The notes under the pieces: model-generated
Seen by the model: the letters and a program-made list of their open reading frames with translations, nothing else
What the model was told of the DNA's origin: nothing
The model's database searches: none
Position numbers and translations under genes: made by a program
Shown here: positions 1 through 56,022 of the stretch, in pieces
Numbering within the stretch: the stretch's first letter is position 1
Layout: every line of letters begins with the position of its first letter
Source of the DNA: a virus
Taxonomy: Duplodnaviria; Heunggongvirae; Uroviricota; Caudoviricetes
Direction: 5' to 3' (one strand)
Length of the DNA: 56,022 bases
IMG/VR virus record: IMGVR_UViG_2534681672_000003
Coordinates: 1 to 56,022 of that record

Positions 1-657
1 ATGAAAAAAAACACAGATGATGGGGCTAAAATTTACACACCACTTACCCTAAAGCTTTATGACTGGTGGGTTTTGGGAGTATCAAATCGGCTTGCATGGG
101 GATGTCCTACAAAGGAGCACCTTCTTCCACACTTTCTGGAACATTTAGGTAACAACCATCTGGATATTGGTGTTGGAACTGGGTTTTACCTTACTCACGT
201 ACCTGAGAGTAGTCTGATATCTTTAATGGATTTGAACGAAGCTAGCCTGAACGCGGCATCTACAAGGGCTGGGGAATCAAAAATTAAACATAAAATTAGC
301 CATGATGTTTTTAAACCTTATCCCGCAGCGTTACATGGTCAATTTGATTCCATTTCCATGTTTTACCTTCTTCACTGCCTGCCTGGAAATATATCTACAA
401 AAAGCTGTGTAATACGCAATGCGGCGCAGGCCTTAACTGACGATGGAACTCTATACGGAGCCACAATTCTTGGCGATGGAGTTGTGCACAATAGCTTCGG
501 TCAAAAACTGATGTGCATTTACAATCAGAAAGGCATCTTTTCAAACACAAAAGATTCCGAAGAAGGCTTAACACATATACTCTCAGAGCATTTCGAGAAT
601 GTTAAAACCAAGGTTCAAGGTACTGTAGTAATGTTTTCCGCTTCAGGGAAAAAATAG
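1..657 (+). CDS. class I SAM-dependent methyltransferase (DLP12 YbcY-like moron at the prophage end)
   Basis: 218-aa ORF with a glycine-rich SAM motif, DIGVGTGF. It lies beyond the tail-fibre genes, as ybcY does in DLP12. Confidence 0.6.
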   Translation: MKKNTDDGAKIYTPLTLKLYDWWVLGVSNRLAWGCPTKEHLLPHFLEHLGNNHLDIGVGTGFYLTHVPESSLISLMDLNEASLNAASTRAGESKIKHKISHDVFKPYPAALHGQFDSISMFYLLHCLPGNISTKSCVIRNAAQALTDDGTLYGATILGDGVVHNSFGQKLMCIYNQKGIFSNTKDSEEGLTHILSEHFENVKTKVQGTVVMFSASGKK

Positions 658-664
658 CATCCAA

Positions 665-697
665 CCGCAGCACGTTCTTGCTTAAGACGTGCTGCGG
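665..697. terminator. 10-bp-stem hairpin between convergent genes (possible bidirectional terminator)
   Basis: CCGCAGCACG (665-674) pairs with CGTGCTGCGG (688-697). There is no clean U-tract on either strand. Confidence 0.3.
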
Positions 698-850
698 CAT
701 AATCCCAATGATTACTCCCTGACAGGGTTCGTAGGCCACTCAATATCAGGTGCAGTTGATGTATCAACACGGTTCAGCAACACCCGATACTTCTTCCAGG
801 CTTCCAGCAACGAGGTTTCTTCCTCCGTTGCATATACAGCTCACCTTTTT

Positions 851-1159
851 TCACCCACGATTAACCAACAGCCAGACCAGCAGACACGCCACCACCGGCA
901 CAGCAAAATCCATCAGACTTGCTACATCCCATGCACGTGGGTCAAAACCGCCCCACCACGGCATATTCATACGCTTGCCATGCCCGAACATTTCAATCCA
1001 GCGATATTCTGCCTGGGTATGTTCACGCGCAATGAAGAACGTACAACCGGCTATCGCCCCGTAAGCCCAGTTCCCGGTAAAAAGACCAATCAGTAGCTGC
1101 GCAGCCACAGCACAAAGCGCATGAAGGAAAGGTGTTATATCCATTTTCATCCTACCCAA
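851..1159 (-). CDS. hypothetical small membrane protein
   Basis: 102-aa ORF with hydrophobic segments (ALCAVAAQLLIGLF, VPVVACLLVWLLV). The start is uncertain; MKMD or MD internal starts are possible. Confidence 0.4.
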   Translation of the reverse strand: MGRMKMDITPFLHALCAVAAQLLIGLFTGNWAYGAIAGCTFFIAREHTQAEYRWIEMFGHGKRMNMPWWGGFDPRAWDVASLMDFAVPVVACLLVWLLVNRG

Positions 1160-1180
1160 TAAAACGGGGCGCTCGGCCCC
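1158..1180 (-). terminator. rho-independent terminator after the distal tail-fibre gene
   Basis: The minus strand reads GGGGCCGAGCGCCCC followed by GTTTTATT. Confidence 0.5.
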
Positions 1181-1186
1181 TTAATA

Positions 1187-2227
1187 TTATTTAGACGCAA
1201 GCGCCGCATCAATTGCAGATAATCTTTGTCTTAATTCTGCGTTTTCTTCTTCCAGTGCTGTTATTCTGTCGTCTGACTCTCTGGCTACCTGAACAAGCAA
1301 GCCAGTAACACCAGAATAATCTACTGTGTAATAACGTTCACCTTCTTCACCTTCCGATCCGCTCGCACCGTCCTGATATTTCATTGCGGAACCTACAACT
1401 TCTGGGATTGCTTCCAGAGCTTCCTGTGCAATGACACCAGCATAGGGCATACCGTTTTCTTTAAGCGTGTATGTATAGCCGTTCATTTTACGGATGCGGT
1501 CGGTTGCATTATCGATCACCTGAATGTTGTCTTTCAGATCCCGGTCGGAATGCTGGTTAAATGCGGTGGCATGACATGCACCATTAACGCTTAACATATA
1601 GGTGTTATCGGTATTTTTCTGCGCATAGAACATATAAGCGCCACCATCAACACCGACTTCATAAACAACAGGACGGCTGGAGTTGCCCCACAATTGAGCA
1701 GTAACACCAGCATAAGCGGTTCCCTGTGTGTTTAATGTCATGGTTGACCCATGATTGGCATATTTGATCTGTAATGTGTCGGTGTAATCAAATTTAATAA
1801 GCGCGTTACTTCCACGCTTGCTGTATGACATAAGGCAGTTACCCATTTTGAGGTATCCGCTGTCACCGGGAAAAATCATCGTACCGCCATAAAGGTTGGT
1901 AAAGTCCCAGCAAATGTTTGTCCCGTTATCGTTCAGGTTAAGGCGCGCCATTGCGTTACCTGGACTGTCTATCCATTTTTTGAGGTATAGTTCGCAATAC
2001 GCATCCTCAACACCTGCCGTCCTGTGAGTTGAGCGGAGTTTTCTCCCAAATATAGCTCCGCTAGTTGGCAATACCTGCTGATACCATGAAACAGACCAGT
2101 CACCAACGATTTCATCTTTGCTGTCTACATATAATTTTGTTGCGTAGCTTCCTTGATCGTTTTTTAATTTGCTAACGTCGGATTTTAGCGTTTTGATGTC
2201 ATCAGGAATTACTGTCGATGTAGCCAT
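1187..2227 (-). CDS. tail fibre protein with a C-terminal intramolecular-chaperone (peptidase S74-like) domain
   Basis: 346-aa ORF. The C-terminal stretch DRDLKDNI...GYTYTLKENG...GVIAQE...YTVDYSGVTGLLVQ, followed by a coiled coil, matches the endosialidase-type chaperone domain pattern. Confidence 0.7.
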   Translation of the reverse strand: MATSTVIPDDIKTLKSDVSKLKNDQGSYATKLYVDSKDEIVGDWSVSWYQQVLPTSGAIFGRKLRSTHRTAGVEDAYCELYLKKWIDSPGNAMARLNLNDNGTNICWDFTNLYGGTMIFPGDSGYLKMGNCLMSYSKRGSNALIKFDYTDTLQIKYANHGSTMTLNTQGTAYAGVTAQLWGNSSRPVVYEVGVDGGAYMFYAQKNTDNTYMLSVNGACHATAFNQHSDRDLKDNIQVIDNATDRIRKMNGYTYTLKENGMPYAGVIAQEALEAIPEVVGSAMKYQDGASGSEGEEGERYYTVDYSGVTGLLVQVARESDDRITALEEENAELRQRLSAIDAALASK

Positions 2228-2236
2228 TTTTCTTCC

Positions 2237-2518
2237 TCACATCCAGCCACGAAGTTGATGCTCAACAGCAACCACGTATTCATCGAATATTGACGATATT
2301 TGCGAATCATTAATGATGCGCACGTTTACAAAATATCCGTCTTCCTTAACACATACCGGTTCGCCATCTTCAGTCAGTTCTCCAGTTTCTTTGTACACAT
2401 TACCTATCACGTCAATAAGAATATCATCCTGCATCGACTCGTCATCATAATAGCCAATGCTCTCCATAAAGGCCGAAAAGTCGGCCCTGTCTGCAAATTT
2501 GAGTGTTAAATCTTTCAT
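2237..2518 (-). CDS. hypothetical acidic protein between the two fibre genes
   Basis: 93-aa ORF whose start overlaps the stf stop by 4 nt. No family was recognised. Confidence 0.45.
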   Translation of the reverse strand: MKDLTLKFADRADFSAFMESIGYYDDESMQDDILIDVIGNVYKETGELTEDGEPVCVKEDGYFVNVRIINDSQISSIFDEYVVAVEHQLRGWM

Positions 2519-4914
2519 TTAATACTCTCCCCCATTTGCGCATCAGTTAATTCTTTATGCCAGAGACGAAGATTTCTCAAATGGCCGAATAGATGACGAG
2601 TTCCCGATGTGGCTTGACCTCCAATTCGAATAAAGGTCCGTGTTTTTACGCCCGTCCACTCCGTTTTCATAGTTTTAGTAGCCTCACCGTTAGAAACTAC
2701 TCGTTTAGTACCATCAGAATAAATATTAAAACCACCAATGAATTTTCGAACATCAGTTCGACCAGCAAACACACTAGAAACGTAAGTACTTGTCGACGCT
2801 TTATAAGTTTGTATATAAAGCTGACCGTAACATTTCTCAGTTGTGTTAAAAGCGTATGTAATTGACTCAATAGGTGGCACACCAGAAAAATCAAAAATAC
2901 GCGGTGCTACATTAGGAGGAATATCGCCCCAATTTCTATTGACCTCGACAAGACACGTAAGCGGTCTATTATAGATATTATTTTCAGTTGGGATCGTCAC
3001 CATATCACTGGAGCGGGTTGCGGGTGCAGTTGTCGTAATAACAAAAGATGAAGCACATCCGCCGTTTTCAAATTGTGGTGTTGCAAGGTAAATATAATCT
3101 CCCGCTTCAGTTATACCACCTTTTTTCGGCGCATACTGAATCATTGCGCCAATTAAGGCTTCACCTTCAACAGCTTCTATAGTTGCCTCATAGAAAATCC
3201 ACCCTGTAACCGGATCTTTAGTTGCAGTAGCTGCTATTCTATTGGCTGCTCCGCCAGTTTTTTCTATTATCAGAGTTCCGAAAGTTAAATAAGCATCTCC
3301 TAAAAATGTATAAACCGACCCATCGTATTTTTCAAAACGCAAACGACAACGAAGACCATCAGGAGCTTTAACCCTGCATGAAACAGTGCAATACTTATTA
3401 TCGCCACTAACATCAATCCCCCGGGATGCACTGCATGTATGCAGACTAAGTGCAGATGATTGTCCTGTCATATTATCTTTTGTTCGCATTTTGGCATATG
3501 AAAAACCAAATTCATCAACACCATTATTAGTTTTATCGATATTGCTGGTACTCGTCCATTCAGCGGGAGTATTGGATTTAACAAAATAGTTAGTGCGCTG
3601 TCCTTCAATCAATAAACCTTCTTTTTCAAATCGTGGCTCATCAATTTTAGCAACACTAAATACGCCTGATTTATTGATATATGTGGCAGTTGATGCGCGT
3701 TTAAACTTAACAACCTTGTCGCCAGGCATCGTTATTTCATCATCACCAATAACAATTTTTTTATATGACGGCGAAAAGCCCGTAATCATATCCAGTGAAT
3801 CGTTAAACGGTATCCACACATCAGGCAGTGGCTGTAAGACATATTTATACGGCTCTGCTGCCTGACTTGCATACTCTCTGGCTGCGTCTTCACTTGCTTT
3901 AGCTGCTGTCTGGCTTGCTGCCGATGCTTTCGCCGAGTTCGCCGCTGCAGTCTCGCTTGTCTTTGCATTGGTTTCACTGGTTTTTGCCGCTTTTTGACTG
4001 TTGGCTGATGCAGTGGCAGAAGCAGCCGCCGCGCTTGCAGAACCAGCTGCCGCGCTCTCGCTTTGGGCTGCTGCAACCTGGCTGTTTTTCGCCGCAGTTT
4101 CGCTGGCTTTGGCATTCGTTTCGCTGGTCTTCGCTGCCGTCTGGCTGGACTTTGCGTTAGTTTCACTCGTCTTCGCAGCTTTCTGGCTGTTAGCCGCAGC
4201 AGTTGCTGATCCAGCTGCTGAAGTCGCAGAACCGGCTGCCGCGCTCTCGCTTTGGGCTGCTGCAACCTGGCTGTTTTTTGCCGCAGTTTCACTGGCTTTG
4301 GCATTCGTTTCGCTGGTTTTCGCTGCCGTCTGGCTGGACTTTGCGTTGGTTTCGCTCGTCTTTGCGGCTGTCTCGCTATTTTTCGCGTTGGTTTCTGATT
4401 TTTTGGCTGCTGTCGCGGAGTTTGCCGATGCAGTCTTTGAGGTCGCTGCCGCCTGTGCACTATTAGCTGCATTCGTTTCTGAGGTTTTCGCCGCGTTCTT
4501 TGATGATGCCGCTGCAGTTTCGGATTTCTTTGCCGCCGCTGCGCTCTGAGAGGCGGCTTCGGCGTTGCGTGCCACTTCTTCCACCATTGCCTCAAAACGA
4601 CGCAATGCCTCCGGCATGACATCATCTTCCGTCATGGCACCGAGAAAATCATTCAGCGTACCTGGTCTGGAGCCTTCATAGACGGTAATGGTCCCGGCAT
4701 GTGAAGGCGGAAAACCTTCAACCAGCAGGGTGACGCTGTACTGGCCATACTCAACATCCATGCTGTAACGTCCGGCTTCATCCGGATTTTCAGAAGCCAC
4801 CGTGTTCACCAGTACCGTGGTGCTGTTACGCTTTGCCTTCAGTTGAATAGTGCAGTTCTGTATTGGTTTTCCCGCACCATCTTTCAGCACACCTGAGATT
4901 TTTACTGCTGCCAT
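2515..4914 (-). CDS. stf: side tail fibre protein (lambda Stf-like N-terminus, divergent C-terminus)
   Basis: The N-terminus MAAVKISGVLKDGAGKPIQNCTIQLKAKRNSTTV... is collinear with lambda Stf. The ATG at 4914 follows a GGAG ribosome-binding site. The middle of the protein is an Ala/Ser/Thr/Lys-rich repeat. Confidence 0.85.
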   Translation of the reverse strand: MAAVKISGVLKDGAGKPIQNCTIQLKAKRNSTTVLVNTVASENPDEAGRYSMDVEYGQYSVTLLVEGFPPSHAGTITVYEGSRPGTLNDFLGAMTEDDVMPEALRRFEAMVEEVARNAEAASQSAAAAKKSETAAASSKNAAKTSETNAANSAQAAATSKTASANSATAAKKSETNAKNSETAAKTSETNAKSSQTAAKTSETNAKASETAAKNSQVAAAQSESAAAGSATSAAGSATAAANSQKAAKTSETNAKSSQTAAKTSETNAKASETAAKNSQVAAAQSESAAAGSASAAAASATASANSQKAAKTSETNAKTSETAAANSAKASAASQTAAKASEDAAREYASQAAEPYKYVLQPLPDVWIPFNDSLDMITGFSPSYKKIVIGDDEITMPGDKVVKFKRASTATYINKSGVFSVAKIDEPRFEKEGLLIEGQRTNYFVKSNTPAEWTSTSNIDKTNNGVDEFGFSYAKMRTKDNMTGQSSALSLHTCSASRGIDVSGDNKYCTVSCRVKAPDGLRCRLRFEKYDGSVYTFLGDAYLTFGTLIIEKTGGAANRIAATATKDPVTGWIFYEATIEAVEGEALIGAMIQYAPKKGGITEAGDYIYLATPQFENGGCASSFVITTTAPATRSSDMVTIPTENNIYNRPLTCLVEVNRNWGDIPPNVAPRIFDFSGVPPIESITYAFNTTEKCYGQLYIQTYKASTSTYVSSVFAGRTDVRKFIGGFNIYSDGTKRVVSNGEATKTMKTEWTGVKTRTFIRIGGQATSGTRHLFGHLRNLRLWHKELTDAQMGESIK
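3998..4370. repeat. about two tandem copies of a 189-bp (63-codon) unit inside stf
   Basis: GCAGAACC(A/G)GCTGCCGCGCTCTCGCTTTGGGCTGCTGCAACCTGG recurs at 4037 and 4226. The protein segment AAKTSETNAKSSQTAAKTSETNAKASETAAKNSQVAAAQSESAAAGSA is repeated. Confidence 0.8.
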
Positions 4915-4925
4915 ATCCACTCCAC

Positions 4926-4952
4926 AAAAAAGCCCGCCTGAACCGGCGGGCT
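4926..4952 (-). terminator. rho-independent terminator downstream of lom
   Basis: The minus strand reads AGCCCGCCGGTTCAGGCGGGCT followed by TTTTTT. Confidence 0.75.
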
Positions 4953-4978
4953 GTCATAACACTGTGTTACCTGGCTAA

Positions 4979-5578
4979 TCAGAACTTATAACCGACACCC
5001 ACGATGAAACCGTCAGTGCGCCAGTCGCCACTGCCGGAGCCTTCATAAGCAATATCAATGGCCACGGATTCGGTCGGGTTAAACTGCACGCCAGCTCCCC
5101 ACGCCAGAGACGTGTTGCTGTGGCGATCGTCATCACTTCCGGTCAGCACATCGTGCGTTTTCCCCTTGTTGTCAGTTACGCGGAGATAATCCCCGGAGAA
5201 GGTCGACACACGGCTGTAAGCCATACCCGCCATCGCATAAGCACTGAACCATTCATTCACGCGTACAGATGGCCCCGCCATCATGCTGAACCAGCGGTTA
5301 CGCACGGAATCTTCATGCCAGCGGGTATCGCTGTAATGCGTTTTTTGCTCATCTTTGGCATTGGCATAACTGAATGACGTCACCAGCCCCAGCGTGTCCG
5401 TAAATTCATAACGGTATTTCACGTTAATGCCCTTCAGGTCATCACTGCCTGGCATATCAGTATGGGTCTGAAGATACCCGGCGCTTAGTGTGGACTGATG
5501 CTCTGCTGCGCTCGCTGGCGTACCAGCGGCAACCAGCCAGACTACTGCGGACAGAATAACAGCACATAATTTACGCAT
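4979..5578 (-). CDS. lom: Lom outer-membrane protein (Ail/Lom family)
   Basis: 199-aa ORF with a signal peptide. Its beta-barrel repeat pattern ends in ...GVGYKF, matching lambda Lom by recall. Confidence 0.9.
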   Translation of the reverse strand: MRKLCAVILSAVVWLVAAGTPASAAEHQSTLSAGYLQTHTDMPGSDDLKGINVKYRYEFTDTLGLVTSFSYANAKDEQKTHYSDTRWHEDSVRNRWFSMMAGPSVRVNEWFSAYAMAGMAYSRVSTFSGDYLRVTDNKGKTHDVLTGSDDDRHSNTSLAWGAGVQFNPTESVAIDIAYEGSGSGDWRTDGFIVGVGYKF

Positions 5579-5645
5579 AATTACCTCTCGCTTTTCTGCA
5601 ATAAAAAAGGCACCATTTCTGGTGCCCGTATCTGGGTTATAAAAT

Positions 5646-8600
5646 TCAGCTAATCGTGATGCCTGCAGTGGCTTTCTTCATCACAACAACCAGCAAATCG
5701 CTGATACTTGCTGTGGGATACCAGCCATTTACCAGCCATGCTGACACCGAAAACTCCAGTGTCATGTGACCGTGACCGGCAGGCATATCAATAACGCCAC
5801 TGTAAATCAGCGTATTATCCAGCGCGGTACGGTTATAAATTTCAGCACCGTTTTTCCGCACTATCAGACGGCATGAGGAGTAAATATCAGTATGCTCTCT
5901 CTCATGCTTAGCGCCACTGAATGCCACCGCCGGAATAACAATTTGCCGGTCAAACGGCTGATCGTCATAAACCCTGACGGTAATGGTCCCTGATGGCCAC
6001 CGCTCCGGTGCCCGGGAGTCACGGGGGAAAGCTTTGCCCACTGTTTTAACGAGATCGCCTTCAATCTGGTTCGCGGACAGTTTTCCCAGAACCCGGCAGT
6101 TCTCGTTAATCGTGACGTTGTTGAGCGTCCCGGAGTTCGCATTCACGTTACCGCTGATATCGGCATTTTTCGCCGTCAGCCGCCCGTCCGGTGTCAGGGA
6201 AAATGCCGGAGGATTACCGCCGCTGGTAATGGTGGGAGCCGTCAGATATTTCAGGAACACTTCGTTCATGAATATCTGATTGCCCTGCGCCACAAACATC
6301 GGCGTTTCATTCCCGTTTGCCGGGTCAATAAATGCGATACGGTTAGCGGCAACCAGGAACTGGCTCAGTTTGCCTTCCTCCGTGTCCTCCATGCTGAGGC
6401 CAATACCCGCGACATAATGTTTGCCGTCTTTGGTCTGCTCAATTTTGACAGCCCACATGGCATTCCACTTATCGTTGGCGTCCTTCCACTCTTTCGAAAA
6501 CTCCTCCAGTCTGCTGGCGTTATCCTCCGTCAGCTCGACTTTTTCCAGCAGCTCCTTGCCGAGATGGGATTCGGTTATCTTGCCTTTGAAAAAATCCAGG
6601 TAACCTTCCGCATCATCGCTCACCCGACCGACAGCCTCCACGAATGTCGATTTGCCGACGGTGTTCACACTGCGAACGTAAAAATAATAATCATGGCCCG
6701 GTTTGATATTGATACTGGCGGCTATCCAGTACAGCGCCGTGCCAAGATAACGCGCGCTGGTTTCAACCTGCCTGATATCCGCAATCCGATTTTCCGAGAA
6801 CCAGAACTCAAACTGTACCGTCGGATCATAAACCGCAAGATGCGGCGTGGCGGTTATCTGAAAATAGCCCGGCGTCAGCTCAATCCGCGATGGCGCTGCC
6901 GGTGCGGCAATCCGGAACGATACCGACGCCGGATCGCCCTGCTGCCCCCACGCATTTACCGCCCGGACTGTCAGACTGTAATTTCCCAGAGCCAGCTGCC
7001 TGAAGCGGTATGTGGTTTCCGTCGTCCGGGCCGTGCTGACCAGCCGCTCACTGCCGTCATCCGCTGCCACGGTCAGGCGAAGCATAAAGCTCACGCCCTT
7101 CACCACCTTCGGCGTATCCCAGCGCGCCAGCACCTGGTATTCCCCGCTGTCTGCGGTGACTTCGGCGGTCAGGTGCTGCACCGCTGGCGGCGTGACACCA
7201 TTCACCGTGCCGCTCTGGTCGCCGTCAAAGTGCGCCCCGTTATCCACGATGGCTTCTTTTTCCGGTACATGCTGCACGGCAGTGATGGCATACGTGCCGT
7301 CATCGTTCTCACGGATACTCACACAGCGGAACAGGCGCTGGCGCAGCGTCGGCAGCTTCAGCCCCCACACGCTGTATTCGGCAACGCCGTCAGGAACCCG
7401 ACTCACTTTCACCTTCACGCCGTCGGTGACGGACTGAACCTCCACGCTGACCGGACTCCCCTGCCCGTCAACCAGGCTTATCAGCGTGGTACCGGAGGAT
7501 GGCAGCGTGATTTCACGGTCGAGCGTCAGCGTCCGGGTCTGGCTGTTCACCGCCAGCACGCGCCCGCCAATGCTGATCCCCGCATAGTCATCATCGCAGA
7601 TTTCAATAACATCACCCGGTACATGGCGAAGCCCTTCTGCGCCGACGCTGAAATCCACGGTCTGCGTTTCCAGCAGTTCTGTTTTAATCAGCCACAGCCC
7701 GGCGCGGTGTGCCTGCCCCCGGCTGGTACAGCCAAAGGCATCCATCTTCGTGACGTTACGACCGTAACGGGCAATGGCCTGCGTGTCCTCCACAAGCTCT
7801 GTCGCCGTCTCCCAGCCGTTATCCGGGTCAATCCAGTTCACCTCAACGGCATTATGACGGTCCTTCAGGGCGCTGAAGCTGTAGCGGAACGGCGCGCCAT
7901 CATCCGGCATCACCACATTACTGCGGTTATAGGTCCACACCTTATCCGATGGCCGGTCCTGCACGAACGTCAGCGTCTGCCCGTTCCATACCGGCATACA
8001 GCGCATCGCCGAGCAGAAATCACTGAGCACATCCCACGCCTTGCGCTGCGTGGTCAGCCAGGCATTACAGGTGATGCGCGGCTCCGTGCCACCAAAGCCA
8101 TCCGGCACCGACTGGTCGCAATTCTGGCCGATGACATACAGCGCCCATTTGTCCACATCCGCCGCACCGAGACGCTTCCCCATGCCGTAGCGCGGATGGG
8201 TCAGCATATCCCACAGACACCAGGCCATGTTGTTGCTGTATGCCGGTTTAAACGTCCCGTCCCAGATACCGCTGTATTGCCGCGTCTGCGGGTTATAGTT
8301 CGATGGCACCTGCAGAATACGCCCGCGCAGATGATAATTACGGCTCACCTGCTGGCTGCCGAACTGCTCCGAGTCCACCTGCACGCCGACCAGTGCCGTG
8401 TTCGGGTAGCACTGTTTCACATCGATGATTTCGGTGTATGACGACCAGAGCGTTTTGTTCTGCAGCTGGTCTGTGGTGCTGTCCGGCGTCATCCTGCGCA
8501 TCCGGATATTAAACGGGCGCGGCGGCAGGTTATCCACCACCACTGAGGCCAGATACTGCGAGGTGGTTTTACCCTTAATGGTGATGTCTTTTTCCGTCAC

Positions 8601-9041
8601 CCAGCCACCGTTACGTTGTATCTGAACCAGCAGGCGGACTTCCGATGGATTCCTGTCCCCCTTTGAGGTGGTTTCCACCAGTGCCTGCACACCGAAGGTA
8701 AAGCGCAGACGGTCGATGTTTGCCGACGTGATGGTGCGGGTGATCGGCGTGTCATATTTCACTTCCGTACCCAGCACCGTCTCGGAACCGGAGGATTCAA
8801 ATCCCTCCGGCGGAGTCTGCTCCTGCTCACCGGCCCGGAACACCACCGTGACGCCGGATATATTGGTATTCCCCTCACTGTCCAGCACCGGCGTACTGTT
8901 CAGCAGCACGCTTTTTAATCCATCCACCGGACCTTCAACCGGCCCTTCGCTGATGGCATCGATCACACTCAGCAGCTGCGTGGACTTCAGGTTGTCCTTC
9001 GCTTCGCGCGGGGTATGCCCCTTACTGCTGCCTTTACCCAT
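5646..9041 (-). CDS. J: tail tip / host specificity protein J
   Basis: 1131-aa ORF collinear with lambda gpJ, from [22 protein letters not shown]... to the C-terminal receptor-binding part. Confidence 0.95.
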
Positions 9042-9101
9042 TCGTCATGCTCCATAAACGATAAAACCGCCCGGAGGCGGTTTCACATAAAACGTTTTTC
9101 A

Positions 9102-9743
9102 TCAGCGACCAATCACCACAACCTGACCACCATCACCTTCATCTGCTGTGCTGATCTCCTGAGATACCACACGTGATCCCACGCGCATTTCACCGTACAG
9201 AACGGGCAGAACATTGCCCTGGGCAACCATATTATCCAGTGAAGAAAAATAGGTGTTCTGTTTGCCGTTATCCGTTGTCTGTGTGCGGGGGGTTTTGGGT
9301 TTAGGGGCCAGCATCTGTGCAACACCGCCAAGCGTCATACTGGCACCGAGAGAAAACAGCAGATTACTCGCCATAATTCCTACCCCCGGCATCCATATAG
9401 CAACCGCCATAACAGCCGCCCCCAGCACAGCCTGAAACACACCGCCACTTTTGGCTCCTGCCAGACGCGGCACGATATGGATCACAGCACCATTTGCCAG
9501 CGGTTCATTAAGACGGGCTGATAATTCCGTTTCACCTGTATCACGCCCGGCAATCCGTACCTGATACCAGCCGTCGCTCAGTTTCTGACGAAACGCCGGG
9601 AGCTGTGTGGCCAGCGCCCGGATGGCTTCAGCCCCCGTTTTCACACGAAGGTCGATGCGGCGACCAAATCGTTGTAAATCCCCGTAAAGGCAGATGCGCG
9701 CCATGCCCGGTGACGCCAGAGGGAGTGTGTGCGTCGCTGCCAT
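9102..9743 (-). CDS. I: tail assembly protein I
   Basis: MAATHTLPLASPGMARICLYGDLQRFGRRIDLRV... matches lambda gpI. The central hydrophobic part diverges. Confidence 0.9.
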   Translation of the reverse strand: MAATHTLPLASPGMARICLYGDLQRFGRRIDLRVKTGAEAIRALATQLPAFRQKLSDGWYQVRIAGRDTGETELSARLNEPLANGAVIHIVPRLAGAKSGGVFQAVLGAAVMAVAIWMPGVGIMASNLLFSLGASMTLGGVAQMLAPKPKTPRTQTTDNGKQNTYFSSLDNMVAQGNVLPVLYGEMRVGSRVVSQEISTADEGDGGQVVVIGR

Positions 9744-10384
9744 TTGTCGGTATACCTCTCTCGTTTGCTCAGTTGTTCAGGAATATGGTGCAGCAGCTCG
9801 CCATCACCACAGTAAATGGCGGCATGATTCGGCACCGATGAACCAAAACAGCACAGCAGCACATCGCCCGGTTGTGCTGATGACAACGGCACCTGATACA
9901 GCCCTGTGGCCTCCAGATTATCCAGATAGAGATTCTGACCGTGACGCCACCAGTCATCCTCGCGATGAAAATCCGGCATCTCAATCCCCGCCAGATGATA
10001 AGCATCCCGGAACAGCGTGTAACAGTCCGTCACCCCGTGCTCAAAGCGCCGCCCGGTGAGATGCGGCACACAGCGGAACTTATGAATCGCCCCCCGGCAG
10101 ACCAGCAACCACGGCAAATCACTCTGCACCTGCAGCCGCCGGTCAGCCTCACTCAGCCAGGGCAGACCACCGGGGTGGCTGTGGACCAGCGCCACAATCT
10201 CACCCTGCATTTCTGCCTGCAGCCAGTCCTCCGGAGCCATCCGGAAATAATCCTCCGGCTCACCGGAGATATTCACGCAGGGGAAATATCTTTCCCCCTC
10301 CGGCGTGCTTACCACGAAGCCGCACGACTCCGCTGGCGCACATCGCCGGGCGTGCGCCAGAATCGCTGATTCTGTCTCTGTCAT
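9641..10384 (-). CDS. K: tail tip assembly protein K (NlpC/P60 + MPN-like)
   Basis: The start was moved to MTETESAILAHARRCAPAESCGFVV, as in lambda gpK. The ORF-track N-terminal extension overlaps L. Confidence 0.9.
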   Translation of the reverse strand: MTETESAILAHARRCAPAESCGFVVSTPEGERYFPCVNISGEPEDYFRMAPEDWLQAEMQGEIVALVHSHPGGLPWLSEADRRLQVQSDLPWLLVCRGAIHKFRCVPHLTGRRFEHGVTDCYTLFRDAYHLAGIEMPDFHREDDWWRHGQNLYLDNLEATGLYQVPLSSAQPGDVLLCCFGSSVPNHAAIYCGDGELLHHIPEQLSKRERYTDKWQRRTHSLWRHRAWRASAFTGIYNDLVAASTFV

Positions 10385-10388
10385 GGGA

Positions 10389-11087
10389 TTACTGCGAAAG
10401 TTTGTTAATGGAAAGGAAGCCGCCAAAGTTGCCGACGTTATTGCGGAACTTACAACCGCTCAGGCATTTGCTGCATTTATCCTTCGTGATATCGGACGTT
10501 GGCTGGTCATATTCATCCGCGACCGCCGGACCGTGATAACCGCACTCATCGCCGCGATAGGTCCAGGTGCAGGTGTTGGCCAGCATGATACGTCCTGGAA
10601 AAACAGCGCCGTCCGTTTCCGTCGGCGTGGACAGTACAAAAGAGGCACTCACCGCGCTCAGTTCGCTGCACTGCTCAATACGCCAGCGGCTGATCACCTC
10701 CTGCTCCGGATCGGCGTCTCTGTTTCCGTTGACGAAGTTCACCGCATCCAGAAAACGGGCATAAACCTTACGCCTGACCACCGTTCCGCCGACCAGACTC
10801 TGCAGATCTTCCGCCATCCCGGTGACCATGCCATACAGGTTAGAAAGCGTCAGCGTGGGGCGCGTACTGGTGCCTTTGCCATTCAGTTCGAAACCACTCC
10901 CCTGAATGGGATACGCCTGATACTGTCGCCCCTGCCAGGTGACCGGCTCACCTTTTTCGTTCTGCTCATTACAGAAAAAATAACGTTCTCCACCAACCTC
11001 TGTCAGATCGATTTCCCAGAGCACCACGCTGGCAGACTGCTCCGCACGGGTGCATTCATTCAGTGTTTCCTGTCGGATATCCTGCAT
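10389..11087 (-). CDS. L: tail tip protein L
   Basis: 232-aa ORF, MQDIRQETLNECTRAEQSASVVLWEIDL..., matching lambda gpL. Confidence 0.92.
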   Translation of the reverse strand: MQDIRQETLNECTRAEQSASVVLWEIDLTEVGGERYFFCNEQNEKGEPVTWQGRQYQAYPIQGSGFELNGKGTSTRPTLTLSNLYGMVTGMAEDLQSLVGGTVVRRKVYARFLDAVNFVNGNRDADPEQEVISRWRIEQCSELSAVSASFVLSTPTETDGAVFPGRIMLANTCTWTYRGDECGYHGPAVADEYDQPTSDITKDKCSKCLSGCKFRNNVGNFGGFLSINKLSQ

Positions 11088-11416
11088 CAGTTCACCACCT
11101 GTTCAAACTCTGCGCTGAACTCAACACGCAACATACTGACCCGCGACGACCATTTTGCGCAGGTCACCTTTATCTGCCGGTAGCCATAAGGCGGCGTCCA
11201 CAGAAAGGCCTTCCAGCCTCCGTGCTCAGCCAGAAACGACTCCAGCGCCGCGGCCTCCCAACGGGGAACAGAAAGCGTCACGCTGTACGTTTTCAGGTCA
11301 GTGTTCAGCCCGGCAGGCGCTCGCTGGGAATAGCCATCACCAAAGCGCACCTTTCTTACGGAAGGGGCCGAAGCCACATCCATACCGGGTTTCACTTTCC
11401 AGCGGAAGGTTTTCAT
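11087..11416 (-). CDS. M: tail tip protein M
   Basis: 109-aa ORF in the gpM position between H and L. Confidence 0.9.
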   Translation of the reverse strand: MKTFRWKVKPGMDVASAPSVRKVRFGDGYSQRAPAGLNTDLKTYSVTLSVPRWEAAALESFLAEHGGWKAFLWTPPYGYRQIKVTCAKWSSRVSMLRVEFSAEFEQVVN

Positions 11417-13974
11417 CGTCCACCTCCGGAGAACAGACCACCATCGCGCATCTGCCCGGTCACAACATCCATTGCCGCCTTACGGGCTACGTCATAAACA
11501 GCCTTCAGCGCCTGTGGCCCTATCTGACCGTTCGTGCCGTCGTTGTTAATCACCACATGGTTATTCTGCTCAAACTTCCCGGACGCCTGCGACCGGCTGT
11601 CCGCCATGCTGCCCGGTGTACCGACATAACCACCGGTGGCATAGCCGCGCATCAGCCGGTAGAGATTCCCCACGCCAATCCGGCTGGTTGCCTCCTTCGT
11701 GAAGACAAATTCACCGCGGTGAACAATCCCCGCAGGCTCATATTTGCCGCCGGTTCCCGTAAATCCCCCGGTCGCAAAATGGAATTTCGCCGCAGCTGCC
11801 TGAATGGCTGTACCGCCTGACGCTGATGCGTCACCACCGACAGCACCGCCAATGACACTGCCCACACTCCCGACGATCCCCACCATTGCCTGCTTAAGCA
11901 GAATTTCTGTCATCATGGACAGCACGGAACGGGTGAAGCTGCGCCAGTTCTGCTCACTGCCGGTCAGCATCGCCGCCATATTCTGTGCAATGCCATCAAA
12001 GGTCTGCGTGGCTGCACTTTTTACCTGCGACATACTGTCTGTGGCACTCTCTTTCCACTCGCTCCAGCCGGACTTCAGGCCAGCCATCCAGCTCCCACGA
12101 AGCAGGTCTTCAGCCGCCCAGGTCTTTTTCTGCTCTGACATGACGTTATTTAGCGCCAGCGGATTATCGCCATACTGCTCCTTCAGACGCTGTTCCGTGG
12201 CGTCCCGCGCTGCCTGCCGGTCAGTAAGCCCCCGGTTTTTCGCCTCAATGGCTGCCCGTTTTGCCCGTTGTTGCTGTGCGAACTTATCCGCCTGCTGCGC
12301 CAGCGCGTTCAGGTGCTCCTGATACGTGACCTTATCGCCAAGTACAGCCAGCTGGCGTTTGTACTCCAGCGTCTCATCTTTATGCGCCAGCAGGGATTTC
12401 TCCTGTGCGGATAGCTGGCGACGTTGTGCCGCCTCCTCCAGTACCGCGAACTGATTTTCCGCCTTCCACAAATCCCGGCGCTGCTGGCTGATTTTCTCAT
12501 TTGCTCCGGCATGCTTCTCCAGCGTCCGGAGTTCAGCCTGAAGCGTCAGCAGGGCAGCATGAGCACTGTCTTCCTGACGATCGCCCGCAGACACCTTCAC
12601 GCCGGACTGTTTCGGCTTTTTCAGCGTCGCTTCATAGTCCTTTTTCGCCGCCGCCATCAGCGTGTTGTAATCTGCCTGCAGAATTTTCCCGTCCTTCAGT
12701 GCCTTGTTCAGTTCTTCCTGACGGGCGGTATATTTCTCCAGCGGCGTCTGCAGCCGTTCGTAAGCCTTCTGCGCCTCTTCGGTATATTTCAGCCGTGACG
12801 CTTCGGTATCGCTCTGCTGCTGCGCATTTTTGTCCTGTTGACTCTGCTGTTCAGCCTTCTTTCTCGCGGCTTCAAGCGCAAGACGGGCCTTTTCACGATC
12901 ATCCCAGTAACGCGCCCGCGCTTCATCGTTAACAAAATAATCATCCTTGCGCAGACTCCAGATGTCGTCCGCTTTCTTAAACGCAGCCTCTGCCTTAATC
13001 AGCATCTCCTGCGCGGTATCAGGACGACCAATATCCAGCACCGCATCCCACATGGATTTGAATGCCCGCGCTGTCCTGTCTGCCCAGGTCTCCAGCGTAC
13101 CCATGTTCTCTTTCAGGCGGCGGGTCTGGTCATCAAACCCTTTCGTCGCGGCCTCGTTCGCCGCCTGCAATGCCCCGGCTTCATCGCCGGAACGCTGCAA
13201 CTGAGCAACATACGCAATCTGCTCCGCCGTCACGTTATGGAACTGGCGTGCCATCGTTGTCAGCCCTGACGTCGGGTCTGTGGTCAGCTTCCCGAAGGCT
13301 TCAGCGACCTTGTCCACCTCCACGCCGGATGCAGAGGAGAAACGCGCCACACTCTGGCTGATGGATGCAATCTGAGCCTCACCGCTTACTCCCGCCTTAA
13401 CCAGTGCGCTGAGTGACTCGCTGGTCTGGTTAAACGTCAGCCCTGCCGCCTGCCCGGCTCTGGACAGGACCAGCATGCGATCTGCCGTCAGACCTGACTG
13501 ATGACCGGAAAGGACCAGCGTTTTGTTGAAATCGGACAGGGTTGAGTTGCCCTGATACCAGGCATACGCCAGCGCACCGGTCGCCACCGCCAGCGAGGTG
13601 GCCCCGACCATCGGCAGGGTGATCGCACCGGCAAGCCCCCTGAACATGGGGATCATCCCGCCGAAGGAGTCCTTAACCTGCCCCCCCTGTTGCAGCAGGA
13701 TCAGCCACGGACTTTGCCCGCCTGCAAGCTGCGTGGCCACGTCGGTGAACTGTGCAGGAAGCATACGCATGGCGGCTTTATACTGTCCGACGGAAATCCC
13801 CGCTTTCTGTGCAGCCAGCGCCTGCCGGTTCATTGACTGTTCAACGACTGCCGCTGTTTTTTTCGCATCACTTTCCGTACCGGAAAAATGACGCCTGACT
13901 CTGGCCATCTGCTCGTCAAATCTGGCCGCATCCAGACTCAAATCAACGACCAGATCGCCTACCGGTTCAGCCAT
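11413..13974 (-). CDS. H: tape measure protein H
   Basis: 853-aa ORF, MAEPVGDLVVDLSLDAARFDEQMARVRRHF..., of the same length class as lambda gpH. Confidence 0.95.
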   Translation of the reverse strand: MAEPVGDLVVDLSLDAARFDEQMARVRRHFSGTESDAKKTAAVVEQSMNRQALAAQKAGISVGQYKAAMRMLPAQFTDVATQLAGGQSPWLILLQQGGQVKDSFGGMIPMFRGLAGAITLPMVGATSLAVATGALAYAWYQGNSTLSDFNKTLVLSGHQSGLTADRMLVLSRAGQAAGLTFNQTSESLSALVKAGVSGEAQIASISQSVARFSSASGVEVDKVAEAFGKLTTDPTSGLTTMARQFHNVTAEQIAYVAQLQRSGDEAGALQAANEAATKGFDDQTRRLKENMGTLETWADRTARAFKSMWDAVLDIGRPDTAQEMLIKAEAAFKKADDIWSLRKDDYFVNDEARARYWDDREKARLALEAARKKAEQQSQQDKNAQQQSDTEASRLKYTEEAQKAYERLQTPLEKYTARQEELNKALKDGKILQADYNTLMAAAKKDYEATLKKPKQSGVKVSAGDRQEDSAHAALLTLQAELRTLEKHAGANEKISQQRRDLWKAENQFAVLEEAAQRRQLSAQEKSLLAHKDETLEYKRQLAVLGDKVTYQEHLNALAQQADKFAQQQRAKRAAIEAKNRGLTDRQAARDATEQRLKEQYGDNPLALNNVMSEQKKTWAAEDLLRGSWMAGLKSGWSEWKESATDSMSQVKSAATQTFDGIAQNMAAMLTGSEQNWRSFTRSVLSMMTEILLKQAMVGIVGSVGSVIGGAVGGDASASGGTAIQAAAAKFHFATGGFTGTGGKYEPAGIVHRGEFVFTKEATSRIGVGNLYRLMRGYATGGYVGTPGSMADSRSQASGKFEQNNHVVINNDGTNGQIGPQALKAVYDVARKAAMDVVTGQMRDGGLFSGGGR

Positions 13975-14805
13975 ACCGGACTCCTCCTGCGATCCCTTCT
14001 GATACTGTCATCAGCATTACGTCATCCTCCGTCATGTCCGCCACATCCGGGGAAGCGGGGATAACTTCATTCCCGTCCGGGCCAAAGCGGACACCTCCGG
14101 CAAGCCCTGCCGCTTTCTGCATCAGCACATCATCTTCAGGCTCTTCGTCAGCCTCGCGCCGGTTCAGCAGACTGAAATCCAGCGGATGCATATCCGGATC
14201 GCTGAAAAACAGGCTGAGTACGGTGTACGTCAGCCCGGAAAAGTGCATATCCAGCAGAACATCATGAAAATAATGGGTACTGTAAAAGCGGTGCCAGTCG
14301 GCATACTCCGTGGATGACATCCCGGCAAGCATGGCACGCCAGTCGGGTCGCCCCATCTCGCGCGCCAGTTTCAGGGCAAAACTCAGCTCACCGTCGAACA
14401 CTTTCCCGCAGAAACAGGCTCTGCAGGCCCGGCGTCATCTGCCTGTTCAGGAGCATCATTCACCACAAACTCATACATACCGGACAGCCGGTACACCACG
14501 TTTTCAGCATGAGAAATTGCCTCCGTGGGCCAGGTGGTAAGCACTTCCTGCTCAATCTGTTTAACGGCTTCATTCATGGAAGGCAGCTTTGTCTTCTGCG
14601 GATGGTTATGCCACAGGGACATCGCCACCACAAAAGCGCCGGTTCTGATGGCGTCTTCCACAGTAAACTTCCGGTTGCTGTCTGACTCCGCCTGTTCTGC
14701 CTGTCGTTTCATCAGGGCGAGATGCTCAATACGCTGCAGGGCTGACAGTTCAGAAAGCGTGACGGTCACACCGTTATGTTCAAATGATTCGGTTTTCAGG
14801 AACAT
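13967..14805 (-). CDS. G-T: tail assembly chaperone G-T (product of a programmed -1 frameshift)
   Basis: The G frame (14805-14383) and T frame (14401-13967) overlap at the slippery site. The T frame continues as VFDGELSFALKLAREMGRPDW, as in lambda. Confidence 0.85.
14383..14805 (-). CDS. G: tail assembly chaperone G
   Basis: 140-aa ORF, MFLKTESFEHNGVTVTLSELSALQRIEHLAL..., matching lambda gpG. Confidence 0.92.
   Translation of the reverse strand: MFLKTESFEHNGVTVTLSELSALQRIEHLALMKRQAEQAESDSNRKFTVEDAIRTGAFVVAMSLWHNHPQKTKLPSMNEAVKQIEQEVLTTWPTEAISHAENVVYRLSGMYEFVVNDAPEQADDAGPAEPVSAGKCSTVS
14401..14407 (-). promoter_or_regulatory. G-T -1 frameshift slippery heptamer G GGA AAG
   Basis: The plus strand reads CTTTCCC, which is GGGAAAG on the coding strand. 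The heptamer lies at the end of G, as in lambda. Confidence 0.85.
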
Positions 14806-14820
14806 CGCTGACTCTCCGGA

Positions 14821-15561
14821 TTAACTGGCGGTAACGTTGATTTCTGCAACCGCAGCAAGTTCACCATTACCGGATACGACCGGAATGTTGACCTTGCCTG
14901 CAGCAACACCTTTCACGGTGATGGTCATACCACTGACCGACACGGTGGCTTTTGTTTTATCCGCAGACACCGCACGGAAGCTCTTGTCGGTTGCGCCTTC
15001 CGGCTGGAATGCCACGGTCAGCGTGGTGCTCTGCCCTTTCACCACCGAGGTGCTGGCAGGCGTCACGGTCATGCCGGTTGCCGCTGTGACCGTGCTGCGA
15101 TCTTCTGCCATCGACGGGCGTCCCACATTGGTGACCTTCACCGTGCGGGTGATCACTTCCTTCGCCGTCACCGCTTTACCGATACTGCTGACCCAGCCAC
15201 GGAACACATCGACCGTGCCGTTCGGGAAGCGGATTTTATAGGCACGGGTATCACCTTCATTAAACCACGCCAGCAGCGCCTGCTGCCCCTGCTCTCCGGG
15301 CATCCACGCCAGCGTGAAGCTGGTATCTCCGGCTGATTTCTGCCCCTGCCCGGTCGCAGTCCAGTCCGCATCTTCATCATCGAGATAGCTGTCGTCATAG
15401 GACTCAGCGGTCAGTTCGCCGGGCGTCAGGTCTTTAACTTTTGCCAGACGCGACCAGTCCACGTCTGAAAGCGGGTTCGCATAAGGGTCACCGTTCCCCT
15501 TATAAACCCACAGTGTGGTCCCGGCACCTTTCACCGGCATTGTAGGATTTGGTACAGGCAT
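14821..15561 (-). CDS. V: major tail protein V (with C-terminal Ig-like domain)
   Basis: Start set at [22 protein letters not shown]..., as in lambda gpV. Confidence 0.93.
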
Positions 15562-15568
15562 AGCGTCC

Positions 15569-15964
15569 TCACATTTCATAGGTAATGACATAAGTCAGAT
15601 CGGCTGAACTCCACAGGCCCGCATCATCGTCGCGCCGGTAGTCATAGCCGCTGGCCACCATACTGGTGATCAAATCTGACAGTGCCGGGATATCGCTCAT
15701 CACCGGATAAATCCGGGACTCCATCCACGCATCCAGCTCTGAATCCGGCACCTGAGCAGGCAGGAAAACTTCGATATGCAGCTCCGCCTGCCAGGTATCG
15801 CTGTCCAGCTCTTCGCCCGTGTATTCAGCGCCGGTGAGATAAACGGCAACTGCCGGAAAATCCGCCTCATCAAAAACAGCGGGGCGACCATCAAAAAACG
15901 TCGCCCCGGTGTCATGCTTCTCCAGTGCATCCAGTACGGCTGCACGGAGTTCAGTATGTTTCAT
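15569..15964 (-). CDS. U: tail terminator protein U
   Basis: 131-aa [36 protein letters not shown]... Confidence 0.92.
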
Positions 15965-16539
15965 CGCTTTATTACCATCCTCAGTTGATGCTGCAGCGCA
16001 TAGCCCAGCTCTTTCGGAAGACGTTCACGCCGTATCCGCTCAATATTTTGTTTAAACGCCGTGGTCAGCGGCACCGCCATCGGGATTTTCACCACATCAA
16101 TGGGGTAACGGTTTTTCCCGGCCACACGCTGCATGACATGCCACCGGCCATTTTTCAGTTGCTGAATAAACGCGCCGGGAATACGACGGTTACCCACCAC
16201 AAGCACGCTGCCGCCACCTTTCAGGGATGAACGCTGCCCCTTTTTACGACGCCTGCGGCGCGAAAGGACAACCCGCGCGTTACCCAGCCTGATTACGGGC
16301 AAATCCCCCCGGTTAACCTTGATTCTGGCCTGCGGATTTTTGACCGTGGCCCTTTTCAGCCTGGCCCTTTCCTTTACCAGTTTCCGGCGTACCTTTGTCT
16401 CACGGGCAACCTGTGACGCCGACTGCGATATCGCGGATGAAGCAACGCGGTTAATGGCCATTGCGGCGGCACCAGGCACCGCCGTTCTGCTGATACGGCT
16501 GAGGTTTTCAATGGCCTGCTCAAGACCTTTTATGGCCAT
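15961..16539 (-). CDS. Z: tail completion protein Z
   Basis: 192-aa ORF, MAIKGLEQAIENLSRISRTAVPGAAAMAINRV... Confidence 0.92.
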   Translation of the reverse strand: MAIKGLEQAIENLSRISRTAVPGAAAMAINRVASSAISQSASQVARETKVRRKLVKERARLKRATVKNPQARIKVNRGDLPVIRLGNARVVLSRRRRRKKGQRSSLKGGGSVLVVGNRRIPGAFIQQLKNGRWHVMQRVAGKNRYPIDVVKIPMAVPLTTAFKQNIERIRRERLPKELGYALQHQLRMVIKR

Positions 16540-16550
16540 ACATCCCCCCT

Positions 16551-16904
16551 TCAGCGGCGACGGTTAACGGCAGGCGGTACGCCCCGCCCAAGCCAGAGAT
16601 GACAGCTTCCACCATCATCCGGCGAAACCCGGTCTATCCAGAAGTTTTCCTCACCGATGGTCAGCGTGTCTCCACGCCGCAGCTGCCGCACATCATCAGT
16701 CCGGACAAACAGGGACGGGCTGGAGCCTTCAACGCGCACGCCCTGTCCGGCATAGCTGATATTTTCAGGGTCATCAAAAACACCACGTATTACTGCGCCG
16801 GACTGCTCACCGGATGTCATGGTGGCTGACGTTCCCATGTACCCGCGTATCGTTTCATCGGCGCGAACAATGGCAGCATCGAACAGGTTATCGAAATCAG
16901 CCAC
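16551..16904 (-). CDS. FII: head-tail joining protein FII
   Basis: 117-aa ORF, MADFDNLFDAAIVRADETIRGYMG... Confidence 0.92.
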   Translation of the reverse strand: MADFDNLFDAAIVRADETIRGYMGTSATMTSGEQSGAVIRGVFDDPENISYAGQGVRVEGSSPSLFVRTDDVRQLRRGDTLTIGEENFWIDRVSPDDGGSCHLWLGRGVPPAVNRRR

Positions 16905-16915
16905 AGCGCCTCCCG

Positions 16916-17311
16916 TTATTGCATTCTGGCCAGGCCGCGCTCTGTCATTTCGGCTGCCACACCGGCAGAGACACGAAACGCCGTTCCCGGCAGCACAAAT
17001 GCCACAGGTTCATCCCGCGTGGCGTGAAGTGCATCAGTATGCAGCGTCACCAGTGCCACGACCGTGACCAGAGCAGCCGTATCAGTCACGGTATCCGGCT
17101 GCGCTGATACCACCTCATTTTCATGTCCGGTCAGCGCATTTTCCGGGTTGACAGATGTGTCCTGACCGGCAGCGTCATCCGTGTCATCAAGCTCCTCTTC
17201 CAGCTCTGCCACACGGAGTGCCAGTTCTTCTTTCGTCCCCGTCAGGCTGACATCACGGTTCAGTTGCTCACCCAGCGAGCGGAGACGGGCAATCAGCTCA
17301 TCTTTCGTCAT
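16916..17311 (-). CDS. FI: DNA packaging/head protein FI
   Basis: Start set at MTKDELIARLRSLGEQLNRDVSLTGTKEELA..., as in lambda gpFI. Confidence 0.88.
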   Translation of the reverse strand: MTKDELIARLRSLGEQLNRDVSLTGTKEELALRVAELEEELDDTDDAAGQDTSVNPENALTGHENEVVSAQPDTVTDTAALVTVVALVTLHTDALHATRDEPVAFVLPGTAFRVSAGVAAEMTERGLARMQ

Positions 17312-17352
17312 GGACTCCTCCACAGAGAAACAATGGCCCCGAAGGGCCATGA

Positions 17353-18143
17353 TTACGCCAGTTGTACGGACACGAACTCATCAGGGTCAGCCAGCAGCAT
17401 CAGCGGTGCTGACTGAATCATGGTGAACTCACGCGCCGGATCGCCGGTGGTCACCCAGTTTTTCGGGTAGCGGGCAGAGGCGTTAATGCCTTCGCGCTGT
17501 GCGTCCGCATCCTGAATGCAGCCATAGGTGCGCAGACCGCGTGCCTGAGTGTTCCCCAGCACCATCGTGTTGTCCGGCAGGAAGTTCTTTTTGACGCCGT
17601 TTTCCACGTACTGTCCGGAATACACGACGATGGCCACATCGCCATACATTCCCTTATAGGACACCGCTTTGCCCAGGTCTTTTACCGCTGTCTCCAGCTC
17701 GGAATGAGAGCCGCGACGGGTATCCAGCTTCTCCCTGACGGCTTTGAAAGAACGGAACAGCGCCCAGCCTTTCGGATCAAACACGATGATATTCACCACA
17801 CCGCTGGCGTTCAGCGCGTAGGCTTCGATATCGTCTGTCGGGTCATACGTGGACTTGTCACGCTTGCTCCACTCCGTGCCGCCGGACTGCGTGATGTTAT
17901 TCGCCTCACTGCGGCCCATATCCACCTCAACCGGATCGAAGGCTTCACCGGTCATGGTGTATTTGCCCTTAAGCACGGCAGAAACTGCCTGCATCTCTTC
18001 GACCTGAGCAATGGCCAGCTCTTCGTCACGCATGTTCTGCATGATGATGCGACGGCGGCGGTAAGTCGGGTCCGCCAGATTCTGCGGATCTTCATCCGGC
18101 AGGCGACGCAGGGTCATCTGCGGATTCACCTCATGCTTCGGCT
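17353..18143 (-). pseudogene. E: major capsid protein E, 3' part (codons ~79-341), separated from its 5' part by the insertion
   Basis: The minus strand reads (K)PKHEVNPQMTLRRLPDEDPQNLADP...EFVSVQLA, collinear with the lambda gpE C-terminus. No start codon or ribosome-binding site is left at the break. Confidence 0.95.
18134..18143. repeat. left copy of the 10-bp direct repeat (att core) TGCTTCGGCT
   Basis: Identical to 29567-29576. It lies exactly where E homology stops. Confidence 0.9.
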
Positions 18144-18277
18144 ACATGAGTCAAATATGAAAGGATGTGAATGATTTGATTACGTTTTAGCTATAGAATT
18201 GAAATGGAAAATCCTTGAATGCAATACAACGTGCAATACATGGATGAAAACCATCACTCATTTAACAAGAGGAATCT

Positions 18278-19183
18278 ATGCGCTCACCCAACAGAATGCA
18301 TGAACGCTCAACATTTTATAAGTATATGTCGTTGAATACCGCGAAGATTGTTCTTGATTCATGCAGCCTTAGATGGAGTTCTCCGGTCCTATTTAATGAC
18401 CCTTTTGATGTTCCAAGAGAAGTTATGCCTGGTATTAACGAAATTAATATTGGCAAAGCTTTAGCCCGCAAGTTAATAGCGGAGTTGATTACCCCCAGAG
18501 AAGACATACAAAATTTAAACCCTAGAATTAGAACAATGCTAAGTGATTTCCAAAAGTCATTTCCTTTAGGCATACCCGCAGGATTAATTGAAAGATTTCA
18601 AGAAATGGTAAACATTCCACCAGTTGGGATTGGCGCTCCTGCGGCAATACAAGAAATGAAAGATGTCTGGCGAGGAATGCTTAATAACAGAAGGATTTTG
18701 TGTTTATCTGAGAGCCCTATAATCACTCCTATGTGGAATCACTATGCCGATAAATATAAAGGTATAGTTATCGAATTTGATTGTGTAGACTTTCTGGATA
18801 GCGCTTGGTTAATAGCCAAACCTATGAAATACACAGATGAAATGCCTCTAACTCACACTGCTGAAGGGATGGCCGAGTTGCTTTTCATGCCAGACAATAA
18901 GTCAATTGAATATATCAATAATGAGATAATATTCATAAAAACAGAAGAATGGGCATATGAAAGAGAGTGGAGAATTTCAACCTACGCTAGGCCAAATAGC
19001 ACTGGTCAATATAGCGACTTAAAATTTCACCCTTTTGAGTTAAAATCTGTAATACTTGGTCCTCTTTTTGATGCCAGCGAGTTCGATGAAGTCGCATCAC
19101 TAGTTAAGATGTATCCAAGAGCGAAATTATTTAAAAGTTCATTTGGGAACGACAGAAAAATATCCATAGTACCACTACCTTAA
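18278..19183 (+). CDS. cargo protein with a DUF2971-like N-terminal signature
   Basis: 301-aa ORF with a ribosome-binding site AAGAGG. FYKYMSLNTAKIVLDSCSLRWSSPVLFNDPFD resembles the DUF2971 family signature, by recall. The gene is AT-rich, opposes the core genes, and has its own terminator. Confidence 0.55.
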   Translation: MRSPNRMHERSTFYKYMSLNTAKIVLDSCSLRWSSPVLFNDPFDVPREVMPGINEINIGKALARKLIAELITPREDIQNLNPRIRTMLSDFQKSFPLGIPAGLIERFQEMVNIPPVGIGAPAAIQEMKDVWRGMLNNRRILCLSESPIITPMWNHYADKYKGIVIEFDCVDFLDSAWLIAKPMKYTDEMPLTHTAEGMAELLFMPDNKSIEYINNEIIFIKTEEWAYEREWRISTYARPNSTGQYSDLKFHPFELKSVILGPLFDASEFDEVASLVKMYPRAKLFKSSFGNDRKISIVPLP

Positions 19184-19213
19184 AAGGTCAAATGCTTTTG
19201 ACAAATAAAATCT

Positions 19214-19239
19214 ATCGCCAGTTTTACTGGCGACTTTTA
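19214..19239. terminator. hairpin plus T-run between the convergent cargo and Nu1-like genes
   Basis: TCGCCAG-TTTTA-CTGGCGA followed by CTTTT. Confidence 0.6.
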
Positions 19240-19289
19240 AGCAACAAAGAACCACCTAAGCACTCTTCCTACCTATGGTTTCATTTGTT

Positions 19290-19841
19290 TTAACTTCGCT
19301 GATTATCCTTGATATACCTTTCAGCCATATCTGGAATGTTATCTGAGATCTGGTAAGCTCGAATAAATGCTTTACTGACCTCCATCTTAATGAAGTCCTG
19401 ATACCGTTTTCCCATGCCAGGAAACTGTCGACAGATCGCAAGTGGAAGACTATCAATGATTGCTCCAACTTCCCCAGTTAATTTCGACAAGGCATAAGTC
19501 GCAAATGCAGTGTCAATTACCTCACCTGTTTCGCTGGCATTCTTCAGTTCCTGTGCGTCGGCCTGCGCACGCGTAAGTCGATGGCGTTCATACTCAATAG
19601 TCCCTGGCAGGAGATCTGCCTCGCTGGCCTGCCGCAGTTCTTCAACCTCCCGGCGCAGCTTTTCGTTCTCAATTTCAGCATCCCTTTCGGCATACCATTT
19701 TATGACGGCGGCAGAGTCATAAAGCACCTCATTACCCTTGCCACCGCCTCGCAGAACGGGCATTCCCTGCTCCTGCTAGTTCTGAATGGTACGGATACTC
19801 GCACCGAAAATGTCAGCCAGCTGCTTTTTGTTGGCTTCCAT
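19290..19841 (-). pseudogene. Nu1-like small terminase gene with an in-frame TAG at codon 22
   Basis: MEANKKQLADIFGASIRTIQN*QEQGMPVLRGGGKGNEVLYDS... The first ~100 codons are almost identical to the resident Nu1, and the C-terminal ~80 codons are divergent. The ORF track picks up only from M27 (19763). Confidence 0.8.
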
Positions 19842-20085
19842 TGTTCATTCCACGGACAAAACCAGAGAAAGGAAACGACAGAGGCCAAAAAGCCTGTTTT
19901 TAGCACCTGTCGTTTCCTTTCTTTTTAGGGGGTGTTTTTAATAAAAACATTAAGTTACGGCGAAGAAGAACGGAAACGCCTTAAACAGGAAAATTTTCAC
20001 AAATAGCGAAAAACTGCGCGCCTGACGCCCCGTAGCCTGTCAGATCGCCGGAAAGGACCCGCCAGCCAGAGCGGGCCCTAATTTC
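19842..20085 (-). other. satellite cos region (cosB-cosN-cosQ-like); predicted cosN 12-mer at 20019-20030
   Basis: Collinear, without indels, with the resident cos at 35829-36048. The 12-mer CGCCTGACGCCC replaces AGGTCGCCGCCC. Confidence 0.75.
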
Positions 20086-20086
20086 A

Positions 20087-20470
20087 TCAACCAATCAGCT
20101 TATAGCGACCATCCCGTGCATTGCGGCGTACACGCTCAATCTTGAGGCATAGCGCCGCATCTGGCTTTTTTGGGACAGGTACGCGGCAATATTCAGAAGC
20201 GCGAGGAATATTATTTATCCAGTCGATCACTTCACTTAAATACCAGGCCTTACGCCCTTCCGTAACCTGCACACGCTCCGGGAACTCTCCACTAGCCTCA
20301 AGGTTTAGCAGTGTACGACGACTCAGGGTTGTAATTTCCATCACCTGATTCATATCAACAAGGCGCTCGCTTAAACACATTTTGTCAGCGATAGCTTTTA
20401 ATTCCTCTACAGCTGGATTCGGGTACATCATTTCGGCAATTGGCTTAAGGTCATTGTAATCATTCTGCAT
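20087..20470 (-). CDS. AlpA/MerR-superfamily HTH protein with N- and C-terminal extensions
   Basis: 127-aa ORF. The core MEITTLSRRTLLNLEASGEFPERVQVTEGRKAWYLSEVIDWI fits the AlpA-family pattern. A GGGGGA ribosome-binding site is present, and the gene is tightly coupled behind the D-like gene. Confidence 0.6.
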   Translation of the reverse strand: MQNDYNDLKPIAEMMYPNPAVEELKAIADKMCLSERLVDMNQVMEITTLSRRTLLNLEASGEFPERVQVTEGRKAWYLSEVIDWINNIPRASEYCRVPVPKKPDAALCLKIERVRRNARDGRYKLIG

Positions 20471-20481
20471 TGTATCCCCCT

Positions 20482-20823
20482 TTACACACGAGCCAGCGGC
20501 TGAACAGAAATACCTGAGCCAACAAACGCTGCAACCTTTACTGACAGTTCTTTAACAGACTCAGGCCAGTTCAGAGCATCAACATTTAAGACACCTGTCT
20601 TATAGACCTGAGCCTGTGTTTTTTTCGCGGTGTCGATTTGTACAGCGGAAACATAAACCGCTTTACCTACGCTCGAACCATCCCATACCACCAGTGCACC
20701 TGTTGCATCTTCCTGCATCAGTGGCGTAAATGCAGGAATTACCCCTTTATTAGCTGAAAATATCCCCAGCGTAGTCACCAGTGCTTCAGTGCCAGCCATG
20801 AGTTCAGTGTAATGAGTAGCCAT
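20482..20823 (-). CDS. head decoration protein, lambda gpD-like
   Basis: 113-aa ORF. It aligns by eye with gpD at TPLM..LV.WDG..., YK.G..., WPE... and AF.G..IS. Confidence 0.65.
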   Translation of the reverse strand: MATHYTELMAGTEALVTTLGIFSANKGVIPAFTPLMQEDATGALVVWDGSSVGKAVYVSAVQIDTAKKTQAQVYKTGVLNVDALNWPESVKELSVKVAAFVGSGISVQPLARV

Positions 20824-20832
20824 TGCTCCCCC

Positions 20833-21873
20833 TTAGCCAATGCGAACGGTAACAAAACGATTGATGCGGGCCGGTATTGGCTGTGGTGCTGAATGTGTCT
20901 GCACATATTCAATAGCCGGATCACCAGGCACAATATAGTTTTTCGGTGCAAGTTCGGCTTTAGTCAGCCCCATTCGGATTAGCTCCGGATCCTGAATACC
21001 GCCATAGGCGACAATCCCCTGAAGAGCCGTATTGCCAAGCACCATCAAATCAGGATCAAGGAAATGTTTTTCTGTTCCGTCCTCGTCGGTATAACGCCCG
21101 CTGTAAACAACAATCGCAACATCGCCCATATACCCTTTAAAACTCACCGAATCACCAAGGTCTTTAAGGGCCGTTTCCAGTTCGGAATTAGAACCACGAC
21201 GGGTATCCAAAGCCTCTTTTATCGCTCTGAATGAACGGTATTTCTTCCATACATTACCACCCATAATGATGATATTAGTGACGCCCTCACTAAATTCTGC
21301 GTAGCTCTCAATATCATCATTTGGATCAAAAGTTTCTTTATCCTTACCTGACCACTCAGTACCGCCAGACTGAGTGATGATATTTTGTGGTTTTATATTC
21401 CAGTCCAGCTCATAACGTTCAATACCATCGCCCTCAATGATATTTTTCCCCGTTGTGATAGCCTGAACAGCAAGCCATTCAATACGTGCACGAATAGCTT
21501 TAGCCTGATTTACAATCGCCTGTTTAACTTTAATATTACGCGCCCCAAAAGCATTGTATTGCTCAGGTGACACACCAGCAGGGCGCACAGCTAACTTATT
21601 TGGATCAATGCTGCTTTTCGGCTTCATATAACCTGGACGAATTGTTTTTGATTCGTATCCCTCATCTCGTGAAACTTTACTGCCCACCATAGGAGAGCAA
21701 AACGCCGCGATCGGGATATTTGGATCGTCGATCGTATCAAGAATAATGTCTCTCGATTCAAACATTACCGAGCGAGTGAAAAACAAACTGGTAAACAACG
21801 CATTTAATTTTTTTTGTACATCTACAGCATTAACCACCTGTACAAGCTGAGTAGGCGAATATAAATCAACCAT
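20833..21873 (-). CDS. major capsid protein, lambda gpE-like (satellite-encoded)
   Basis: 346 aa from MVDLYSPTQLVQVV. Conserved blocks are QSGGTEWS..DK.T.DP.DDIE.YA and LDTRRGSNSELETA.KDLG..VS.KG..GDVAIVVYSG. AAGAGG lies upstream of the ATG at 21873. Confidence 0.85.
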   Translation of the reverse strand: MVDLYSPTQLVQVVNAVDVQKKLNALFTSLFFTRSVMFESRDIILDTIDDPNIPIAAFCSPMVGSKVSRDEGYESKTIRPGYMKPKSSIDPNKLAVRPAGVSPEQYNAFGARNIKVKQAIVNQAKAIRARIEWLAVQAITTGKNIIEGDGIERYELDWNIKPQNIITQSGGTEWSGKDKETFDPNDDIESYAEFSEGVTNIIIMGGNVWKKYRSFRAIKEALDTRRGSNSELETALKDLGDSVSFKGYMGDVAIVVYSGRYTDEDGTEKHFLDPDLMVLGNTALQGIVAYGGIQDPELIRMGLTKAELAPKNYIVPGDPAIEYVQTHSAPQPIPARINRFVTVRIG

Positions 21874-22069
21874 ACGCATCCTCTTTGCATTCATTAAAAA
21901 TAATTGTGGATATATGCTATCACCGATATTTGTCATGCGAACACATGCAACCGAGTGCAATGTTGTATAAAGTTTTGGGGTGACAACTTCAGTGCGGACA
22001 ATTAGTGTTAATATCTTCACTCCCTTTGGTCGGGATTTATGTAGCATGCAGGAAAATTTATTTTTTCCG

Positions 22070-22790
22070 GCCTTTTTGTGCACAGAAAACCCCCAGCTAG
22101 GCTGGGGGTTCCGGAAAGCTTTCAGCTTTGAGCCAGTTATTAAAACCCCTTTTGATTTGTTAAAACACTTTGCGGTCTGGCAACTGCAAGTGTCAAACAA
22201 GAAATCAAAAGGGGGTCCCAATGGGGAACGAAAAGAGCTTAGCGCACACCCGATGGAACTGTAAATATCACATAGTTTTTGCGCCAAAATACCGAAGACA
22301 GGTGTTCTACAGAGAGAAGCGTAGAGCAATAGGCAGTATTTTGAGAAAGCTGTGTGAGTGGAAAAGCGTACGGATTCTGGAAGCTGAATGCTGTGCAGAT
22401 CATATCCATATGCTTGTGGAGATCCCGCCCAAAATGAGCGTATCCGGGTTTATGGGATATCTGAAAGGGAAAAGCAGTCTGATGCTTTACGAGCAGTTTG
22501 GTGATTTGAAATTCAAATACAGGAACAGGGAGTTCTGGTGCAGAGGGTACTACGTCGATACAGTGGGTAAGAACACGGCGAAGATACAGGATTACATAAA
22601 GCACCAGCTTGAAGAGGATAAAATGGGAGAGCAGTTATCGATTCCCTATCCGGGCAGCCCGTTTACGGGCCGTAAGTAACGAAGTTGGATGCAAATGTCA
22701 GATCGTGTGCGCCTGTTAGGGCGCGGCTGGTAAGAGAGCCTTATAGGCGCATTTGAAAAACCTCCGGCTATGCCGGAGGATATTTATTTT
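22070..22790 (+). mobile_element. IS200 (IS200/IS605 family) copy; ends approximate
   Basis: tnpA is flanked by the characteristic hairpins CCCCCAGCTAGGCTGGGGG (left) and CCTCCGGCTATGCCGGAGG (right). The size is about 0.7 kb. Confidence 0.7.
22221..22679 (+). CDS. tnpA: IS200 Y1 (HuH) transposase TnpA
   Basis: MGNEKSLAHTRWNCKYHIVFAPKYRRQVFY...HIHMLVEIPPKMSVSGFMGYLKGKSS... is the typical 152-aa IS200 TnpA. Confidence 0.92.
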   Translation: MGNEKSLAHTRWNCKYHIVFAPKYRRQVFYREKRRAIGSILRKLCEWKSVRILEAECCADHIHMLVEIPPKMSVSGFMGYLKGKSSLMLYEQFGDLKFKYRNREFWCRGYYVDTVGKNTAKIQDYIKHQLEEDKMGEQLSIPYPGSPFTGRK

Positions 22791-22801
22791 ATTGGCAATA
22801 T

Positions 22802-23251
22802 TTAAAACGGGATATCATCTCCCCATTGCTCATTATCTCCCACTGGTGGCTGGCTTCCTTGCTGATCTGCCTGTTGTTTTGCTCTGTTCAGTGCGTCAGT
22901 AGCCTGCCCCTGTTGGCCTTTATTGCCGCCCGGTCGCACCGATCGCGCACTGATTACGCTGTCTGCGATAACCTGCCAGCCCTGCCGCGTTTCGCCGTTC
23001 TGTCCAGTCCACTGGCTCATCTGCATGTTACCCGCCACGCTCAGGAGTTCGCCTTTGTGATGCTTTGCCAGCGCGTCGGCTTGTCTGCCAAACGCCAGGA
23101 CAGATAACCACATCGTCGCCTGACCGTCATCCGACTGACTGCAGGGCAGTGATACCGCCATACGCGCCAACGTCATGGGGGTGCCCTTGCTGGTCTGTTT
23201 TGTCTGCGGGTCGTCCACCGACCGCCCGTAAACTGATATTTGCGCCGTCAT
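22802..23251 (-). CDS. ssb: single-stranded DNA-binding protein
   Basis: 149-aa ORF with an OB-fold-like N-terminus and a Gly/Gln-rich linker. It ends with the canonical SSB tip ...DDIPF. Confidence 0.8.
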   Translation of the reverse strand: MTAQISVYGRSVDDPQTKQTSKGTPMTLARMAVSLPCSQSDDGQATMWLSVLAFGRQADALAKHHKGELLSVAGNMQMSQWTGQNGETRQGWQVIADSVISARSVRPGGNKGQQGQATDALNRAKQQADQQGSQPPVGDNEQWGDDIPF

Positions 23252-23493
23252 GCGGCCTGCTCTCCGGACTTAATATTGATTGTTGTCACTTCCTCCGCTT
23301 CAGCAATCTCCCGTTCGGTCAGAGTGGCAAAGTTTGCAGCCGCCGTTGTCATGAATGCGCTAATCAGTTCGGGATGTGCTTTCGCGTATCCTTCCCCGGC
23401 GTTGCGGTCGATGATTTTTATCGACACCCTTAACCAGTGTTCCGTCAAATCAAGGGCGTGCGATTGTGATTTTTTTGTGTGCTTCGCTGTCAT
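23248..23493 (-). CDS. hypothetical protein
   Basis: 81-aa ORF whose stop overlaps the ssb start by 4 nt. It lies directly downstream of the origin repeats. Confidence 0.5.
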   Translation of the reverse strand: MTAKHTKKSQSHALDLTEHWLRVSIKIIDRNAGEGYAKAHPELISAFMTTAAANFATLTEREIAEAEEVTTINIKSGEQAA

Positions 23494-23544
23494 AGGCTTT
23501 ATCTCACAGCAGTAAATTAAAATTTTTGCGTTTTAACCCTTCAC

Positions 23545-23767
23545 CTGTTCACCTTTTGATATTTTCTCTTTTAATTCATAATGTTAATGGGTGAACAGTT
23601 TCACAAAAACTATTCACCAACTGTTCACCACTGTTCACCCTTGAAGCTCAATAAACAATCAAAAAGGTGAACAGTGAATAGTTTGGTGAACAGTTCATAA
23701 ATAACTGTTCACCCTATAATATACTGATATAAAAGATATTTATGACAGGGTGAACAGTGGTGAACAG
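23545..23767. repeat. satellite replication origin: iterons GGTGAACAG / CTGTTCACC with AT-rich spacers
   Basis: The perfect 9-mer occurs 5 times forward (23590, 23666, 23685, 23749, 23759) and 4 times inverted (23545, 23621, 23631, 23705), plus degenerate copies. The region sits just after the replication gene. Confidence 0.8.
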
Positions 23768-23780
23768 TTATTCCATAAGT

Positions 23781-25601
23781 TTAATTTTTGCTATCGTCAT
23801 TAGTGACCGATACACATGATGGCATCCAGTCTTCTGATTCCTCCGTCAGGGTCACGTTTGAACGCAAACCGTGCTTCGTTTTCCGTTTCATATACTCCCT
23901 GCCATATTCCGCCATTGCCCCCGGCATATCTTTACCGAAGCGCGTCAGTGTTACAGGTTTACCAAACCCATGTGCCCTCATATAAGCCAGATAGGCATGA
24001 TAGAGATACCTGCGTGGGCTGAATGGCACAATTTCAGCATTACCCACTAACAGGCCATCACACATTACCGATGCCATGAGATAACCGCAGAAGTCCACCA
24101 GCGAATCCCCCTCTCGCTTTATCGCCAGTGCTTCTTCAGATTTCTGCTGCTCATATAACAGGCGTCTGGCTTCGTCCTGATCAGCAAACCTTGTAAGCAG
24201 ATGACGAATCACTACCGCCAGCTCACCTTCTATTTTTTCCGCCAGCATCGAATCGCGTTCGTTCTCCGGTACAACTTCCGAAAAATTGAATATCACCCGA
24301 CGACGTGAGATCCCCCCGCTGCGGTCACTGAATGACATGGCGTTATTGTTAACCGCCAGCACTACTGCCGGAATACGCGTTGAATAGGGGGCTTTGTGTT
24401 TCGGGTCAATTGCCACCTTGTCACCGCCTGTAATGGCCTTAATCCCTGCCCCATCACCAGCGTAGCGGGTCATATCCGGCATGATAATCAGCGAAAAGCC
24501 AACCACTAACGCACGTTCCCTTGCATCTTCCAGCGCCTTCATGCTTGCTGATACTGTATTAGCCTTACCCGCCAGCATGGTGCAAATCTCCGCCATCACA
24601 CTTTTACCACTTCCCCCCGGCCCTGTTACCTCAATGAATAACTGCCAGTCGTACCGGTTCGCCAGCACCATGAATAATGCCGCCAGTACGCGATCTGCCT
24701 TGCGGTCATTCTCAGCCACCGAACGGCGCAACCACTTCCAGAAATTCGGCGCATGTGTTGCCAGCGTTTCCCCCTCTGCTGGTGGGCTGAAAGGTAATTC
24801 ACTGGCAATTAACAACCAGTCGTTTTTGTTATGCTCCCGAAAGTTACCAGTTCTGGTATCAAATACCCCGTTACTGAATCCAATCAGGTTACGGGCTGTA
24901 TTCCCCATTACAGGCAAACTTAACTTCATGGTATCTACCGCCGATTTAATAGCGTTCTGCGAATAGCTGATCTCCGCATCAATGAAAATCTGCGCCATAG
25001 CACGCTGTAACTCTTTATCCTGAACCGGCTCCCATACAACGCCGTTGTAATGATGAACGGTGTCAGAGTCGGCATTGATTGCCAGTTCGCCGCCGTAATG
25101 TGCAAGGAGAACTTCACCGCGCTGGCTGGCCCCCATCTGATTCAACGCCAAAGATGAAGCACGCTCGTCATTTTTGCGCTCAGCCTTCTTCACTGGCAGT
25201 TCAATCACCAGACTTTCCCCATGCTCCGCTTCAGCTTTTAGGCCGACAAGGCGCGGAGTCCAGTCTTCAGGCTCTCGATCAACAAAGCTACGGTAACAAC
25301 GTGCTTCCTTTACGCCTGCAATAGCAAGTAATGTCGCAACCTTCGTCAGACTTTTCTCTGCAATCTTTCCGGCACGATAAACACGCACATAATGACGGCC
25401 TTCATCGATAATTTGCATATCATCCAGGTTTTCCAGTTGTTCCGTACCCAGAATGACTGGTGGTGTATCATCTGCTGCAATATGCTTACCTGCCCATTCA
25501 TTCCATTCTTTTGCATGGCTCCAGGCATCACTGCCAGCAAAAATGATGACTTCCGTCATTTTGTCGCGCGGTTGGTATTTTAAGTTCGGAGCACGTTTCA
25601 T
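23781..25601 (-). CDS. replication protein: D5/P4-alpha-type SF3 helicase (primase-helicase family)
   Basis: 606-aa ORF with the Walker A motif GPGGSGKS. The surrounding pattern is typical of the phage/plasmid primase P4-family C-terminal domain. The ATG overlaps the upstream stop (ATGA). Confidence 0.8.
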   Translation of the reverse strand: MKRAPNLKYQPRDKMTEVIIFAGSDAWSHAKEWNEWAGKHIAADDTPPVILGTEQLENLDDMQIIDEGRHYVRVYRAGKIAEKSLTKVATLLAIAGVKEARCYRSFVDREPEDWTPRLVGLKAEAEHGESLVIELPVKKAERKNDERASSLALNQMGASQRGEVLLAHYGGELAINADSDTVHHYNGVVWEPVQDKELQRAMAQIFIDAEISYSQNAIKSAVDTMKLSLPVMGNTARNLIGFSNGVFDTRTGNFREHNKNDWLLIASELPFSPPAEGETLATHAPNFWKWLRRSVAENDRKADRVLAALFMVLANRYDWQLFIEVTGPGGSGKSVMAEICTMLAGKANTVSASMKALEDARERALVVGFSLIIMPDMTRYAGDGAGIKAITGGDKVAIDPKHKAPYSTRIPAVVLAVNNNAMSFSDRSGGISRRRVIFNFSEVVPENERDSMLAEKIEGELAVVIRHLLTRFADQDEARRLLYEQQKSEEALAIKREGDSLVDFCGYLMASVMCDGLLVGNAEIVPFSPRRYLYHAYLAYMRAHGFGKPVTLTRFGKDMPGAMAEYGREYMKRKTKHGLRSNVTLTEESEDWMPSCVSVTNDDSKN

Positions 25602-25885
25602 TTGTTACCTCCGGCAACTAACATTGCCCGAATTTTACGGATATAGCCTGCGGCACGCCTCTGATTATCTGTCTTGCAATTTTTTACCAGAATGAAATCT
25701 CTTTCGAACTGCTGACGCGGCATAACACATTCAAAATCATAACCATCACGCAAATAAGAGACACGACGATCATCAACCGAAATAATCTTTACCCGATAGC
25801 CATAGCTGTCTTTGAAAATATCCCCAAGGCTGATTTTTGAATGAGTTTGACCGCTGGCAATAAAGCCAGAAAATTTATTTTTCAT
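25598..25885 (-). CDS. DUF4222-like small protein
   Basis: 95 aa. The pattern Y.V.II..D..RV.Y.R.G...ECVM.R..F..DF..V matches the family signature by recall. Confidence 0.5.
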   Translation of the reverse strand: MKNKFSGFIASGQTHSKISLGDIFKDSYGYRVKIISVDDRRVSYLRDGYDFECVMPRQQFERDFILVKNCKTDNQRRAAGYIRKIRAMLVAGGNK

Positions 25886-25888
25886 TTT

Positions 25889-26113
25889 TTATTCTCCGGT
25901 ATAGCTCTGGTCGTGTATTTTTATAGCTTCATCCAGCTCTTTGATGACAGGATCAAGTAACGTAATTAACGCTCCAGCTAAATTAGCATCCCGTTCATCG
26001 TGTTCCGCATTTGTTGTCCCATCAAGCCAGGTTGATAAGATTTCTCGCATATTTTTGCCACAAACGAGCGCGTTTTCAGCATGTGTCAGCACTTTAAAAT
26101 AAAGATCATTCAT
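25889..26113 (-). CDS. hypothetical protein
   Basis: 74-aa ORF in the leftward operon. No family was recognised. Confidence 0.45.
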   Translation of the reverse strand: MNDLYFKVLTHAENALVCGKNMREILSTWLDGTTNAEHDERDANLAGALITLLDPVIKELDEAIKIHDQSYTGE

Positions 26114-26471
26114 GGCACACCTCCTGACGAATACGGGCGGCGAATATCATCACGTAGCCAGTTGGGAATTGCTGGCGGGCTTCCTGTTCGCTGGCGGCCT
26201 CGATGTGTATTACGCGTGGTTGTGCGGTGCTCAGGGCGATAAAACGCCAGATGAAATTGTTTTCGCATTTCTGAATAAACAGCGTGTTTTCTTCACGCCC
26301 TTTCCAGAAAGCCGCAGTATAGCCCATCTCCTTAACCATCTTGCGGGCATCAACCAGCGTGTCAGCGGCAACATGTACCGTAGTTGCTCCATCTGCCATG
26401 CGGTCGTGGTGTAGTGCCAGAAAGGTGTATATAAATTTAGGGTGAGTTTGGGTATGCTGTGTTCCAGCCAT
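26106..26471 (-). CDS. Icd-like (host cell division inhibitor-like) protein
   Basis: Start set at MAGTQHTQTHPKF with a GAGG ribosome-binding site. FIWRFIALSTAQPRVIHIEAASEQEARQQFPTGYVMIFAARI fits the Icd-like pattern, and a weaker first repeat lies upstream. Confidence 0.55.
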   Translation of the reverse strand: MAGTQHTQTHPKFIYTFLALHHDRMADGATTVHVAADTLVDARKMVKEMGYTAAFWKGREENTLFIQKCENNFIWRFIALSTAQPRVIHIEAASEQEARQQFPTGYVMIFAARIRQEVCHE

Positions 26472-26557
26472 AATCGTTACCTCGTTTAACGGTTTGGTTA
26501 GAAGCCCGGTTAGTGTTCGCGCACTGCCGGGTTTCGTCGTTTTTATGAATCGATCAT

Positions 26558-26660
26558 TGTGAGATACATAGCGACCATGATGTGAGATATACATTATAAT
26601 GTGGTGATATACATTGCAAGTGTTTTTATATCTCACTTTTGTGTATAGTGATATACACAT
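26558..26660. promoter_or_regulatory. divergent control region with repeated operator-like motif GTGA(G/T)ATA(TA)CAT
   Basis: Copies lie at about 26558, 26580, 26600 and 26646, with an inverted copy at 26627. The region sits between the leftward icd-like operon and the rightward RHH-like gene. Confidence 0.6.
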
Positions 26661-26679
26661 AACAAATTGGTGATTAACT

Positions 26680-26982
26680 ATGTCTGTATACAAAAATGCA
26701 AAATCGCAAATGACAACGATCAGGGTTCCCCACGATGTTATGGAGGGCATGGAATCCGTAAAACTGGACGGCGAAAGCAACGCCGGATTCATAGTAACCG
26801 CCATGCGCGGTGAGATCGCCCGCCGCCAGGCAGAAGGAAGCGGAGAAAATCCCCTCGTGTCTTCACTGGATGCCTTAGCTAAGGTCGAACAAATCGGCAT
26901 CAAGGCAGCGGAGGAAATCGGGCAACTCGTAGCCGTCGCTCGTGAAGAACTCCAGCGGCGTAAAGCCAAAGAATCTGAATAA
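26680..26982 (+). CDS. putative ribbon-helix-helix (CopG/Arc-like) regulator
   Basis: TTIRVPHDVMEGMESV...NAGFIVTAMRGEIARR fits a strand-helix-helix layout. The true start may be the internal M at MTTIRVP. Confidence 0.45.
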   Translation: MSVYKNAKSQMTTIRVPHDVMEGMESVKLDGESNAGFIVTAMRGEIARRQAEGSGENPLVSSLDALAKVEQIGIKAAEEIGQLVAVAREELQRRKAKESE

Positions 26983-27332
26983 TTACTATCAGCGCCGTGA
27001 TGTGAGTAACTACGGCGCATTGCTATGTAAATACTGGCAATAAACAGAAAAGGTAGTTCTACTCCGAATAATTTTATCTGACACTACTCCTGAACTAACA
27101 TGCGCTTATCTTACAGGATATAAATATAGATCCATAAAATCACGATTAAATAAAGCCGCTCCAAACATAAACCACACCCAACGCTTAACAAGATAGCAAC
27201 AAACAGATAAATAACTTGCAGAAATATTTATCGCAAGGATTATCATTATTAATTACAAATCACTTTACCAAGTCATTCCCCTCTCTTATCATAAAGAGAA
27301 AGTAATAAATAAGTTAAGGGAGTTAGAATACT

Positions 27333-27869
27333 ATGAATCTAAAAAAAATAGCCACAAACATAAAAAACAAGATAATAGAAACATTCAATAAACTTATATT
27401 AGAGGCATCTAAAACCCCCACACAAGATGAAATTAAAATACTTGAGAGAAGAAGTAAAAAGTTTAATTACTCCTTTTTCTCATACGCAGTCACAGGAGCC
27501 ATAATGGTTTTTTGCTCTCAACCATTAATAAAATACGCAAACCCAATGCTTATTTTATTGAGTGGTCTGTTACTGTCTATCATCATTATCCTTCTCAGAA
27601 TGATTTATATTTCACAAGCGAATGCATCATGGACAACCAAAAAACGTTCACATGTACTAGTTCATTTTCTTTCTGCATGTTTCATAGCGTCAACATTGAC
27701 GTTGTTATATCAGGCTTACGATAATAACATCACACACAAATTGTACTGTAAAAATATACAACAACTTATTGAAAAAAGGATAGAAACAGAAAAAAATATC
27801 AGCATATTCAGTGGGATGCAATGCACCCCGGCATATGATTACTCTTTATTTGGATTTAATCTCTTATAA
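27333..27869 (+). CDS. cargo membrane protein (about 3 predicted TM helices)
   Basis: 178-aa ORF in a very AT-rich block. The hydrophobic stretches are AVTGAIMVFCSQPL, LILLSGLLLSIIIILL and LVHFLSACFIASTLTLL. Confidence 0.55.
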   Translation: MNLKKIATNIKNKIIETFNKLILEASKTPTQDEIKILERRSKKFNYSFFSYAVTGAIMVFCSQPLIKYANPMLILLSGLLLSIIIILLRMIYISQANASWTTKKRSHVLVHFLSACFIASTLTLLYQAYDNNITHKLYCKNIQQLIEKRIETEKNISIFSGMQCTPAYDYSLFGFNLL

Positions 27870-27938
27870 AGAATGTTATTACTGATTTGAGTGCAAATTC
27901 TCAAATCAGTAATTCATAATATTTTATTCTGAGATAAT

Positions 27939-28166
27939 TTAAACTACCCACTCACCTCGAATCCATGCCTGCACTTCTGAAAGACGATATGCAACAGCAG
28001 TGGAGCCAATCTTGATCCGCTTAGGAAATTTCCCTTCCTTCTCCAGCTTCCAGCGTGTGCTGTTCGCAAGAGTGGTTAGCTCCCGACATTCTTTCTCACG
28101 GATCATACGATCGATGTTAGGAATGTACTCCAAACCCTTTTTATCAACAATCGCCATTTTTTTCAT
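27939..28166 (-). CDS. alpA: AlpA-family transcriptional regulator/excisionase
   Basis: 75 aa. IREKECRELTTLANSTRWKLEKEGKFPKRIKIGSTAVAYRLSEVQAWI is a typical Phage_AlpA HTH. The gene lies directly downstream of int. Confidence 0.8.
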   Translation of the reverse strand: MKKMAIVDKKGLEYIPNIDRMIREKECRELTTLANSTRWKLEKEGKFPKRIKIGSTAVAYRLSEVQAWIRGEWVV

Positions 28167-28167
28167 G

Positions 28168-29403
28168 TTAACCAGCCTTTTGTTTGAGGATTATCACTTT
28201 TGAATCAGCACCTGCGATGCTATTGAGATATGTAGTCCAGAGTTCCAGAGCATCCAGTTTTTTAGCCATAAACTTACTCCGGTTGTAAACACCTGCCACG
28301 CCAGGTAGCGCATGGCCTAACAGTTGTTCTACTACATAAAATTCAACACCGAGATCACTTAGATGAGTAGATAGCGTTCTTCTAAGGTCGTGTAGTGACC
28401 ATTGTTTTTCATGGCCCAAACGTTTACCGATTTTCCCCCCAATCTTGCTTACGCTTTCTCTAATTCGCAGACTTCCCAGCACATAACCAGTATGTTTTGT
28501 CTCTTCGTGAACATCCGTTACCCACTGTCGTAGAATTTCAGGTACTGGTCTGACGATTTCAACACCAGTTTTTGAGTGATCTTTTGGTACCGTCCAAACC
28601 CAACTTTCGAGATCCCATTCGCTCCATTCAGATAATCGGGCTTCACTCATTCGACATCCAAATACTGTACAAAGCACAAACATTTTTCGCGTGTATTCAG
28701 ACATTAGTTTTAAATCAGGCTCGACAAAAATTGCCTTCCAGAGCTGGCCCAGTTCGGCTTCATCCAGAACCCGATCCCGCTTACCTGCAATCTGCCCCAC
28801 ATCACTCATGCGCAAATCCTTTAAAGCATCACATGTCGCGTACTGGCGTACCCGACAAAAACGAAGAGCTAATTTAGTGTCAGAAAAAACATACGCCGCC
28901 ATAACTGGTGCATTACGTTTAATTCGGTCAAAACAGTCCAGCCATTCATATAGGTGAGTGTCATTTACAGGCAAATGACCGATATAGGGAAAGATATGCT
29001 TTCGAAATCTGCCAAGCGTTACAGCATGAGTTTTACGACGCACCTTACAGTAATTTTCATACCAGTAATTTAGTGCATCCTCCACTGTGACCGGCTTTAA
29101 GCGTTCTTCAGCCTGAATCTTAATCTGGATACGCGGATCACGTTTGTCAGCCAACCAACCACGGCACTCGTCGCGCTTTTCCCTTGCCTGTTTGAGTGAC
29201 ATATCAGGATATTTACCCAACGTTAGCCAGACCGGAGCAGCCCGGCCACCTGCTAACCTGTAGAAGAAAACAAAGCTCACAGCCCCCTTGGTACTCACAC
29301 GAATAGAAAGCCCCTTTCCATCAGCAATGGTGATCTGCTTTTCTCTGGGTTTCCCCAGATATCCTTTAAGCGCTTTGTCGCTCAGTTTGTTCTCGCCAGC
29401 CAT
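28168..29403 (-). CDS. int: tyrosine integrase, P4-type (DUF4102 arm-binding N-terminus)
   Basis: Start at MAGENKLSDKALKGYLGK. The N-terminus has GKGLSIRVSTKGAVSFVFFYRL, and the catalytic region has HDLRRT...LGHALPGVAGVYNR. The gene abuts the right att copy. Confidence 0.9.
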   Translation of the reverse strand: MAGENKLSDKALKGYLGKPREKQITIADGKGLSIRVSTKGAVSFVFFYRLAGGRAAPVWLTLGKYPDMSLKQAREKRDECRGWLADKRDPRIQIKIQAEERLKPVTVEDALNYWYENYCKVRRKTHAVTLGRFRKHIFPYIGHLPVNDTHLYEWLDCFDRIKRNAPVMAAYVFSDTKLALRFCRVRQYATCDALKDLRMSDVGQIAGKRDRVLDEAELGQLWKAIFVEPDLKLMSEYTRKMFVLCTVFGCRMSEARLSEWSEWDLESWVWTVPKDHSKTGVEIVRPVPEILRQWVTDVHEETKHTGYVLGSLRIRESVSKIGGKIGKRLGHEKQWSLHDLRRTLSTHLSDLGVEFYVVEQLLGHALPGVAGVYNRSKFMAKKLDALELWTTYLNSIAGADSKVIILKQKAG

Positions 29404-29566
29404 TTTTAGCCCCAAAAAGCAATACAAGCTGCAATACAGAGATGATTGCAACACACAGATAACGAGGAAAATTCAGTGAAAGCGCCAGATAAACTTATTC
29501 TTTATTATCAAAAGATTAAGTGTAAAAACCAGCAACTACACGAAAGCCTCAGAAAGCCATGCTAAG

Positions 29567-29576
29567 TGCTTCGGCT
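29567..29576. repeat. right copy of the 10-bp direct repeat (att core) TGCTTCGGCT
   Basis: Identical to 18134-18143. E homology resumes here. Confidence 0.9.
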
Positions 29577-29811
29577 TGACATATCCCGGCGTAAATTCAG
29601 AGGTGGAGCCGCCACGGGAACGGATAACCTCACCGGAAACAATCGGCGAAACGTACAGCGCCATGTTTACAAGTCCCGGAATTTGTGAGAGATAGACTTT
29701 CTCCGTAGTGAAGGGATAGCTCTCACGGAAAAAGAGACGCAGAAACAGCGGATCAAACTTAAATTTCTGCTCATTTGCCGCCAGCAGCTGGGCGGTTGTG
29801 TACATCGACAT
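29567..29811 (-). pseudogene. E: major capsid protein E, 5' part (codons 1-82)
   Basis: MSMYTTAQLLAANEQKFKFDPLFLRLFFRESYPF...EFTPGYVKPKH matches the lambda gpE N-terminus. The frame then runs into satellite DNA (LAWLSEAFV*). Confidence 0.95.
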
Positions 29812-29866
29812 AAAAAAATCCCGTAAAAAAAGCCGCACAGGCGGCCTTTAGTGATGAAGGGTCAGG

Positions 29867-30199
29867 TTAAACGATGCTGATTGCCGTTCCGGCAAACGCG
29901 GTCCGTTTTTTCGTCTCGTCGCTGGCAGCCTCCGGCCAGAGCACATCCTCATAACGGAACGTGCCGGACTTGTAGAACGTCAGTGTGGTGCTGGTCTGGT
30001 CAGCAGCAACCGCCAGAATGCCAACGGCAGCACCGTCGGTGGTGCCATCCCAAGCAACCAGCTTACGGGTGGAGGTGTCCAGCATCAGCGGGGTCATTGC
30101 AGGCGCTTTCGCACTCAATCCGCCGGGCGCGGTTGCGGTATGAGCCGGGTCACTGTTGCCCAGCGGCTGGTAATGGGTAAAGGTTTCTTTGCTCGTCAT
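29867..30199 (-). CDS. D: head decoration protein D
   Basis: [41 protein letters not shown]... matches lambda gpD (110 aa). Confidence 0.93.
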
Positions 30200-30208
30200 A
30201 AACATCCC

Positions 30209-30604
30209 TTACACTGGTGTGTTCAGCAAATCGTTAACGGCATCAGATGCCGGGTTACCTGCCGCCAGCGGTGTCGGTGCCCCCTGCATCAGACGATCCA
30301 GCGCAGTGTCACTGCGCGCCTGTGCACTCTGTGGTGCTGCGGCCAGAATGCGGCGGGCCGTTTCCACGGTCATACCGGGGGTTTCTGCCAGCACGCGGGC
30401 CTGTTCTTCGCGTCCGTGAGCCTCCTCACAATTGAGGATCCCCATAATGCGGCTGTTTTCTGCCGCAACCGCTGCGGTGATCTGTGCGTTCACGTCCGGC
30501 TGCGCCGCGCTGGCGTTCTCGCCCTCTGTCGCTGACACCACGTCAGTAACGTCAGCCTGCAAAGCAGTGGCTGAAACAGTTGTTGATTGAGTCTCTTTGG
30601 TCAT
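30209..30604 (-). CDS. Nu3: scaffold protein Nu3 (internal start in the C frame)
   Basis: MTKETQSTTVSATALQADV...NDLLNTPV, 131 aa as in lambda. It lies downstream of, and is untouched by, the duplication. Confidence 0.8.
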   Translation of the reverse strand: MTKETQSTTVSATALQADVTDVVSATEGENASAAQPDVNAQITAAVAAENSRIMGILNCEEAHGREEQARVLAETPGMTVETARRILAAAPQSAQARSDTALDRLMQGAPTPLAAGNPASDAVNDLLNTPV

Positions 30605-30863
30605 TCGCCCTCCTGAGAGACGGGATTTACGTGCATCCAGTGCCTCACGCATAACGGTGATCGCATCGGTGCTGTTGACAAGTTCATCAGCCAGTCCGGC
30701 ATCAATGGCCTCCTGACCGCTGTACACTGCAGCCTCGGTATCCAGCACAGCCTGCACGGACAGGCCGGTATATGCCGACACCTTCTGCGCAAACATCCGG
30801 CGGGTTGCATCCATCCGGGACTGCAGTGTCTCCCGGACGTCATCCGGAAGATGGCTGTAGGGG

Positions 30864-31009
30864 TTGCCATCCACCTTATGGCTGCCGCTGTAAATCAGCG
30901 TGATTTCCACGCCCTGTTTCTCCAGCGCAGCACCGTTTGCCATCCACCTTATGGCTGCCGCTGTAAATCAGCGTGATTTCCACGCCCTGTTTCTCCAGCG
31001 CAGCACCGT
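30864..31009. repeat. perfect tandem duplication, 2 x 73 bp, inside gene C
   Basis: TTGCCATCCACCTTATGGCTGCCGCTGTAAATCAGCGTGATTTCCACGCCCTGTTTCTCCAGCGCAGCACCGT occurs at 30864-30936 and again at 30937-31009. Confidence 0.95.
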
Positions 31010-31581
31010 AATTACTGTGAGCCATCATGACGCCGATGGAGCCTGTCCGGGCGGTCTGCGTGACCAGACGCCGGGAGGCGGCACTGGCAAGCAACTGACC
31101 TGCACTGCAGTTCATGTCGTTGGCAAGCGTCCATACCGGTTTTATGTCACGCACACGGGCGATGATGTCAGCGCAGTCAAATGCCCCCGCCACCATCCCG
31201 CCGGGCGTGTCCATATCGAGCAGAATGCCGTCCACCATCGGATCGCTGGCAGCCTGTTGCAGACGGGCGATAATGCCGTTGTAACCGGTCATCCCCGAGT
31301 ACGGCTGCAGCGCCCGCGTCCGGCTGACCAGCGTGCCGGACACCGGCAGCACGGCGATGCCGTTCATGACCTGATAACTGCGGGCCTGTCGTGGTCCGTC
31401 ATCATCACCGGATAATGCCAGCGTCGCGAGTGCCTCCTGGGCAGTCAGGCTGTCGCCGGACACCGCATCCGTCAGGCGGCTGATCCCAAGCTGGCCTGCA
31501 AGCGCACAAAAGAAAACCCGCGCATAGGCGGGTTCAAGCATCAGCGGCTCATTAAAGGCCATACTGGCAATATGCGGGAGA

Positions 31582-35282
<3,701 letters not shown>

Positions 35283-35308
<26 letters not shown>

Positions 35309-35828
35309 TCAGCAACCCCGGTATCAGTTCATCCAGCGCGGCTGCTTTGTTCATGGCTTTGATGATATCCCGTTTCAGGAAATCAACATGTCGGTTTTCC
35401 AGTTCCGGAAAACGCCGCTGCACCGACAGGGGGATCCCGTCGAGAATACTGGCAATTTCACCTGCGATCCGCGACAACACGAAAGTACAGAATGCGGTTT
35501 CCACCACTTCAGCGGAGTCTCTGGCATTCTTCAGTTCCTGTGCGTCGGCCTGCGCACGCGTAAGTCGATGGCGTTCGTACTCAATAGTCCCTGGCTGGAG
35601 ATCTGCCTCGCTGGACTGCCGCAGTTCTTCAACCTCCCGGCGCAGCTTTTCGTTCTCAATTTCAGCATCCCTTTCGGCATACCATTTTATAACGGCGGCA
35701 GAGTCATAAAGCACCTCATTACCCTTGCCACCGCCTCGCAGAACGGGCATTCCCTGTTCCTGCCAGTTCTGAATGGTACGGATACTCGCACCGAAAATGT
35801 CAGCCAGCTGCTTTTTGTTGACTTCCAT
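35283..35828 (-). CDS. Nu1: terminase small subunit Nu1
   Basis: 181-aa ORF, MEVNKKQLADIFGASIRTIQNWQEQGMPVLRGGGKGNEVLYDS... Confidence 0.95.
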
Positions 35829-36060
35829 TGTTCATTCCACGGCCAAAAACAGAGAAAGGAAACGACAAAGGCCCAAAAGTTCGTTTTCAGCACCTGTCGT
35901 TTCCTTTCTTTTCAGGGGGTATTTTAAATAAAAACATTAAGTTACGACGAAGAAGAACGGAAACGCCTTAAACCGGAAAATTTTCATAAATAGCGAAAAC
36001 CCGCGAGGTCGCCGCCCCGTAACCTGTCGGATCGCCGGAAAGGACCCGTTGGCCGTTCTG
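35829..36060 (-). other. cos: resident cos site (cosB, cosN, cosQ); cosN 12-mer at 36006-36017
   Basis: The minus strand reads ...CGACAGGTTACG GGGCGGCGACCT CGCGGGTTTTCGCTATTTATGAAAATTTTCCGG..., which is the lambda cohesive-end sequence. Confidence 0.9.
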
Positions 36061-36102
36061 GTCTACTTCGTAATGGGATTTAATAGCTGAACGACAAAAG
36101 TC

Positions 36103-36327
36103 TTGCGACCACAGTCACACAGACCTGAATACACGTCCTGTTTCTTCCACCCCCGCACAGGACTGGCGAGCATGAGGGACACCCCCGCGAACCATAAACG
36201 CGGTAAAAACCCGGTGTGCATCGTTTTTGATTATTCCCGCACACTCACGCAGAAGGAATTCCCCGTCGGGCTACGGTCATGGTTAATGCGGGAATACGGC
36301 GACGATACAGCGCAGCTAAAAGGGTAA
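36103..36327 (+). CDS. hypothetical ORF between cos and bor
   Basis: 74-aa ORF with no recognisable family or clear ribosome-binding site. Confidence 0.25.
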   Translation: MRPQSHRPEYTSCFFHPRTGLASMRDTPANHKRGKNPVCIVFDYSRTLTQKEFPVGLRSWLMREYGDDTAQLKG

Positions 36328-36496
36328 TGGACAGATAGAGCGGTTTATTTCATTCCACAGGATTCTGAGTGCCCCCCCCCTCCTCCAATAGGCTGAGCAT
36401 CCACCTATATAGTTTTAATTTTCATCAATCCATTTAACTATCGTTTAATTGTTGTCACATAGGATTCTGCCGTTTTTAACAATGCAGGATAATAAG

Positions 36497-36790
36497 ATGA
36501 AAAAAATGTTGTTTTCTGCCGCTCTGGCAATGCTTATTACAGGATGTGCTCAACAGACGTTTACTGTTGGAAACAAACCGACAGCAGTAACACCAAAGGA
36601 AACCATCACCCATCATTTCTTCGTTTCGGGAATTGGACAGGAGAAAACTGTTGATGCAGCCAAAATTTGTGGCGGCGCAGAAAATGTTGTTAAAACAGAA
36701 ACCCAGCAAACATTCGTAAATGGATTTCTCGGTTTTATTACTTTAGGCATTTATACTCCGCTGGAAGCGCGTGTGTATTGCTCACAATAA
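36497..36790 (+). CDS. bor: Bor serum-resistance lipoprotein
   Basis: MKKMLFSAALAMLITGCAQQTFTVGNKPTAV... The lipobox is LITGC, and the 97 aa match lambda Bor. Confidence 0.92.
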   Translation: MKKMLFSAALAMLITGCAQQTFTVGNKPTAVTPKETITHHFFVSGIGQEKTVDAAKICGGAENVVKTETQQTFVNGFLGFITLGIYTPLEARVYCSQ

Positions 36791-36821
36791 TTGCATGAGT
36801 TGCCCATCGATATGGGCAGCT

Positions 36822-37283
36822 CTATCTGCACTGCTCATTAATATACTTCTGGGTTCCTTCCAGTTGTTTTTGCATAGTGATCAGCCTCTCTCTGAGGGTG
36901 AAATAATCCCGTTCAGCGGTGTCTGCCAGTCGGGGGGAGGCTGCATTATCCACGCCGGAGGCGGTGGTGGCTTCACGCACTGACTGACAGACTGCTTTGA
37001 TGTGCAACCGACGACGACCAGCGGCAACATCATCACGCAGAGCATCATTTTCAGCTTTCGCATTAGCTAACTCCTTCGTGTATTTTTCATCCAGTGCAGC
37101 AACATCACGCTGGCGCATCTGCATGTCAGTAATTGCCGCGTTCGCCAGCTTCAGTTCTCTGGCATTTTTGTCGCGCTGGGCTTTGTAGGTAATGGCGTTA
37201 TCACGGTAATGATTAACAGCCCATGACAGGCAGACGATGATGCAGATAACCAGAGCGGAGATAATCGCGGTTACTCTGTTCAT
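36822..37283 (-). CDS. Rz: spanin inner-membrane subunit Rz
   Basis: Start at [36 protein letters not shown]. The ATGA overlaps the R stop. Confidence 0.9.
36881..37063 (-). CDS. Rz1: spanin outer-membrane lipoprotein Rz1 (embedded in Rz, +1 frame)
   Basis: [60 protein letters not shown]. It has a lipobox and is proline-rich. Confidence 0.88.
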
Positions 37284-37777
37284 TGCTGACCCCACAAACA
37301 GATTTCACGCTCAATCTCACGACGAGTCATGAGACCTTTCCATTGCTTACCGCCAGCATATGTCCAGCGACGTAGCTGATCACATGCGCCTTTGATATCG
37401 CCCTGGTTTATTTTGCGAAGAAGCGTCGATGTTCTGAAATTGCCAGCGCCCACGTTGTAAACGAACGAGTAAAGAGCGCCGCGCGTTGTTTCCGGTATAT
37501 CAACTTTTATGTACGGGTTAATTTGTCTGGCGACCGTGGCAAGGTCTTTATTCAGGAGGGCTTTGCATTCTGCTTTGGTATACGTTTTACCGAGCATGAT
37601 GTCTTTTCCTGTATGCCCGTGACATACAGTCCATACACCAACAATATCTTTGTATGGTATGTAGCTGACACCCTCCAGACCATCGTTACCACTTGAGCCA
37701 GTGATTAACACTGATGCTATAGCAATTGCTCCGCCACCAATAGCAGCAGCAACGGCTTTTCGTAATGATGGAGGCAT
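37280..37777 (-). CDS. R: SAR endolysin (phage 21 R-type, T4-lysozyme family)
   Basis: The N-terminal Gly/Ala-rich signal-anchor-release segment is [20 protein letters not shown]. The E...D...T triad context is [22 protein letters not shown]. Confidence 0.88.
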
Positions 37778-37992
37778 TATTCACCTCTCGCAGCCTTGCG
37801 CTTATCTTCTTTAATCTTGAAATAAAGGTTTGTCAGGTACGTCAGCAAGCCAAATACCAAGCTACCCAGCACACCTATTGCTGCCCACTGTGAGGGCGTG
37901 ACTTTATCGAGCAGCTGTAAAAACCAGTAGCCAGCACTGCCTGCGGAGGTGCCGTAGGCAATGCCCGTTGTTAACTTATCCATGGATTTCAT
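37777..37992 (-). CDS. S: pinholin (phage 21 S-type, class II holin) with dual-start motif
   Basis: [71 protein letters not shown]. Confidence 0.88.
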
Positions 37993-38180
37993 AGCCTCAC
38001 CTCCGCAAATAACGGATGGTGTACACGGTTCGGAACGAAGAGGAAAGGTATAGAAGTTACATTAGCGTAAGGCTTGAACATCTATTCAAAAAGAAAAACG
38101 CCAGCGATTATTCTGGCGTAGCTGAAAGCATCATACAATTATTAAATACGAAAATTACAAAATCATTAAAACGCATCACG

Positions 38181-38921
38181 TTACATCATGTCTTTTTCTA
38201 AAAAAAGTCTTGATGAATATTGATGGGGAGGAACACCAAAATATCTTCTGAAAACACTTACAAAATATGACGTGTTTTCATAACCGCATATCTCAGCAAC
38301 TTTTCCAACAGAATATAAATTGTAGCTTAATAACCTTTCCGCCATCACCATTCGCTCTTCAAGAATTAACTTACTAAATGATAAGCCTTCGTGCTTTAAT
38401 TTTCTTTTTAACAGACTTTCACTCAGATACAGTCTTGAAGATATATCACAAAGTCTCCATGCTGCAGATATATCCGTGTGAATAATAGCCTTAACTTTAC
38501 TTCCTAAACTATTAAGACATCCAAATAAAAAACTTTGCACTATTTTCTCTGAAGATAAGATAGCAAGACATGCAAGTGATATTTGATTTCTAACAAAATC
38601 CACAGTTCTGCCATCACAATTCAAGCATGCAATCAAGTTCTTTAACAATGAAAAATCTTCACATTCCACCATCAAGTATGCCGGATAAAACCTTCTTACA
38701 GAAAAAGGTGAGAGTGTGTTGCTTTTAAAGAAATCATTAACTGTTTTCTCTTCAACATCTACGATCATTACATGATCTATATTTGATGAAAAAAAATCTT
38801 TTAAATTGTAATCAATGAGAACAGCACTTCCTTTTTTAAACAAAATATCTTCTTTACCAATTCGGACATCAAACGAGTTCAACACCAAAATGATAGAACA
38901 TATGTATGGCATATTATCCAC
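38181..38921 (-). CDS. AraC-family transcriptional regulator (prophage moron)
   Basis: 246-aa ORF. The C-terminal HTH_18 pattern is ...LSESLLKRKLKHEGLSFSKLILEERMVMAERLL...VAEICGYENTSYFVSVFRRYFGVPP. The block is AT-rich. Confidence 0.8.
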   Translation of the reverse strand: MDNMPYICSIILVLNSFDVRIGKEDILFKKGSAVLIDYNLKDFFSSNIDHVMIVDVEEKTVNDFFKSNTLSPFSVRRFYPAYLMVECEDFSLLKNLIACLNCDGRTVDFVRNQISLACLAILSSEKIVQSFLFGCLNSLGSKVKAIIHTDISAAWRLCDISSRLYLSESLLKRKLKHEGLSFSKLILEERMVMAERLLSYNLYSVGKVAEICGYENTSYFVSVFRRYFGVPPHQYSSRLFLEKDMM

Positions 38922-39263
38922 CTGATATCATTGGGGTTACACCAGGTAAGTATAGGTGGAAAATCAATATTCGCCAGTTCAACAATAAGGAAAATCTCAT
39001 TGCATCACAAGTATAAAATTATGTATTTAACTCACAAAGACAAATTATTAAACCAATCTGTTATATTATATATAGCTGCGTGGAATCATAATATTATATA
39101 TTTTGACTGGCATGTTTACCAACTTTAAGTTGCATCTCAATGGTTTCTTCAGCGTAAACAGAGTTTTTATACAAACTGACACTCTGGGTATCATAGTGTA
39201 GTTTTTACGATTGTAAATATCTTGCATGCAGGAACTCATCCTTTTGGATGATATCGCATACAA

Positions 39264-40223
39264 TTAATTTACCATCAGTCTTAGAGCCAGTTCGTCCGGA
39301 TAGGGAGCGAAGTAATTCTGTGTAAGCAAGTAATCATTAGGATACTCACCCAGATAATGCTTCAGCAGAGTCAACGGCGCAAGAAGAGGTAATGTGCCAG
39401 AACGATAGTTAAGTATAACCTCGCTCAACTCTTTACGCTGGCGTGTACTTAAGTAGTTACTAAAATACCCCTGTATATGCATCAGCACATTCGTGTGATT
39501 TTTACGTGATGCAGGTTTTCTGAGAATCGCCATCAGCTTATCACGATACACCTCAAAGTATGATTCAAGGTCCGCCCACTCGTGTATTGCAGCCACAAAT
39601 GGTCCCATATCTTTATAGCCTGCCTGACTATGCGCCAACAACTGAAGCTTATAACGACTATGAAAAGCTAATAACTCTCTTCTTGATAATTTCTCCTTGT
39701 AAAGGTGATTGAGCTCATGCAAAGCAAAAACTCTTTCAACAAAATTCTCACGAAGCACTGGATCATGTAATCGCCCATCCTCTTCAACCGGTAGCCAGGA
39801 AAACTTTTCCATCAAAGTGCTCGTAAATAGTCCCACTCCATCTTTACGACCTCGATTACCATTTTCATCATAGACACGCACGCGCTCCATGCCACAGCTG
39901 GGAGATTTAGCACAAACCACAAACCCCGATACATCCTTTAATTTGTCCATATAAGAACGACTAAACTCTGTCATTCTCTCTGTCACATCCTCATTCTGGT
40001 CGTGGCTGAAACACATCCGTATATTTCCTTGCGTCGAGCGCACAAGACGTAGAGCAGGACGCGGAACTGGCAGCCCTATAGCCATTTCCGGACATACTGG
40101 TCTGAATGTTACCCATTCCACTAATTTGTCCATTAAAAAGTCAGCTCTTTTGTGACCACCATCAAAACGAACAGCAGAGCCGGCCAAACAACCGCTGATT
40201 CCAATCACAGGTTTTTTTATCAT
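39264..40223 (-). CDS. YbgA-family protein (DUF523 + DUF1722)
   Basis: 319-aa ORF. The N-terminus GISGCLAGSAVRFDGGHK is DUF523-like, and the C-terminal half follows the DUF1722-like pattern. Confidence 0.65.
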   Translation of the reverse strand: MIKKPVIGISGCLAGSAVRFDGGHKRADFLMDKLVEWVTFRPVCPEMAIGLPVPRPALRLVRSTQGNIRMCFSHDQNEDVTERMTEFSRSYMDKLKDVSGFVVCAKSPSCGMERVRVYDENGNRGRKDGVGLFTSTLMEKFSWLPVEEDGRLHDPVLRENFVERVFALHELNHLYKEKLSRRELLAFHSRYKLQLLAHSQAGYKDMGPFVAAIHEWADLESYFEVYRDKLMAILRKPASRKNHTNVLMHIQGYFSNYLSTRQRKELSEVILNYRSGTLPLLAPLTLLKHYLGEYPNDYLLTQNYFAPYPDELALRLMVN

Positions 40224-40415
40224 ATTCTCCCCCTTGACTAATTCATTAACACATAAACTGTGTAGTGCACGGAATAAATTGCCTTTCTGGCGTCATCACT
40301 GACAATTTTTCTGTTATAGACTATTCCTAATATAGTATGAAAGTTCTTTAAGTGATCGGTCGTAATCATCTATCTTTCATACTTACTCTCAACTATCAAA
40401 AGTACAGGATTTATT

Positions 40416-40940
40416 ATGAAGTTATGGCCTGTGTTGACTGGCATTGCACTCTCTTTCACTCTTATAGCATGTAAGGCCCCGACACCACCTAAAGGTGTGC
40501 AGCCGATTACAAATTTTGACGCCAACCGCTACCTCGGAAAATGGTATGAAATAGCTCGCCTCGAGAACCGGTTCGAACGTGGTCTGGAACAGGTCAGCGC
40601 TACCTATGGAAAACGGAACGACGGAGGGATTCGTGTACTTAACCGTGGATACGATCCAACGAAAAATAAATGGAGCGAGAGCGAAGGTAAAGCATACTTT
40701 ACTGGAGATACTAAAACTGCAGCGTTGAAGGTTTCGTTTTTTGGCCCCTTCTATGGTGGCTATAATGTAATCAAACTGGATGATGAGTATAAGTATGCTC
40801 TTGTCAGTGGTCCGAACAGAGAATACCTATGGATTCTGGCAAGGACCCCAACTATTCCAGATAAAGTAAAAGCAGACTATGTGCGAACCGCTCAAAAGTT
40901 GGGATTCAATGTCAATGAATTATTATGGGTTAAACAATAA
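40416..40940 (+). CDS. blc: bacterial lipocalin Blc-like outer-membrane lipoprotein
   Basis: 174-aa ORF with lipobox LIAC. The lipocalin signature is FDANRYLGKWYEIARLENRFERG. Confidence 0.85.
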   Translation: MKLWPVLTGIALSFTLIACKAPTPPKGVQPITNFDANRYLGKWYEIARLENRFERGLEQVSATYGKRNDGGIRVLNRGYDPTKNKWSESEGKAYFTGDTKTAALKVSFFGPFYGGYNVIKLDDEYKYALVSGPNREYLWILARTPTIPDKVKADYVRTAQKLGFNVNELLWVKQ

Positions 40941-40967
40941 AATCCCTACCCGAAATAATACTTATTA

Positions 40968-40996
40968 GAAAAAAACCAGCCTTTGGGGAGGCTGGC
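40968..40996 (-). terminator. rho-independent terminator downstream of Q (tR'-like)
   Basis: The minus strand reads CCAGCCTCCCCAAAGGCTGG followed by TTTTTTT. It lies about 100 nt after the Q stop, where PR'/qut/tR' are expected. Confidence 0.65.
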
Positions 40997-41095
40997 TAAA
41001 TCAGGAAACAAGCTGTTATATGATAATAACTACGTTGCGATTCCAACATTTAAAATGTTAGACTAATGAGAATCAGACAGCAACTTTTCCTTTAA

Positions 41096-41473
41096 TTATT
41101 TCGAACAATCAGCATCCATCTCCAATCGGAGATCCAACACCATCAGCATACCCTCCACTACGCCCTCAGCTTTCTGGAGCATCCTGCCAACCCAACAATC
41201 AGATCGCCCATGCTTACGTGCAAGCGCCATAAAAGTCATGCCGCCGACATAATAGTCCACCAATAAATCATGCAAATCGCTGTTGTTCTTTTTCAGACGG
41301 GCCATGCACCCGCAAATGATCATCGCGTCATCGTCACAACATTGCGGGCGAGATTTTACTTTTGAAGGAATTAATCCCTTAAAACCGGCGGCAATGGACG
41401 ACCAGGTCACATCTTCATGATTATTAGCCGCCCACGCTCCCCAACGCTCAAGAACCATCTGAATATCACGCAT
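41096..41473 (-). CDS. quuD: late antiterminator Q (DLP12 QuuD / phage 82 type)
   Basis: [62 protein letters not shown]... matches QuuD by recall. Confidence 0.88.
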
Positions 41474-41558
41474 CAACTTACTCCACAAAACTCAGACCAG
41501 AACGCCAATTACAAGCAAAAATCAACAAAACAGTATTAGTTGATTGTTATCTCTGACT

Positions 41559-41696
41559 TCATACTCCTGCTCCTGTCAGTGTTTTGGCGTAATTCTTCAG
41601 TATTCGGTAATCGGTCAAAACAGAGCCGGGGAAACGATATAAGCGCAGACGCCCCCAGCGGTGGCGAAGAAGTTCTGCCATATTAAACTCAAACAT
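41559..41696 (-). CDS. ylcG: YlcG-like small protein
   Basis: [45 protein letters not shown], read by hand. It is below the ORF-track cutoff. Confidence 0.6.
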   Translation of the reverse strand: MFEFNMAELLRHRWGRLRLYRFPGSVLTDYRILKNYAKTLTGAGV

Positions 41697-42058
41697 CATT
41701 CATTCCCCATTTCGGTGATGGTCAGTTCCAGCCTCCCACCTTTGGTAACAGGCATCTTCACAACGCGGTAATCAACGACCTGAGCATCATCCAGCCAGAA
41801 ACCTGCTTTAGTGAGTGCGTCAAAAGCGGCTTTTTGCAGATTATCCAGGTCACGGCTACGGCAATCCGGCATGTGGCACTCAATGCGGATTTTCACAGGC
41901 ATAGCCAGGCCGATATCCAGCATTGCGTTTTTAATGATTCGGGCGACGTTATCGCGGTATGCCTGCCCCTCTGCACTGACGTGCGTGCGCCCGCGATTAT
42001 GGCGGTAATAGCGATTATTGCTCGGAGGCCAGGGTAATGTGATACTGTAGGTATTCAC
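41696..42058 (-). CDS. rusA: RusA Holliday-junction resolvase
   Basis: 120-aa [45 protein letters not shown]..., matching DLP12 RusA. Confidence 0.92.
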
Positions 42059-42345
42059 GCCTTAATAACCCCCTCTTTCAGCCAGATAACCTGTGTTCTC
42101 GCCATACCTTCCAGCGCGCATTCTTTTGCATATGCAGCATCGACAAAATGTGTGCGGCGGTCGATTTCGTCGTGGCAGGCAGAACATGCAATGGTGGCAA
42201 TCAGGTCTGGCGGTTTGATACCGGTACCGCACAATCCAGCCAGCCGGATATGTGCCAGTACAGACGTTTCAGAATTGCCATTACATACGCCAGGGATTCT
42301 TACCTGGCATTCCCGACCACGCGCTGCTTTTCTCAAATCAGCCAT
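42055..42345 (-). CDS. ybcO: YbcO (DUF1364) protein
   Basis: Start at [37 protein letters not shown]...; 96 aa. Confidence 0.85.
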
Positions 42346-42508
42346 GACTCCTCCTTGCTGCCAGTCGCAACCATTTTTTATCAACCAAGCTGGCGGTATA
42401 TCCGAGCAGTGTTGGTATTTCGGATGGCTTCAGCTCAGGTTTACGCTTACGACGATTTGGTACTCTGTAGATGTGTCCGTTCATGACACGAATAAGCGGT
42501 GTAGCCAT
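42338..42508 (-). CDS. ninE: NinE
   Basis: Hand-translated as [56 protein letters not shown]. Both neighbours overlap it. Confidence 0.75.
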   Translation of the reverse strand: MATPLIRVMNGHIYRVPNRRKRKPELKPSEIPTLLGYTASLVDKKWLRLAARRSHG

Positions 42509-42963
42509 TACGCCTCCTGCTTGTCGCGGAGCAGCTGGAACTCGCAGCTCTGCGGAATAGTCAGGTGGCAGCCAATATTCACCGCCCAGGCTTCAACCTT
42601 ACACAGGAAGACATACATCTCTCCGGTATCAAGATCGGAGGTATGGCGTAACGACTGGATAGTGGTGATATCACCGGTTACGACATCAACCAGGTCTTTG
42701 GTTTCATAACCGAGATATGTGTGTTTGAGAGCATCTTTTACCCAAGCTGGAGTGGCGAACGTTTTACCCTTGCTGATGAGGTATTCACTGATTTCGCTGT
42801 ACCACATGTGGCTGAGTGCATTCTGGGAAAGACTGCGTCTCTCGCGCCACGGTTTAAGCACCATGCGAAAGCATTTGCCGTCCTCCAGATAAGGCTGGAT
42901 CTGCCGACCGATAGCGGTGAAGTTACCGCGATGCAATTTGATACCATCTTGTGGGAGGTTCAC
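42508..42963 (-). CDS. ninB: NinB/YbcN recombination protein
   Basis: 151-aa [58 protein letters not shown]... Confidence 0.88.
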
Positions 42964-43155
42964 GCTTCACCTCCGCAGAGATCAAACGCTGGATGCAAAA
43001 TATCGCAGGTGCATTTCTGCATCTGAGAATGGAGAAGAGAGGTTGGATTGTATGTGCGCATAAACGTCCCCGTTTAGCGCAGAAGTCACCGGAGGAGTTC
43101 AAACTCCGGTGACTTAATTATGGCAAGTTGATTGTTGAAAATCAATTTAGTGGAT

Positions 43156-43938
43156 TTAGGCGCAATACAAAGGATCATTAGCAGCTCTAATACCGCCCTG
43201 AATCGCAAGCCCTGTATGGCAATTTGACATTGAGCATGATTGCCATCTGTGCAAGCGACCTCCATTAATCGAAACTTCCAGCAGATCTTTATCTCCTTTC
43301 ATCCTGACCCCTTCATACAACATATCAAGACGCTCAACAATCAATCCTGTTGGAGGTTCCATTTTTAGAACGAGGGCAAACTCTCCTGGCCCACGTCGTA
43401 TTGTTATACGCGGGCCGGTACACTCCACATCCCAATTGTCTGATTTAGCTTTCCATTCATTTTCATCTATCAGTAAAGTCTCCTTACCAATAGAATTACA
43501 GAAAATTCCTGATAAAAGCATCGGTCCATGTGGTATGGGTGAAGGTTTCACAGAAAGAATGGGTTGTTCATTGACTACAATCAAATTTTGACAGTTATGA
43601 AACGTCACTCCTGCAAATTTTACTGTTATAGGCTCATTATGAAAATCAAACATTTCATTTGCAAAACCAGCCTGTAAGCACTTGGGATTTCTGTCAGCTA
43701 TTTCCACTGTCTGTGCTGAAAGTCTACCACGAGCTCTTTTTTGATTGCATTGGGAGCAAAGAAGTGTCATTCCATTCGGATCATGTACTTTGGCATCAAC
43801 GAAGTCAGGTTTAAAATGCTCATAATCATAAAATCCAAATCCACAAATTACACAGCCAAAGCCGCACCTTTGCCTTATCTGACGTTTTATTGTCTCAGGT
43901 ATTCTTCTTGAGAGCCCGTGTTTATTAATATTGTCCAT
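43156..43938 (-). CDS. HNH-motif protein with an unknown C-terminal domain
   Basis: 260-aa ORF. The N-terminus CGFGCVICG...YEHF...HDPNGMTLLCSQCNQKRA follows the CxxC...H...N...CxxC HNH layout. The gene is AT-rich. Confidence 0.6.
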   Translation of the reverse strand: MDNINKHGLSRRIPETIKRQIRQRCGFGCVICGFGFYDYEHFKPDFVDAKVHDPNGMTLLCSQCNQKRARGRLSAQTVEIADRNPKCLQAGFANEMFDFHNEPITVKFAGVTFHNCQNLIVVNEQPILSVKPSPIPHGPMLLSGIFCNSIGKETLLIDENEWKAKSDNWDVECTGPRITIRRGPGEFALVLKMEPPTGLIVERLDMLYEGVRMKGDKDLLEVSINGGRLHRWQSCSMSNCHTGLAIQGGIRAANDPLYCA

Positions 43939-44112
43939 ATGGTTAGTACGCTATAAGTTTGTTTCTATAATTTTACCACAATAGATAAGTTTGTATCAGA
44001 AATCGCTATATGGAGTGAGCGGAATATTTATATTATTCATGCAATTGCTCTCCCGTACGCAGCCCGCACTTCCGTCATCGCAGAATGACGGAAGCCTTAC
44101 TAACTAGCGCCT

Positions 44113-44436
44113 TTATTGAAACAGATTCTGAGGTAAATGCGGCAATACTCGACTCCACTTATCATCCTGCCACGGCTGAAGTTTTACATGTGCCGTTTCT
44201 CGGACGAGGATTGCTCGCGCTCTGTTGAGTATCTGGGGATATTCTTGCTCGATGGAAGTGAAGTGACCAGCTTCACCATGCTCCGCATCCTGAAGAAGAT
44301 GAGTAACGTTCTGGTAGGCAATTAACATCACATTCCCTGCTCGCCATAACCAGGCGAGTGTGCAAAGTTCGTTATCAGTGAATTGTTTTGTGATTGGGGA
44401 TTGTTGAACTGCTAGAACGAGAACGCCAGCATCCAT
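44113..44436 (-). CDS. hypothetical protein
   Basis: 107-aa ORF with no recognised family. A 10-bp-stem hairpin at 44071-44096 follows it. Confidence 0.4.
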   Translation of the reverse strand: MDAGVLVLAVQQSPITKQFTDNELCTLAWLWRAGNVMLIAYQNVTHLLQDAEHGEAGHFTSIEQEYPQILNRARAILVRETAHVKLQPWQDDKWSRVLPHLPQNLFQ

Positions 44437-44547
44437 TGGCAGTCCCTATAGTAAAATCATAGCTCAGGACGCTTCGTTCAGGATAGATAATTTTATTGTA
44501 CTTACCTAACTTTCTTACTATAGCACGGTTGAAAAAGTGATTATTAC

Positions 44548-46074
44548 TCAAAAATAAACCTCACCATCAACCATATATTTGAGAGTACTTATCGCCTGCT
44601 GGGCGGATATTGTTTTCATTAAAGGATAGTGTTTAAAAACAATGCCATTCATAAAATAGATATCACAGGTTTTATTATCTGTATTGATTATGATTTTTTC
44701 GAATGTTTTATAGGCAAGTGTACGACATAGCTCTCGCCCATTTTTACTGGTTAAGTCAATAGCATGAAAATCACCAAGTGAGCTCACCGCTTTACTCTTC
44801 AAAGTTTTTAATGATACAGAAGCCCTTCGTAATTCCTTATCTAATACTCTGATTTTTTCTGCTATAGCGGTAACTTCAGGCGCAACAGATAATGCAGCAA
44901 TTAAATTATTAATTTTCATCTGAAGCTCAATAATTTTTAACTCTAAAGTTTCATTAGCATCTTTCTTGTTTTCAACTGGTTGAATTTTGCTACAATTAAA
45001 AAGCAATTCATTAATGATATTATAATCAACCAAATCTCTTTTTATTGATGGCCTGTCACATCGATGTAATCTTCTCATCGGACAAACATAATAGCCATGC
45101 AAACTTCCAGATACCGCATGAACAATCATGGTATTACCACAAGCCTCACACTTCATAACTGTTCGAAGTAGATTTATTAGCATAGGATTCTTGCTACTAT
45201 TGCTAATACCAAAAGGTGCCAACCGAATTTCCTGTACAGCGTAAAACAAATCATCTGATATGACTCTGGGATAATAGCCAGCGATTTCACTTATCCCTTT
45301 CCCTCTTGCACGATATGAAGGTACGCATATACCTATCAGAGCTTTATTCGCTAATAATTTTTCAATTACAGAAGGTCCCCATGCACTTTCTTTTCCTGAG
45401 AAATTCTTTACAGCATGATCATTTAAATACTTGGCTATTGCATTCAATGAGCGCCTTTCCATCCTGAGTTTAAAAATTAGCTCAATAGTTTTCACCCTGT
45501 CGGGGTCTGGAACAAAAGCCGTTCTTTTGTCATCCAATGAGAGCCATCTCGGACAAGACGCCGTCATAATCGTACCTGATTCCAGTGCATCCTGCCGTTT
45601 TTTCTTCCATGATAATTTAACCCGACTTGACTTTATCTCGCTTTCTTCATTTGCCCTTTGTGCTATAAGTATGGCTTTTATTAATGAATATGGCTCATTC
45701 AAAGAGTCAATATTATAGACTGTATTGTCGCAAAGAGTTATAACATCAATACCGTGATTCAAAATCAATTTCAGACGTTCAATCGCTTCACCGACTTTTT
45801 CTCTTGAAAGTCTGTCCAGACTTTCAACTAACAATGTAGTTCCTGGCAATATATAACCATGCTCTATAGCATCTAAAAATTCCGAAAAAGCTCCTGATTG
45901 TGCATGCTTTCCTTTGAATGCACTTAATCCTAAATCTTCATATGTTATGGTATCAAGATAATAATCACTATTTACCTTTAACCATTCAGCAATAAGTCTT
46001 CTCTGTCGGTTTAATGAGTCACCAGACATCTGACCTGGTGATGAAAATCGCATATATGCTATGGCTTTTTTCAT
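44548..46074 (-). CDS. ybcK: large serine recombinase (DLP12 YbcK-like)
   Basis: 508 aa. The N-terminal resolvase domain AIAYMRFSSPGQ...SLNRQ...ESLDRLSRE carries the catalytic Ser context, followed by a recombinase domain and a Cys-rich zinc-ribbon region. Confidence 0.85.
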   Translation of the reverse strand: MKKAIAYMRFSSPGQMSGDSLNRQRRLIAEWLKVNSDYYLDTITYEDLGLSAFKGKHAQSGAFSEFLDAIEHGYILPGTTLLVESLDRLSREKVGEAIERLKLILNHGIDVITLCDNTVYNIDSLNEPYSLIKAILIAQRANEESEIKSSRVKLSWKKKRQDALESGTIMTASCPRWLSLDDKRTAFVPDPDRVKTIELIFKLRMERRSLNAIAKYLNDHAVKNFSGKESAWGPSVIEKLLANKALIGICVPSYRARGKGISEIAGYYPRVISDDLFYAVQEIRLAPFGISNSSKNPMLINLLRTVMKCEACGNTMIVHAVSGSLHGYYVCPMRRLHRCDRPSIKRDLVDYNIINELLFNCSKIQPVENKKDANETLELKIIELQMKINNLIAALSVAPEVTAIAEKIRVLDKELRRASVSLKTLKSKAVSSLGDFHAIDLTSKNGRELCRTLAYKTFEKIIINTDNKTCDIYFMNGIVFKHYPLMKTISAQQAISTLKYMVDGEVYF

Positions 46075-46328
46075 GGTGACACCTGCTAACGTATGCTTTT
46101 ATAAACCTTAGTGGTGGGATATAATTTTTGTTTAATTTTTATTTAAAAAGACAATTAAGGTCACATTATCTTGAATATACAACAATAATCGTATTGCAAT
46201 TTTCTTACGCCATAATCTTGAAAGCACAAAAGAATACATAAAAAATAAAGACATTAACAAAAAGCATAAAACGAGGCTCATATAAATATAAGAGCCTCCA
46301 TATTTTAGTCGTTTAGAAACAAATTATT

Positions 46329-46661
46329 TTAATGTGGTGTGCTTCGTGACAATAAATTAATAACCAACACACCGGCACAAATCAACATCATGCCTATAAT
46401 GGCTGGCAGGTCCAGCCGTTGGCCGAAAAGTCCCCATGACAGTAAGCTAATCAGGACAATACCGACTCCTGACCAGATAGCATAAGCAATCCCTGTAGGA
46501 ATATAAGCCAGCGTCTGAGCTAATAACCAGAATGATGCACAATAACAAATAATTGTACCAACAGATGGCCATAACCGTGTAAAACCTTCTGAAAACTTCA
46601 TTAAGGTTGTACCAATGACCTCTGCAAGTATTGCACCACCAAGATAAATATAAGGGTTCAT
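46329..46661 (-). CDS. emrE: SMR multidrug efflux transporter EmrE
   Basis: MNPYIYLGGAILAEVIGTTLMKFSEGFTRLWPSVGTIICYCASFWLLAQTL...; 110 aa, as for DLP12 emrE. Confidence 0.92.
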   Translation of the reverse strand: MNPYIYLGGAILAEVIGTTLMKFSEGFTRLWPSVGTIICYCASFWLLAQTLAYIPTGIAYAIWSGVGIVLISLLSWGLFGQRLDLPAIIGMMLICAGVLVINLLSRSTPH

Positions 46662-46728
46662 AGCATATTCTTTCCTGTTCAAACTGGAGAGAATTGTACT
46701 ACAGTTTGAACTCAACTCACCTGTTTCA

Positions 46729-47031
46729 TCATTGTGTACCCATTGATGTTCTTTTATATACCCTCAATACCCGTTTCATCGCGGCACTCTGGCGACACTC
46801 CTTAAAAATCAGATTCGTGCTCACCTTTCCTTCCCGTTCTTCTCTGGTAGCGAACCGGTAATACACCGTTCGCCAGACCTTACCATCAACGACCAGGATT
46901 CCTGCCCGCGCCATTTTAGCCGCAGCCTGATTTATGCTGGTTACGGTTGCGCCTGTTACCGCGGCAACGTCCTGCGCACAGAAGTTCTTATGAGTCCCCA
47001 GGTAATGAATAATTGCCTCTTTGCCCGTCAT
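46729..47031 (-). CDS. ren: Ren
   Basis: MTGKEAIIHYLGTHKNFCAQDVAAVTGATVTSINQAAAKMARAGILVVDGKVWRTVYYRFATREERE... matches lambda Ren. Confidence 0.88.
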   Translation of the reverse strand: MTGKEAIIHYLGTHKNFCAQDVAAVTGATVTSINQAAAKMARAGILVVDGKVWRTVYYRFATREEREGKVSTNLIFKECRQSAAMKRVLRVYKRTSMGTQ

Positions 47032-47729
47032 ACACTTGCTCCTTTAAGCCCAAACTTAGCTTTGATTTCTGCGATCTTCGCCAGAGCCTGTGCACGATTT
47101 AGAGGTCTACCGCCCATGACAGGAAGTTGTTTTACTGGTTCAGGTATAGCCTCACCACGGTTAATTCGCGCTGTCATACAGGTCAGTTCATCGGCAGCCT
47201 TGCGCCGTAATTCCGCGTCAGTCAGCGCATTGGCTCGCATGTTCTGGTACAGGTTGGTAACCAGCCAGTAGTGCGCGTTCGATTTCCATGGATAAGACTC
47301 TGCGTCCGGATACAGGCCACGCTTCCGGCAATACTCGTAAACCATATCAACCAGCTCGCTGGCGTTTGGCAGCCCGGCGGTAATGGATGCTTCTTCCCGG
47401 CACCAGGCGACAAACTGCCCGGGTGATGGCAGGAATGGTCGATTCTGCCGACGGGCTACGCGCATTCCTGCGTTAACCTGTTCCATTGTGGTGATCCCGT
47501 TTTCCCGGAAAGCCAGCACCCACTGGCGGCGGATTTCGTTCAGTTCGTTCTGGTCCCGGTTAGCCAGGCTCGCCGGGAAAGTTGCTAGTAACTGGCTGAA
47601 CACACCATTGATGATCTGCGCTACCTGTTGTACCTGCGGCTTTTCGTCGTACTGTTCCGGCATGTTGTTGGCGATCCGACGCATCTGCTCACGGTCAAAG
47701 TTAACCATCTGTGCGGCGATGTTTTTCAT
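47028..47729 (-). CDS. P: replication protein P (DnaB loader)
   Basis: 233-aa ORF, MKNIAAQMVNFDREQMRRIANNMPEQYDEKPQVQQVAQIINGVFSQ... Confidence 0.93.
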   Translation of the reverse strand: MKNIAAQMVNFDREQMRRIANNMPEQYDEKPQVQQVAQIINGVFSQLLATFPASLANRDQNELNEIRRQWVLAFRENGITTMEQVNAGMRVARRQNRPFLPSPGQFVAWCREEASITAGLPNASELVDMVYEYCRKRGLYPDAESYPWKSNAHYWLVTNLYQNMRANALTDAELRRKAADELTCMTARINRGEAIPEPVKQLPVMGGRPLNRAQALAKIAEIKAKFGLKGASV

Positions 47730-48655
47730 AGCTCCACCCCGTAAATCCAGTCAGTGTTCGTCAGGTCGAGTTTTGGTTTGCTGGCTATCACGCCTGCCTG
47801 TTGCTTGTTACGGTTGATTTCGAGTTGGGTCCACTTATCGCGGAGTTTGGCCGGGCTCAGCACGTTACCGGACCAGAAGTTGTCCTGGCATGCCCAGCGG
47901 AACAGCACGCACATGTCGCGGTGGTTACGTCCGTCACGTTCACGCATCAGGCGGATATCGTTAGCCCACCCAGCAAAATTCGGTTTTCTGGCTGATGGTG
48001 CGATAGTCTTCACCATGTCAAACATCCACTCTGCGGCGGTCAGGTCTTCTGCTGTCCCCCACTTGCTGCCGCTCTGAATTGCAGCATCCGGTTTCACCAC
48101 AGGAAGATCGTTTTCTGGCTGGTCAGAGGATTCGCCAGAATTCTCGGACGAAAAAGGTTTTATATTGTCTTTTGTTAGTTTGTCTTTTGTGTTTACCTGA
48201 TTCGGGTAAACGCCTTTACCTGATTTGGGTAAACTTTTCTTACCTGATTCAGGTAAATTTACCTCTTTCAGGTAAACTTTATTTTTCTTACCTGATTCGG
48301 GTAATGTTGACCATTCACTGACCACATTATTAATGCCGATATTCCGCCCGCTCTGAATAAGAATCCCACGCTTTACCAGAACGCTTTTTGCAGCAGAACA
48401 CTTGTGCGGCAATATCCCGGTCAATTCGGAAAGTTGCTCGTTGCTCACCCAATCCAGTCTTTTATTAAAGCCATATGTTTTGCGCATGACAGCCAGAAAG
48501 ACCAGAAGCTGGTGCTGTGTTAATCCGGTCAGCATCACAGCTTCCAGCAACTCATTTGCAATGCGCGTATAACCATCATCGAGATCTGCCACGCGCGGCT
48601 CCTTTTGTGCCGCATCCGGCACTGGAAAATTGAATATCTCAGCAGTGTTTGCCAT
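47726..48655 (-). CDS. O: replication initiator O (hybrid: divergent N-terminal DNA-binding part, lambda-like C-terminus)
   Basis: Start at MANTAEIFNF. The C-terminal part SSENSGESSDQPENDL...TNTDWIYGVEL is lambda-like. The iterons lie inside the gene. Confidence 0.88.
   Translation of the reverse strand: MANTAEIFNFPVPDAAQKEPRVADLDDGYTRIANELLEAVMLTGLTQHQLLVFLAVMRKTYGFNKRLDWVSNEQLSELTGILPHKCSAAKSVLVKRGILIQSGRNIGINNVVSEWSTLPESGKKNKVYLKEVNLPESGKKSLPKSGKGVYPNQVNTKDKLTKDNIKPFSSENSGESSDQPENDLPVVKPDAAIQSGSKWGTAEDLTAAEWMFDMVKTIAPSARKPNFAGWANDIRLMRERDGRNHRDMCVLFRWACQDNFWSGNVLSPAKLRDKWTQLEINRNKQQAGVIASKPKLDLTNTDWIYGVEL
48192..48305. repeat. ori: prophage ori: five iterons (T/C)TTACC-N7-GGTAA(A) within O
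   Basis: Copies begin at 48192, 48215, 48239, 48258 and 48288. An AT-rich stretch follows. Confidence 0.85.
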
Positions 48656-48741
48656 AATTCCTCCCGCAATGAGTGTGTTACGATTTGCACCTGAAAGTCG
48701 GTTCTGTTCCAGCAGACCGGCTTTCGCCATTTCTGAACCTG

Positions 48742-49281
48742 TCATATCGCCCCCAGCATGGTAGTAACCATCGCCATCAATGGACCAGCCAGATCTGGGT
48801 CCACACGAAACATCGACACAATACCTTCACTAATTTCCTTCAGTTTCTGGTGGCGTGGTGCGTTGAGAATGACAGCCTGTTTTGCCTCACTGAGTTCCTT
48901 TTCCATTTCAGCCAACCTAGCCATGAAGCTATCCTGCTCAACCAGGTAACCGCGATATTCCAGCGGTAGTACCGCCAGAATTGCCGGGGTCAGTTCACGC
49001 ACGTTATTTCGGTATTTTTCAGAATCGAATTTGTTATCGAGGAAGCGGAACAGCTTCTGGCGTGCACGGCTGACATCATCAGGGAAATCGATGGTGCCGC
49101 CGCCCTGCTCCCGATACTCATTCACAATGAGTGTGGCAACGACATCCTGATTATCTACAGCCGACCAGGCGCGGACGGCATCACGGATTTTTTCGTGGCC
49201 TGGCACCTGTTTTGTTTGAGAACGATTTATCACCGCAGTCGGGCTAAATCCGCTAGTCTGTTGGTATGTAAGTGGTTGCAT
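48742..49281 (-). CDS. CII-position regulatory protein (possibly the CP76/186-CII-like family)
   Basis: 179-aa ORF between cro and O. The family assignment rests only on position and a weak resemblance at the C-terminal end. Confidence 0.4.
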   Translation of the reverse strand: MQPLTYQQTSGFSPTAVINRSQTKQVPGHEKIRDAVRAWSAVDNQDVVATLIVNEYREQGGGTIDFPDDVSRARQKLFRFLDNKFDSEKYRNNVRELTPAILAVLPLEYRGYLVEQDSFMARLAEMEKELSEAKQAVILNAPRHQKLKEISEGIVSMFRVDPDLAGPLMAMVTTMLGAI

Positions 49282-49350
49282 AATTGACTCCTTTAGTTTG
49301 AATTGACTGTTAAGTTGATTGCTTATTGTTAAAGAGCGTGAAATGGAAAT

Positions 49351-49581
49351 TTAAGCTGCGTTCTTTTCGGTGTGTGGAAACAACTTCGGAAGATCCGGGC
49401 GAATCTGGTATGCCTTCACTACTCCACCAGTAGCCGTAACAATGCTGCCGACATGTTCAGGGGATACCTTTGCTTTGTTGTGAAGCCACTTATAGACGGC
49501 CTGCTGTGAAACTTCGCAAGCAGCGCCCAGTTTCTTTTGTGAACCAACGATATTGATCGCTGTTTTGATAGCTGGGTTCAT
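49351..49581 (-). CDS. cro: Cro-like HTH repressor
   Basis: 76 aa. The HTH is GSQKKLGAACEVSQQAVYKWLHN. The gene is divergent from cI. Confidence 0.8.
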   Translation of the reverse strand: MNPAIKTAINIVGSQKKLGAACEVSQQAVYKWLHNKAKVSPEHVGSIVTATGGVVKAYQIRPDLPKLFPHTEKNAA

Positions 49582-49685
49582 AACAACCTCCGTGGTTAAT
49601 TTGAATCAAGATTAAAACTATGGTTGTTTTTAGTCAACAACCATTTTCGTTTGATGGAATAAAACCTTGGTTGTACATTTGGACT
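49582..49685. promoter_or_regulatory. OR region with three operator-like sites (consensus about AAAACAACCATAGTTTT)
   Basis: The sites are AAAACTATGGTTGTTTT (49614-49630), a half-site-rich copy at about 49633-49649, and AAAACCTTGGTTGTACA (49661-49677). Confidence 0.6.
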
Positions 49686-50375
49686 ATGAAAACAACACTC
49701 TCAGAAAGACTTAAAGAAGCCAGATTAGCGCGAGGCCTTACACAAAAGGCGCTTGGGGATTTGGTCGGGGTTAGCCAGGCTGCTATTCAGAAAATCGAAA
49801 CAGGGAAAGCTAATCAAACAACTAAAATCGTGGAGATCGCGAACGCTTTGGGTGTGCGCGCAGAATGGTTATCTTCTGGCGTTGGAAATATGTCAGACAG
49901 TACAGTGCAACCAATACAATCAACTGTCAGCCATTCCAAATACTTCAAGATTGACGTTCTTGATATAGAAGTCAGTGCTGGGCCGGGAGTCATCAACCGT
50001 GAGTTTGTAGAAGTTCTACGCTCGGTTGAGTACTCGTTTGACGATGCTCGTCACATGTTCGATGGTAGGAAGGCGGAAAATATCCGCATCATTAACGTGC
50101 GTGGTGACAGCATGTCAGGAACGATCGAACCAGGTGATCTGCTGTTCGTTGATATCACAGTTAAATCTTTCGACGGTGATGGTATCTATGCGTTTCTGTA
50201 CGACGACACAGCCCATGTAAAGCGCCTGCAAATGATGAAGGATAAGCTGCTGGTCATCTCTGATAACAAAAGCTACTCACCGTGGGACCCGATCGAGAAA
50301 GACGAGATGAACCGGGTGTTCATCTTCGGTAAGGTTATTGGGAGCATGCCGCAGACATATAGGAAGCATGGGTAG
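49686..50375 (+). CDS. cI: CI repressor (HTH + S24 LexA-like autopeptidase)
   Basis: The N-terminal HTH is MKTTLSERLKEARLARGLTQKALGDLVGVSQAAIQKIE. The C-terminal part has GDSM...VKRL motifs. Confidence 0.9.
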   Translation: MKTTLSERLKEARLARGLTQKALGDLVGVSQAAIQKIETGKANQTTKIVEIANALGVRAEWLSSGVGNMSDSTVQPIQSTVSHSKYFKIDVLDIEVSAGPGVINREFVEVLRSVEYSFDDARHMFDGRKAENIRIINVRGDSMSGTIEPGDLLFVDITVKSFDGDGIYAFLYDDTAHVKRLQMMKDKLLVISDNKSYSPWDPIEKDEMNRVFIFGKVIGSMPQTYRKHG

Positions 50376-50496
50376 TACCAATTAAAAATTATCAACTGGG
50401 CATTGTGCTCATTCAGTAAAGAACTAATTCCTATCTTTGCTCTAGGTAGTAATATTAAGCCACCGCAATAATATCTTTACCTAACGGCGTAAGAAT

Positions 50497-50523
50497 CCCG
50501 GTCACCGTGCCGGGTTTTCTTTT
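50497..50523 (+). terminator. terminator-like hairpin after cI
   Basis: CCCGG-N8-CCGGG followed by TTTTCTTTT. Confidence 0.45.
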
Positions 50524-50654
50524 GCCCTCCCCTCATCACACACACCGTTAAAAAAACCACCATAACCTCGCTTCAGTTATCGCTATGCGATTCAAGTCAC
50601 AAAATAAATCCATCCTAAATACAACCAGTTATATCTAAAACAGCCAATAAAACA

Positions 50655-50705
50655 ACTTTTGTTGTTGACGATAAAACAACTATAGTTTTAAATAAGTTCA
50701 TCGCA
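50655..50705 (+). promoter_or_regulatory. PL/OL: TTGACG-17 nt-TTAAAT overlapped by two operator copies
   Basis: The -35 is at 50675-50680 and the -10 at 50698-50703. The operator AAAACAACTATAGTTTT at 50683-50699 differs at one position from the reverse complement of the OR site. AAAACAACTTTTGTTGTT lies upstream. Confidence 0.6.
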
Positions 50706-50764
50706 ACAACACAACGATACGGCAACTACCTGATTCACCGTTGCGATGACCGCTTAGATCCGCA

Positions 50765-50845
50765 GTTTGAATTTCAGCAGGCTTCGGGGAGTGCGAGGGG
50801 TGAAACGGACGCGTGAACGTCGGTGTGACCAGCTGAAATTAACTC
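50765..50845 (+). promoter_or_regulatory. structured leader RNA downstream of PL (candidate put-like antitermination element)
   Basis: AATTTCAGC (50770-50778) pairs with GCTGAAATT (50832-50840). The pairing encloses a GC-rich 53-nt insert that has a second hairpin, ACGGACG...CGTCGGT. Confidence 0.3.
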
Positions 50846-50970
50846 AACATTTCATACCTTAGTCGCTTCAACGAGGCGGCTTAGTTATGACAACCGGCGG
50901 CCATCCACCGCCTGAATACGCGCAGAAGTCTCTATATGTTCAGCAGCCCAGCTTACGGGCAGGAGTTTTT

Positions 50971-51177
50971 ATGGTTCATCAACATTATGGAACGCAGACC
51001 GTTAATCGAGGTGCGGTCATGCCAGGAATGCTGGTCAAACACAAAGATGGTACCTGGACTGCATCAGCTAATTTACGCGGACGGCTTTATCTGCATCGCG
51101 GCATCGAGCGCACTTATACCCGTGATTTGCTCGTGGAAGTTTTTCTCGACGGACGCGGTAACGGCCTGAATCACTAA
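50971..51177 (+). CDS. hypothetical protein in the N-gene position (not N- or Nun-like)
   Basis: The 68-aa version starts after AGGAG (50961-50965). A longer 96-aa frame from 50887 is also possible. There is no arginine-rich motif. Confidence 0.4.
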
Positions 51178-51252
51178 TCCCCTTTCCTGTTTTCCTAATC
51201 AGCCTGGCATTTCGCGGGCGATATTTTCACAGCCATTTTCAGGAGGTCAGCC

Positions 51253-51549
51253 ATGAACGCTTATTACATTCAGGATCGTCTTGAGGCTCAGAGCTGGGCG
51301 CGTCACTACCAGCAGATCGCCCGTGAAGAGAAAGAGGCAGAACTGGCAGACGACATGGAAAAAGGCCTGCCCCAGCACCTGTTTGAATCGCTATGCATCG
51401 ATCATTTGCAACGCCACGGGGCCAGCAAAAAAGCCATTACCCGTGCGTTTGATGACGATGTTGAGTTTCAGGAGCGCATGGCAGAACACATCCAGTACAT
51501 GGTTGAAACCATTGCTCACCACCAGGTTGATATTGATTCAGAGGTATAA
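51253..51549 (+). CDS. gam: Gam (RecBCD inhibitor, short form)
   Basis: [56 protein letters not shown]... Confidence 0.93.
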
Positions 51550-51554
51550 AACGG

Positions 51555-52340
51555 ATGAGTACAGCACTCGCAACGCTGGCAGGGAAGCTGGCTGAACGTG
51601 TCGGCATGGATTCTGTCGACCCACAGGAACTGATCACCACTCTTCGCCAGACGGCATTTAAAGGTGATGCCAGCGATGCGCAGTTCATCGCATTGTTGAT
51701 CGTCGCCAACCAGTACGGCCTTAATCCGTGGACGAAAGAAATTTACGCCTTCCCTGATAAGCAGAACGGCATCGTTCCGGTGGTGGGCGTTGATGGCTGG
51801 TCCCGCATCATCAATGAAAACCAGCAGTTTGATGGCATGGACTTTGAGCAGAACAATGAATCCTGTACATGCCGGATTTACCGCAAGGACCGTAATCATC
51901 CGATCTGCGTTACCGAATGGATGGATGAATGCCGCCGCGAACCATTCAAAACTCGCGAAGGCAGAGAAATCACGGGGCCGTGGCAGTCGCATCCCAAACG
52001 GATGTTACGGCATAAAGCCATGATTCAGTGTGCCCGTCTGGCCTTCGGATTTGCTGGTATCTATGACAAGGATGAAGCCGAGCGCATTGTCGAAAATACT
52101 GCATACACTGCAGAACGTCAGCCAGAACGCGACATCACTCCGGTTAACGATGAAACCATGCAGGAGATTAACACTCTGCTGATCGCCCTGGATAAAACAT
52201 GGGATGACGACTTATTGCCGCTCTGTTCCCAGATATTTCGCCGCGACATTCGCGCATCGTCAGAACTGACACAGGCCGAAGCAGTGAAAGCTCTTGGATT
52301 CCTGAAACAGAAAGCCACTGAGCAGAAGGTGGCAGCATGA
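51555..52340 (+). CDS. bet: Bet single-strand annealing protein
   Basis: 261-aa [47 protein letters not shown]... Confidence 0.95.
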
Positions 52341-53017
52341 CACCGGACATTATCCTGCAGCGTACCGGGATCGACGTGAGAGCTGTCGAACAGGGGGATG
52401 ATGCATGGCACAAATTACGGCTCGGCGTCATCACCGCTTCAGAAGTTCACAACGTGATAGCAAAGCCCCGCTCAGGAAAGAAGTGGCCTGACATGAAAAT
52501 GTCCTACTTCCACACCCTGCTGGCTGAGGTTTGCACCGGTGTGGCTCCGGAAGTTAATGCTAAGGCGCTGGCCTGGGGAAAACAGTACGAGAACGACGCC
52601 AGAACCCTGTTTGAATTCACTTCCGGCGTGAATGTTACTGAATCCCCGATCATCTATCGCGACGAAAGTATGCGCACCGCCTGCTCTCCCGATGGTTTAT
52701 GCAGTGACGGCAACGGCCTTGAACTGAAATGCCCGTTTACCTCCCGGGATTTCATGAAGTTCCGGCTCGGTGGTTTCGAGGCCATAAAATCGGCTTACAT
52801 GGCCCAGGTGCAGTACAGCATGTGGGTGACGCGAAAAGATGCCTGGTACTTTGCCAACTATGACCCGCGTATGAAGCGTGAAGGCCTGCATTATGTCGTG
52901 ATTGAGCGGAATGAAAAGTACATGGCGAATTTTGACGAGATGGTGCCGGAGTTCATCGAAAAAATGGACGTGGCACTGGCTGAAATTGGTTTTGTATTTG
53001 GGGAGCAATGGCGATGA
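52337..53017 (+). CDS. exo: lambda exonuclease
   Basis: 226-aa [46 protein letters not shown]... Confidence 0.95.
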
Positions 53018-53175
53018 AGCATCCTCACGATAATATCCGGGTAGGCGCGATCACTTTCATCTACTCCGTTACAAAGCGAGGCTGGGTATTTCCCGGCCTT
53101 TCTGTTATCAGAAATCCACTGAAAGCACAGCGGCTGGCTGAGGCGATAAATAATAAACGGGGGCTGTATGACTGA
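53014..53175 (+). CDS. lambda orf60a-like small protein
   Basis: Hand-translated as [53 protein letters not shown]. It overlaps the exo stop and the start of the next gene. Confidence 0.6.
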
Positions 53176-53725
53176 TTTCACCGGAAGCAATACTCCTGCC
53201 GAACATCGCGACAGCTGGCGCACACCACCAGAGATTTTTGCTGCGCTTAATGCAGAGTTCGTTTTTCAACTTGATGCTGCCGCCAGCGAAAAAAACCGAC
53301 TATGTCGGCTTTTTATCTCACAGGAGCAGAACACATTAACCACTTCATGGCCTGAAGCAATGGGATATGCCTCTGGTTATGTCTGGTTGAATCCACCATA
53401 CAGCAATATTTCCCCTTTTGTGAAAAAGGCAGCCACTGAAAACAAATTCAGTAGTGTGGGATGTGTAATGTTATTGCCTGCTGACACATCTGTCGGATGG
53501 TTTCATGAAGCGATACAAACCGCCAGTGAGGTCAGATTCATCACGGCAGGACGACTGGCATTTATTAACCCACTCACTGAGAAACCCGTCAGTGGAAATA
53601 ATAAAGGCTCGATGCTCATTATCTGGCACCCATACCCCCGTACACACTGCCACTTTACGACCGTTGATCGTGGAGAGTTGATGGCGTTCGGCTCAAGGAT
53701 TCTTGCCCGTCGGGAGGCTGCATGA
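53168..53725 (+). CDS. phage N6-adenine DNA methyltransferase
   Basis: 185 aa. TPPEIFAALNAEF...DAAA...WLNPPYS (NPPY motif) fits the Phage_N6A_met family pattern. Confidence 0.8.
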   Translation: MTDFTGSNTPAEHRDSWRTPPEIFAALNAEFVFQLDAAASEKNRLCRLFISQEQNTLTTSWPEAMGYASGYVWLNPPYSNISPFVKKAATENKFSSVGCVMLLPADTSVGWFHEAIQTASEVRFITAGRLAFINPLTEKPVSGNNKGSMLIIWHPYPRTHCHFTTVDRGELMAFGSRILARREAA

Positions 53726-53801
53726 CAACCACGGAATGCATTTTTCTGGCAGCGGGCTTCATATTCTGTGTGCTTATGCTTGCCGACATGGGACTTGTTC
53801 A

Positions 53802-54017
53802 ATGACACCTCAGCAGGAAAACGCCCTTCGCAGCATTGCCCGTCAGGCTAATTCTGAAATCAAAAAAGCCAGACAGCAGTTTCCGGATAAAAACGTCGAT
53901 GACATTTGCCGTAGCGTACTTAAGAAGCACCGCGAAACGGTAACGCTGATGGGATTCACACCGACTCATTTAAGCCTGGCGATCGGCATGTTAAACGGCG
54001 TCTTTAAGGAACGGTGA
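53802..54017 (+). CDS. hypothetical protein
   Basis: 71 aa from MTPQQENALRSIARQANSEIKKARQQ. The longer ORF-track frame overlaps the methyltransferase gene. Confidence 0.45.
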   Translation: MTPQQENALRSIARQANSEIKKARQQFPDKNVDDICRSVLKKHRETVTLMGFTPTHLSLAIGMLNGVFKER

Positions 54018-54115
54018 ACATGAAAAGCAAAATCATCAGGGAGCTACAGGCTCCTTTTTTATTGTTCGCATTCATCCTCAAGCGTATTAACCAACAATTC
54101 AGGGATTAATGGAAG

Positions 54116-54334
54116 ATGGCAGACATCATTGATTCAGCATCAGAAATCGAAGAATTACAGCGCAATACAGCAATAAAAATGCGTCGTCAGAACTACCAGA
54201 CTGTATCCGCAACTCATTGTTGTGAGTGTGGCGATCCGATAGATGAGCGAAGACGCCTGGCTGTTCAGGGTTGTCGGACTTGTGCAAGTTGCCAGGAGGA
54301 GATCGAACTTAAGAACAAACAATGGGGACTGTGA
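54116..54334 (+). CDS. TraR/DksA-family C4 zinc-finger protein
   Basis: 72 aa. CCECGDPI...CRTCASC forms the four-Cys finger. Confidence 0.75.
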   Translation: MADIIDSASEIEELQRNTAIKMRRQNYQTVSATHCCECGDPIDERRRLAVQGCRTCASCQEEIELKNKQWGL

Positions 54335-54381
54335 TGGCCTCAAAGCAGCAAATTTCAACATCGTCCAACTGAGGTGTAAAA

Positions 54382-54660
54382 ATGTTCAGAATCATTTTTC
54401 CTAACACCTGGTACGTCGACCACCACGGCACTCCCTGCAAAATCCTGCGTTCTACCCACAACAAAGTTCACTACATCCGAAAAGGCAGAACATGTATCGC
54501 CAGCATGTTCCGCTTTAATCATGACTTTGAACCTGTGAATAAAGCTGATGCAGATCGGATAGCAGAAGAGCTCGAAACGGCAGAACACATTAAGAAGTTA
54601 CGTGACATGCGTTCAAAAAGCAGAGGTAACCATGGAATCATACAGCCTCACACTCGATGA
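54382..54660 (+). CDS. DUF4222-like small protein
   Basis: WYVDHHGTPCKILRSTHNKVHYIRKGRTCIASMFRFNHDFEPV shares its pattern with the satellite ORF at 25598-25885. Confidence 0.5.
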   Translation: MFRIIFPNTWYVDHHGTPCKILRSTHNKVHYIRKGRTCIASMFRFNHDFEPVNKADADRIAEELETAEHIKKLRDMRSKSRGNHGIIQPHTR

Positions 54661-55003
54661 GGCCTGTCAGTTTCTTAAGATATCCAGACCAACCGCCACC
54701 AACTGGATACGAACAGGCCGCCTACAGGCAACACGTAAAGATCCAACCAAGCCAAAATCTCCTTACCTCACAACACGGCAAGCCTGCATTGCGGCGCTTC
54801 AGTCTCCGCTGCATACTGTCCAGGTGAGCGCGGGTGATGGCATAACAGAGGAAAGAAAATGTCACTCTTCCGCAGAAATGAAATATGGTATGCCTCGTAT
54901 TCGCTCCCGGGCGGGAAACGAATTAAGGAATCTCTTGGCACAAAGGACAAGCGGCAAGCTCAGGAGTTGCACGACAAGCGAAAAGCAGAACTCTGGCGAG
55001 TAG
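54632..55003 (+). CDS. xis: excisionase, P22-Xis-like (long form overlapping int)
   Basis: [56 protein letters not shown]... matches P22 Xis by recall. It overlaps int by 145 nt. Confidence 0.7.
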
Positions 55004-56022
55004 AAAAGCTAGGGGATTTACCTGATGTCACTTTTGAAGAGGCCTGCCTAAGATGGCTTGAGGAAAAAGCTGATAAAAAATCTCTCGATTCAGATAAAAG
55101 CCGGATTGAGTTCTGGCTTGAACATTTTGAGGGTATAAGGCTTAAAGATATCTCGGAGGCAAAGATTTACTCTGCTGTAAGCAGAATGCATAACAGAAAG
55201 ACGAAAGAAATATGGAAACAGAAAGTTCAGGCCGCCATCAGGAAAGGTAAAGAACCGCCTGTTTATGAACCAAAGCCAGTATCAACTCAGACAAAGGCAA
55301 AGCATCTTGCCATGATAAAGGCCATTCTCCGTGCTGCAGAACGCGACTGGAAGTGGCTGGAAAAAGCGCCTGTCATCAAGATACCAGCGGTCAGAAACAA
55401 GCGAGTCAGATGGCTGGAAAAGGAGGAAGCAAAACGCCTTATTGATGAGTGCCCCGAACCACTGAAATCTGTCGTCAAGTTTGCGCTGGCAACTGGTCTG
55501 AGAAAGTCGAACATCATAAATCTGGAATGGCAACAAATCGACATGCAGCGACGAGTTGCCTGGGTGAATCCAGAAGAGAGCAAATCAAACCGCGCCATTG
55601 GTGTGGCGCTGAACGATACCGCCTGTAAAGTGTTGCGTGATCAAATAGGCAAGCATCACAAATGGGTGTTTGTACATACCAAGGCGGCTAAGCGAGCAGA
55701 TGGAACATCAACGCCTGCGGTCAGGAAGATGCGCATCGACAGCAAGACATCATGGCTATCAGCTTGTCGTCGTGCAGGAATTGAAGATTTCCGTTTCCAT
55801 GACCTCAGACACACCTGGGCAAGCTGGCTGATTCAGTCAGGCGTCCCATTATCAGTGCTTCAGGAAATGGGCGGATGGGAGTCCATAGAAATGGTTCGTA
55901 GGTATGCTCACCTTGCGCCTAATCATTTGACAGAGCATGCGAGGAAAATAGACGACATTTTTGGTGATAATGTCCCAAATATGTCCCACTCTGGAATTAT
56001 GGAGGATATAAAGAAGGCGTAA
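54859..56022 (+). CDS. intD: tyrosine integrase, DLP12 IntD / P22 Int type
   Basis: 387-aa [49 protein letters not shown]... The catalytic region is [10 protein letters not shown]...RRYAHL. The stop coincides with the window end. Confidence 0.93.

Follow-up and report, generated by a model that had tools for sequence, protein, structure and literature searches.

A satellite inside the major capsid gene of a lambda-like Escherichia coli prophage, very probably a helper-embedded PICI

In the 56,022-nucleotide window studied here (the whole stretch of DNA analysed, IMG/VR record IMGVR_UViG_2534681672_000003), gene E, which encodes the major capsid protein of a lambda-like Escherichia coli prophage, is split in two, raising the question of what lies between the halves and how it came to be there. 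A first-pass annotation had proposed a satellite integrated in E and had presented the arrangement as undescribed. The observation of a satellite inside the major capsid gene of a lambda-like E. coli prophage is confirmed, but the arrangement is already known: such elements were described in a 2022 bioRxiv preprint and in the paper of Tommasini, Mageeney and Williams, who named them helper-embedded PICI (HE-PICI; NAR Genom Bioinform 2023, PMC10111431). Their survey reports 491 elements over 14 late-gene sites, with 201 at E:Phage_cap_E:80, the largest catalogued group, and verified excision junctions by deep sequencing (PMC10111431). We are confident that the element described here is an HE-PICI of this site group, an 11.4-kb cos-type satellite with a proposed helper-timed mechanism. 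As judged from sequence, membership rests on the junctions, the empty sites, near-identity to the prototype, the arm-motif spacing and the association of integrase and site, and no observation speaks against it. The helper is a lambdoid prophage at the argU tRNA-Arg (DLP12) site.

The coordinates of the features are collected in Table 1. Translated on the minus strand, the frame from 29811 reads MSMYTT...GYVKPK to 29567, and PGAP labels the two pieces of E 'major capsid protein, missing C-terminus' (5' fragment) and 'major capsid protein, missing N-terminus' (3' fragment). The 10-mer TGCTTCGGCT has two occurrences only in the window by exact search (18134-18143 and 29567-29576), so that the earlier statement of the same 10 bp at both junctions holds in all its coordinates. 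Because two copies also arose in 2 of 100 shuffles, the doubling alone is weak evidence. Computed deletion of 18144-29576 (11,433 bp, one core copy plus the 11,423-bp interior) yields a 1,026-nt open frame, in agreement with the 341-codon E that precise removal had been said to rebuild. Its product is lambda gpE (341 aa), reading ...GYVKPKHEVNPQ... over the joint, and precise excision would restore E. The flanks have a GC content of about 0.57-0.60, which drops to 0.32-0.51 within the element. The supplement of the HE-PICI paper lists an 11,433-bp element in a 58-kb tRNA-Arg prophage and also catalogues the core 'agccgaagca', given there as the identity block of E_Phage_cap_E_80 elements (PMC10111431).

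Table 1. Features of the satellite and of the interrupted helper gene, in descending order of position in the window
Feature	Coordinates	Strand	Evidence
Helper prophage cosN 12-mer, identical to lambda's	36006..36017	-	
Helper major capsid gene E, 5' fragment, codons 1-81, ending in att core	29567..29811	-	translation and PGAP
att core, integrase-proximal junction, AGCCGAAGCA on gene strand	29567..29576	.	10-mer search
Doubled TGTATTGC motif, right arm	29418..29440	-	motif search
Tyrosine integrase, P4 type (Arm-DNA-bind_3 and Phage_integrase domains)	28168..29403	-	Pfam
AlpA-family excisionase/regulator	27939..28166	-	Pfam Phage_AlpA, E = 2.8e-15
Hypothetical protein, 178 aa, accessory zone, opposite strand	27333..27869	+	
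YlcI/YnfO-family small protein	26680..26982	+	PGAP annotation
Icd-like cell-division inhibitor homolog	26106..26471	-	PGAP annotation
DUF4222 protein, directly upstream of primase gene	25598..25885	-	Pfam, E = 3.4e-22
Primase/helicase (D5_N, DUF5906, Pox_D5 domains)	23781..25601	-	Pfam
Iteron-type replication origin, nine GGTGAACAG copies, both orientations	23545..23767	.	
Single-stranded DNA-binding protein (ssb)	22802..23251	-	Pfam SSB
IS200C insertion between ssb and satellite capsid gene	22078..22786	+	Y1_Tnp, E = 3.8e-38
Satellite's own major capsid gene, intact, Phage_cap_E family	20833..21873	-	Pfam
Head-decoration gene, lambda D family	20482..20823	-	Pfam
Second AlpA-family helix-turn-helix protein, 127 aa	20087..20470	-	Pfam; PDB match 8c3t, AlpA family
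Satellite cos region, cosQ-like and cosB-like sequence resembling helper's	19842..20061	-	
Nu1-family small-terminase (terS) gene, pseudogene	19290..19841	-	Phage_Nu1, E = 1.3e-63; PGAP 'internal stop'
DUF2971 cargo gene, variable 3' end, opposite strand (PGAP start 18425)	18278..19183	+	Pfam DUF2971
Doubled TGTATTGC motif, left arm	18220..18242	-	motif search
att core, distal junction	18134..18143	.	10-mer search
Helper gene E, 3' fragment, starting in att core	17353..18143	-	joined frame and PGAP

The interior carries integration and replication genes of its own. The P4-type integrase and alpA just inside the right junction, as well as the replication gene (a primase/helicase) and ssb, all noticed in the first reading, are recovered as Pfam domains. 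The iteron origin is likewise borne out: GGTGAACAG matches the window 10 times where 0.43 matches are expected, and nine of the 10 fall within 23545-23767. Between alpA and the primase gene, neither a Bro-N domain protein nor a C4/isrK immunity RNA was detected with Pfam and Rfam. The 178-aa hypothetical protein, which is also carried by the prototype element 11capE, matches nothing in PADLOC and nothing above threshold in Pfam; the Pfam search gave no match for the YlcI/YnfO-family protein. The DUF2971 gene matches the PADLOC candidate defence family PDC-S31 (E = 2.5e-32). The satellite cos is found as a cos-like region 94% identical to the helper cos-Nu1 region, and its 12-mer at the cosN position (20019-20030) is GGGCGTCAGGCG, not GGGCGGCGACCT, deviating at 5 of 12 positions.

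PGAP and Pfam detect no portal, protease, TerL, tail or lysis genes in the satellite interior and so agree on the absences claimed earlier (portal, protease, large terminase and tail genes), and the biological reading as a helper-dependent satellite is judged right. The earlier gene inventory was incomplete, as it overlooked the capsid (E) and decoration (D) genes, the Nu1-family terS pseudogene and the IS200. The satellite decoration protein is 38% identical to the helper D protein. It had also been claimed that the prophage carries no intact copy of its own E while the element is integrated. The helper's E is indeed split, but the satellite has its own intact E-family capsid gene, and the composite is therefore not devoid of one.

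The satellite is nearly identical to the prototype 11capE (Eco567.11capE, E. coli NRG857c; PMC10111431). Both occupy the same target codon region in a lambda-type E with a 10-bp identity block, both are co-oriented with the helper late operon, and they share the doubled TGTATTGC arm motif at equal spacing and the 12-mer at the cosN position. The integrases are identical at 409 of 411 aa (99.5%), the AlpA and second helix-turn-helix proteins have identical accessions, and the int-to-cos gene order is kept at about 97-99% nucleotide identity (96.7-98.7%, int through cos). The two differ in the core allele (AACCCAAGCA in NRG857c and AGCCGAAGCA here, both synonymous K-P-K codons), in the helper site (icd, per PMC10111431, vs argU) and at the 3' end, where 11capE has a short Nu1 remnant with HEPN and DUF262 genes, whereas this satellite has a near-full-length Nu1-type terS pseudogene and the DUF2971 gene. 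IS200C, with an Rfam STnc490 match of 144.6 bits, is present here only; NRG857c shows a 709-bp gap there when aligned. On mitomycin C treatment, prophage and 11capE first excise and replicate together as one whole composite, and precise excision of the satellite follows about 1 h later, restoring E (PMC10111431).

A broader resemblance is seen with EcCICFT073, the model Gram-negative cos PICI (Fillol-Salom et al. 2018, 2019; PMC6739421). Its gene order is the same (int, helix-turn-helix/AlpA, YlcI/YnfO, Icd-like, DUF4222, primase, small ORF, ssb, then E-family capsid, D-family decoration and cos), and it too has a lambdoid helper and lacks portal, protease, TerL and tail genes. EcCICFT073 differs in lying at a chromosomal site separate from its helper and in having two copies of lambda's exact cosN 12-mer with another cosB; its Rpp redirects the helper TerS. 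The satellite in E shows the opposite, with cosB-like and cosQ-like sequence about 94% helper-like and the cosN-position 12-mer off at 5 of 12. Sequence comparison revealed no Rpp homolog in any of the four small satellite proteins tested.

The IS200 insertion, the nonsense codon in terS and the frameshift in helper C may impair this copy. A stronger version, compatible with HE-PICI identity, is that it is an abandoned remnant, no longer transmissible, that acts as a permanent capsid-gene knock-out and carrier of a candidate defence gene; we regard this as possible but doubtful. IS200C sits between ssb and the satellite capsid gene, terS has a nonsense change (TGG to TAG at 19776-19778) while it is intact in related satellites, and in the window a 73-bp tandem duplication shifts the frame of the helper protease/scaffold gene C; the related composite of strain 95-3322 has an internal stop in C. 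Many helpers appear truncated, and virions of neither helper nor satellite were recovered by the HE-PICI authors (PMC10111431), so that any transfer of E:80 HE-PICIs is putative. However, the att cores and arm motifs are intact on both sides, and so are int, alpA, the primase gene, iterons, ssb, cos and the satellite's capsid and decoration genes. The IS200 is intergenic, and 11capE excises although it has no terS. The duplication in C is missing from the RefSeq record of the near-identical strain SCU-102, and may therefore be strain-specific or an assembly error.

It is very improbable that the element is instead a capsid-forming PICI or a P4-like satellite sitting in the prophage by chance. 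Like the cf-PICIs (bioRxiv 10.1101/2022.09.08.507074), it has its own major capsid protein, together with a decoration gene and a small-terminase pseudogene that is intact in relatives, but it lacks the rest of their defining head module (portal, protease, large terminase, connectors) and is thus not capsid-forming. With satellite phage P4 it shares the integrase architecture, an AlpA-family protein beside int, a primase-helicase of the D5/alpha type, predicted packaging from cos by a helper, and a variable hotspot for cargo. Neither homologs of Sid, Psu or Delta nor a CI (C4/isrK) RNA were detected in it, so the satellite is not P4-like; its helper is lambdoid rather than P2-like, and it is integrated within that helper, not in a tRNA gene.

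Occupied and empty E genes, whose comparison in genome databases had been suggested as a check, were counted among 5,426 complete E. coli genomes. Of these, 3,101 carry the rebuilt 400-bp empty site without interruption, taken as coverage of at least 80% in one place. Intact capsid genes of two complete genomes match it at 100% identity; one of the two has the same argU prophage lacking the insert, with an intact 341-aa E and with D, C and FI proteins of the same accessions. The integrase is found at 95% identity or more in 176 genomes, 175 of which hold nearly the whole query, and the 5' capsid-gene fragment adjoins it in 172, which come from many different hosts and countries. The homology shared with 80 deposited phage genomes sets in precisely at 29567, the base with which the core begins; a search of deposited phage genomes found the integrase in none. 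By these sequence comparisons, the integrase is strictly associated with the capsid-gene site across E. coli genomes.

In the reconstructed attP, the right-arm doubled TGTATTGC starts 131.5 bp downstream of the att core centre and the left-arm one ends 81.5 bp upstream, the published positions being 132 +/- 2 bp and 81 +/- 2 bp (PMC10111431). Homologous recombination or gene capture between the satellite capsid gene and helper E, not mediated by the integrase, is hardly credible. The satellite does have an E-family gene, and a GY(V/M)KPK motif at the att-site position is common to both proteins, but these are merely 42% identical (rebuilt gpE), the satellite capsid gene is without the att core (found twice only in the window), and the junction adjoins int, not that gene. 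Moreover, the junctions are invariant in 172 genomes with the arm motifs flanking at fixed spacing, and the prototype excises precisely (PMC10111431). Natural empty sites, arm motifs and prototype excision agree with the site-specific integration into a coding att site of E that was first proposed. An assembly chimera, a misjoin of prophage and unrelated island suggested by general possibility only and by the 73-bp duplication elsewhere that sets the window apart from the RefSeq record, is virtually impossible and already refuted, since 172 independent complete genomes share the right junction (and 32 the exact left one) and 201 elements are mapped at the site with deep-sequenced excision junctions (PMC10111431).

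For the HE-PICI in E, the P4-type tyrosine integrase very probably recombined the satellite attP with the 10-bp core in E codons 79-82. The genes for int, alpA, primase and the satellite late proteins point the same way as the helper late operon, and a simple scan for terminators gave no terminator-like site on the minus strand from 29567 to 29403. This co-orientation, with no such site between the 5' E fragment and int, makes it probable that Q-antiterminated helper late transcription reads into int-alpA and times excision; a cis-regulation model of excision timing has been put forward (PMC10111431). Before excision, no capsid protein would be produced from the helper's own gene, and the composite probably exceeds the length that a lambda head can take. 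Once excised, the satellite would replicate from its own primase and iteron origin, and its putative packaging would use its own cos with the terminase, portal, protease and tails of the helper.

Excisable elements are known to regulate gene integrity, for example skin in Bacillus sigK and the active-lysogeny prophages in comK. As in those cases, the gene here is split by an element that brings no substitute end, and its precise excision would restore the gene at a defined moment. The difference is that the split gene belongs to the helper phage, another mobile element, and that the timing is thought to serve the satellite.

Gene E, the lambda-type major capsid gene of the helper prophage, is split at 29567 and 18143 by the satellite (an 11.4-kb element, 18144-29576), whose sequence completes neither fragment and thus provides no replacement gene end. 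The 5' fragment lies on the minus strand and its frame reads from 29811 (MSMYTTAQLL...GYVKPK) down to 29567. The window contains two copies of the 10-mer TGCTTCGGCT, at 18134-18143 and 29567-29576, and no others; two copies alone are weak support, as 2 of 100 shuffled sequences likewise gave two. When 18144-29576 is removed (11,433 bp, corresponding to one core copy and the 11,423-bp interior), a 1,026-nt open frame is rebuilt. It encodes a 341-aa lambda-type gpE in which ...GYVKPKHEVNPQ... spans the joint, and the core (AGCCGAAGCA on the gene strand) corresponds to codons 79-82. Read separately from the core onwards, the 3' fragment (17353-18143) is in the wrong phase and shows stops, so that the joined frame is the informative one. 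The GC content is ~0.57-0.60 in the flanks and 0.32-0.51 within the insert. The first-pass annotation had described a 10-bp core in two copies, an uninterrupted 341-codon E after removal, and int and alpA just inside the right junction; the junction coordinates and the joined frame agree with ours, and Pfam domains confirm both genes.

The satellite is a member of the helper-embedded PICI (HE-PICI) family (PMC10111431). It belongs to the most populous site group, E:Phage_cap_E:80 (E:80), and is very close to the prototype, Eco567.11capE (11capE) of E. coli NRG857c. The prototype is an 11-kb PICI located inside a lambda-type capsid gene E with a 10-bp identity block; it carries its own capsid gene, and its main genes are all co-oriented with the helper late operon (PMC10111431). 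After mitomycin C treatment of the 11capE strain, the whole composite precisely excises and replicates, then the satellite excises precisely, its excision having been measured by qPCR and deep sequencing (PMC10111431). A doubled motif, tgTGTATTGCantgTGTATTGCa, was described on both sides of the attP centre, 81 +/- 2 bp upstream of it and 132 +/- 2 bp downstream (PMC10111431). We found two co-oriented copies of the doubled TGTATTGC motif; counted from the core centre to the nearer motif edge, the copy at 18220-18242 is 81.5 bp away and that at 29418-29440 is 131.5 bp away, which matches the published spacing. The NRG857c region is 96.7-98.7% identical to the satellite from the 5' E fragment through cos, apart from the IS200 insertion, an indel of about 64 bp and the 3' end, where the cargo differs. 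The two integrases share 409 of 411 residues, an identity that places this one in the 11capE clade at the sequence level and makes a tree unnecessary.

Among the entries listed in the supplement of that study, many E_Phage_cap_E_80 elements have 'agccgaagca' as their identity block, which is TGCTTCGGCT in reverse complement, and one element is exactly 11,433 bp long (PMC10111431). The helper of the latter, Eco9645.58.R, is by the naming scheme of the paper a 58-kb prophage in a tRNA-Arg gene; the strain of the window is not among the entries listed (PMC10111431). The window differs from 11capE in its core, where it has the AGCCGAAGCA allele, in the site of its helper, which is at argU, and in the presence of IS200C, which neither 11capE nor the two other relatives compared contain. 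At the 3' end, 11capE, described as lacking terS (PMC10111431), has a short Nu1 remnant followed by HEPN and DUF262 genes, whereas the window has a near-full-length Nu1-type terS and a DUF2971 gene. The arrangement had been put forward as new, on the grounds that PICI, P4-like, cf-PICI and PLE satellites were not known to adopt it. This does not hold: HE-PICIs have been published with it, and the site group, core sequence, arm motifs and excision have all been known since 2022-2023 (PMC10111431). The HE-PICI work is also cited in later satellite surveys and reviews.

The gene content of the satellite is listed in the table below. Int, alpA and the primase gene are co-oriented with helper genes Nu1 through J, and the Integration (int, alpA), Replication (DUF4222, primase, origin, ssb) and Late (capsid, decoration, terS) zones follow the published order. 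The inventory contains no portal, protease, large terminase or tail genes, as had been stated from the sequence alone, and likewise no lysis genes. The initial reading of a satellite in a coding att site was right in outline. It recognized int, alpA, the replication gene, iterons, ssb and cos, and its gene content was incomplete in that the capsid, decoration and terS genes were overlooked.

Features of the satellite, in order from the integrase end (positions in the window)
Feature	Position	Strand	Remarks
Integrase (int)	29403-28168	-	Arm-DNA-bind_3 and Phage_integrase domains (Pfam); tyrosine recombinase
AlpA	28166-27939	-	Pfam
Accessory stretch	between alpA and DUF4222		178-aa protein and YlcI/YnfO protein on opposite strand, then Icd-like gene and small ORF
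DUF4222, then primase-helicase	primase 25601-23781	-	D5_N/DUF5906/Pox_D5
Origin	23767-23545		nine GGTGAACAG iterons
Small ORF, then ssb	3' of iterons, before IS200C		
IS200C insertion	22786-22078		between ssb and satellite capsid gene
Capsid gene, intact	21873-20833	-	Phage_cap_E; 42% identical to helper gpE
Decoration gene	3' of satellite capsid gene	-	lambda-D family; 38% identical to helper D
Second AlpA-family protein	3' of decoration gene	-	best PDB match 8c3t (AlpA structure)
cos region	between second AlpA-family gene and terS		12-mer position 20019-20030
Small-terminase gene (terS)	19290-19841	-	Nu1 family; internal TAG
DUF2971 gene	18278-19183		opposite strand to main genes

In the second (Bro) zone we detected no Bro-N domain (Pfam) and no C4/isrK RNA (Rfam); it is occupied by the YlcI/YnfO, Icd-like and unknown proteins. 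A sub-threshold Rfam match resembling SymR (26466-26538, plus strand; 35.3 bits against a gathering score of 61 bits, E = 0.0014) is antisense to the beginning of the Icd-like gene. Within IS200C, Rfam gives a strong STnc490 match (22088-22211) and a short Ysr202 match (22756-22832, 30.4 bits against a gathering score of 315 bits). In strain Res13-Lact-PEB20-37-A (region L006, 20439-22242), the stretch separating alpA from the Icd-like gene encodes a 273-aa hypothetical protein, a SWIM zinc-finger protein and a small ORF, which replace the 178-aa and YlcI/YnfO proteins of the window. This difference would fit a second accessory zone of variable content.

Another of the closest known systems is EcCICFT073, the model Gram-negative cos PICI. 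Elements of this type are similar in having int and alpA at one end, their own primase and origin, a length of ~10-15 kb and the same gene order, and in having no lysis or tail genes. However, ordinary PICIs occupy a chromosomal att site apart from their helper, whereas location inside the helper E gene is the hallmark of HE-PICIs. We rejected other identities. A cf-PICI carries a complete head and packaging module and takes only tails from its helper, whereas the satellite has only capsid and decoration genes and a terS pseudogene, with no protease, portal, connectors or large terminase. P4-like satellites have Sid, Psu, Delta and CI RNA immunity; there are no Sid, Psu or Delta Pfam matches among the annotated satellite ORFs, and an Rfam search of the satellite gave no P4-type C4/isrK immunity RNA at E <=0.1. 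A PLE can be dismissed, as PLEs encode a large serine recombinase and depend on ICP1 in Vibrio, in contrast to the tyrosine integrase (Pfam), E. coli host and lambdoid helper found here.

Lambda-like E genes had been proposed for a database search in both occupied and empty form, and both are found. Complete genomes carrying the junction on the integrase side number 172 and come from humans, livestock, birds, frogs and water, a recurrence that rules out an assembly chimera. Of the 5,426 complete E. coli genomes, 3,101 have the site uninterrupted; in two genomes the uninterrupted capsid gene matches the rebuilt 400-bp empty site with 100% identity. One of these perfect matches, strain WP4-S18-ESBL-07, has the same prophage in the same chromosomal place with an intact 341-aa E, and its D, C and FI protein accessions are identical to those of the helper. 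In 80 deposited phage genomes homology starts exactly at 29567, and the integrase is absent from all 80. Homologous recombination between the helper and satellite capsid genes was also rejected, the two being 42% identical in protein.

Of the 5,426 E. coli genomes, 176 carry the integrase gene together with its att arm at >=95% identity (nearly complete in 175), and in 172 of these carriers the integrase adjoins a split E gene. In a sample of 40 records taken across the ranking, a capsid gene fragment underlies every match except the truncated copy of IAI39; therefore, practically all copies of this integrase among complete E. coli genomes occupy the E site.

The 3' end of the satellite is variable. 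Only 32 of the 172 occupied genomes have the exact left junction with the DUF2971 cargo gene in it, and in NRG857c (region L003, 10237-11953) a HEPN and DUF262 pair stands in place of DUF2971. In PADLOC the DUF2971 protein has a match to the candidate defence family PDC-S31 (E = 2.5e-32), in keeping with the view of this end as a hotspot for cargo; PADLOC gave no match for the 178-aa opposite-strand protein or the other small ORFs.

The helper, a lambdoid prophage that looks complete and lies at argU/intD, encodes a repressor, O/P, Q, lysis genes, Nu1 through D, FI through J and a tail-fibre protein, with all late genes oriented as the main genes of the satellite. It also carries passenger genes (about 36400-46300; 1212-1222 kb of the record), including iss, emrE, a ybcK-type recombinase, a lipocalin and a YbgA-family gene. 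Such non-phage passengers are typical of lambdoid prophages at the DLP12 site. Two overlapping 249-bp segments of the tail-fibre gene (3943-4380), offset by 189 bp and 85% identical, form an imperfect internal tandem repeat.

E. coli SCU-102 (NZ_CP051753.1) is nearly identical to the window. Because six substitutions separate the two (1197, 1208, 17749, 22367, 22448 and 22562, three of them inside IS200), the window comes from a very close relative, or another assembly, of SCU-102 and not from NZ_CP051753.1 itself. A blastn comparison with this record revealed a perfect 73-bp tandem duplication in helper gene C (30864-31009, minus strand), which frameshifts this S49 protease/scaffold gene. Both NZ_CP051753.1 and the empty relative lack the duplication and have an intact 439-aa C. 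The search of complete genomes with the duplication junction merges two overlapping pieces, scoring every genome as fully covered; in the matches listed, 196 bases of the query map to 123 of the record, which means that those records have no duplication. The duplication is either a real lesion that would cripple the helper or an assembly difference. The annotation of the 95-3322 composite (region L005, 24198-25514) lists helper gene C, the S49 peptidase gene, as a pseudogene that contains an internal stop; this is a second damaged helper head gene beside an E:80 satellite.

The terS stop results from a TGG to TAG change (19776-19778, minus strand). It is specific to this copy, because the gene is intact (183 codons) in 95-3322 (L005, 13990-14541) and Res13-Lact-PEB20-37-A (L006, 13991-14542). 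Together, the IS200 insertion, the terS stop and the C duplication suggest decay or, for the duplication, an assembly difference. In the satellite, the modules for recombination and replication are intact, and the predicted precise excision of this copy is supported by intact int, alpA and att sites and by the natural empty sites.

At the cosN position the satellite has GGGCGTCAGGCG (20019-20030), whereas the helper has the lambda 12-mer GGGCGGCGACCT (36006-36017); 5 of the 12 positions differ. The flanking cosQ-like and cosB-like sequence is ~94% identical between the two. All four E:80 satellites sampled (the window, 11capE of NRG857c, 95-3322 and Res13-Lact-PEB20-37-A) share GGGCGTCAGGCG, and their helpers, as well as EcCICFT073, have lambda's GGGCGGCGACCT, of which EcCICFT073 contains two exact copies. 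A 67-nt segment around GGGCGTCAGGCG is present in about 97 complete E. coli genomes, and no deposited phage genome matches it above 89.6%. The main text of the HE-PICI paper has a single sentence on cos, regarding a shared 258-bp sequence (PMC10111431).

EcCICFT073 has a different cosB, and its protein Rpp redirects the helper TerS (PMC6739421). Compared at the sequence level, the cos logic of the satellite is inverted, with a helper-like cosB-like sequence and a different cosN 12-mer; PDB sequence searches with four small satellite proteins identified no Rpp homolog. It is conceivable, if rather unlikely, that E:80 HE-PICIs discriminate packaging by the inverse of the Rpp system. If the helper terminase nicks at GGGCGTCAGGCG, the cohesive ends of the satellite could not anneal to those of the helper. 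The C-terminal third of the satellite terS diverges from helper Nu1, and the intact Nu1-type terS with a divergent C-terminus in some relatives could take part in such discrimination. Alternatively, GGGCGTCAGGCG may be explained by neutral drift at a cos site with little or no nicking. The cosN difference, whose function is putative, is the only point here that is possibly unreported.

A scan of the gene strand from the 5' E fragment to int found no terminator-like site, and Q-modified polymerase ignores terminators, so that the late transcript of the helper probably runs on into int-alpA and would act as a late trigger of excision. Before excision, the helper would be unable to make gpE. The composite of prophage and satellite is ~55 kb or more and the lambda packaging limit is ~105% of 48.5 kb, a length that the composite would exceed. 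This limit was also raised in the HE-PICI paper (PMC10111431). Once excised, the satellite would replicate from its own origin and be packaged from its own cos by the helper terminase, with helper portal, protease and tails. Four 11.4-kb copies might fill a lambda-sized head. EcCICFT073 is reportedly packaged in phage-sized capsids (PMC6739421), and a PICI capsid-gene knock-out is noted as having been tolerated (PMC10111431).

The present analysis adds an independent census in complete genomes and a matched empty helper prophage, as well as the satellite-specific cosN 12-mer, a terS that some relatives keep intact, candidate-defence cargo that varies and signs of decay; the classification is not altered by any of these details. 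The HE-PICI system remains experimentally under-explored, with no virions recovered so far. It represents a phenomenon in which a satellite holds hostage the capsid gene that belongs to its helper while being replicated, and probably transcribed, in cis by that helper.

What the first reader, a model, noticed from the sequence alone, without database searches (positions are those of the whole stretch)
18144..19240. AT-rich cargo gene with a DUF2971-like signature at the att-proximal end of the satellite (defence candidate)
The 301-aa ORF is oriented against all core satellite genes and has its own ribosome-binding site and terminator. It is visibly more AT-rich than its neighbours and sits between attL and the packaging module. 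That is the kind of position where P4-like and PICI satellites carry anti-phage cargo. Its N-terminus (FYKYMSL....L......LRWSSP..FNDPFD) resembles the DUF2971 family, by recall. I could assign no function.
Basis: inference. Interest (0 to 1): 0.55.

Follow-up and report, generated by a model that had tools for sequence, protein, structure and literature searches.

The report
DUF2971 defence-candidate cargo in embedded satellite
A real 301-residue gene sits in the swap-in cargo slot of a known type of phage satellite embedded in a prophage capsid gene. It encodes a predicted NAD-using ADP-ribosyltransferase-like protein, most likely an untested single-gene anti-phage defence, so it is a sensible but not surprising finding.

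Summary
ORF 18278-19183 (+) is real: it has an RBS, a shared hairpin terminator, 38% GC against 44-57% around it, dN/dS 0.14 and about 300-aa homologues in many phyla.

It is a Pfam DUF2971 protein and matches PADLOC candidate PDC-S31 (E 2.5e-32). PDC systems are untested "guilt-by-embedding" candidates.

The host element is a relative of the published helper-embedded PICI "11capE", inserted in the lambdoid capsid gene E.

Its integrase is in 176 of 5,426 complete E. coli genomes, and only 32-34 of them carry this gene. In the sampled relatives the same attL-proximal slot holds a TIR protein, a PD-T4-2-like DUF262+HEPN pair, an AbiJ-like protein or DUF3892. So this is variable cargo in a defence hotspot, not a core function.

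A distant DUF2971 protein, Aristaios of Lactococcus, is a validated single-gene abortive-infection system.

Verdict: a new, untested member of a known kind. Mechanism, trigger and target are inferred. Interest is moderate to low.

The parts
18134..18143 (.). attL core (10-bp identity block TGCTTCGGCT) inside the prophage major capsid gene E
   Evidence: The only 10-mer shared by the two junction regions. Uninterrupted prophage capsid genes in other E. coli match the window up to 18143. A 10-bp identity block is described for HE-PICI 11capE (PMC10111431).
18220..18240 (+). Pair of TGCAATACA repeats, putative integrase arm-type sites. They lie 38 bp upstream of the cargo start codon.
   Evidence: The pair is conserved about 87 bp from the core in all capE HE-PICIs examined. 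It is the reverse complement of the published HE-PICI attP motif tgTGTATTGCantgTGTATTGCa (PMC10111431).
18267..18273 (+). Shine-Dalgarno sequence AAGAGGA
   Evidence: Read directly from the sequence.
18278..19183 (+). DUF2971 / PDC-S31 gene, 301 aa. Predicted ADP-ribosyltransferase-fold protein.
19214..19234 (.). GC-rich hairpin between the convergent DUF2971 and terS genes. Likely a bidirectional terminator.
18160..19804 (.). Variable (swapped) segment relative to other capE HE-PICIs. It holds the cargo gene plus the 3' two-thirds of terS. Boundaries are approximate: left 18155-18177, right 19804-19913.
   Evidence: blastn of the window against L002, L012, L013 and L014.
19290..19841 (-). Satellite Nu1-like small terminase gene, convergent with the cargo. 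In this window it is interrupted by a TGG>TAG nonsense codon at 19776-19778.
28168..29454 (-). Satellite tyrosine integrase (capE-targeting clade)
29567..29576 (.). attR core. The N-terminal 83 codons of prophage gene E follow on the - strand.

Best explanation
The gene is accessory cargo in the attL-proximal (3'-end) hotspot of a helper-embedded PICI satellite.

Its product is a stand-alone protein of about 300 aa with an ADP-ribosyltransferase fold, decorated by two large helical inserts. It most likely acts as a single-gene, abortive-infection-type anti-phage defence.

Proposed mechanism:
1. The protein is made in the lysogen from its own signals and is kept inactive.
2. Infection by a competing phage activates it. 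The helical inserts may sense the trigger.
3. It uses NAD+ to ADP-ribosylate a nucleic acid or a gene-expression factor.
4. Phage gene expression stops. This protects the clonal population and, with it, the satellite and its helper prophage.

Shown here: the gene is real and under purifying selection; family membership; the ART-like fold; variable-cargo status; co-occurrence with defence genes.

Inferred: enzymatic activity, catalytic residues (K15, Y156, E228/E230), target, trigger and phenotype.
For: **1. Family**
- Pfam DUF2971 scores above the gathering threshold.
- PADLOC PDC-S31: E 2.5e-32 over positions 5-246 of a 259-position model.
- All 51 aligned homologues hit DUF2971.

**2. Fold**
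- The AlphaFold2 model has pLDDT 94.6 and pTM 0.86.
- Below these come TreX, scabin, a diphtheria-toxin homologue, pertussis-type toxins and PARP15.
- Two papers independently reached an ART assignment for DUF2971 (PMC12522546, PMC11381338).

**3. Conserved motifs where ART motifs are expected**
- Invariant residues include K15-Y16, M152-W153, Y156, and E228-x-E230-W231-R232.
- W..Y and ExE(W/F)R are shared with a DUF2971 protein that is only 22% identical. That protein has H where this one has K15.

**4. Hotspot**
- The integrase is in 176 genomes, and in 175 it lies next to a split capsid gene. The cargo is in only 32-34 of them, at >= 99.8% identity.
- The same slot elsewhere holds TIR, NsnA/PD-T4-2-like DUF262+HEPN, AbiJ-like/Abi_C, or DUF3892.
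- PICIs are reported to carry immune systems at their 5' or 3' ends (stated in PMC11364771, citing Fillol-Salom et al. 2022).

**5. Other contexts**
- A 56%-identical homologue in Enterobacter sits beside HEPN_AbiV, a YjhX toxin, a methyltransferase and an integrase.
- Neighbours of 30 distant homologues include mad2, SoFic, GajB, a DRT reverse transcriptase, AbiLi and type I/II RM genes.
- PDC systems were defined by being embedded in BREX, DISARM, type I RM or Hma loci (bioRxiv 10.1101/2024.01.29.577857).

**6. Precedent**
- Aristaios is a 316-aa single-gene DUF2971 protein that confers an abortive-infection phenotype. It blocks phage transcription and protein production (PMC11381338, PMC13064643, PMC12967558).

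**7. Evolution and distribution**
- dN/dS is 0.14 against the Enterobacter copy.
- The distribution across phyla is patchy.
- There are 642 clusters (at 50% identity) of mostly stand-alone ~300-aa proteins at E <= 1e-30.
Against: - No experiment exists for this protein or for PDC-S31.
- The canonical motif-I His/Arg is a Lys here, so catalytic competence is not assured.
- No sigma-70-like promoter was detected upstream.
- No antitoxin or partner gene is present, so how a toxic ART would be restrained is unexplained.
- The neighbourhood survey had no control set and is qualitative only.
Confidence: 0.65

Rival explanations
1. It is a satellite-to-helper interference or hijacking factor. The protein modifies a component of the helper lambdoid phage (or host RNA polymerase) to favour satellite packaging or timing, and is not a general defence.
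For: It lies next to the packaging module, and the swapped segment also carries the 3' part of terS. Phages use ARTs to reprogram hosts (T4 Alt/ModA/ModB; established knowledge). It matches PHROG 1762, a family from phage and prophage genomes.
Against: About 80% of satellites with the same integrase lack it, and unrelated defence genes replace it. Close homologues occur outside satellites, in chromosomal islands beside AbiV or RM genes and in phyla without this satellite. It is transcribed antisense to the satellite and late operon.
Confidence: 0.08
2. It is a selfish toxin or addiction-type module (or exclusion factor) that stabilises the satellite in the prophage, without protecting against phage.
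For: It has an ART toxin-like fold related to the DarT toxin. It sits at the edge of a mobile element. Neighbours elsewhere include toxin genes such as YjhX and SoFic.
Against: No antitoxin ORF lies between attL and terS. The only neighbours are att arm sites and a convergent terS. Most family members are stand-alone ~300-aa proteins. The slot's other occupants are defence systems.
Confidence: 0.08
3. It is an accessory gene unrelated to phage, such as a virulence or host-interaction effector or a stress-response ART, as proposed for some DUF2971 proteins in Legionella.
For: PMC12522546 predicts about 18% of DUF2971 proteins to be effectors and notes operons with peptidase C26 and iron permease. 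The carrier strains come from varied sources: clinical, commensal, animal and environmental.
Against: No secretion-related neighbours and no recognisable additional domain were found. The context is a defence hotspot. The wider distribution covers mostly free-living environmental bacteria.
Confidence: 0.06
4. It is a catalytically dead ART-fold protein that acts by binding, as a decoy or sensor, or it is an RNA-end-modifying enzyme like Tpt1 rather than an ADP-ribosylating toxin.
Against: Strict conservation of Y156 and E228-x-E230-W-R across distant subfamilies argues for retained catalysis. The Tpt1 N-terminal RNA-binding lobe has no counterpart: the Tpt1 chain matched is only the 120-residue C-terminal domain.
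Confidence: 0.1

Closest known systems
Aristaios (Lactococcus plasmid pUCCL641_199; Grafakou et al. 2024, PMC11381338)
   Different: Aristaios comes from a different phylum and a plasmid rather than a satellite. No direct sequence similarity was detected: no Lactococcus record appears among the listed tblastn plasmid hits, which is inconclusive. Aristaios has a proven Abi phenotype and blocks phage transcription and protein production. This protein is untested.
PADLOC phage defence candidate PDC-S31 (Payne et al. 2024 preprint, 10.1101/2024.01.29.577857)
   Same: There is a strong full-length HMM match (E 2.5e-32). Both are single-gene architectures, and both are found among defence genes.
   Different: PDC-S31 is only a prediction from 'guilt-by-embedding' in BREX, DISARM, type I RM or Hma loci. 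Here the context is a satellite hotspot, which is independent contextual support.
DarT of DarTG toxin-antitoxin / anti-phage systems
   Different: There is no sequence-profile similarity and no DarG macrodomain partner. Lys replaces the motif-I His. Two large helical inserts are present (residues ~55-137 and ~195-228). Membership is not supported.
PICI and P4 satellite defence hotspots (Fillol-Salom et al. 2022, cited in PMC11364771; Rousset et al. 2022, PMC9122126)
   Same: Variable anti-phage cargo sits at the end of the element next to att and cos, and differs between otherwise near-identical satellites.
   Different: Here the satellite is helper-embedded, inside prophage capsid gene E. As far as the searchable literature shows, the hotspot content of these HE-PICIs has not been described. 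PMC10111431 does not discuss cargo.
HE-PICI 11capE of E. coli NRG857c (Mageeney et al. 2023, PMC10111431)
   Same: The integrase is 99.5% identical in DNA (H233). The 10-bp att block in capsid gene E, the arm motif, the gene order and the element's own capsid/decoration genes are the same.
   Different: 11capE carries DUF262+HEPN (PD-T4-2-like) in the slot and lacks a full terS. This element carries DUF2971 plus a Nu1-like terS, which is nonsense-mutated in this copy.

Membership tests
Pfam DUF2971 (PF11185) | HMM score above the curated gathering threshold | tested here: met
   40 bits against a cutoff of 22, residues 152-233 covering model positions 1-89 of 89. All 51 aligned homologues also hit.
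PADLOC PDC-S31 | Match to the PDC-S31 HMMs | tested here: met
   PDLC04990 at E 2.5e-32 over 5-246 of 259 positions, plus four further PDC-S31 models.
PADLOC PDC-S31 | Single-gene system (no obligatory partner) | tested here: met
   No co-oriented ORF lies between attL and the convergent terS. Family members are mostly stand-alone ~300-aa proteins.
PADLOC PDC-S31 | Anti-phage activity | not testable with these tools
   The PDC systems are described as 145 untested candidates (10.1101/2024.01.29.577857).
Aristaios | DUF2971 domain in a single ~300-aa protein with an ART-like predicted fold | tested here: met
   compared with the description in PMC11381338.
Aristaios | Sequence relatedness to pUCCL641_199 beyond shared Pfam membership | tested here: inconclusive
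tblastn against plasmids listed no Lactococcus hit, but only the top genera are shown.
Aristaios | Abortive-infection phenotype and block of phage gene expression | not testable with these tools
   Requires experiments.
ADP-ribosyltransferase superfamily | ART core fold | tested here: met
ADP-ribosyltransferase superfamily | Catalytic motifs (H/R in motif I, Y or STS in motif II, E or ExE in motif III) correctly placed | tested here: inconclusive
   K15, Y156 and E228-x-E230 are invariant. No residue-level structural superposition could be obtained, and motif I is Lys.
ADP-ribosyltransferase superfamily | NAD+-dependent transferase activity | not testable with these tools
   Requires a biochemical assay.
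DarT / DarTG | Sequence membership in the DarT (DUF4433) family | tested here: not met
   hhalign of the family profile against three DarT sequences gave E 0.7 and probability 0.07%. No Pfam hit other than DUF2971 appeared.
DarT / DarTG | Adjacent DarG macrodomain antitoxin | tested here: not met
   No adjacent gene. The flanks are att arm sites and a convergent terS.
Helper-embedded PICI (capE type), as context | Integration inside, and co-oriented with, a prophage late gene; 10-bp identity block; tgTGTATTGCa x2 arm motif; int-alpA-pri gene set | tested here: met
   compared with PMC10111431.
Satellite defence hotspot | Different unrelated cargo at the same position in otherwise near-identical elements, including known defence genes | tested here: met
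   Five cargo types were seen in nine examined capE HE-PICIs: DUF2971, TIR, NsnA/PD-T4-2-like, AbiJ-like and DUF3892.

The most novel reading that the evidence does not exclude
The K-Y-ExE variant of DUF2971 may be a new class of nucleic-acid-directed ADP-ribosyltransferase. Its helical inserts would act as a built-in phage sensor.

Its placement could also give cis-regulated immunity. The gene is antisense to the helper's anti-terminated late transcription, directly behind the integrase arm sites. The defence would then be on in the lysogen and switched off by convergent helper late transcription, or by integrase binding, when the helper and satellite themselves go lytic.

All five cargo types seen in this slot share the antisense orientation.
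Probability: 0.12. Interest if true: 0.65.

Novelty: new member of a known kind. Interest (0 to 1): 0.35.

Why it matters
If confirmed, this would be the first tested member of PDC-S31, a widespread DUF2971 subfamily. The subfamily has 642 clusters (at 50% identity) at E <= 1e-30, and about 20,000 in the wider family.

It would link that subfamily to the Lactococcus system Aristaios, and it would give an E. coli-tractable model for working out what DUF2971 ART-like proteins modify and what triggers them.

It would also show that helper-embedded PICIs have the same exchangeable immune slot as other PICIs and P4. These elements occur in about 3% of complete E. coli genomes.

None of this overturns current ideas. 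It extends known patterns.

Tried and rejected
- **PDB sequence search** with the family profile found nothing relevant.
- **Foldseek** against the PDB and against BFVD gave no significant hits. DarT and Tpt1 appear only at E 0.4-2.3.
- **hhalign** of the family profile against three DarT sequences recovered from PDB alignments was not significant. DarT membership was therefore rejected.
- **NCBIfam** gave no family.
- **Phage collection tblastn** gave only a weak Pseudomonas phage hit.
- **Promoter scan** found no upstream sigma-70-like site.
- **Fillol-Salom 2022 (Cell)** is not held in the library, so its claim is cited second-hand from PMC11364771.
- **Cargo quantification.** A flanked DNA search meant to list the other contexts of the gene was swamped by prophage capsid hits. 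I relied instead on nine sampled loci plus genome counts.
- **Core satellite function** was considered and rejected, because the gene is present in only about 19% of elements with this integrase.
- **Toxin-antitoxin pair** was considered and rejected, because there is no partner ORF.

Full report
**1. The observation**

The window contains a 301-codon ORF at 18278-19183 on the + strand.
- An AAGAGGA ribosome-binding site lies 4 nt before the ATG.
- Thirty bases after the stop there is a GC-rich hairpin (19214-19234; -17.6 kcal/mol, z = -3.7). It sits between this gene and a convergent small-terminase gene, and it scores as an intrinsic terminator on the - strand.
- The CDS is 37.9% GC. The prophage DNA to the left is 57.4%, the neighbouring satellite genes 46.2% and the whole satellite 44.4%.
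- A 301-codon ORF in such AT-rich DNA is not a chance event, and the protein has hundreds of full-length homologues.
- dN/dS against the 85%-identical copy in an Enterobacter element is 0.14.
- RefSeq calls only 252 aa, starting at M50. This is almost certainly too short. The first residues, MRSPNR-H-R--F-KY, are conserved from position 1 in 51 diverse homologues, and residues K15, Y16, W33-S34-S35-P36, N40-D41-P42, D44, P46 and R47 are invariant.
- No convincing sigma-70 promoter was found upstream.

**2. The element that carries it**

The genes to the right, all on the - strand, are:
- a Nu1-like small terminase,
- an AlpA-type HTH regulator,
- a head-decoration protein,
- a lambda-E-like major capsid protein,
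- SSB,
- a D5/P4-alpha-type primase,
- an Icd-like protein,
- a tyrosine integrase.

The element is bounded by a 10-bp direct repeat, TGCTTCGGCT, at 18134-18143 and 29567-29576. [quoted passage not shown] Intact capsid genes in other strains match the window exactly up to 18143.

Pairs of TGCAATACA repeats lie just inside both ends (18220/18232 and 29419/29431).

All of this matches the published helper-embedded PICI (HE-PICI) "11capE" of E. coli NRG857c: a 10-bp identity block in capE, the attP motif tgTGTATTGCantgTGTATTGCa, and its own capsid gene (PMC10111431). The NRG857c element itself was retrieved as locus L012, and its integrase region is 99.5% identical. The satellite context is therefore already described. 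That paper does not discuss cargo.

**3. Cargo or core?**

- The integrase region occurs in 176 of 5,426 complete E. coli genomes. In 175 of them it lies next to a split capsid gene.
- The DUF2971 gene occurs in only 32-34 genomes, at >= 99.8% identity. In the 32 complete copies it lies next to the satellite terS.
- Against other capE HE-PICIs, homology breaks just inside attL (about 18155-18177) and resumes inside terS or the cos region (about 19804-19913).

In the nine examined elements the slot holds:

| Cargo in the attL slot | Loci |
|---|---|
| DUF2971 | window, L001 |
| 380-aa TIR protein | L002, L016 |
| DUF262/GmrSD_N + RiboL-PSP HEPN pair (matches PADLOC NsnA and PD-T4-2 A/B) | L012 |
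| Abi_C / AbiJ-like protein | L013, L015 |
| DUF3892 protein | L014, L017 |

In every case the gene immediately inside attL is on the + strand, antisense to the satellite operon.

An 88%-identical DUF2971 gene occupies the same slot in an Enterobacter sichuanensis HE-PICI.

Sister satellites that integrate elsewhere carry only a small hypothetical gene at that end. These integrate in a prophage portal gene, at tRNA-Pro, or between clpS and cspD.

This is the pattern of an exchangeable immune hotspot, already reported for the 5' and 3' ends of PICIs (PMC11364771, citing Fillol-Salom 2022) and for P4 (PMC9122126).

**4. What the protein is**

*Family assignment*
- Pfam assigns DUF2971: 40 bits against a cutoff of 22, residues 152-233.
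- PADLOC's best match is PDC-S31: E 2.5e-32, nearly full length.
- PHROGs gives family 1762, of unknown function. NCBIfam gives nothing.
- PDC systems are 145 untested candidates found because they are embedded within BREX, DISARM, type I RM or Hma loci (10.1101/2024.01.29.577857).

*Predicted structure*
- An AlphaFold2 model built on 51 homologues is confident: pLDDT 94.6, pTM 0.86.
- It shows a beta-sheet core interrupted by two helical inserts, at about 55-137 and 195-228.

*Limits of the ART link*
- Foldseek was not significant.
- A profile-profile comparison with DarT was negative.
- No PDB sequence relative exists.
- The ART assignment therefore rests on fold plus published analyses: PMC12522546 (DUF2971 as a modified H-Y-E clade with large helical inserts, a strictly conserved Tyr and an ExE motif) and PMC11381338.

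*Conserved motifs*
- The invariant residues fit that description: K15-Y16 in the first strand, M152-W153-x-x-Y156, and Y227-E228-x-E230-W231-R232.
- A second DUF2971 protein, only 22% identical, sits in the integrase-proximal slot of another capE HE-PICI. It shares W..Y..G and ExE(F/W)R, and it has 'FHYTD' where this protein has 'YKYMS'.
- Lys15 therefore replaces the canonical motif-I His.
- Mapping these residues onto the NAD+ pocket is inference. I could not obtain residue-level superpositions.

**5. Wider context**
- The subfamily is large and patchily distributed: 642, 6,160 and 20,281 clusters (at 50% identity) at E <= 1e-30, 1e-10 and 1e-3. Most are stand-alone proteins of about 300 aa.
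- Hits come from Proteobacteria, Verrucomicrobiota, Desulfobacterota, Nitrospirota, Gemmatimonadota, Planctomycetota and others.
- A 56%-identical Enterobacter hormaechei homologue lies beside HEPN_AbiV, a YjhX toxin, a methyltransferase and an integrase.
- Among 150 ORFs flanking 30 distant homologues, PADLOC families hit include mad2 (4), further PDC-S31 paralogues (4), SoFic (2), PDC-S04, PDC-S24, type I and II RM components, AbiLi, a DRT reverse transcriptase and GajB. Ordinary housekeeping genes are also present. This survey had no control and is only qualitative.

**6. Mechanism proposed**

The best-supported reading is a single-gene, abortive-infection-type defence carried by the satellite. 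An ART-fold enzyme would be held inactive until a competing phage infects. It would then use NAD+ to modify a nucleic acid or a gene-expression factor.

The closest structural neighbours (Tpt1, DarT, scabin) all act on nucleic acids. The only validated DUF2971 protein, Aristaios, blocks phage transcription and protein production and gives an Abi phenotype (PMC11381338, PMC13064643, PMC12967558).

The family, the fold, the hotspot and the selection are shown. The activity, target, trigger and phenotype are inferred.

Rivals are listed with their evidence: a helper-interference factor, an addiction toxin, a non-phage effector, and a non-catalytic or Tpt1-like function. Each is disfavoured mainly by three points: the gene's absence from most sister satellites, its replacement by bona fide defence genes, and its occurrence in chromosomal defence neighbourhoods far from any satellite.

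**7. Novelty and verdict**

Every layer has precedent:
- HE-PICIs (2023),
- immune cargo at PICI ends (2022),
- DUF2971 as a predicted ART (2024/2025),
- a validated DUF2971 defence (2024),
- PDC-S31 as a catalogued candidate (2024).

What is new is modest. This E. coli subfamily is untested. The capE HE-PICI attL slot is documented here as a defence hotspot with at least five alternative cargos. The RefSeq gene model is 49 codons too short, which would matter for anyone cloning it.

I rate it a new member of a known kind, with interest 0.35.

The most novel reading not excluded concerns orientation and position. The cargo is antisense to helper late transcription and directly behind the integrase arm sites. 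This could provide a cis-acting off-switch for immunity when helper and satellite go lytic, with the helical inserts acting as a built-in sensor. I give this a probability of about 0.12.

Noticed in passing
window 18134-29576: [quoted passage not shown] This is the published helper-embedded PICI configuration (11capE type, PMC10111431). The integrase is present in 176 of 5,426 complete E. coli genomes.
   Followed up: yes
window 19776-19778 (- strand), within terS 19290-19841: The satellite's Nu1-like small terminase has a TGG>TAG nonsense codon (W22*). The otherwise ~99%-identical element in strain 95-3322 (L001) has it intact. This copy may be packaging-defective.
   Followed up: yes
window 22078-22786 (tnpA ORF 22170-22679, +): A ~709-bp IS200/IS605-type insertion lies between the satellite capsid gene and SSB. 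It is absent from L001. It creates the artificially long 498-aa 'capsid' ORF at 20833-22329.
   Followed up: partly
window 27333-27869 (+): A second AT-rich accessory slot (GC 0.32) lies next to the integrase. It encodes a 178-aa protein with about three hydrophobic helices and no Pfam or PADLOC family. In sister elements this slot holds a different DUF2971 subfamily plus a SWIM protein (L002), HicB plus a hypothetical (L013), a 466-aa hypothetical (L014) or BRO-N (L003).
   Followed up: partly
window 19531-20062: The 5' part of the satellite terS and the upstream cos-like region are 93-95% identical to nohA/nohD regions of lambdoid prophages in about 4,100 E. coli genomes. The 3' (terminase-large-subunit-binding) part is divergent and belongs to the swapped cargo segment. 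The founding 11capE element keeps only a 64-aa N-terminal remnant.
   Followed up: partly
L001 14296-15054 (= window 18425-19183): The RefSeq/PGAP gene model WP_001117802.1 starts at Met50 and omits 49 conserved N-terminal residues, including the putative ART motif I.
   Followed up: yes
attL slots of L002, L012-L017 and the window: In all five cargo types, the gene immediately inside attL is on the strand antisense to the satellite operon and helper late operon, and it starts shortly after the conserved GCAATACA-N4-GCAATACA arm-site pair.
   Followed up: partly
L018-L053 (distant homologue loci): Among 150 ORFs flanking 30 distant homologues, 4 are further PDC-S31 paralogues and 4 match mad2 (MADS system).
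   Followed up: no
L003 and L010 (E. coli CFSAN018748, AF58): Sister satellites with near-identical capsid/decoration/HTH genes are inserted in the prophage portal gene instead of the capsid gene. In AF58 the satellite is truncated at SSB and fused to the portal fragment.
   Followed up: no

Follow-up and report, generated by a model that had tools for sequence, protein, structure and literature searches.

The DNA around cos that a satellite shares with the lambda-like prophage in which it resides is probably the satellite's own lambda-type packaging site, joined to the first 102 codons of the small-terminase gene Nu1; the satellite would be packaged in cis by the terminase of its helper, and its full-length Nu1-like protein looks dispensable. 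As the satellite gene is stopped short in this strain, the shared DNA would matter mainly as a packaging signal. The window, meaning the whole 56,022-nucleotide stretch analyzed, is part of the Escherichia coli SCU-102 chromosome (100% match); at the DLP12 site lies a lambda-like prophage whose head and tail genes are complete.

A satellite within the major capsid gene of its helper

The satellite and the resident genes with which it was compared are as follows.

18134..29576, minus strand: satellite, putative helper-embedded PICI of ~11.43 kb, with a 10-bp identity block (TGCTTCGGCT) at 18134-18143 and 29567-29576
33383..35308, minus strand: resident gpA (TerL), 641 aa, intact; sole large terminase in the window
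35283..36048, minus strand: resident counterpart, intact lambda-type Nu1 (35283-35828, 181 aa) and cos
Landmarks of the resident cos: overhang 36006-36017; R cores at 35954, 35898 and 35853

The major capsid gene E of the prophage was split at codon ~80, with its N-terminal part at 29566-29811 and its C-terminal part at 17353-18141; the junction reads ...GYVKPKH/EVNPQMT.... The satellite genes are co-oriented with E, and the element was inserted in this helper late gene with no replacement sequence. The same gene E arrangement was found in L002, L003, L005, L006, and L007. Pfam matches within the satellite comprised Phage_integrase with Arm-DNA-bind_3, Phage_AlpA, D5_N/DUF5906/Pox_D5, SSB, Phage_cap_E, and HDPD. 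The cargo includes an integrase, AlpA, a D5-type primase, SSB, E and D homologues, a second AlpA-like protein, the Nu1-like protein, and a DUF2971 protein. Integrase and AlpA make up an integration zone and the primase a replication zone, while the captured late genes form a zone of their own. The identical target site suggests that the satellite is a helper-embedded PICI of the cap_E:80 group, a known kind of element. The satellite and resident cos copies lie 16 kb apart in direct orientation on one replicon, and the resident gpA is expected to be the enzyme that cuts both.

Extent of the shared block

Features in and around the shared block were placed as listed here.

19534..20061, minus strand: shared block, lambda-type cos and Nu1 codons 1-102 (ungapped alignment, MAFFT, breakpoint scan)
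20054..20060, minus strand: cosQ GGGTCCT, identical in satellite and resident; the block starts 1 to 2 bp upstream of it
20019..20030, minus strand: cosN 12-nt overhang, variant allele GGGCGTCAGGCG; GGGCGGCGACCT in the resident and in lambda
19866..19978, minus strand: cosB, with R3 core 19967-19978, R2 core 19911-19922, R1 core 19866-19877, and the I1 region between R3 and R2
20087..20470, minus strand: AlpA-family gene directly upstream of cos (profile match)

Positions 19534-20061 aligned with 35521-36048 without indels at 498 of 528 positions (94.3% identity), and the 30 mismatches equal the number counted by hand in the first-pass annotation. Identity was 26 to 30 of 30 across most of the block when scored in 30-bp windows, falling to 22 to 24 over cosN. 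The same annotation had similarity collapsing immediately outside the block, which holds to the right of ~20069, where 3 to 11 matches per 30-bp window are at chance level, but not to the left of 19534, where 14 to 18 matches per window mark a homologous though diverged C-terminal half of Nu1. The mosaic boundary that it proposed, and for which it suggested a breakpoint test, is sharp: maximum chi-square on the alignment of the satellite and resident genes placed the breakpoint after gene nucleotide 308, that is, at window position 19534 and codon 102/103, with differences at 7/308 sites on one side and 115/232 on the other, a value reached in 0 of 500 permutations. The divergent C-terminal peptides that it quoted were also correct.

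The position of cosQ relative to cosN follows the lambda layout. Landmarks for cosB were those of Murialdo and Feiss (2022, PMC9026076). cosQ, cosN, and cosB (R3-I1-R2-R1) follow one another upstream of Nu1 in the canonical lambda-type order and spacing. The R3, R2, and R1 cores are identical to those of the resident, and the spacing to cosN is kept without indels. Alignment to lambda itself needed one 1-nt gap, between R2 and R1, with cosQ and the three R cores identical, and the start of Nu1 lies ~190 nt from the start of the overhang, against 191 in lambda. By these landmarks the block is a complete lambda-type cos with Nu1 codons 1 to 102, and its Nu1 portion is the winged-helix DNA-binding domain with the helical linker. 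Seven of the 30 mismatches fall in or beside the 12-nt cosN overhang (20013-20025).

The cosN allele of the satellite

The lambda cohesive-end sequence GGGCGGCGACCT was not present at the satellite cosN, which reads GGGCGTCAGGCG; the two overhangs differ at 5/12 positions, and two further changes lie just 3′ of them, at 20015 and 20013. The variant was found in all seven of the satellite copies that had been retrieved without reference to cosN and in 56 IMG/VR contigs. Three of these contigs (L021, L055, and L065) represent genuine lambda-like prophages in which a full Nu1 of lambda type is present, and L055 has a gpA identical to that of the resident at 636/641 positions. The variant is thus a natural cosN allele that real lambda-like phages also use and, given its occurrence in such prophages and the close match of the L055 gpA to that of the resident, one that is presumably cut by an ordinary lambda-family terminase. 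The TerL nuclease is described as not highly sequence specific (PMC9026076), which agrees with cutting of the variant. These prophages and the L055 gpA led us to reject the variant as an invention of satellites that needs a special nuclease.

The variant overhang was retained in all seven of those satellites despite adjoining conversion tracts, which could reflect selection on cosN. The 38 bp upstream of cosQ, beside the AlpA-family gene, were also kept (36 to 38 of 38 bp) in almost all sampled PICIs with GGGCGTCAGGCG. This AlpA-like gene was considered as a possible Rpp homologue and rejected, as its PDB and Pfam matches were to AlpA alone.

A nonsense allele in the Nu1-like gene

The gene that begins within the block was resolved into the following parts.

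19290..19841, minus strand: satellite Nu1-like small-terminase gene, 183 codons, mosaic and disrupted; lambda-type N half in codons 1-102, PICI-type C half in codons 103-183
19776..19778, minus strand: codon 22, an in-frame TAG where the resident and the intact satellite alleles have TGG
19290..19533, minus strand: PICI-specific C-terminal half; 29/79 aa identical to the resident lambda-type Nu1 and 55/81 to a Citrobacter PICI homologue

The reading frame of the Nu1-like gene is interrupted in the window by the TAG at codon 22, and the RefSeq annotation accordingly gives a pseudogene with an internal stop. The TerS recognition helix spans residues 17 to 24 (PMC9026076), and the stop falls within it, so that no single polypeptide can contain both the DNA-recognition part and the divergent C half. 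What had been described as a chimeric small terminase is therefore a mosaic gene, with a lambda-type N half beside cos and a different C half, that encodes no intact chimeric protein here. The longest remaining open reading frame starts at Met27 (19290-19763) and would give 157 aa.

Of the 32 complete E. coli genomes with the gene, 17 have the same stop, detected as an exact 61-mer across the TAG. These copies reside in prophages at differing chromosomal sites (the DLP12 site and Qin) and in satellites with differing primase and Bro modules. Intact 183-aa open reading frames were found in L002, L003, L012, L029, L047, L052, and L057, two of which (L012 and L052) have the same haplotype as the satellite in the window with TGG at codon 22. 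Because these two carry the pure satellite haplotype with TGG, the TAG is a single derived mutation that has nevertheless spread; for the same reason an ancestral TAG later repaired by gene conversion was rejected. With the TAG in about half of the copies, the full-length protein looks dispensable for the spread of the satellite where a lambda-type helper is present.

The intact L002 allele matched Pfam Phage_Nu1 (PF07471) with an E value of 6e−84 over profile positions 1 to 162 of 164, and its N half was nearly identical to the lambda TerS structures 6hn7_B and 1j9i. An AGGAG lies 6 nt upstream of the Met27 ATG in the satellite gene. We considered it as an internal ribosome-binding site that had evolved in answer to the TAG; this was rejected, as ordinary prophage nohD genes often have the allele, which also co-occurs with TGG in the satellites L003, L012, and L052.

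A C-terminal half confined to PICIs and island remnants

Identity between the C half and the resident Nu1 was 16/38 in the self-association region and 13/41 in the putative TerL-binding tail. Among 5,426 E. coli genomes the C half occurred in 32, always at an identity of at least 99.4%. A tblastn search of 50,697 phage records yielded no copy, the best match being the lambda-type Nu1 of PhiR5_1 at 38.5%, with lambda at 38.0%; a loan from a phage with a matching TerL was rejected on this ground. A search of 5.8 billion proteins returned 21 matches. The eight closest full matches (67 to 100% identity) comprised the satellite's own cluster and Citrobacter, Klebsiella, or unnamed metagenomic proteins, and the three relatives whose context was fetched were the Citrobacter PICI or remnants in unrelated islands. 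The C half was thus seen in PICI contexts or such remnants alone, never beside TerL. Between the E. coli and Citrobacter PICIs, pN was 0.16 and pS was 0.78, the mark of purifying selection. No similarity of the C half to Rpp was detectable, and no solved structure covers it.

Recombination at a conserved motif

Between satellite and resident, dS was 0.045 in codons 1 to 102 and saturated (pS, 0.77) in codons 103 to 178. The junction follows AQADAQELKNA, a motif conserved across Nu1 variants. These values indicate that the mosaic arose by recombination at this motif and not by convergent mimicry, since selection for mimicry cannot produce identity at synonymous sites. The first-pass annotation had offered recent recombination with a helper or mimicry of its packaging signal; recombination is favored by the contrast in synonymous divergence, while mimicry was not borne out, the identity running through synonymous sites, nor was a recent exchange with this particular resident, the block being 93 to 96% identical to lambda types generally and satellites being no closer to their own helpers.

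The motif also lies at the join of other combinations of modules. The late module (cap_E, D, AlpA, cos, and Nu1-like genes) recurs in a chromosomal Citrobacter PICI, with identities of 55/81 in the C half and 38/85 in the N half and a different cosB; neither this cosB nor this N half had a match in the phage collection, where ~70 bp around cosQ-cosN alone aligned. Its combination was designated KSC-N with PICI-C. Nine E. coli PICIs have the same AlpA flank and cosN allele as the satellite, with a 'KSC' N half and its own cosB and a 21-like C half. P0014 combines a lambda-type N half with a 21-type C half, and in the helper prophage of L005 a 21-type cosB and N half are joined to a C half of lambda type. 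The satellite under study, lambda-N with PICI-C, is joined around the same conserved motif. Other sister PICIs with the same flank and cosN have a lambda-like cosB and either a 12-codon Nu1 remnant or no Nu1 gene.

The block was 94.5% identical to lambda and 93 to 96% identical to nearly all lambda-type cos/Nu1 regions, and it was matched in 4,119 of the 5,426 E. coli genomes, mostly at 90 to 95%. No covariation between satellite and helper was found in a mismatch matrix of five pairs, where no satellite was distinctly closer to its own helper; outside the cosN core, the satellite in the window had 24 mismatches to its own resident and 17 to 26 to the other residents. At 28 diagnostic sites, prophage-type alleles occurred in long runs (15 to 16 sites in L002, L029, L047, and L057 and 11 in L003), and some 'satellite' alleles of the block were also present in prophages. 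Such runs in satellites, and satellite alleles in prophages, point to an ongoing exchange of alleles between the block and lambda-like prophages in general.

Proposed packaging in cis and alternative explanations

Under the favored reading, cosB and the DNA-binding half of Nu1 would form a 'specificity cassette' drawn from a common gene pool of lambda-like phages, which would enter and leave PICIs by homologous recombination anchored in cosQ/cosN and in the AQADAQELKNA-coding motif. The satellite would excise from gene E, as has been shown for 11capE (PMC10111431), and then replicate. The intact Nu1 of the helper would bind the satellite R3, R2, and R1, the helper gpA would nick the variant cosN, and satellite DNA would be packaged cos to cos. 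Sister PICIs with the same flank and cosN that have cosB and no Nu1 gene, as in 11capE, fit a dispensable protein. Purifying selection on the C half and the persistence of intact 183-aa alleles run counter to a purely cis account, and on these two grounds it is probable that the Nu1-like protein serves, or until recently served, some function not covered by packaging in cis. The TAG-bearing satellite of L005 also sits uneasily with it, as its helper has 21-type TerS and cosB specificity and should not read a lambda-type cosB. Divergence from the resident is lower in the N-terminal coding part of Nu1 (2.3%) than in cos (about 10%), which weighs against a role in cis only; recent gene conversion would predict that difference.

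The intact chimeric TerS may instead be a working packaging factor of the satellite and the TAG copies recent losses of function, a tentative alternative to which we give clearly less weight than to packaging in cis. Its N half would bind cosB while its C half engaged the helper TerL or the TerS oligomer differently, so that satellite packaging is favored or helpers with another cosB specificity can be used. Intact 183-aa frames with a full-length Phage_Nu1 match do exist, the C half is under purifying selection, is restricted to PICIs or island remnants, and never lies by TerL, and the satellite does occur in helpers that combine a 21-type TerS N half with a C half and gpA of lambda type. TerS is also listed as a core PICI component that is thought to redirect packaging (PMC10085698). 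Several points count against a working protein. It cannot be made in the window, and the stop copies (17/32) have still spread; cosB is the same as that of the helper, so that the protein cannot discriminate satellite from helper DNA; and in L005 the very satellite that would need its own TerS carries the TAG allele. The putative TerL-binding tail is moreover just 13/41 identical to that of lambda, and at such a level the lambda and 21 subunits are classically not interchangeable (PMC9026076). We regard as rather doubtful a broader proposal, that the PICI-specific C half is a satellite invention acting on the helper terminase, as a TerL adaptor or as a poison subunit in mixed Nu1 oligomers, with PICIs keeping the C half and swapping the cassette of cosB and DNA-binding half to follow the cosB specificity of local helpers. 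If true, it would add a third strategy of packaging piracy for cos satellites, alongside Rpp and SaPI-type TerS, and the fixed variant cosN overhang could then help to tell satellite from helper DNA.

That the 157-aa Met27 product is a functional decoy, which lacks the DNA-binding domain and interferes with helper packaging by co-assembling with the helper Nu1 or gpA, seems improbable. An AGGAG precedes the ATG of the open Met27 frame by 6 nt, copies with the TAG are frequent and widely distributed, and several distant homologues have been called as N-terminally short proteins. Nevertheless, the AGGAG is common in prophage nohD genes and predates the TAG (TGG and AGGAG occur together in L012, L052, and L003) and is on that account not an adaptation; the TAG is a single derived change on the otherwise identical haplotype of L012 and L052; and truncation at that position is not independently recurrent. 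The short homologues from Klebsiella are frameshifted fragments that lie outside PICIs, as remnants in unrelated islands, and for this reason recurrent N-terminal truncation was rejected as support for a product without the DNA-binding domain. A recent recombination or gene conversion with the very prophage that hosts the satellite is very unlikely. The two copies are suitably placed for it, and conversion tracts occur in other satellite copies, but the block has 30 differences to its resident (24 outside the cosN core) against 17 to 26 to five unrelated residents, none of the five satellites paired with their helpers stands distinctly closer to its own, and lambda itself is 94.5% identical. 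Convergent selection that mimics the helper packaging signal without recombination has a negligible chance of being correct. The R cores and cosQ are functionally constrained, since the helper terminase must recognize cos, but the identity takes in synonymous sites over 102 codons (dS, 0.045) and breaks off abruptly, within ~10 nucleotides after AQADAQELKNA.

Comparison with known packaging systems

Helper-embedded PICIs, cos sharing between PICIs and helpers, late-gene capture, TerS as a PICI core gene (PMC10085698), and lambda/21 TerS swapping (known since the hybrids) have all been described before. The model helper-embedded PICI is 11capE in helper 50icd (Tommasini, Mageeney, and Williams 2023, PMC10111431), with the site E:Phage_cap_E:80. 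The present satellite resembles it in site (gene E, codon ~80) and co-orientation and in its zones (int and AlpA, Bro/immunity, D5-type primase with SSB, and a late zone that includes homologues of cap_E and D). Both have a cos segment in common with the helper, and such elements have been proposed to take late genes from their helpers by 'late gene capture' (PMC10111431). As described in that paper, 11capE lacks terS and shares 258 bp at 90% with its helper, whereas the present satellite shares 528 bp at 94% and has a Nu1-family gene with a PICI-specific C half. The paper describes neither the mosaic gene, its nonsense allele, nor the cosN allele.

The Rpp-type element EcCICFT073 (Fillol-Salom et al. 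2019, PMC6739421; PMC9026076) is likewise an E. coli PICI packaged through lambda-like cos machinery, and it has a gene directly downstream of cos, at the position of phage terS, with a TerS-like winged-helix N terminus. Its logic is reversed in that Rpp PICIs, as these sources describe them, keep cosQ and cosN and have an unrelated cosB that is read by an Rpp-TerS heterodimer; the present satellite has a helper-type cosB, a differing cosN overhang, and a true Nu1 homologue. No Rpp system was recognized at this locus, where cosB is lambda-type and similarity to RppC (E value, 0.04) concerns the DNA-binding fold alone. For chimeric lambda/21 TerS (Frackman, Siegele, and Feiss 1985, via PMC9026076), the N half with cosB is described as setting DNA specificity and the C half TerL specificity, the halves being recombinable. 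The natural lambda-N/21-C (P0014) and 21-N/lambda-C (L005 helper) combinations seen here are like those hybrids. They differ from the satellite in that the C half of a phage matches the TerL encoded next door, whereas the satellite C-half lineage has no TerL gene.

The TerS of SaPIs, which are pac-type PICIs of staphylococci, changes DNA specificity and keeps compatibility with the helper TerL. Here, too, a small-terminase homologue is encoded by the satellite beside its packaging site, but this gene keeps the DNA specificity of the helper and alters the presumed TerL-binding part. The SaPI-like strategy was thus not recovered in this satellite, as the DNA-binding half and cosB are helper-type and the C half is divergent (29/79).

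Our literature search found no description of a mosaic that joins a cosB and DNA-binding half of helper type to a C half of PICI lineage, of the widespread nonsense allele, or of the fixed cosN allele. The locus adds a natural example of this fusion, the satellite-lineage C module being without a cognate TerL. The population evidence adds that the module boundary is a general recombination junction, that the block swaps alleles with prophages, and that about half of the copies seem able to dispense with the full-length protein. In the other copies, the intact protein may plausibly act as an adaptor of, or an interference factor against, the helper terminase. If the intact protein does act on the helper terminase, the logic of the hijack would be opposite to that of Rpp and SaPI TerS; if it has no such action, the gene would be a captured late-gene fragment decaying beside a functional cos site. 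The sister PICI type represented by L019 and others does fit the SaPI-like pattern.

Capsid genes and cargo of the satellite

The prophage major capsid gene E was broken at codon ~80 by insertion of the satellite, a helper-embedded PICI (HE-PICI) that carries no replacement for the interrupted sequence. Consequently, the helper is unable to produce its own capsid protein before the satellite excises. The same configuration, with E interrupted and E-like and D-like genes carried by the satellite itself, has been published for HE-PICI. The features concerned, in window coordinates, are as follows.

17353-18141 and 29566-29811: the two parts of gene E, split by the satellite
18134-18143 and 29567-29576: att blocks flanking the satellite
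18278-19183, + strand: DUF2971 gene, at the distal end of the satellite
20482-20823: satellite D-like gene
20833-21873: satellite E-like gene
~22170-22900: IS200C insertion (tnpA at 22221-22679, + strand)

The DUF2971 gene lies on the strand opposite to every other satellite gene, and in PICIs the matching position often holds accessory or defence cargo. IS200C separates the satellite SSB and capsid genes and is absent in the related satellites L002, L003, L005, L006, and L007. A spurious 498-amino-acid ORF call across the satellite capsid gene is a product of this insertion.

Variation in cos and the small terminase

Three IMG/VR contigs (L021, L055, and L065) are genuine lambda-like prophages with the cohesive end GGGCGTCAGGCG in place of GGGCGGCGACCT; thus, cosN is polymorphic among lambda-type phages having essentially the same gpA. 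Comparison of window positions 20031-20047 with L005, L006, L007, L012, and L016 identified two haplotypes of the cosQ-cosN spacer among satellite copies, with 6 to 7 differences in 32 bp. At two of the diagnostic positions, 20042 and 20035, one of these haplotypes agrees with the prophage and is therefore probably another small conversion patch.

Differences in cosB and TerS, and a degraded composite, were located in other loci as follows.

About 140 nt downstream of cosN, nine IMG/VR contigs (L019, L024, L025, L036, L037, L044, L046, L060, and L063): cosB/TerS difference of a sister PICI type
L005 32699-33544, E. coli MLI106K3: hybrid TerS/cosB region of the helper prophage
L004 18449-19419, E. 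coli PSJ-16, Qin prophage: degraded satellite/helper composite

In the sister PICI type, the AlpA flank and the cosN allele are those of the window satellite, and cosB is unrelated. Its TerS is intact (183 amino acids); the N half differs (MVSMKLHLMNKKNMAKSC...) and the C half resembles that of phage 21, which fits a SaPI-like design combining its own DNA specificity with helper-type TerL binding.

In the L005 helper, the TerS N half and cosB are of phage-21 type, whereas the C half and gpA are of lambda type. The satellite inside it combines a cosB of lambda type with the TAG allele (an in-frame stop in the Nu1-like gene). Given this mismatch, the helper should not recognize the packaging site of its own passenger. 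In L004, a truncated satellite D-like gene adjoins a helper gpA fragment and nohA; the helper head genes and all other parts of the satellite have been deleted.

Follow-up and report, generated by a model that had tools for sequence, protein, structure and literature searches.

The satellite-borne small terminase gene (terS) in the DNA studied here carries an amber codon at codon 22, and this TAG is probably a tolerated loss-of-function nonsense polymorphism (W22*) in the terS of a PICI embedded in its helper prophage. The window, which is the whole stretch of 56,022 nucleotides that was analysed, matches E. coli SCU-102 (NZ_CP051753.1) with 100% identity. The satellite terS frame belongs to the Phage_Nu1 family and occupies 19290-19841 on the minus strand, from the ATG at 19841-19839 to the natural stop at 19290-19292. 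It comprises 183 sense codons plus the stop and is broken at codon 22 (19776-19778, minus strand), where TAG stands in place of the ancestral TGG (Trp22); from the TAG to the natural stop the frame is open. The codons around the amber read ATT CAG AAC TAG CAG GAG CAG GGA ATG CCC, and the translation is MEANKKQLADIFGASIRTIQN*QEQGMPVLRGG... The resident helper Nu1 gene (nohD; 35283-35828, minus strand) is intact, with TGG at codon 22 (35763-35765) and GAA where the satellite gene has GAG. The initial annotation had described a satellite-borne Nu1-like gene with an in-frame amber at codon 22, a TGG to TAG change within the winged-HTH and an otherwise intact frame. This description is borne out by the reading of the sequence and by the TGG in both the resident Nu1 and the intact satellite alleles. 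The intact satellite alleles of 980-2 and 95-3322 differ from the TAG alleles of 382634_2f, MLI106K3, and 99RCEF only by G65A (W22*) in 552 nt. Because these intact alleles and the three TAG alleles are otherwise identical over this length, the change was a single TGG to TAG transition. We take codon 22 to lie in the recognition helix α2 of the wHTH, as in the 1J9I structure.

We propose that W22* would knock out the full-length small terminase of the helper-embedded PICI, and that the knockout would be tolerated because terS is likely an optional and largely redundant accessory. Recognition and cleavage of the satellite cos would fall to the helper terminase, with no need for the satellite protein. 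The allele would have originated a single time, on one cos-terS haplotype. Satellite transfer, recombination, or both would then have carried it into other satellite backbones and helper prophages, and it would be too young, in sequence terms, for visible further decay. RefSeq labels the gene "terminase small subunit, internal stop", and this PGAP pseudogene call is independent of ours. The interrupted gene is thus already flagged by RefSeq, and the satellite family is already described. The added value here is the population picture of a single-origin knockout in about half of the terS-bearing elements, across helper prophages.

The satellite is an HE-PICI of about 11.4 kb (18134-29576, minus strand). 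Its helper is a minus-strand lambdoid prophage with cos, Nu1/nohD, A, W, portal, protease, D, E, FI, and the tail genes to J. The satellite ends are a 10-bp direct repeat, AGCCGAAGCA, found at 29567-29576 and 18134-18143. The satellite interrupts the helper major capsid gene E, leaving a 5' fragment of 246 bp (29566-29811, minus strand) and a 3' fragment of 789 bp (17353-18141, minus strand), which overlap at ...KPKH. Excision at the 10-bp repeat would be predicted to restore the helper gene E. The gene is split by a co-oriented satellite both here and in six other genomes. The satellite contains genes for an integrase, an HTH protein, an Icd-like protein, DUF4222, a primase, SSB, and an IS200 transposase, together with an E-like capsid, a D-like decoration protein, an AlpA-like HTH protein, cos, terS, and DUF2971. 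When the RefSeq annotation is compared with the published family description (PMC10111431), the four-zone order is matched: integration (Int and AlpA/HTH), Bro/regulatory, replication (primase and SSB), and late.

The HE-PICI family includes the type element Eco567.11capE of strain NRG857c (Tommasini, Mageeney & Williams 2023, PMC10111431). Like the window element, 11capE is a satellite of about 11 kb that sits co-oriented in gene E of a lambdoid prophage, with the same 246-bp and 789-bp E pieces and the 10-bp att identity block, which was reported for the E:Phage_cap_E group (PMC10111431). The integrase, HTH, regulatory zone, primase/SSB, and late zone follow in the same order. The late zone has its own E-like capsid, D-like decoration protein, AlpA-like HTH, and cos, and the satellite cosN is identical. 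The two elements differ in that 11capE has a 64-aa stub with HEPN/DUF262, whereas in the window element the terS frame is full-length (W22*) and followed by DUF2971, with an IS200 present as well. Among the E:Phage_cap_E HE-PICIs, excision has been shown for 11capE only, and no particles were recovered. The terS amber allele is not mentioned in that paper (PMC10111431), and we found no mention of an amber or pseudogene terS in HE-PICIs in the literature searched.

Two further features of the element vary between relatives. The slot downstream of cos/terS holds DUF2971 in the window (18278-19183) and HEPN and DUF262 in NRG857c (NC_017634.1, locus L023 10279-12253); this slot beside attR looks like a variable accessory or defence-gene slot. 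An IS200C-family transposase gene (about 22170-22679, plus strand) lies between the satellite SSB and capsid genes. It is absent from the seven other satellites with annotation across this interval (MLI106K3, 99RCEF, LST200A, 980-2, ECA64, NRG857c, and A37) and is therefore an extra insertion in the window copy, where it may disturb late-zone transcription.

The distribution of the amber codon was examined by megablast with a 55-mer centred on the A of the TAG and a 28-base exact word, so that TAG carriers alone seed a match. TAG was found in 17 of 5,426 complete genomes, and every match was in a satellite terS. Among the 32 complete E. coli genomes with the satellite-specific 3' half of terS, these carriers account for 17. 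The 157-aa ORF that starts at Met27 exists solely where the TAG is present and hence serves as a marker of the allele. In a collection of 15 billion proteins, gene callers predicted the exact window protein (G144 form) on 70 contigs, the E144 form on 162 contigs, and the Q78 form on 11 contigs. The ORF is therefore found on at least 243 public contigs, compared with about 350 contigs for the 183-aa forms.

The initial annotation had noted that a sequencing error would remove the finding. Because the same TAG occurs in 17 independent assemblies and on at least 243 contigs, a read or assembly error in this genome is practically inconceivable; the 17 complete assemblies share the TAG haplotype and come from different laboratories, hosts, and continents. 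The comparison of the site across related elements also indicates that the TAG is not private to one strain, given that 17 of 32 terS carriers have it. The earlier suggestion of a recent inactivating mutation is thus kept in part. The knockout is the reading we consider probable, but a private and recent event does not agree with an allele present in about half of the terS-bearing elements and at four chromosomal sites. A frequency of about 50% in several helpers is above the expectation for a deleterious mutation and is compatible as well with an allele that is neutral, beneficial, or functional.

The same distribution bears on the possibility that the allele is leaky, a hypomorph in which basal UAG readthrough or an amber-suppressor tRNA provides enough full-length TerS. 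Small amounts of terminase may suffice in general. However, a search of the window for a tRNA gene that could act as a local suppressor found none, and seventeen unrelated hosts would all need a suppressor. The stop is also not conserved, as 15 of the 32 genomes are without the TAG, and no recoding signal is evident beyond a weak hairpin. We regard the leaky allele as very improbable. A programmed readthrough or recoding site was likewise rejected: all six of the six non-TAG alleles examined have TGG, and a conserved recoding site is excluded because about half of the family (15/32) lacks the TAG.

The TAG alleles appear to have one source. All seven aligned TAG loci have one haplotype in common between -159 and +72, counted from the ATG. 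This haplotype includes a second SNP at 19926 (minus strand), 85 nt upstream of the ATG at the I1/R2 edge of cosB, which is A here and G in all intact alleles. In the 12 genomes compared, this SNP is fully linked to the TAG, with A in 7/7 TAG loci and G in 5/5 TGG loci. The single haplotype and its private -85 SNP indicate a single origin of the TAG. The context of the SNP in the satellite cosB is CT[A]AAAAGAAAGGAAACG, and the change could be plain hitchhiking or could affect TerS or IHF binding. Outside the -159 to +72 core, the TAG occurs on at least two flanking backgrounds, and the TAG carriers are not grouped over the late zone, indicating that recombination moved the allele.

Four TAG composites were examined in full for their chromosomal sites. 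The SCU-102 composite lies beside ompT, that of MLI106K3 beside zinT, that of 99RCEF in icd, and that of LST200A at the Qin/ydfJ site. The helper tail regions among these four differ by 1.3-5%. The regulatory and replication modules of the satellites also vary; for example, the primase gene is 1,821 or 1,752 bp. The four sites and the divergent helpers indicate that the TAG elements, or at least the cos-terS segment, moved horizontally after the mutation. Clonal expansion was rejected for the complete genomes on the same four composites.

Tolerance of the knockout is consistent with the rarity of terS among related elements. The satellite-type cosN region was found in 97 complete genomes, and terS in only 32. 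In 11capE of NRG857c, the terS frame diverges after about codon 13 to leave the 64-aa stub, which is followed by the HEPN and DUF262 cargo. The authors described 11capE as lacking terS and presumed packaging via the helper cos machinery (PMC10111431). From these comparisons, terS appears to be optional in this HE-PICI family, and it appears largely redundant with the helper Nu1 in most of the hosts examined.

The cos regions suggest how the helper may substitute. The satellite cos (19842-20056, minus strand) was aligned with the resident cos, and its cosN 12-mer is GGGCGTCAGGCG (20019-20030, minus strand). The helper cosN is the lambda sequence GGGCGGCGACCT in every helper examined, with the resident copy near 36006-36017. 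The two cosN differ at 5 of 12 positions, and the satellite version is invariant in 12/12 aligned satellites and in the 11capE of NRG857c. Because of this difference, the cohesive ends of satellite and helper would be non-complementary, and the helper TerL would nick a different sequence. The satellite cosB is of the lambda type (R3, I1, R2, and R1) and nearly identical to the helper cosB, and terS lies directly downstream of cosN and this cosB, as in a lambda-type small terminase. In five of six helpers examined, the Nu1 DNA-binding domain is the same as that of the satellite protein, and the cosB R-sites match. Since the DNA-binding domain and cosB are near-identical, we infer that the helper terminase can act on the satellite cos when no satellite TerS is made. 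HE-PICIs of this type could then dispense with a small terminase of their own, at least when the helper has a matching cosB.

The MLI106K3 helper (NZ_CP117020.1) is the sixth case. It has a different Nu1 N-terminal domain and a different cosB, whereas the embedded TAG satellite keeps the lambda-type cosB; with this mismatch the satellite should be unpackageable by its own helper. The MLI106K3 genome has other lambda-type Nu1 copies at three matching places. In this strain, the dead terS would not be obviously redundant with the helper Nu1.

The loss could also have been adaptive, if the intact TerS is costly in some helpers, for example by competing at cosB yet binding gpA poorly. In the C-terminal 40 residues, the TerL-binding region in lambda, only 11/40 are identical to Nu1, in agreement with such a cost. 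The high allele frequency in several helpers and the independent loss of terS in 11capE-type elements would also fit. On the other hand, the helper Nu1 C-termini and gpA N-termini are of the same type in four TAG and two TGG hosts, and it is with the atypical MLI106K3 helper that an intact lambda-type satellite TerS should be beneficial rather than harmful. An adaptive knockout is therefore improbable in our assessment. Incompatibility with the helper terminase was rejected as a determinant of the allele, as the Nu1 C-termini, gpA N-termini, and cos in these four TAG and two TGG hosts showed no association.

The protein encoded by the satellite gene is a mosaic. With Trp22 restored, it scores 271 bits on PF07471, for which the cut-off is 30 bits (E=3e-81), and Phage_Nu1 is the only Pfam family found on it. 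Residues 1-98 align to 6HN7 and residues 1-68 to 1J9I with one or two differences, so the N-terminal wHTH domain is present and is here cut by the TAG. Residues 1-102 are identical to the resident Nu1 at 99 of 102 positions, whereas residues 103-183 are only 35% identical. The gene thus resembles that of lambda Nu1 (PF07471; 1J9I and 6HN7) in its N-terminal half and in its location directly downstream of cosN-cosB. It differs in its divergent C-terminal half, in the cut at codon 22, and in having no TerL gene after it. A large terminase gene A directly following or overlapping the satellite terS is absent, and the satellite encodes no TerL. Downstream of terS come DUF2971, on the opposite strand, and then attR. 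No phage source closer to the satellite C-terminal half was found by tblastn in 50,697 phage records, where the best match was lambda Nu1 with 73% identity overall.

Across the 32 genomes that carry it, the satellite-specific C-terminal half shows at least 99.2% identity. In A37, the same C-terminal half is joined to a different N-terminal domain, which matches a different cosB. This chimeric terS (NZ_CP029327.1, locus L024 2142-2908) has its junction near the conserved EADL(L/Q)PGTIEYERHRLTRAQADAQELKNA. The A37 satellite has the variant N-terminal domain and variant cosB together with a helper-type cosN, and this type of N-terminal domain and cosB is the one found in the MLI106K3 helper. Both presumably resemble those of phage 21. 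The A37 chimera indicates that cos and the DNA-binding module were swapped with helpers by recombination and that the C-terminal half was kept. The conservation of this half, and its retention despite the N-terminal swap, suggests that the intact satellite TerS does something satellite-specific. The TAG and TGG elements would be a natural allelic pair for asking what the C-terminal half does.

All of the satellite-specific C-terminal half lies downstream of Met27. A 157-codon ORF from Met27 is present in the ORF list (19290-19763, minus strand), in line with the earlier proposal of a 157-aa product, and could give an N-terminally truncated protein. An AGGAG Shine-Dalgarno-like motif (19770-19774, minus strand) follows just after the TAG, 6 nt before ATG27 (19761-19763). 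The sequence at the restart is UAG-C-AGGAG-CAGGGA-AUG, with ATG27 12 nt after the stop. The predicted pairing with the 3' end of 16S rRNA is -6.6 kcal/mol at ATG27, compared with -3.3 at ATG1. Given the AGGAG, its 6-nt spacing, and the 12-nt distance from the stop, translation of the 157-aa form by reinitiation or de novo initiation is plausible, and the product may well be made. A product without selected function is the default expectation.

By the domain map reviewed in PMC9026076, and with codon 22 placed in α2, the Met27 product would lack α1 and α2 and would retain the wing, α3, the central oligomerisation region, and the C-terminal half. The initial annotation had expected that half of the HTH would be lost; both HTH helices would in fact be gone.

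An active role can be imagined for this protein. The truncated TerS (residues 27-183) may co-assemble with the helper Nu1 and modulate or interfere with the terminase in an Rpp-like manner. Ribosomes that end at the TAG would be placed to reinitiate, at a site with stronger pairing than the native start, and the product would contain residues 27-102, which are near-identical to the helper Nu1, and the whole of the satellite-specific half. The C-terminal half is conserved across satellites with differing N-terminal modules, and the allele is frequent and has spread. Rpp also offers a precedent of a PICI protein that heterodimerises with the helper TerS (PMC9026076).

Several observations reduce the appeal of an active Met27 product. 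The AGGAG motif, which depends on the GAG at codon 24, was considered as a compensation for the TAG and rejected, as the intact satellite alleles and about 930 nohD/nohA copies share the 55-mer with TGG. Because the motif is older than the mutation and widespread in ordinary Nu1 genes, it is not an adaptation to the stop. In the mRNA fold prediction, a small and modest hairpin partly sequesters the Shine-Dalgarno motif and the AUG of ATG27; the z-score of -3 belongs to the 171-nt region around ATG27 and is not site-specific. Residues 11-13 of Nu1 helix α1 contribute to the dimer interface of the DNA-binding domain (PMC9026076), and this helix is missing from the truncated form. A general poison of the terminase would block satellite packaging too, and two thirds of the cos-bearing relatives do without terS.

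The substitution pattern is a further point against an active product. Outside evident recombination blocks, the changes on TAG backgrounds are E144G (in the window), S73C, D179N, and N180K. None of these four is synonymous, and three fall in the C-terminal half. For codons 27-183, neutrality predicts 77% nonsynonymous changes, so that four out of four has P=0.35. With an expected nonsynonymous fraction of about one third, the binomial P is about 0.01; the one-third value is our own estimate for a dN/dS near 0.15, and the binomial alone was computed. The intact alleles have one comparable event, nonsynonymous and in the 3' half, which is too few for a real contrast. The pattern leans towards relaxed constraint in the TAG lineages.

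No second disruptive lesion was seen in the terS of TAG carriers. This absence says little because each lineage has 0-4 further substitutions in the gene. The initial annotation had linked a plain pseudogene to decay of the rest of the gene in relatives. Such decay is not visible as further lesions, but the four nonsynonymous changes are consistent with it. As a separate observation, the TAG-carrying satellite of LST200A (NZ_CP110858.1, locus L012 9462-9911 and 5729-5995) has an SSB gene with an internal stop and another fragmentary pseudogene, indicating wider decay in at least one TAG lineage.

On balance, an active Rpp-like truncated TerS is unlikely, though it is the strongest of the rivals to the tolerated knockout. 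The dominant interfering TerS of the initial annotation gained no support from the computations made here. Its more specific form, in which a headless, DNA-binding-deficient TerS biases or throttles the terminase via its C-terminal half and so could explain the presence of the allele in about half of the elements, is less likely again. If true, an active Met27 product would represent a novel means of satellite interference with the helper terminase.

The comparison with Rpp of EcCICFT073 (Fillol-Salom et al. 2019, reviewed in PMC9026076) extends to the gene position directly after the satellite cos, the wHTH, and the TerS-like fold, and the satellite protein could plausibly pair with the helper TerS as Rpp does. 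By its description, Rpp is set apart by its own DNA specificity and by a PICI cosB without lambda R-sites (PMC9026076), whereas here both the DNA-binding domain and the cosB, with R3/R2/R1, are of the helper type. The SaPI small terminase offers another parallel, in which a satellite-carried TerS works with the helper TerL. SaPI-specific packaging depends on this TerS, which recognises a distinct pac site. In the element described here, by contrast, satellite and helper share their recognition specificity, and most relatives can do without the gene.

The near-identity of the satellite and helper modules is also visible at the DNA level. The 5' cos-Nu1 sequences of the satellite (19290-20056) and the helper (35283-36043) form direct repeats of about 500 bp with about 96-97% identity, about 16 kb apart. 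Satellite alleles contain variants, such as A3V, L78Q, and Y84Y, that coincide with helper alleles and resemble gene-conversion tracts. The homology between the two cos-Nu1 repeats could also allow the TAG to be repaired or the intervening DNA to be lost.

Follow-up and report, generated by a model that had tools for sequence, protein, structure and literature searches.

The cohesive-end sequence GGGCGTCAGGCG, carried at its cos site by the satellite embedded in the prophage studied here, extends the list of natural cosN alleles; it predominates in a family of satellites already known and is paired in this case with a helper carrying the canonical lambda 12-mer GGGCGGCGACCT. Judging from its distribution, this 12-mer is a stable natural allele, one among several that lambda-like E. 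coli prophages and satellites share, and no change peculiar to the present satellite, and we hold it to be probable that it constitutes a distinct and stable allele of the lambda-type nicking site, borne by a PICI embedded in gene E of a DLP12-locus prophage. No new packaging or competition mechanism is revealed by the data. The term window is used hereafter for the whole stretch of DNA that was analysed (56,022 nucleotides).

The window is 99.7% identical to the DLP12-locus lambdoid prophage of E. coli SCU-102. [quoted passage not shown] The element, of about 11.4 kb (18144-29566, minus strand), was delimited from its gene content, the split gene E and PMC10111431. A 10-bp att core common to both gene E halves (E nt 236-245) is found at 18134-18143 on the attR side and at 29567-29576 on the attL side, gene E being divided into an N-terminal fragment (29567-29811, minus strand, E nt 1-245) and a C-terminal fragment (17353-18143, minus strand, E nt 236-1026). 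The satellite genes follow the order integrase, AlpA, Icd-like, DUF4222, primase, SSB, (IS200C), capsid protein, decoration protein, AlpA-like HTH, cos, terS' and DUF2971, and three PICI zones stand in sequence, that of integration, that of replication with primase and SSB, and the late one with capsid, decoration and cos. The integrase, a tyrosine integrase according to its Pfam domains and adjoined by AlpA, is 99-100% identical to the integrases of other E-embedded loci, and the primase is of the D5 type. The late module upstream of cos (20087-21873, minus strand) comprises an E-family capsid gene (20833-21873), a gpD-like gene (20482-20823) and the AlpA-like HTH gene (20087-20470). While interrupting helper gene E, the satellite encodes a capsid and a decoration protein of its own: the former shares about 45-48% identity with the C-terminal part of helper E, the latter about 38% with helper gpD. 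The helper late genes lie on the minus strand in a lambda-like order (Nu1, A, W, B, C, D, then the split E), with the terminase genes at 33383-35828 (minus strand; Nu1 35283-35828, A 33383-35308), and helper gpA is the sole large terminase subunit in the composite.

The gene adjoining the satellite cos, terS' (Nu1 family, 19290-19841, minus strand), is annotated with an internal stop in SCU-102. Its N-terminal part of about 102 aa is almost identical to helper Nu1 and its C-terminal part of about 80 aa, which binds TerL, is diverged. It is interrupted by a TGG>TAG change at codon 22 (19776-19778), in the region of the DNA-recognition helix, and is uninterrupted (183 aa) in the related loci L001, L129, L144 and L150; in strain 95-3322, too, the annotation of the satellite terS gives an intact gene. 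The stop, shared by SCU-102, leaves a 157-aa ORF starting at Met27, and the same ORF is present in locus L132. An IS200C-like insertion, also annotated in SCU-102, separates the SSB gene of the satellite from its capsid gene at about 22000-22750; relatives such as L001, with a spacing about 711 bp shorter, lack it. In the helper, the head gene C (S49 peptidase/scaffold) contains an exact 73-bp tandem duplication (30864-31009) which breaks the frame into two ORFs (30876-31715 and 30209-30943). This duplication does not occur in the 99.7%-identical SCU-102, in which the gene is annotated intact and the distance between the helper and satellite cos sites is 73 bp shorter. With gene C frameshifted, the helper of the window is probably head-defective, and the terS' stop, the IS200C insertion and the helper gene C frameshift suggest that the satellite copy of the window may be inactive. 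The cargo slot between cos/terS and attR (18144-19290; L235-L242 among the relatives) differs among related elements: it contains DUF2971 in the window and, in relatives, DUF262+HEPN, DUF3892, an abortive-infection protein or a protein with a TIR domain, and has the appearance of a hotspot for genes of the defence type in E-embedded satellites. Two tandem 189-nt copies, 84% identical, were found at 3943-4320 within the ORF 2515-4920 (minus strand); for its SCU-102 counterpart the annotation reads prophage tail fiber N-terminal domain protein.

The satellite cosN 12-mer GGGCGTCAGGCG and the helper cosN, which is the canonical lambda 12-mer, each occur once in the window, at 20019-20030 and 36006-36017 respectively, both on the minus strand. 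They mismatch at 5 of 12 positions, namely cohesive-end positions 6, 8, 9, 10 and 12 (20025, 20023, 20022, 20021 and 20019 on the plus strand), and three further changes are located within 20011-20040, at 20013 (bp 18), 20015 (bp 16) and 20035 (bp -5). The pairwise alignment of the cos-Nu1 homologous block (satellite copy 19534-20061, minus strand; helper counterpart 35521-36048) has 528 columns and 30 differences, with about 95% identity outside cosN; the other 498 bp hold 22 differences, i.e. about one per 23 bp. This alignment bears out the preliminary description of this DNA, which had reported five differing cohesive-end positions, three more changes nearby and about one change per 25 bp in the rest of the block. 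When the site is considered as pre-specified, the differences are enriched both against the whole block (hypergeometric test: P = 2.5e-4 for the 12-mer, P = 1.0e-4 for the 30-bp interval) and against the non-coding background, defined as 19845-20061, where 23 of 217 bp differ (P = 4e-3 and 6e-3). A scan statistic, in which the site is not pre-specified, gives P = 0.045 for the 12-mer and 0.009 for the 30-bp interval over the whole block, and no significance against the non-coding background (P = 0.24 and 0.17), because the non-coding cosB is about 3-4 times more diverged than the coding part of Nu1. The cluster of differences in cosN is therefore genuine, yet modest after allowing for the divergence of the non-coding cosB.

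A five-way alignment of the cos sites of lambda, the window helper, the satellite, the prophage L233 (which carries GGGCGTCAGGCG) and the phage PhiR46_1 revealed that the cosQ-containing block GGGTCCTTTCCGG, R3, R2, R1 and all spacings are invariant, without indels, and that only positions 6-12 of the 12-mer and a few flanking bases vary. The conservation of cosB-like and cosQ-like flanks announced in the preliminary description is confirmed by this alignment. Upstream of cosN, the GGGTCCTTTCCGG block of the satellite is in register with that of lambda. The cosQ-side segment (20031-20060, minus strand) is composed of the block GGGTCCTTTCC at 20050-20060, unchanged across lambda, helper, satellite, L233 and PhiR46_1, and of a spacer of 17 nt, polymorphic within the satellite family, whose last bases, TACG, abut the nick. 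The satellite cosN retains bp 1-5 (GGGCG) and the CG pairs at both nicks, read directly as CG/GGGCGTCAGGCG/CG with slashes for the nicks, and the symmetric pairs -2/14, -1/13 and 2/11 are kept. The satellite cosB is of lambda type (19845-20018, minus strand): R3 (19966-19981, bp 50-65, a position taken from PMC9026076), R2 (19907-19922) and R1 (19866-19881) are identical to those of lambda, R2 and R1 form an inverted repeat, the distance to cosN is as in lambda, and the ATG of terS' is at bp 190. Since cosQ, R3, R2, R1 and the spacing are intact, a lambda-type terminase is expected to recognise the satellite site, in agreement with what the preliminary description had proposed for recognition and for sticky ends of a different sequence. 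The site is likely a lambda-type cos and a putative substrate of a lambda-type terminase, leaving 12-nt ends of another sequence than those of the helper. Packaging redirection of the Rpp type does not fit the site: the satellite cosB has the lambda R3, R2 and R1, and the gene adjoining cos is a chimera of the Phage_Nu1 family, interrupted by a stop codon.

The position of the differences within the 12-mer can be compared with the genetics of lambda and its relatives. The bp 7-12 of cosN are naturally variable, N15 differing at 9 and 12 and gifsy-1 at 8, 9 and 11, and mutations in this right half have minimal effect while those in the left half are severe (about 10-fold yield cost for G2C, none for C11G); the TerL of lambda also cleaves the N15 cosN as well as its own (PMC4669245). 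The cosN of mEp213/LLS reads GGGCGGCGCGCT (PMC12315714). Four of the five satellite differences fall in the half of cosN shown to be tolerant, the exception being G6>T, a change in the left half, where function is sensitive, that none of the other phage alleles shows. Natural cosN variation of lambda-like phages is reportedly also treated by Vahanian and colleagues (2017, Virology 509:140).

A set of 98 satellite cos sites was assembled by IMG/VR scans anchored outside the 12-mer and from loci of E. coli genomes, the sites being included on the presence of the satellite-specific left flank, i.e. the end of the AlpA-like gene. The 12-mer of the window satellite was found identical in 54 of these 98 sites, the canonical GGGCGGCGACCT in 38, GGGCGGAAGGCG in 4 and other 12-mers in 2. 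GGGCGTCAGGCG remains unchanged beside at least 6 different cosB/terS sides, ranging from almost helper-identical to a wholly different GGTGGTGGTTTTG type whose TerS, of 183 aa, is unrelated. Several variants of the 17-nt spacer are likewise found beside GGGCGTCAGGCG, and single spacer types carry two or three 12-mers. When the 1.85-kb late module upstream of cos was clustered at a 1% divergence threshold, most GGGCGTCAGGCG copies fell in one tight clade; clusters 4, 7, 8 and 13 each contained both GGGCGTCAGGCG and the canonical 12-mer, and cluster 15 contained GGGCGTCAGGCG and GGGCGGAAGGCG. This mixing within clusters, together with the variety of the flanks, indicates that the 12-mer re-assorts with both of its flanks, the distances involved being shorter than 20 bp. 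Neither local hypermutation nor a burst of point substitutions is retained as an explanation, the 12-mer being identical across elements whose flanks differ. Substitutions accumulated in the window satellite, as the preliminary description had it, are consequently not supported: the 12-mer is fixed in more than 50 satellites and in some prophage-type sites, and it re-assorts.

The survey suggested at that stage, of a covariation of cosN with the C-terminus of Nu1/TerS, yielded none across the satellite and prophage cos sites. The same GGGCGTCAGGCG stands beside an intact chimeric TerS, the same gene interrupted by a stop, a remnant of 64 aa, an unrelated TerS, a full-length helper-type Nu1 or no terS whatever. 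Two non-embedded PICIs, L155 (NZ_CP061101.1, next to tRNA-Ile/mug) and L157 (NZ_CP035836.1, near yejO), have the same late module; their cosN is canonical, their cosB is not of lambda type (GGTGGTGGTTTTG motif), and each has a TerS of its own, of about 180 aa and about 35% identical to Nu1.

The allele is also present with phage-type left flanks, in L231-L234. In particular, L233 has a Nu1 98% and a gpA 99.2% identical to those of the window helper, with B, D and an uninterrupted E, and carries GGGCGTCAGGCG. The prophage L349 of strain AVS0969, all genes of which are annotated intact over the 20 kb read, carries GGGCGGAAGGCG and has a gpA differing from that of the window by 5 of 641 aa. GGGCGGAAGGCG, which differs from the lambda 12-mer at 5 of 12 positions, is also carried by the deposited phage PhiR46_1. 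Among 80 listed IMG/VR loci with an exact lambda cosB, not selected on cosN, the canonical 12-mer was counted 69 times, GGGCGGAAGGCG 7 times (about 9% of the lambda-like prophages of this sample), GGGCGTCAGGCG once and other alleles twice. None of 50,697 deposited phage records has exactly GGGCGTCAGGCG, the nearest being PhiR46_1 and YDC107_1, each 2 mismatches away. Six copies of GGGCGTCAGGCG in complete E. coli genomes, with the flank of L232/L234, correspond to one degraded prophage remnant of porcine ETEC (e.g. ETEC1730) in which Nu1 is truncated and gene A is missing; these copies were rejected as evidence of a working phage with GGGCGTCAGGCG, L233 being the better case. A scan of 185,579 species-representative genomes for TACGGGGCGTCAGGCGNGC returned 36 unrelated matches, mostly from GC-rich taxa and with no enterobacterial representative among them, which are taken as chance matches, uninformative on taxonomic spread. 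In the library of papers searched, both variant 12-mers and their reverse complements matched unrelated papers only, and no phage-related one.

These phage-type occurrences bear on another explanation, according to which the satellite cosN would have been copied from, and matched to, a minority lineage of lambda-like helpers using GGGCGTCAGGCG or GGGCGGCAGGCG, the canonical-cosN prophage of the window being merely its current host. Such helpers could be represented by the phage-type contexts with the exact GGGCGTCAGGCG (L231-L234 and the six ETEC genomes) and by L142, which shares the spacer and has GGGCGGCAGGCG, 1 nt from GGGCGTCAGGCG; moreover, in L001, GGGCGTCAGGCG with its lambda-like right flank resembles the phage-context prophages. 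However, the helper is canonical for each of the embedded copies examined, and there is no hint that TerL discriminates among the alleles, because near-identical gpA proteins accompany three different ones. The data are compatible with either direction of transfer, from phage to satellite or the reverse, and we consider this explanation unlikely.

The pairing of helper and satellite cosN was also compared among composites. In ten composites (the window, SCU-102, NRG857c and seven other strains), which are all those examined that have a variant satellite, a canonical helper 12-mer is associated with a GGGCGTCAGGCG satellite, and the helpers have at least 3 different right-end flanks. Three IMG/VR contigs each contain one locus of canonical flank pattern and one variant satellite site. 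The GGGCGTCAGGCG satellites are E-embedded in 41 cases and not in 2, against 4 and 14 for the canonical ones (Fisher P = 1.4e-8), GGGCGTCAGGCG is carried by 41 of 47 E-embedded satellites versus about 1% of phage-type sites, and a canonical cosN occurs in 0 of 29 satellites with a lambda-type cosB versus 4 of 13 with another cosB type (P = 0.006), but these embedding and cosB counts lack phylogenetic independence, most of the variant elements belonging to one clade with at most 1% divergence. All 39 satellites of lambda-type cosB considered for GGGCGTCAGGCG carry it (39/39). Conversely, the E. coli composite N1420 (L347, NZ_CP176489.1) has a canonical cosN in both its helper and its E-embedded satellite, with cosB types that differ, that of the helper not being of lambda type and that of the satellite being of the GGTGG type. 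The difference between helper and satellite cosN is therefore usual in this satellite family, and a strictly obligatory difference is rejected.

The left end of the satellite and the right end of the helper are complementary at 7 of 12 positions, with only the GGGCG run pairing in register, and the predicted duplex energy is about -9 kcal/mol for the mismatched ends versus -19 kcal/mol for matched ones, which points to poor annealing; the preliminary description had foreseen none. The ends of satellite and helper are thus likely different and non-annealing. As viable yield is down about 4-fold with 2 cohesive-end mismatches (PMC4669245), 5 mismatches would essentially prevent the cyclisation of a chimera. 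The satellite's own ends would match each other, since excised satellite concatemers carry the satellite cos only. We know of no step in the propagation of helper or satellite that needs annealing between their ends, and their incompatibility consequently looks like a by-product.

The same figures could be read as an adaptive insulation in cis, in which the satellite cosN would have been selected to differ from that of the helper where cosB specificity is shared. The composite contains two co-oriented cos sites about 16 kb apart, predicted targets of one terminase. Cos-to-cos packaging of the unexcised composite would give, from the satellite cos to the helper cos, a headless and satellite-less product of about 45 kb (if the composite is of about 61 kb as in NRG857c) and, from the helper cos to the satellite cos, a product of about 16 kb; the mismatched ends would not allow cyclisation, and the spread of headless, satellite-less defective helper genomes would thereby be prevented. 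Should this be true, the 12-bp cohesive end would be an exchangeable cassette between phages and satellites. The consistent canonical helpers of the ten composites, over at least 3 helper backgrounds, the enrichment of GGGCGTCAGGCG in E-embedded elements, the lack of canonical cosN among the 29 satellites with a lambda-type cosB and the mismatched duplex predicted at about half stability all fit with such an insulation. Against it, the counts are mostly those of one clade, N1420, which serves as a natural control for this idea, is canonical on both sides, and GGGCGTCAGGCG is also found in phage-type contexts without a satellite. Moreover, the satellite would draw no clear benefit, both chimeric products being dead ends for it either way. 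Selection for insulation appears quite unlikely in these conditions. The role in a packaging competition advanced in the preliminary description is likewise unsupported, given N1420 and the small effect of bp 7-12 changes on cleavage (PMC4669245).

A decaying or inactive site, whose changes would come from the lost constraint on an unused cos, could be suspected from the terS' stop, the IS200C insertion and the frameshifted helper gene C of the window copy and from the fact that HE-PICI transfer was never shown, but it is very improbable, as decay would scatter changes and differ between copies, whereas one and the same 12-mer is found in more than 50 elements of varying flanks, and bp 1-5, both nick-flanking CG pairs, cosQ, R3, R2, R1 and the spacings are intact, without indels.

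The reading of a distinct and stable natural allele accommodates these observations as follows. Helper Nu1 would bind the lambda-type R3, R2 and R1 of the satellite, helper gpA would nick 12 bp apart at the conserved CG/G...C./CG positions, and the packaged satellite DNA would have 12-nt 5' ends matching each other and not those of the helper. The differences of the allele would be mainly placed where lambda genetics shows a relaxed constraint (bp 7-12). The 12-mer and a few flanking bases would be inherited and exchanged as a small cassette, giving rise to the apparent cluster, with an adjacent cosB/terS side that would have been repeatedly replaced by helper-like sequence. The incompatibility with helper ends would then be a by-product and not a demonstrated competition device. 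The anatomy of the site, the way the alleles are distributed and their re-assortment are shown by the sequences, and cleavage by the helper terminase, the structure of the ends and the neutrality of the allele are what we infer from them; as regards neutrality, the contrast in GGGCGTCAGGCG frequency between satellites and phages goes against it, being explicable under pure neutrality only through shared descent.

If this holds, a satellite family would routinely have cohesive ends unlike those of its helper. With GGGCGTCAGGCG, the variability already known from the right half of the lambda-type cosN gains a new natural allele. The occurrence of nearly the same TerL beside three alleles also provides a natural test set for the tolerance of lambda TerL towards cosN. 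From a practical point of view, the ends of lambda-like prophages and satellites are not predictable as GGGCGGCGACCT, because about one in eight of the lambda-cosB sites of the IMG/VR sample carries another allele.

Several known systems share part of these characteristics. One is that of the HE-PICIs of the site group E:Phage_cap_E:80, exemplified by Eco567.11capE in 50icd of NRG857c (Tommasini, Mageeney & Williams 2023, PMC10111431), which, like the window satellite, has the same site, the 10-bp core, its own capsid gene and a cos in the late zone. This element (L235) carries the same GGGCGTCAGGCG beside a canonical helper, a difference that goes unmentioned in PMC10111431, where its cos is described only as a 258-bp, 90%-identical match to the helper and terS is said to be lacking. 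The window satellite is distinguished from 11capE by its chimeric terS pseudogene and its DUF2971 cargo gene. Excision and replication were shown for 11capE only, and helper virions were looked for, with none detected (PMC10111431).

The lambda-like cosN variants of the Feiss laboratory resemble the present one by their 12-nt 5' end, their conserved left half and nick-flanking pairs, and their differences concentrated in bp 7-12 (PLoS One 2015, PMC4669245). Terminases make no distinction between one of these alleles and another. Unlike these phage variants, GGGCGTCAGGCG departs from lambda at 5 positions, bp 6 included, and predominates in satellites. The Rpp-type PICIs of E. coli, for instance EcCICFT073 (Fillol-Salom et al. 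2019, PMC6739421; Feiss et al. 2022, PMC9026076), share with the window satellite lambda-like helpers, the use of the helper TerL, which for the window satellite is a predicted one, and a lambda-like cosQ and cosN. The cosN of Rpp-type elements is nearly identical to that of the helper and their cosB is unrelated, being read by an Rpp-TerS complex; the window satellite is the reverse, with a helper-type cosB (R3/R2/R1) and a different cosN.

To our knowledge, P4 and the cos-type SaPIs share the cohesive-end sequence of their helper. Like the satellite described here, P4 with P2 and cos-type SaPIs (SaPIbov5 with phi12/phiSLT; PMC5052747) are satellites carrying a copy of the helper cos, and SaPIbov5 resembles it further by carrying a capsid-protein homologue (PMC5052747). 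Unlike in P4/P2 and the SaPIs, the ends of the window satellite differ from those of its helper at 5 of 12 positions.

Follow-up and report, generated by a model that had tools for sequence, protein, structure and literature searches.

The capsid and decoration genes and their surroundings

The window analysed in this study is the whole 56,022-nucleotide stretch of IMG/VR record IMGVR_UViG_2534681672_000003, and it carries on its minus strand two adjacent head genes of a satellite. The upstream gene, satE (20833-21873), encodes a satellite-type major capsid protein of 346 aa that begins MVDLYSPTQL (E'), and the downstream gene, satD (20482-20823), encodes a satellite-type head decoration (cement) protein of 113 aa (D'). 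The same satE reading frame is annotated by RefSeq in the near-identical strain SCU-102, and a GAGGA ribosome-binding site precedes its ATG. A 498-aa frame opening with TTG (20833-22329) was considered as an N-terminal extension of satE and rejected, as homologues begin at the annotated methionine and relatives have upstream stops. The first-pass annotation had described the 346-aa frame as collinear with lambda gpE; its coordinates are exact, both of the conserved blocks it quoted are present, and BLASTP aligns the protein end to end with the restored E of the helper at 42% identity (E=2e-85). E' also spans positions 4-327 of the 329 in Pfam's Phage_cap_E model (PF03864; 9.5e-42), and matches PDB 3BQW at 9.4e-122 and lambda gpE at 1.6e-77. 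Its AF2 model (pLDDT 65, pTM 0.71) has a TM of 0.87 to 3BQW and 0.83 to lambda gpE and supports an HK97/gpE fold; the protein is full-length and intact. The divergence of E' is concentrated in residues 1-160, which form the N-arm, E-loop and spine helix, while the conserved A-domain blocks are retained; the N-arm and E-loop are the usual hotspot of divergence among phage E proteins too.

D' is 38% identical to helper D and matches Pfam HDPD (PF02924) at 4.5e-15 and the PDB structure of SHP (1TD0) at 4.7e-16. Its AF2 model (pLDDT 85; TM 0.81/0.88 to SHP and 0.76/0.89 to gpD 1C5E) supports a gpD/SHP fold, D' too is full-length and intact, and the motifs from which the frame had been called gpD-like (TPLM, WDG, YK.G, WPE and AF.G..IS) were all found. 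The structure-prediction check that had been proposed for both proteins therefore supports the gpE and gpD folds. Again, D' proteins of this clade carry signatures of their own, namely an N-terminal motif PYxELxAGTE and a C-terminal SVQPL tail, and their N-terminal segment is conserved among satellites and differs from that of gpD.

Upstream of satE lies a conserved non-coding element (21900-21971, minus strand), in which three TTGCAY repeats in 10-bp phase (21936-21960) are followed by GTGATAGCAT. A pattern search found it only once within the window, and alignment placed it upstream of E' in Kluyvera, Superficieibacter, Kosakonia, Cedecea and Serratia loci as well. A promoter scan of the coding strand found no sigma-70 consensus upstream of satE, and we infer that the repeat element is a candidate activator-dependent promoter. 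Between ssb and this region an IS200C has inserted (22078-22786, plus strand; its tnpA is annotated in SCU-102). The insertion is confined to this copy and SCU-102, being absent from the related loci L016 and L015, and the Rfam STnc490 match at 22088-22211 falls within it; this IS200 RNA was the sole result of an Rfam scan of the whole window, with no C4/isrK immunity RNA at gathering threshold.

Directly after D' follows a second AlpA-like helix-turn-helix gene, alpA2 (20087-20470, minus strand; Pfam Phage_AlpA 7.6e-09, phrog_2790 1.1e-49), and the E'-D'-alpA2 triplet is kept in this subclade (L005, L006 and L009-L012). Next on the same strand come a satellite cos region with cosN and a cosB-like part (19842-20045), recognised by alignment to the helper cos-nu1 region at 35690-36080, and nu1' (19290-19841), a Nu1-like small-terminase or Rpp-like gene (Pfam Phage_Nu1 1.3e-63, profile positions 27-162). 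The cos flanks are about 93% identical to those of the helper, whose cohesive end of 12 nt has 6 mismatches to that of the satellite (GGGCGTCAGGCG in the satellite vs GGGCGGCGACCT in the helper). In nu1', codon W22 has changed from TGG to the nonsense codon TAG, where the helper has TGG, and SCU-102 annotates a pseudogene; a restart at Met26 (19290-19763) would yield 157 aa, and in L016 the gene is intact at 183 aa. The statement that the satellite has no other head genes thus holds in part: Pfam, phrog and the annotation of gene content reveal no portal, protease/scaffold or TerL gene in the element, which, as had been argued, must come from the helper (as must tails), but a lambda-type cos and an interrupted Nu1-like small-terminase gene are present. 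Helper gene C carries a 73-bp duplication. Taken with the IS200C and the nu1' nonsense codon, these lesions may mean that this composite is inactive.

Identity of the element and its known relatives

The satellite measures 11,433 bp and lies inside gene E of a lambda-like helper prophage, at about codon 80. Copies of a 10-bp att core, AGCCGAAGCA, occur at both junctions on the minus strand, one at the E C-terminal junction (18134-18143) and one at the E N-terminal junction adjoining the integrase (29567-29576), within the PGYVKPKH codons of E. When the flanks are joined at this core an intact 341-aa E is restored, which bears out the earlier placement of the satellite within helper gene E. The N-terminal fragment of E occupies 29567-29811 and the C-terminal fragment 17353-18129 (minus strand), ahead of which a TAG stop means that no fusion protein is made; helper gene D, for the decoration protein, lies upstream of the split E (29867-30205, minus strand). 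The tyrosine integrase of the satellite (28168-29403, minus strand) contains the Pfam domains Arm-DNA-bind_3 and Phage_integrase and is 99.5% identical to its NRG857c counterpart by tblastn. Both the key genes of the satellite and the late genes of the helper are read from the minus strand and are hence co-oriented.

With its late-gene insertion, co-orientation, 10-bp block, and terminal integrase followed by AlpA, the element belongs to the helper-embedded PICIs (HE-PICIs) of site E:Phage_cap_E:80, and, as in other HE-PICIs, it carries no replacement sequence for the target gene E. Its length of 11,433 bp and its gene content are those of a Gram-negative PICI, a class of roughly 10-15 kb that carries int, alpA, cos and genes for primase/replication but lacks genes for lysis and tails (Fillol-Salom 2018). 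It is not a capsid-forming PICI (cf-PICI), as these encode their own portal, protease/scaffold, TerL/TerS and head-tail connectors, of which the Nu1-like gene alone is present here. The two reading frames are therefore the capsid and decoration genes in the late zone of a helper-embedded PICI, one that belongs to the published 11capE family. Since the literature and RefSeq annotation already contain this element, the gene pair and the insertion in helper E, the finding itself is not new; capsid and decoration homologues in Gram-negative PICIs (c1499 and c1500) were reported in 2018 (PMC6092414).

The closest published relative is Eco567.11capE of E. coli NRG857c, the type element of the HE-PICIs (Tommasini, Mageeney & Williams, NAR Genom Bioinform 2023, PMC10111431), which shares the gene-E site, the 10-bp block, the gene order from int to alpA2 and the nesting in a lambda-like prophage, with identities of 99.5% for the integrase, 99.8% for the primase, 100% for AlpA, 99.4% for E' and 99.1% for D'. 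The two differ at the 3' end, where the window has cos, nu1' and DUF2971 (PDC-S31) and NRG857c has a 64-aa ORF, HEPN and DUF262, and the IS200C insertion and nu1' nonsense codon belong to the window copy. In the NRG857c composite, the only one for which excision from a replicating composite has been demonstrated experimentally, excision after induction reached 42-98% by 2-3 h and restored E precisely, and no virions were detectable (PMC10111431). EcCICFT073 (Fillol-Salom et al., ISME J 2018, PMC6092414) has in c1499/c1500 an identically ordered pair from this clade, with a Nu1-like gene behind it, although it is integrated in the chromosome rather than embedded in a helper. In the relatives of this type that were examined (L002-L004, whose E' is 97% identical to the crystal structure 3BQW), E' is about 55-56% and D' about 54% identical to the window proteins, the replication module is of AAA_25 rather than D5-type primase kind, and a small ORF overlaps the E' start.

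Among more distant systems, lambda gpE/gpD and phage 21 SHP have the same folds and are collinear, with identities of 42% (E) and 31-40% (D), but the satellite order is reversed and its E' and D' are without accompanying portal, protease and scaffold genes. The Ccm of SaPIbov5 is likewise a satellite-encoded homologue of the helper major capsid protein; it is 23% identical to it and is required for small capsids (PMC6893505), whereas no change in size was observed with the E. coli PICI pair (PMC6092414), and, unlike E'-D', Ccm has no partner decoration gene. The cf-PICIs also supply their own capsid protein, but they encode a full head and packaging set where the window element has only E', D' and the Nu1-like gene, and their capsid protein (9gyi) is a far more distant HK97-fold relative with 7% identity to E'.

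Lineage, selection and distribution of the pair

With reference to phage sequences, no satellite-type E' at 60% identity or above was found among 50,697 phage records, the best match being lambda E at 42.6%. In a neighbour-joining tree, the midpoint root separates the 61 phage-type E proteins from a single clade that holds 26 of the 27 satellite-type proteins. The structure 3BQW, dating from 2008, is a satellite-type homologue, being 97% identical to a PICI E'. At the DNA level the longest match shared by E' and helper E is 13 nt, and third-codon-position identity is 0.2-0.55 even where amino acids are conserved, in contrast to the 93% nucleotide identity to the helper of cos and the 5' part of nu1'. 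That the conserved blocks arose by gene conversion or by a recent capture of helper sequence was therefore rejected, given the 13-nt longest match and the saturation of synonymous sites within these blocks too. E' has a dN/dS of 0.02-0.08 and D' one of 0.06-0.13, dS being saturated. By sequence comparison, these data show E'-D' as an apparently satellite-specific, anciently diverged lineage under strong purifying selection.

A species-representative genome scan gave 4 loci, and the contexts were taken instead from contigs encoding homologues. These reveal the pair in gene E in Cedecea and Kosakonia too, and also in PICIs adjoining phoQ, at fis, and inside the portal gene with helper D and E intact. 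The order E' then D' is fixed at every satellite site and phage contexts always have D then E, as has the helper here; the reversal relative to lambda that the first-pass annotation had pointed out is thus a general character. In one PICI an S49 protease gene has been added after D', which fits a shell-building role. A count over 5,426 complete E. coli genomes gave 395 with this allele type and 598 with that of c1499; the complete E. coli genomes with intact E' and D' frames number in the hundreds, and such frames span at least eight enterobacterial genera. The clade of their own, the purifying selection and the occurrence outside E together indicate that the genes are neither a recent capture from the helper nor primarily a spare for a broken E.

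Proposed role and competing explanations

We consider it somewhat more probable than otherwise that E'-D' is the satellite's own, conditionally useful supply of shell proteins for T=7 heads, and not a means of redirecting capsid size. After helper induction, the pair would be expressed from its own upstream element, by read-through of helper late transcription, or by both. E', by itself or together with helper gpE, would form T=7 shells of lambda size, using the portal, the C/Nu3 protease-scaffold and the GroEL/ES available with the helper, and D' would be the cognate cement for E'. This pairing is suggested because divergence of E' is greatest in the N-arm and E-loop, by which gpE binds gpD, and because the D' N-terminus is satellite-conserved, unlike that of gpD; the gpD N-terminus is known to pair with the E-loop and N-arm of gpE (PMC5701804). 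As phage E proteins diverge among themselves in the same regions, this pattern by itself is no proof of cognate pairing. Helper terminase, cutting at the satellite cos, would then package concatemers into these heads; four units amount to 45.7 kb, or 94% of the lambda genome. The pair would matter, for example, while helper E is split, or where helper capsid genes are defective or limiting. In EcCICFT073, transfer by the resident helper and interference with lambda were both unaffected when c1499 or c1500 was deleted, and c1499 could be replaced by cat (PMC6092414), so the pair is dispensable under the conditions tested.

With regard to capsid size, the first-pass annotation had proposed that a divergent capsid protein redirects assembly to small capsids, in the manner of Ccm. 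In the form weighed here, E', with or without D', would favour heads for one or two satellite genomes. We regard this as very unlikely, even though the capsid homologue of SaPIbov5 does cause small capsids (PMC6893505), PmCI172 encodes a capsid homologue and makes small capsids (PMC6092414, PMC6893505), and E' is most diverged in regions of inter-capsomer contact. The relative EcCICFT073, with the same type of pair, gave with lambda only phage-sized packaged DNA (PMC6092414, PMC6893505), and loss of c1499 or c1500 did not relieve interference (PMC6092414). The sizing arithmetic of that annotation was right when recomputed: a single unit comes to about 84% of the 13.6 kb that it allowed for T=3, and a scaled T=4 capacity, at 21 kb, is close to the 21.4 kb of two units without the IS. 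Nevertheless, element length was rejected as uninformative about T number, since for nearly every length between 7.6 and 17 kb an integer multiple can be found that falls in the size range lambda packages. Against size redirection also count the lack of a scaffold gene in the satellite, the need of lambda terminase for a head filled to about 75-105% if it is to cut efficiently, and the fact that no isometric T=3 capsid is known to us from tailed phages. The alternative offered at the same time, a T=7 head holding four copies in tandem (45.7 kb), agrees with published data, and on our analysis such four-unit concatemers appear to be the better reading.

A different possibility, put forward by Tommasini et al. 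(PMC10111431) and in the first-pass annotation, is that E' acts as a spare part which supplies capsid protein while helper E is split, so that heads are made before or without excision. Of 491 HE-PICIs, 201 indeed sit in gene E, more than at any other site, and among the late genes of Gram-negative PICIs those for capsid proteins are the most frequent; the satellite also runs in the direction of the helper late operon, whose transcripts would therefore extend into E'-D'. This reading was weakened, and we hold it to be unlikely. At the phoQ, fis and portal-gene sites the same module is found with helper E intact; E' is no copy of helper E but separated from it long ago; D' is always co-carried yet D is never disrupted; the excision described for NRG857c restores E precisely and reached 42-98% by 2-3 h (PMC10111431); and the unexcised composite of about 61 kb exceeds the lambda head. 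That E' and D' are poison subunits, co-assembling with helper gpE to lower helper yield, we judge highly improbable. PICIs do interfere with their helpers, the conserved A-domain blocks could permit mixed capsomers, and one metagenome scaffold (L017, metagenome ERZ28600228) holds a natural helper-E::satE hybrid gene; however, lambda interference stayed intact after c1499 or c1500 deletion (PMC6092414) and is accounted for by Rpp (PMC6739421), and poison subunits would also damage the satellite's own particles. Least credible, and in our opinion extremely improbable, is that the pair has no function and is left over from late genes once captured from a helper. The EcCICFT073 deletions without phenotype (PMC6092414) and the dynamic late zones of these elements would suit it, but dN/dS of 0.02-0.13 with saturated synonymous sites, frames kept intact across hundreds of E. 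coli genomes and at least eight genera, and the conserved gene order and upstream element all speak against it.

Beyond the shell supply favoured here, we tentatively raise a broader idea, which is possible though not the probable outcome, that these are 'semi-capsid-forming' satellites, in which an anciently diverged, co-evolving E'-D' pair builds the particle shell on a borrowed portal, scaffold and protease, and matters mainly when the helper capsid gene is split, defective or limiting. The natural hybrid gene of L017 hints that helper E and satE may be structurally interchangeable. Our literature search found no functional work on PICI capsid and decoration genes beyond the 2018, 2019 and 2023 papers. 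The puzzle is that a strongly conserved capsid-cement pair is kept so widely and yet gave no phenotype in the single system tested. An old, satellite-specific lineage sharpens this question, and points to shell supply when the helper capsid gene is unavailable or defective. If the semi-capsid-forming idea is true, such elements would be intermediate between satellites that steal whole heads and the cf-PICIs, which steal tails only.

An element within helper gene E and its published counterpart

Read on the minus strand, the window is a lambda-like prophage whose capsid gene E is split into an N-terminal part of 82 codons ending at about 29567 and a C-terminal part of 259 codons resuming at about 18143, with a copy of the 10-bp core AGCCGAAGCA at each junction (29567-29576 and 18134-18143). 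An intact E of 341 aa is regained on joining the flanks, and the 11,433-bp insert has a G+C content below that of the flanking head and tail genes. Along the minus strand, the element begins with an integrase, AlpA and two plus-strand ORFs, followed by an Icd-like protein, a 74-aa protein and a DUF4222 protein, and then by a D5-type primase, an 81-aa protein, SSB and a plus-strand IS200C. A 346-aa E-like ORF (satE, of the type E'; 20833-21873, minus strand) and a 113-aa D-like ORF (satD, of the type D'; 20482-20823, minus strand) come next, and a second AlpA-like gene (alpA2), the cos region, a Nu1-like gene (nu1') and a plus-strand DUF2971 gene complete the element. The survey of gene content detected none of the genes for portal, protease/scaffold, TerL, tail or lysis in the 11,433 bp, and every other head component would have to come from a helper, as the first-pass annotation had reasoned. 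Its statement that the element has no other head genes holds for portal, protease/scaffold and TerL, but passes over the lambda-type cos and the Nu1-like packaging gene.

The window element is already published, and the finding itself is already known. Eco567.11capE of E. coli NRG857c was described as an 11-kb satellite that disrupts a lambda-like capsid gene E and has its own capsid gene (Tommasini, Mageeney and Williams; bioRxiv 2022; NAR Genom Bioinform 2023, PMC10111431), with a 10-bp att identity block and nested in a prophage at icd (PMC10111431). Identity between the two elements is 99.5% for the integrase, 99.8% for the primase, 99.4% for E' and 99.1% for D'. Capsid and decoration homologues, c1499 and c1500 of EcCICFT073, have also been reported in Gram-negative PICIs (Fillol-Salom et al. 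2018, PMC6092414). At its 3' end the window's satellite carries a DUF2971 cargo gene (18278-19183, plus strand) with a PADLOC match (2.5e-32) to PDC-S31, a candidate anti-phage defence family; since NRG857c has HEPN and DUF262 genes at this position, it appears to be a variable slot for cargo or defence genes.

Identity, fold and upstream region of the capsid pair

With reference to Pfam, satE covers the Phage_cap_E profile almost entirely (9.5e-42), and its alignment with the restored helper E (42% identity, E=2e-85) spans the full length of both proteins, including the two conserved blocks quoted in the first-pass annotation. Sequence searches of the PDB matched 3BQW (9.4e-122) and lambda gpE (1.6e-77), on which the AF2 model (pLDDT 65, pTM 0.71) superposed with TM 0.87 and 0.83, respectively. 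Likewise, satD matches Pfam HDPD (4.5e-15), the helper's D (38% identity, with the quoted motifs) and the phage 21 protein SHP in the PDB (4.7e-16), and its AF2 model (pLDDT 85) gave TM 0.81/0.88 on SHP and 0.76/0.89 on gpD. The gpE-like and gpD-like assignments are thus upheld at the coordinates given in the first-pass annotation, and the proposed structure prediction recovered both folds. Both ORFs are intact in this copy, and their order, E' then D', is the reverse of the helper's D then E, as had been claimed. PDB entry 3BQW dates from 2008 and shares 97% identity with a PICI E', so a solved HK97 structure of the satellite type has long been available.

E' differs from phage E chiefly within residues 1-160, which take in the N-arm, E-loop and spine helix, and the A-domain blocks at 160-260 are common to both. 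The N-terminus of lambda gpD joins the E-loop of gpE and the adjacent N-arm in a four-stranded sheet (PMC5701804). D' has conserved motifs of its own, an N-terminal PYxELxAGTE and a C-terminal SVQPL tail; together with the divergence pattern this fits, but does not prove, a co-evolving cognate E'-D' pair.

At a distance of 60-100 nt upstream of the E' start (21936-21960, minus strand) are three TTGCAY repeats in 10-bp phase, with GTGATAGCAT after them. This element has no other occurrence in the window and is kept upstream of E' in five other genera, six in all (among them the E'-bearing loci L005 and L009-L012). Because it is conserved and no sigma-70 consensus was found on the coding strand upstream of satE, the sequence suggests an activator-dependent promoter with a candidate activator-binding site. 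In the other subclade of these PICIs, a conserved ORF of 68-75 aa with no Pfam match on record overlaps the E' start codon (7795-8001 in the c1499-type PICI L002, 7789-8001 in L007 and 7774-8001 in the Lelliottia locus L014); it is missing from the subclade of the window's element.

Lineage and selection of the E'-D' pair

The satE homologues split into two groups with a gap between them, one at 52-99% identity (346-352 aa) and one of phage E proteins at 44% or less (341-344 aa). Among 50,697 phage records, the top match was lambda E at 42.6%, and none reached 60%. In a neighbour-joining tree, 26 of the 27 satellite-type proteins form one clade, which the midpoint root divides from 61 phage-type proteins. 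Judged by these comparisons, the pair is a satellite-specific lineage. E' followed by D' was observed in PICIs adjoining phoQ in E. coli, at fis in Serratia and Lelliottia, within a portal gene in Edwardsiella (with D and E of the helper itself undamaged) and, in Cedecea and Kosakonia, in gene E; the phage contexts examined always display D then E. The genomic context of the pair is independent of the integration site, and E' is 41-45% identical to the helper's E whatever its divergence inside its own clade.

At the DNA level, the longest exact match between satE and the window's helper E is 13 nt, and third-codon-position identity is 0.2-0.55, also in the amino-acid-conserved blocks, which rules out a recent capture of E'-D' from the helper. 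The satellite cos and the 5' part of nu1' share 93% nucleotide identity with the helper's, so the two modules have different histories. Strong purifying selection acts on both genes: dN/dS is 0.02-0.08 in E' and 0.06-0.13 in D', and their synonymous sites are saturated. This E'-D' allele type occurs in 395 of 5,426 complete E. coli genomes, and the c1499 type in 598.

In the PICI at fis of Lelliottia sp. SL45 (L014), a 447-aa S49 peptidase gene (9409-10752) lies directly 3' of E'-D' and a Phage_HCP gene near alpA, so some satellites of this kind have at least three head genes. A metagenome scaffold (L017; ENA ERZ28600228, 4,432 bp) carries a hybrid capsid gene (2801-3829) that is helper-type E from nt 1 to about 652 and 100% identical to the window satE from nt 653 to the end, with portal-S49-D on its upstream side and satD-alpA2 on its downstream side. 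The crossover lies within the 13-nt longest shared match TGGATACCCGTCG; the hybrid is probably a microhomology recombinant, though misassembly of this single scaffold is possible.

Lesions, packaging and the role of the pair

Three lesions set this copy apart from intact relatives. IS200C (about 22078-22786; tnpA 22170-22679, plus strand; Rfam STnc490 22088-22211) sits immediately 3' of the ssb stop codon in hairpin-forming sequence, leaves the E' upstream element unharmed, and is missing from the otherwise 99%-identical elements of strains 09A19CPO009 and NRG857c. In nu1' (19290-19841, minus strand), codon 22 (19776-19778), which is TGG in the helper, reads TAG within the winged-helix DNA-binding domain; the gene is intact (183 aa) in 09A19CPO009, and the annotation of the near-identical strain SCU-102 lists it as a pseudogene. 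Its first 100 or so residues are near-identical to lambda Nu1, and its C-terminal third is divergent. An exact tandem duplication of 73 bp (30864-31009) within helper gene C (S49 protease/scaffold) causes a frameshift that breaks the ORF into pieces of 279 aa and 244 aa; in SCU-102 the gene is intact at 439 aa, and the duplication may be either a genuine inactivating mutation or an artefact of assembly. The satellite cosN (about 20016-20027) and the helper cos (about 36000) lie in regions about 93% identical. The satellite and helper cohesive ends would not anneal together, because GGGCGTCAGGCG and the lambda-type GGGCGGCGACCT differ at 6 of 12 positions.

We consider it somewhat better than an even chance that E' and D' are structural proteins which, with the helper's portal, C/Nu3 and terminase, would form or contribute to lambda-sized heads filled with four-unit satellite concatemers. 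Four units of 11,433 bp amount to 45.7 kb, or 94% of the lambda genome, and to 42.9 kb if the IS is left out, and DNA encapsidated by EcCICFT073 was all phage-sized (PMC6092414); the four-copy arrangement, offered in the first-pass annotation as an alternative, is now favoured. The same data contradict its proposal of redirection to small capsids, which is very unlikely, since deletion of c1499 or c1500 left both transfer and interference with lambda unchanged and a cat marker could replace c1499 (PMC6092414); a later review again drew the comparison with Ccm and restated that no size change was seen (Dokland 2019, PMC6893505).

Its other proposal, that E' is a spare part for the split helper E, is weakened and appears unlikely: the pair also occupies sites where helper E is intact, in a context independent of the site, is not a recent capture, and always includes D'. 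That E' and D' act as poison subunits is contradicted by the deletion data and seems highly improbable, and that they are a relic is barely credible given the selection analysis. The lack of a deletion phenotype in EcCICFT073 is a main weakness of every functional model for E'-D', the preferred lambda-sized heads included. Why satellites keep the E'-D' pair is a real question, but one already recognised in the field.
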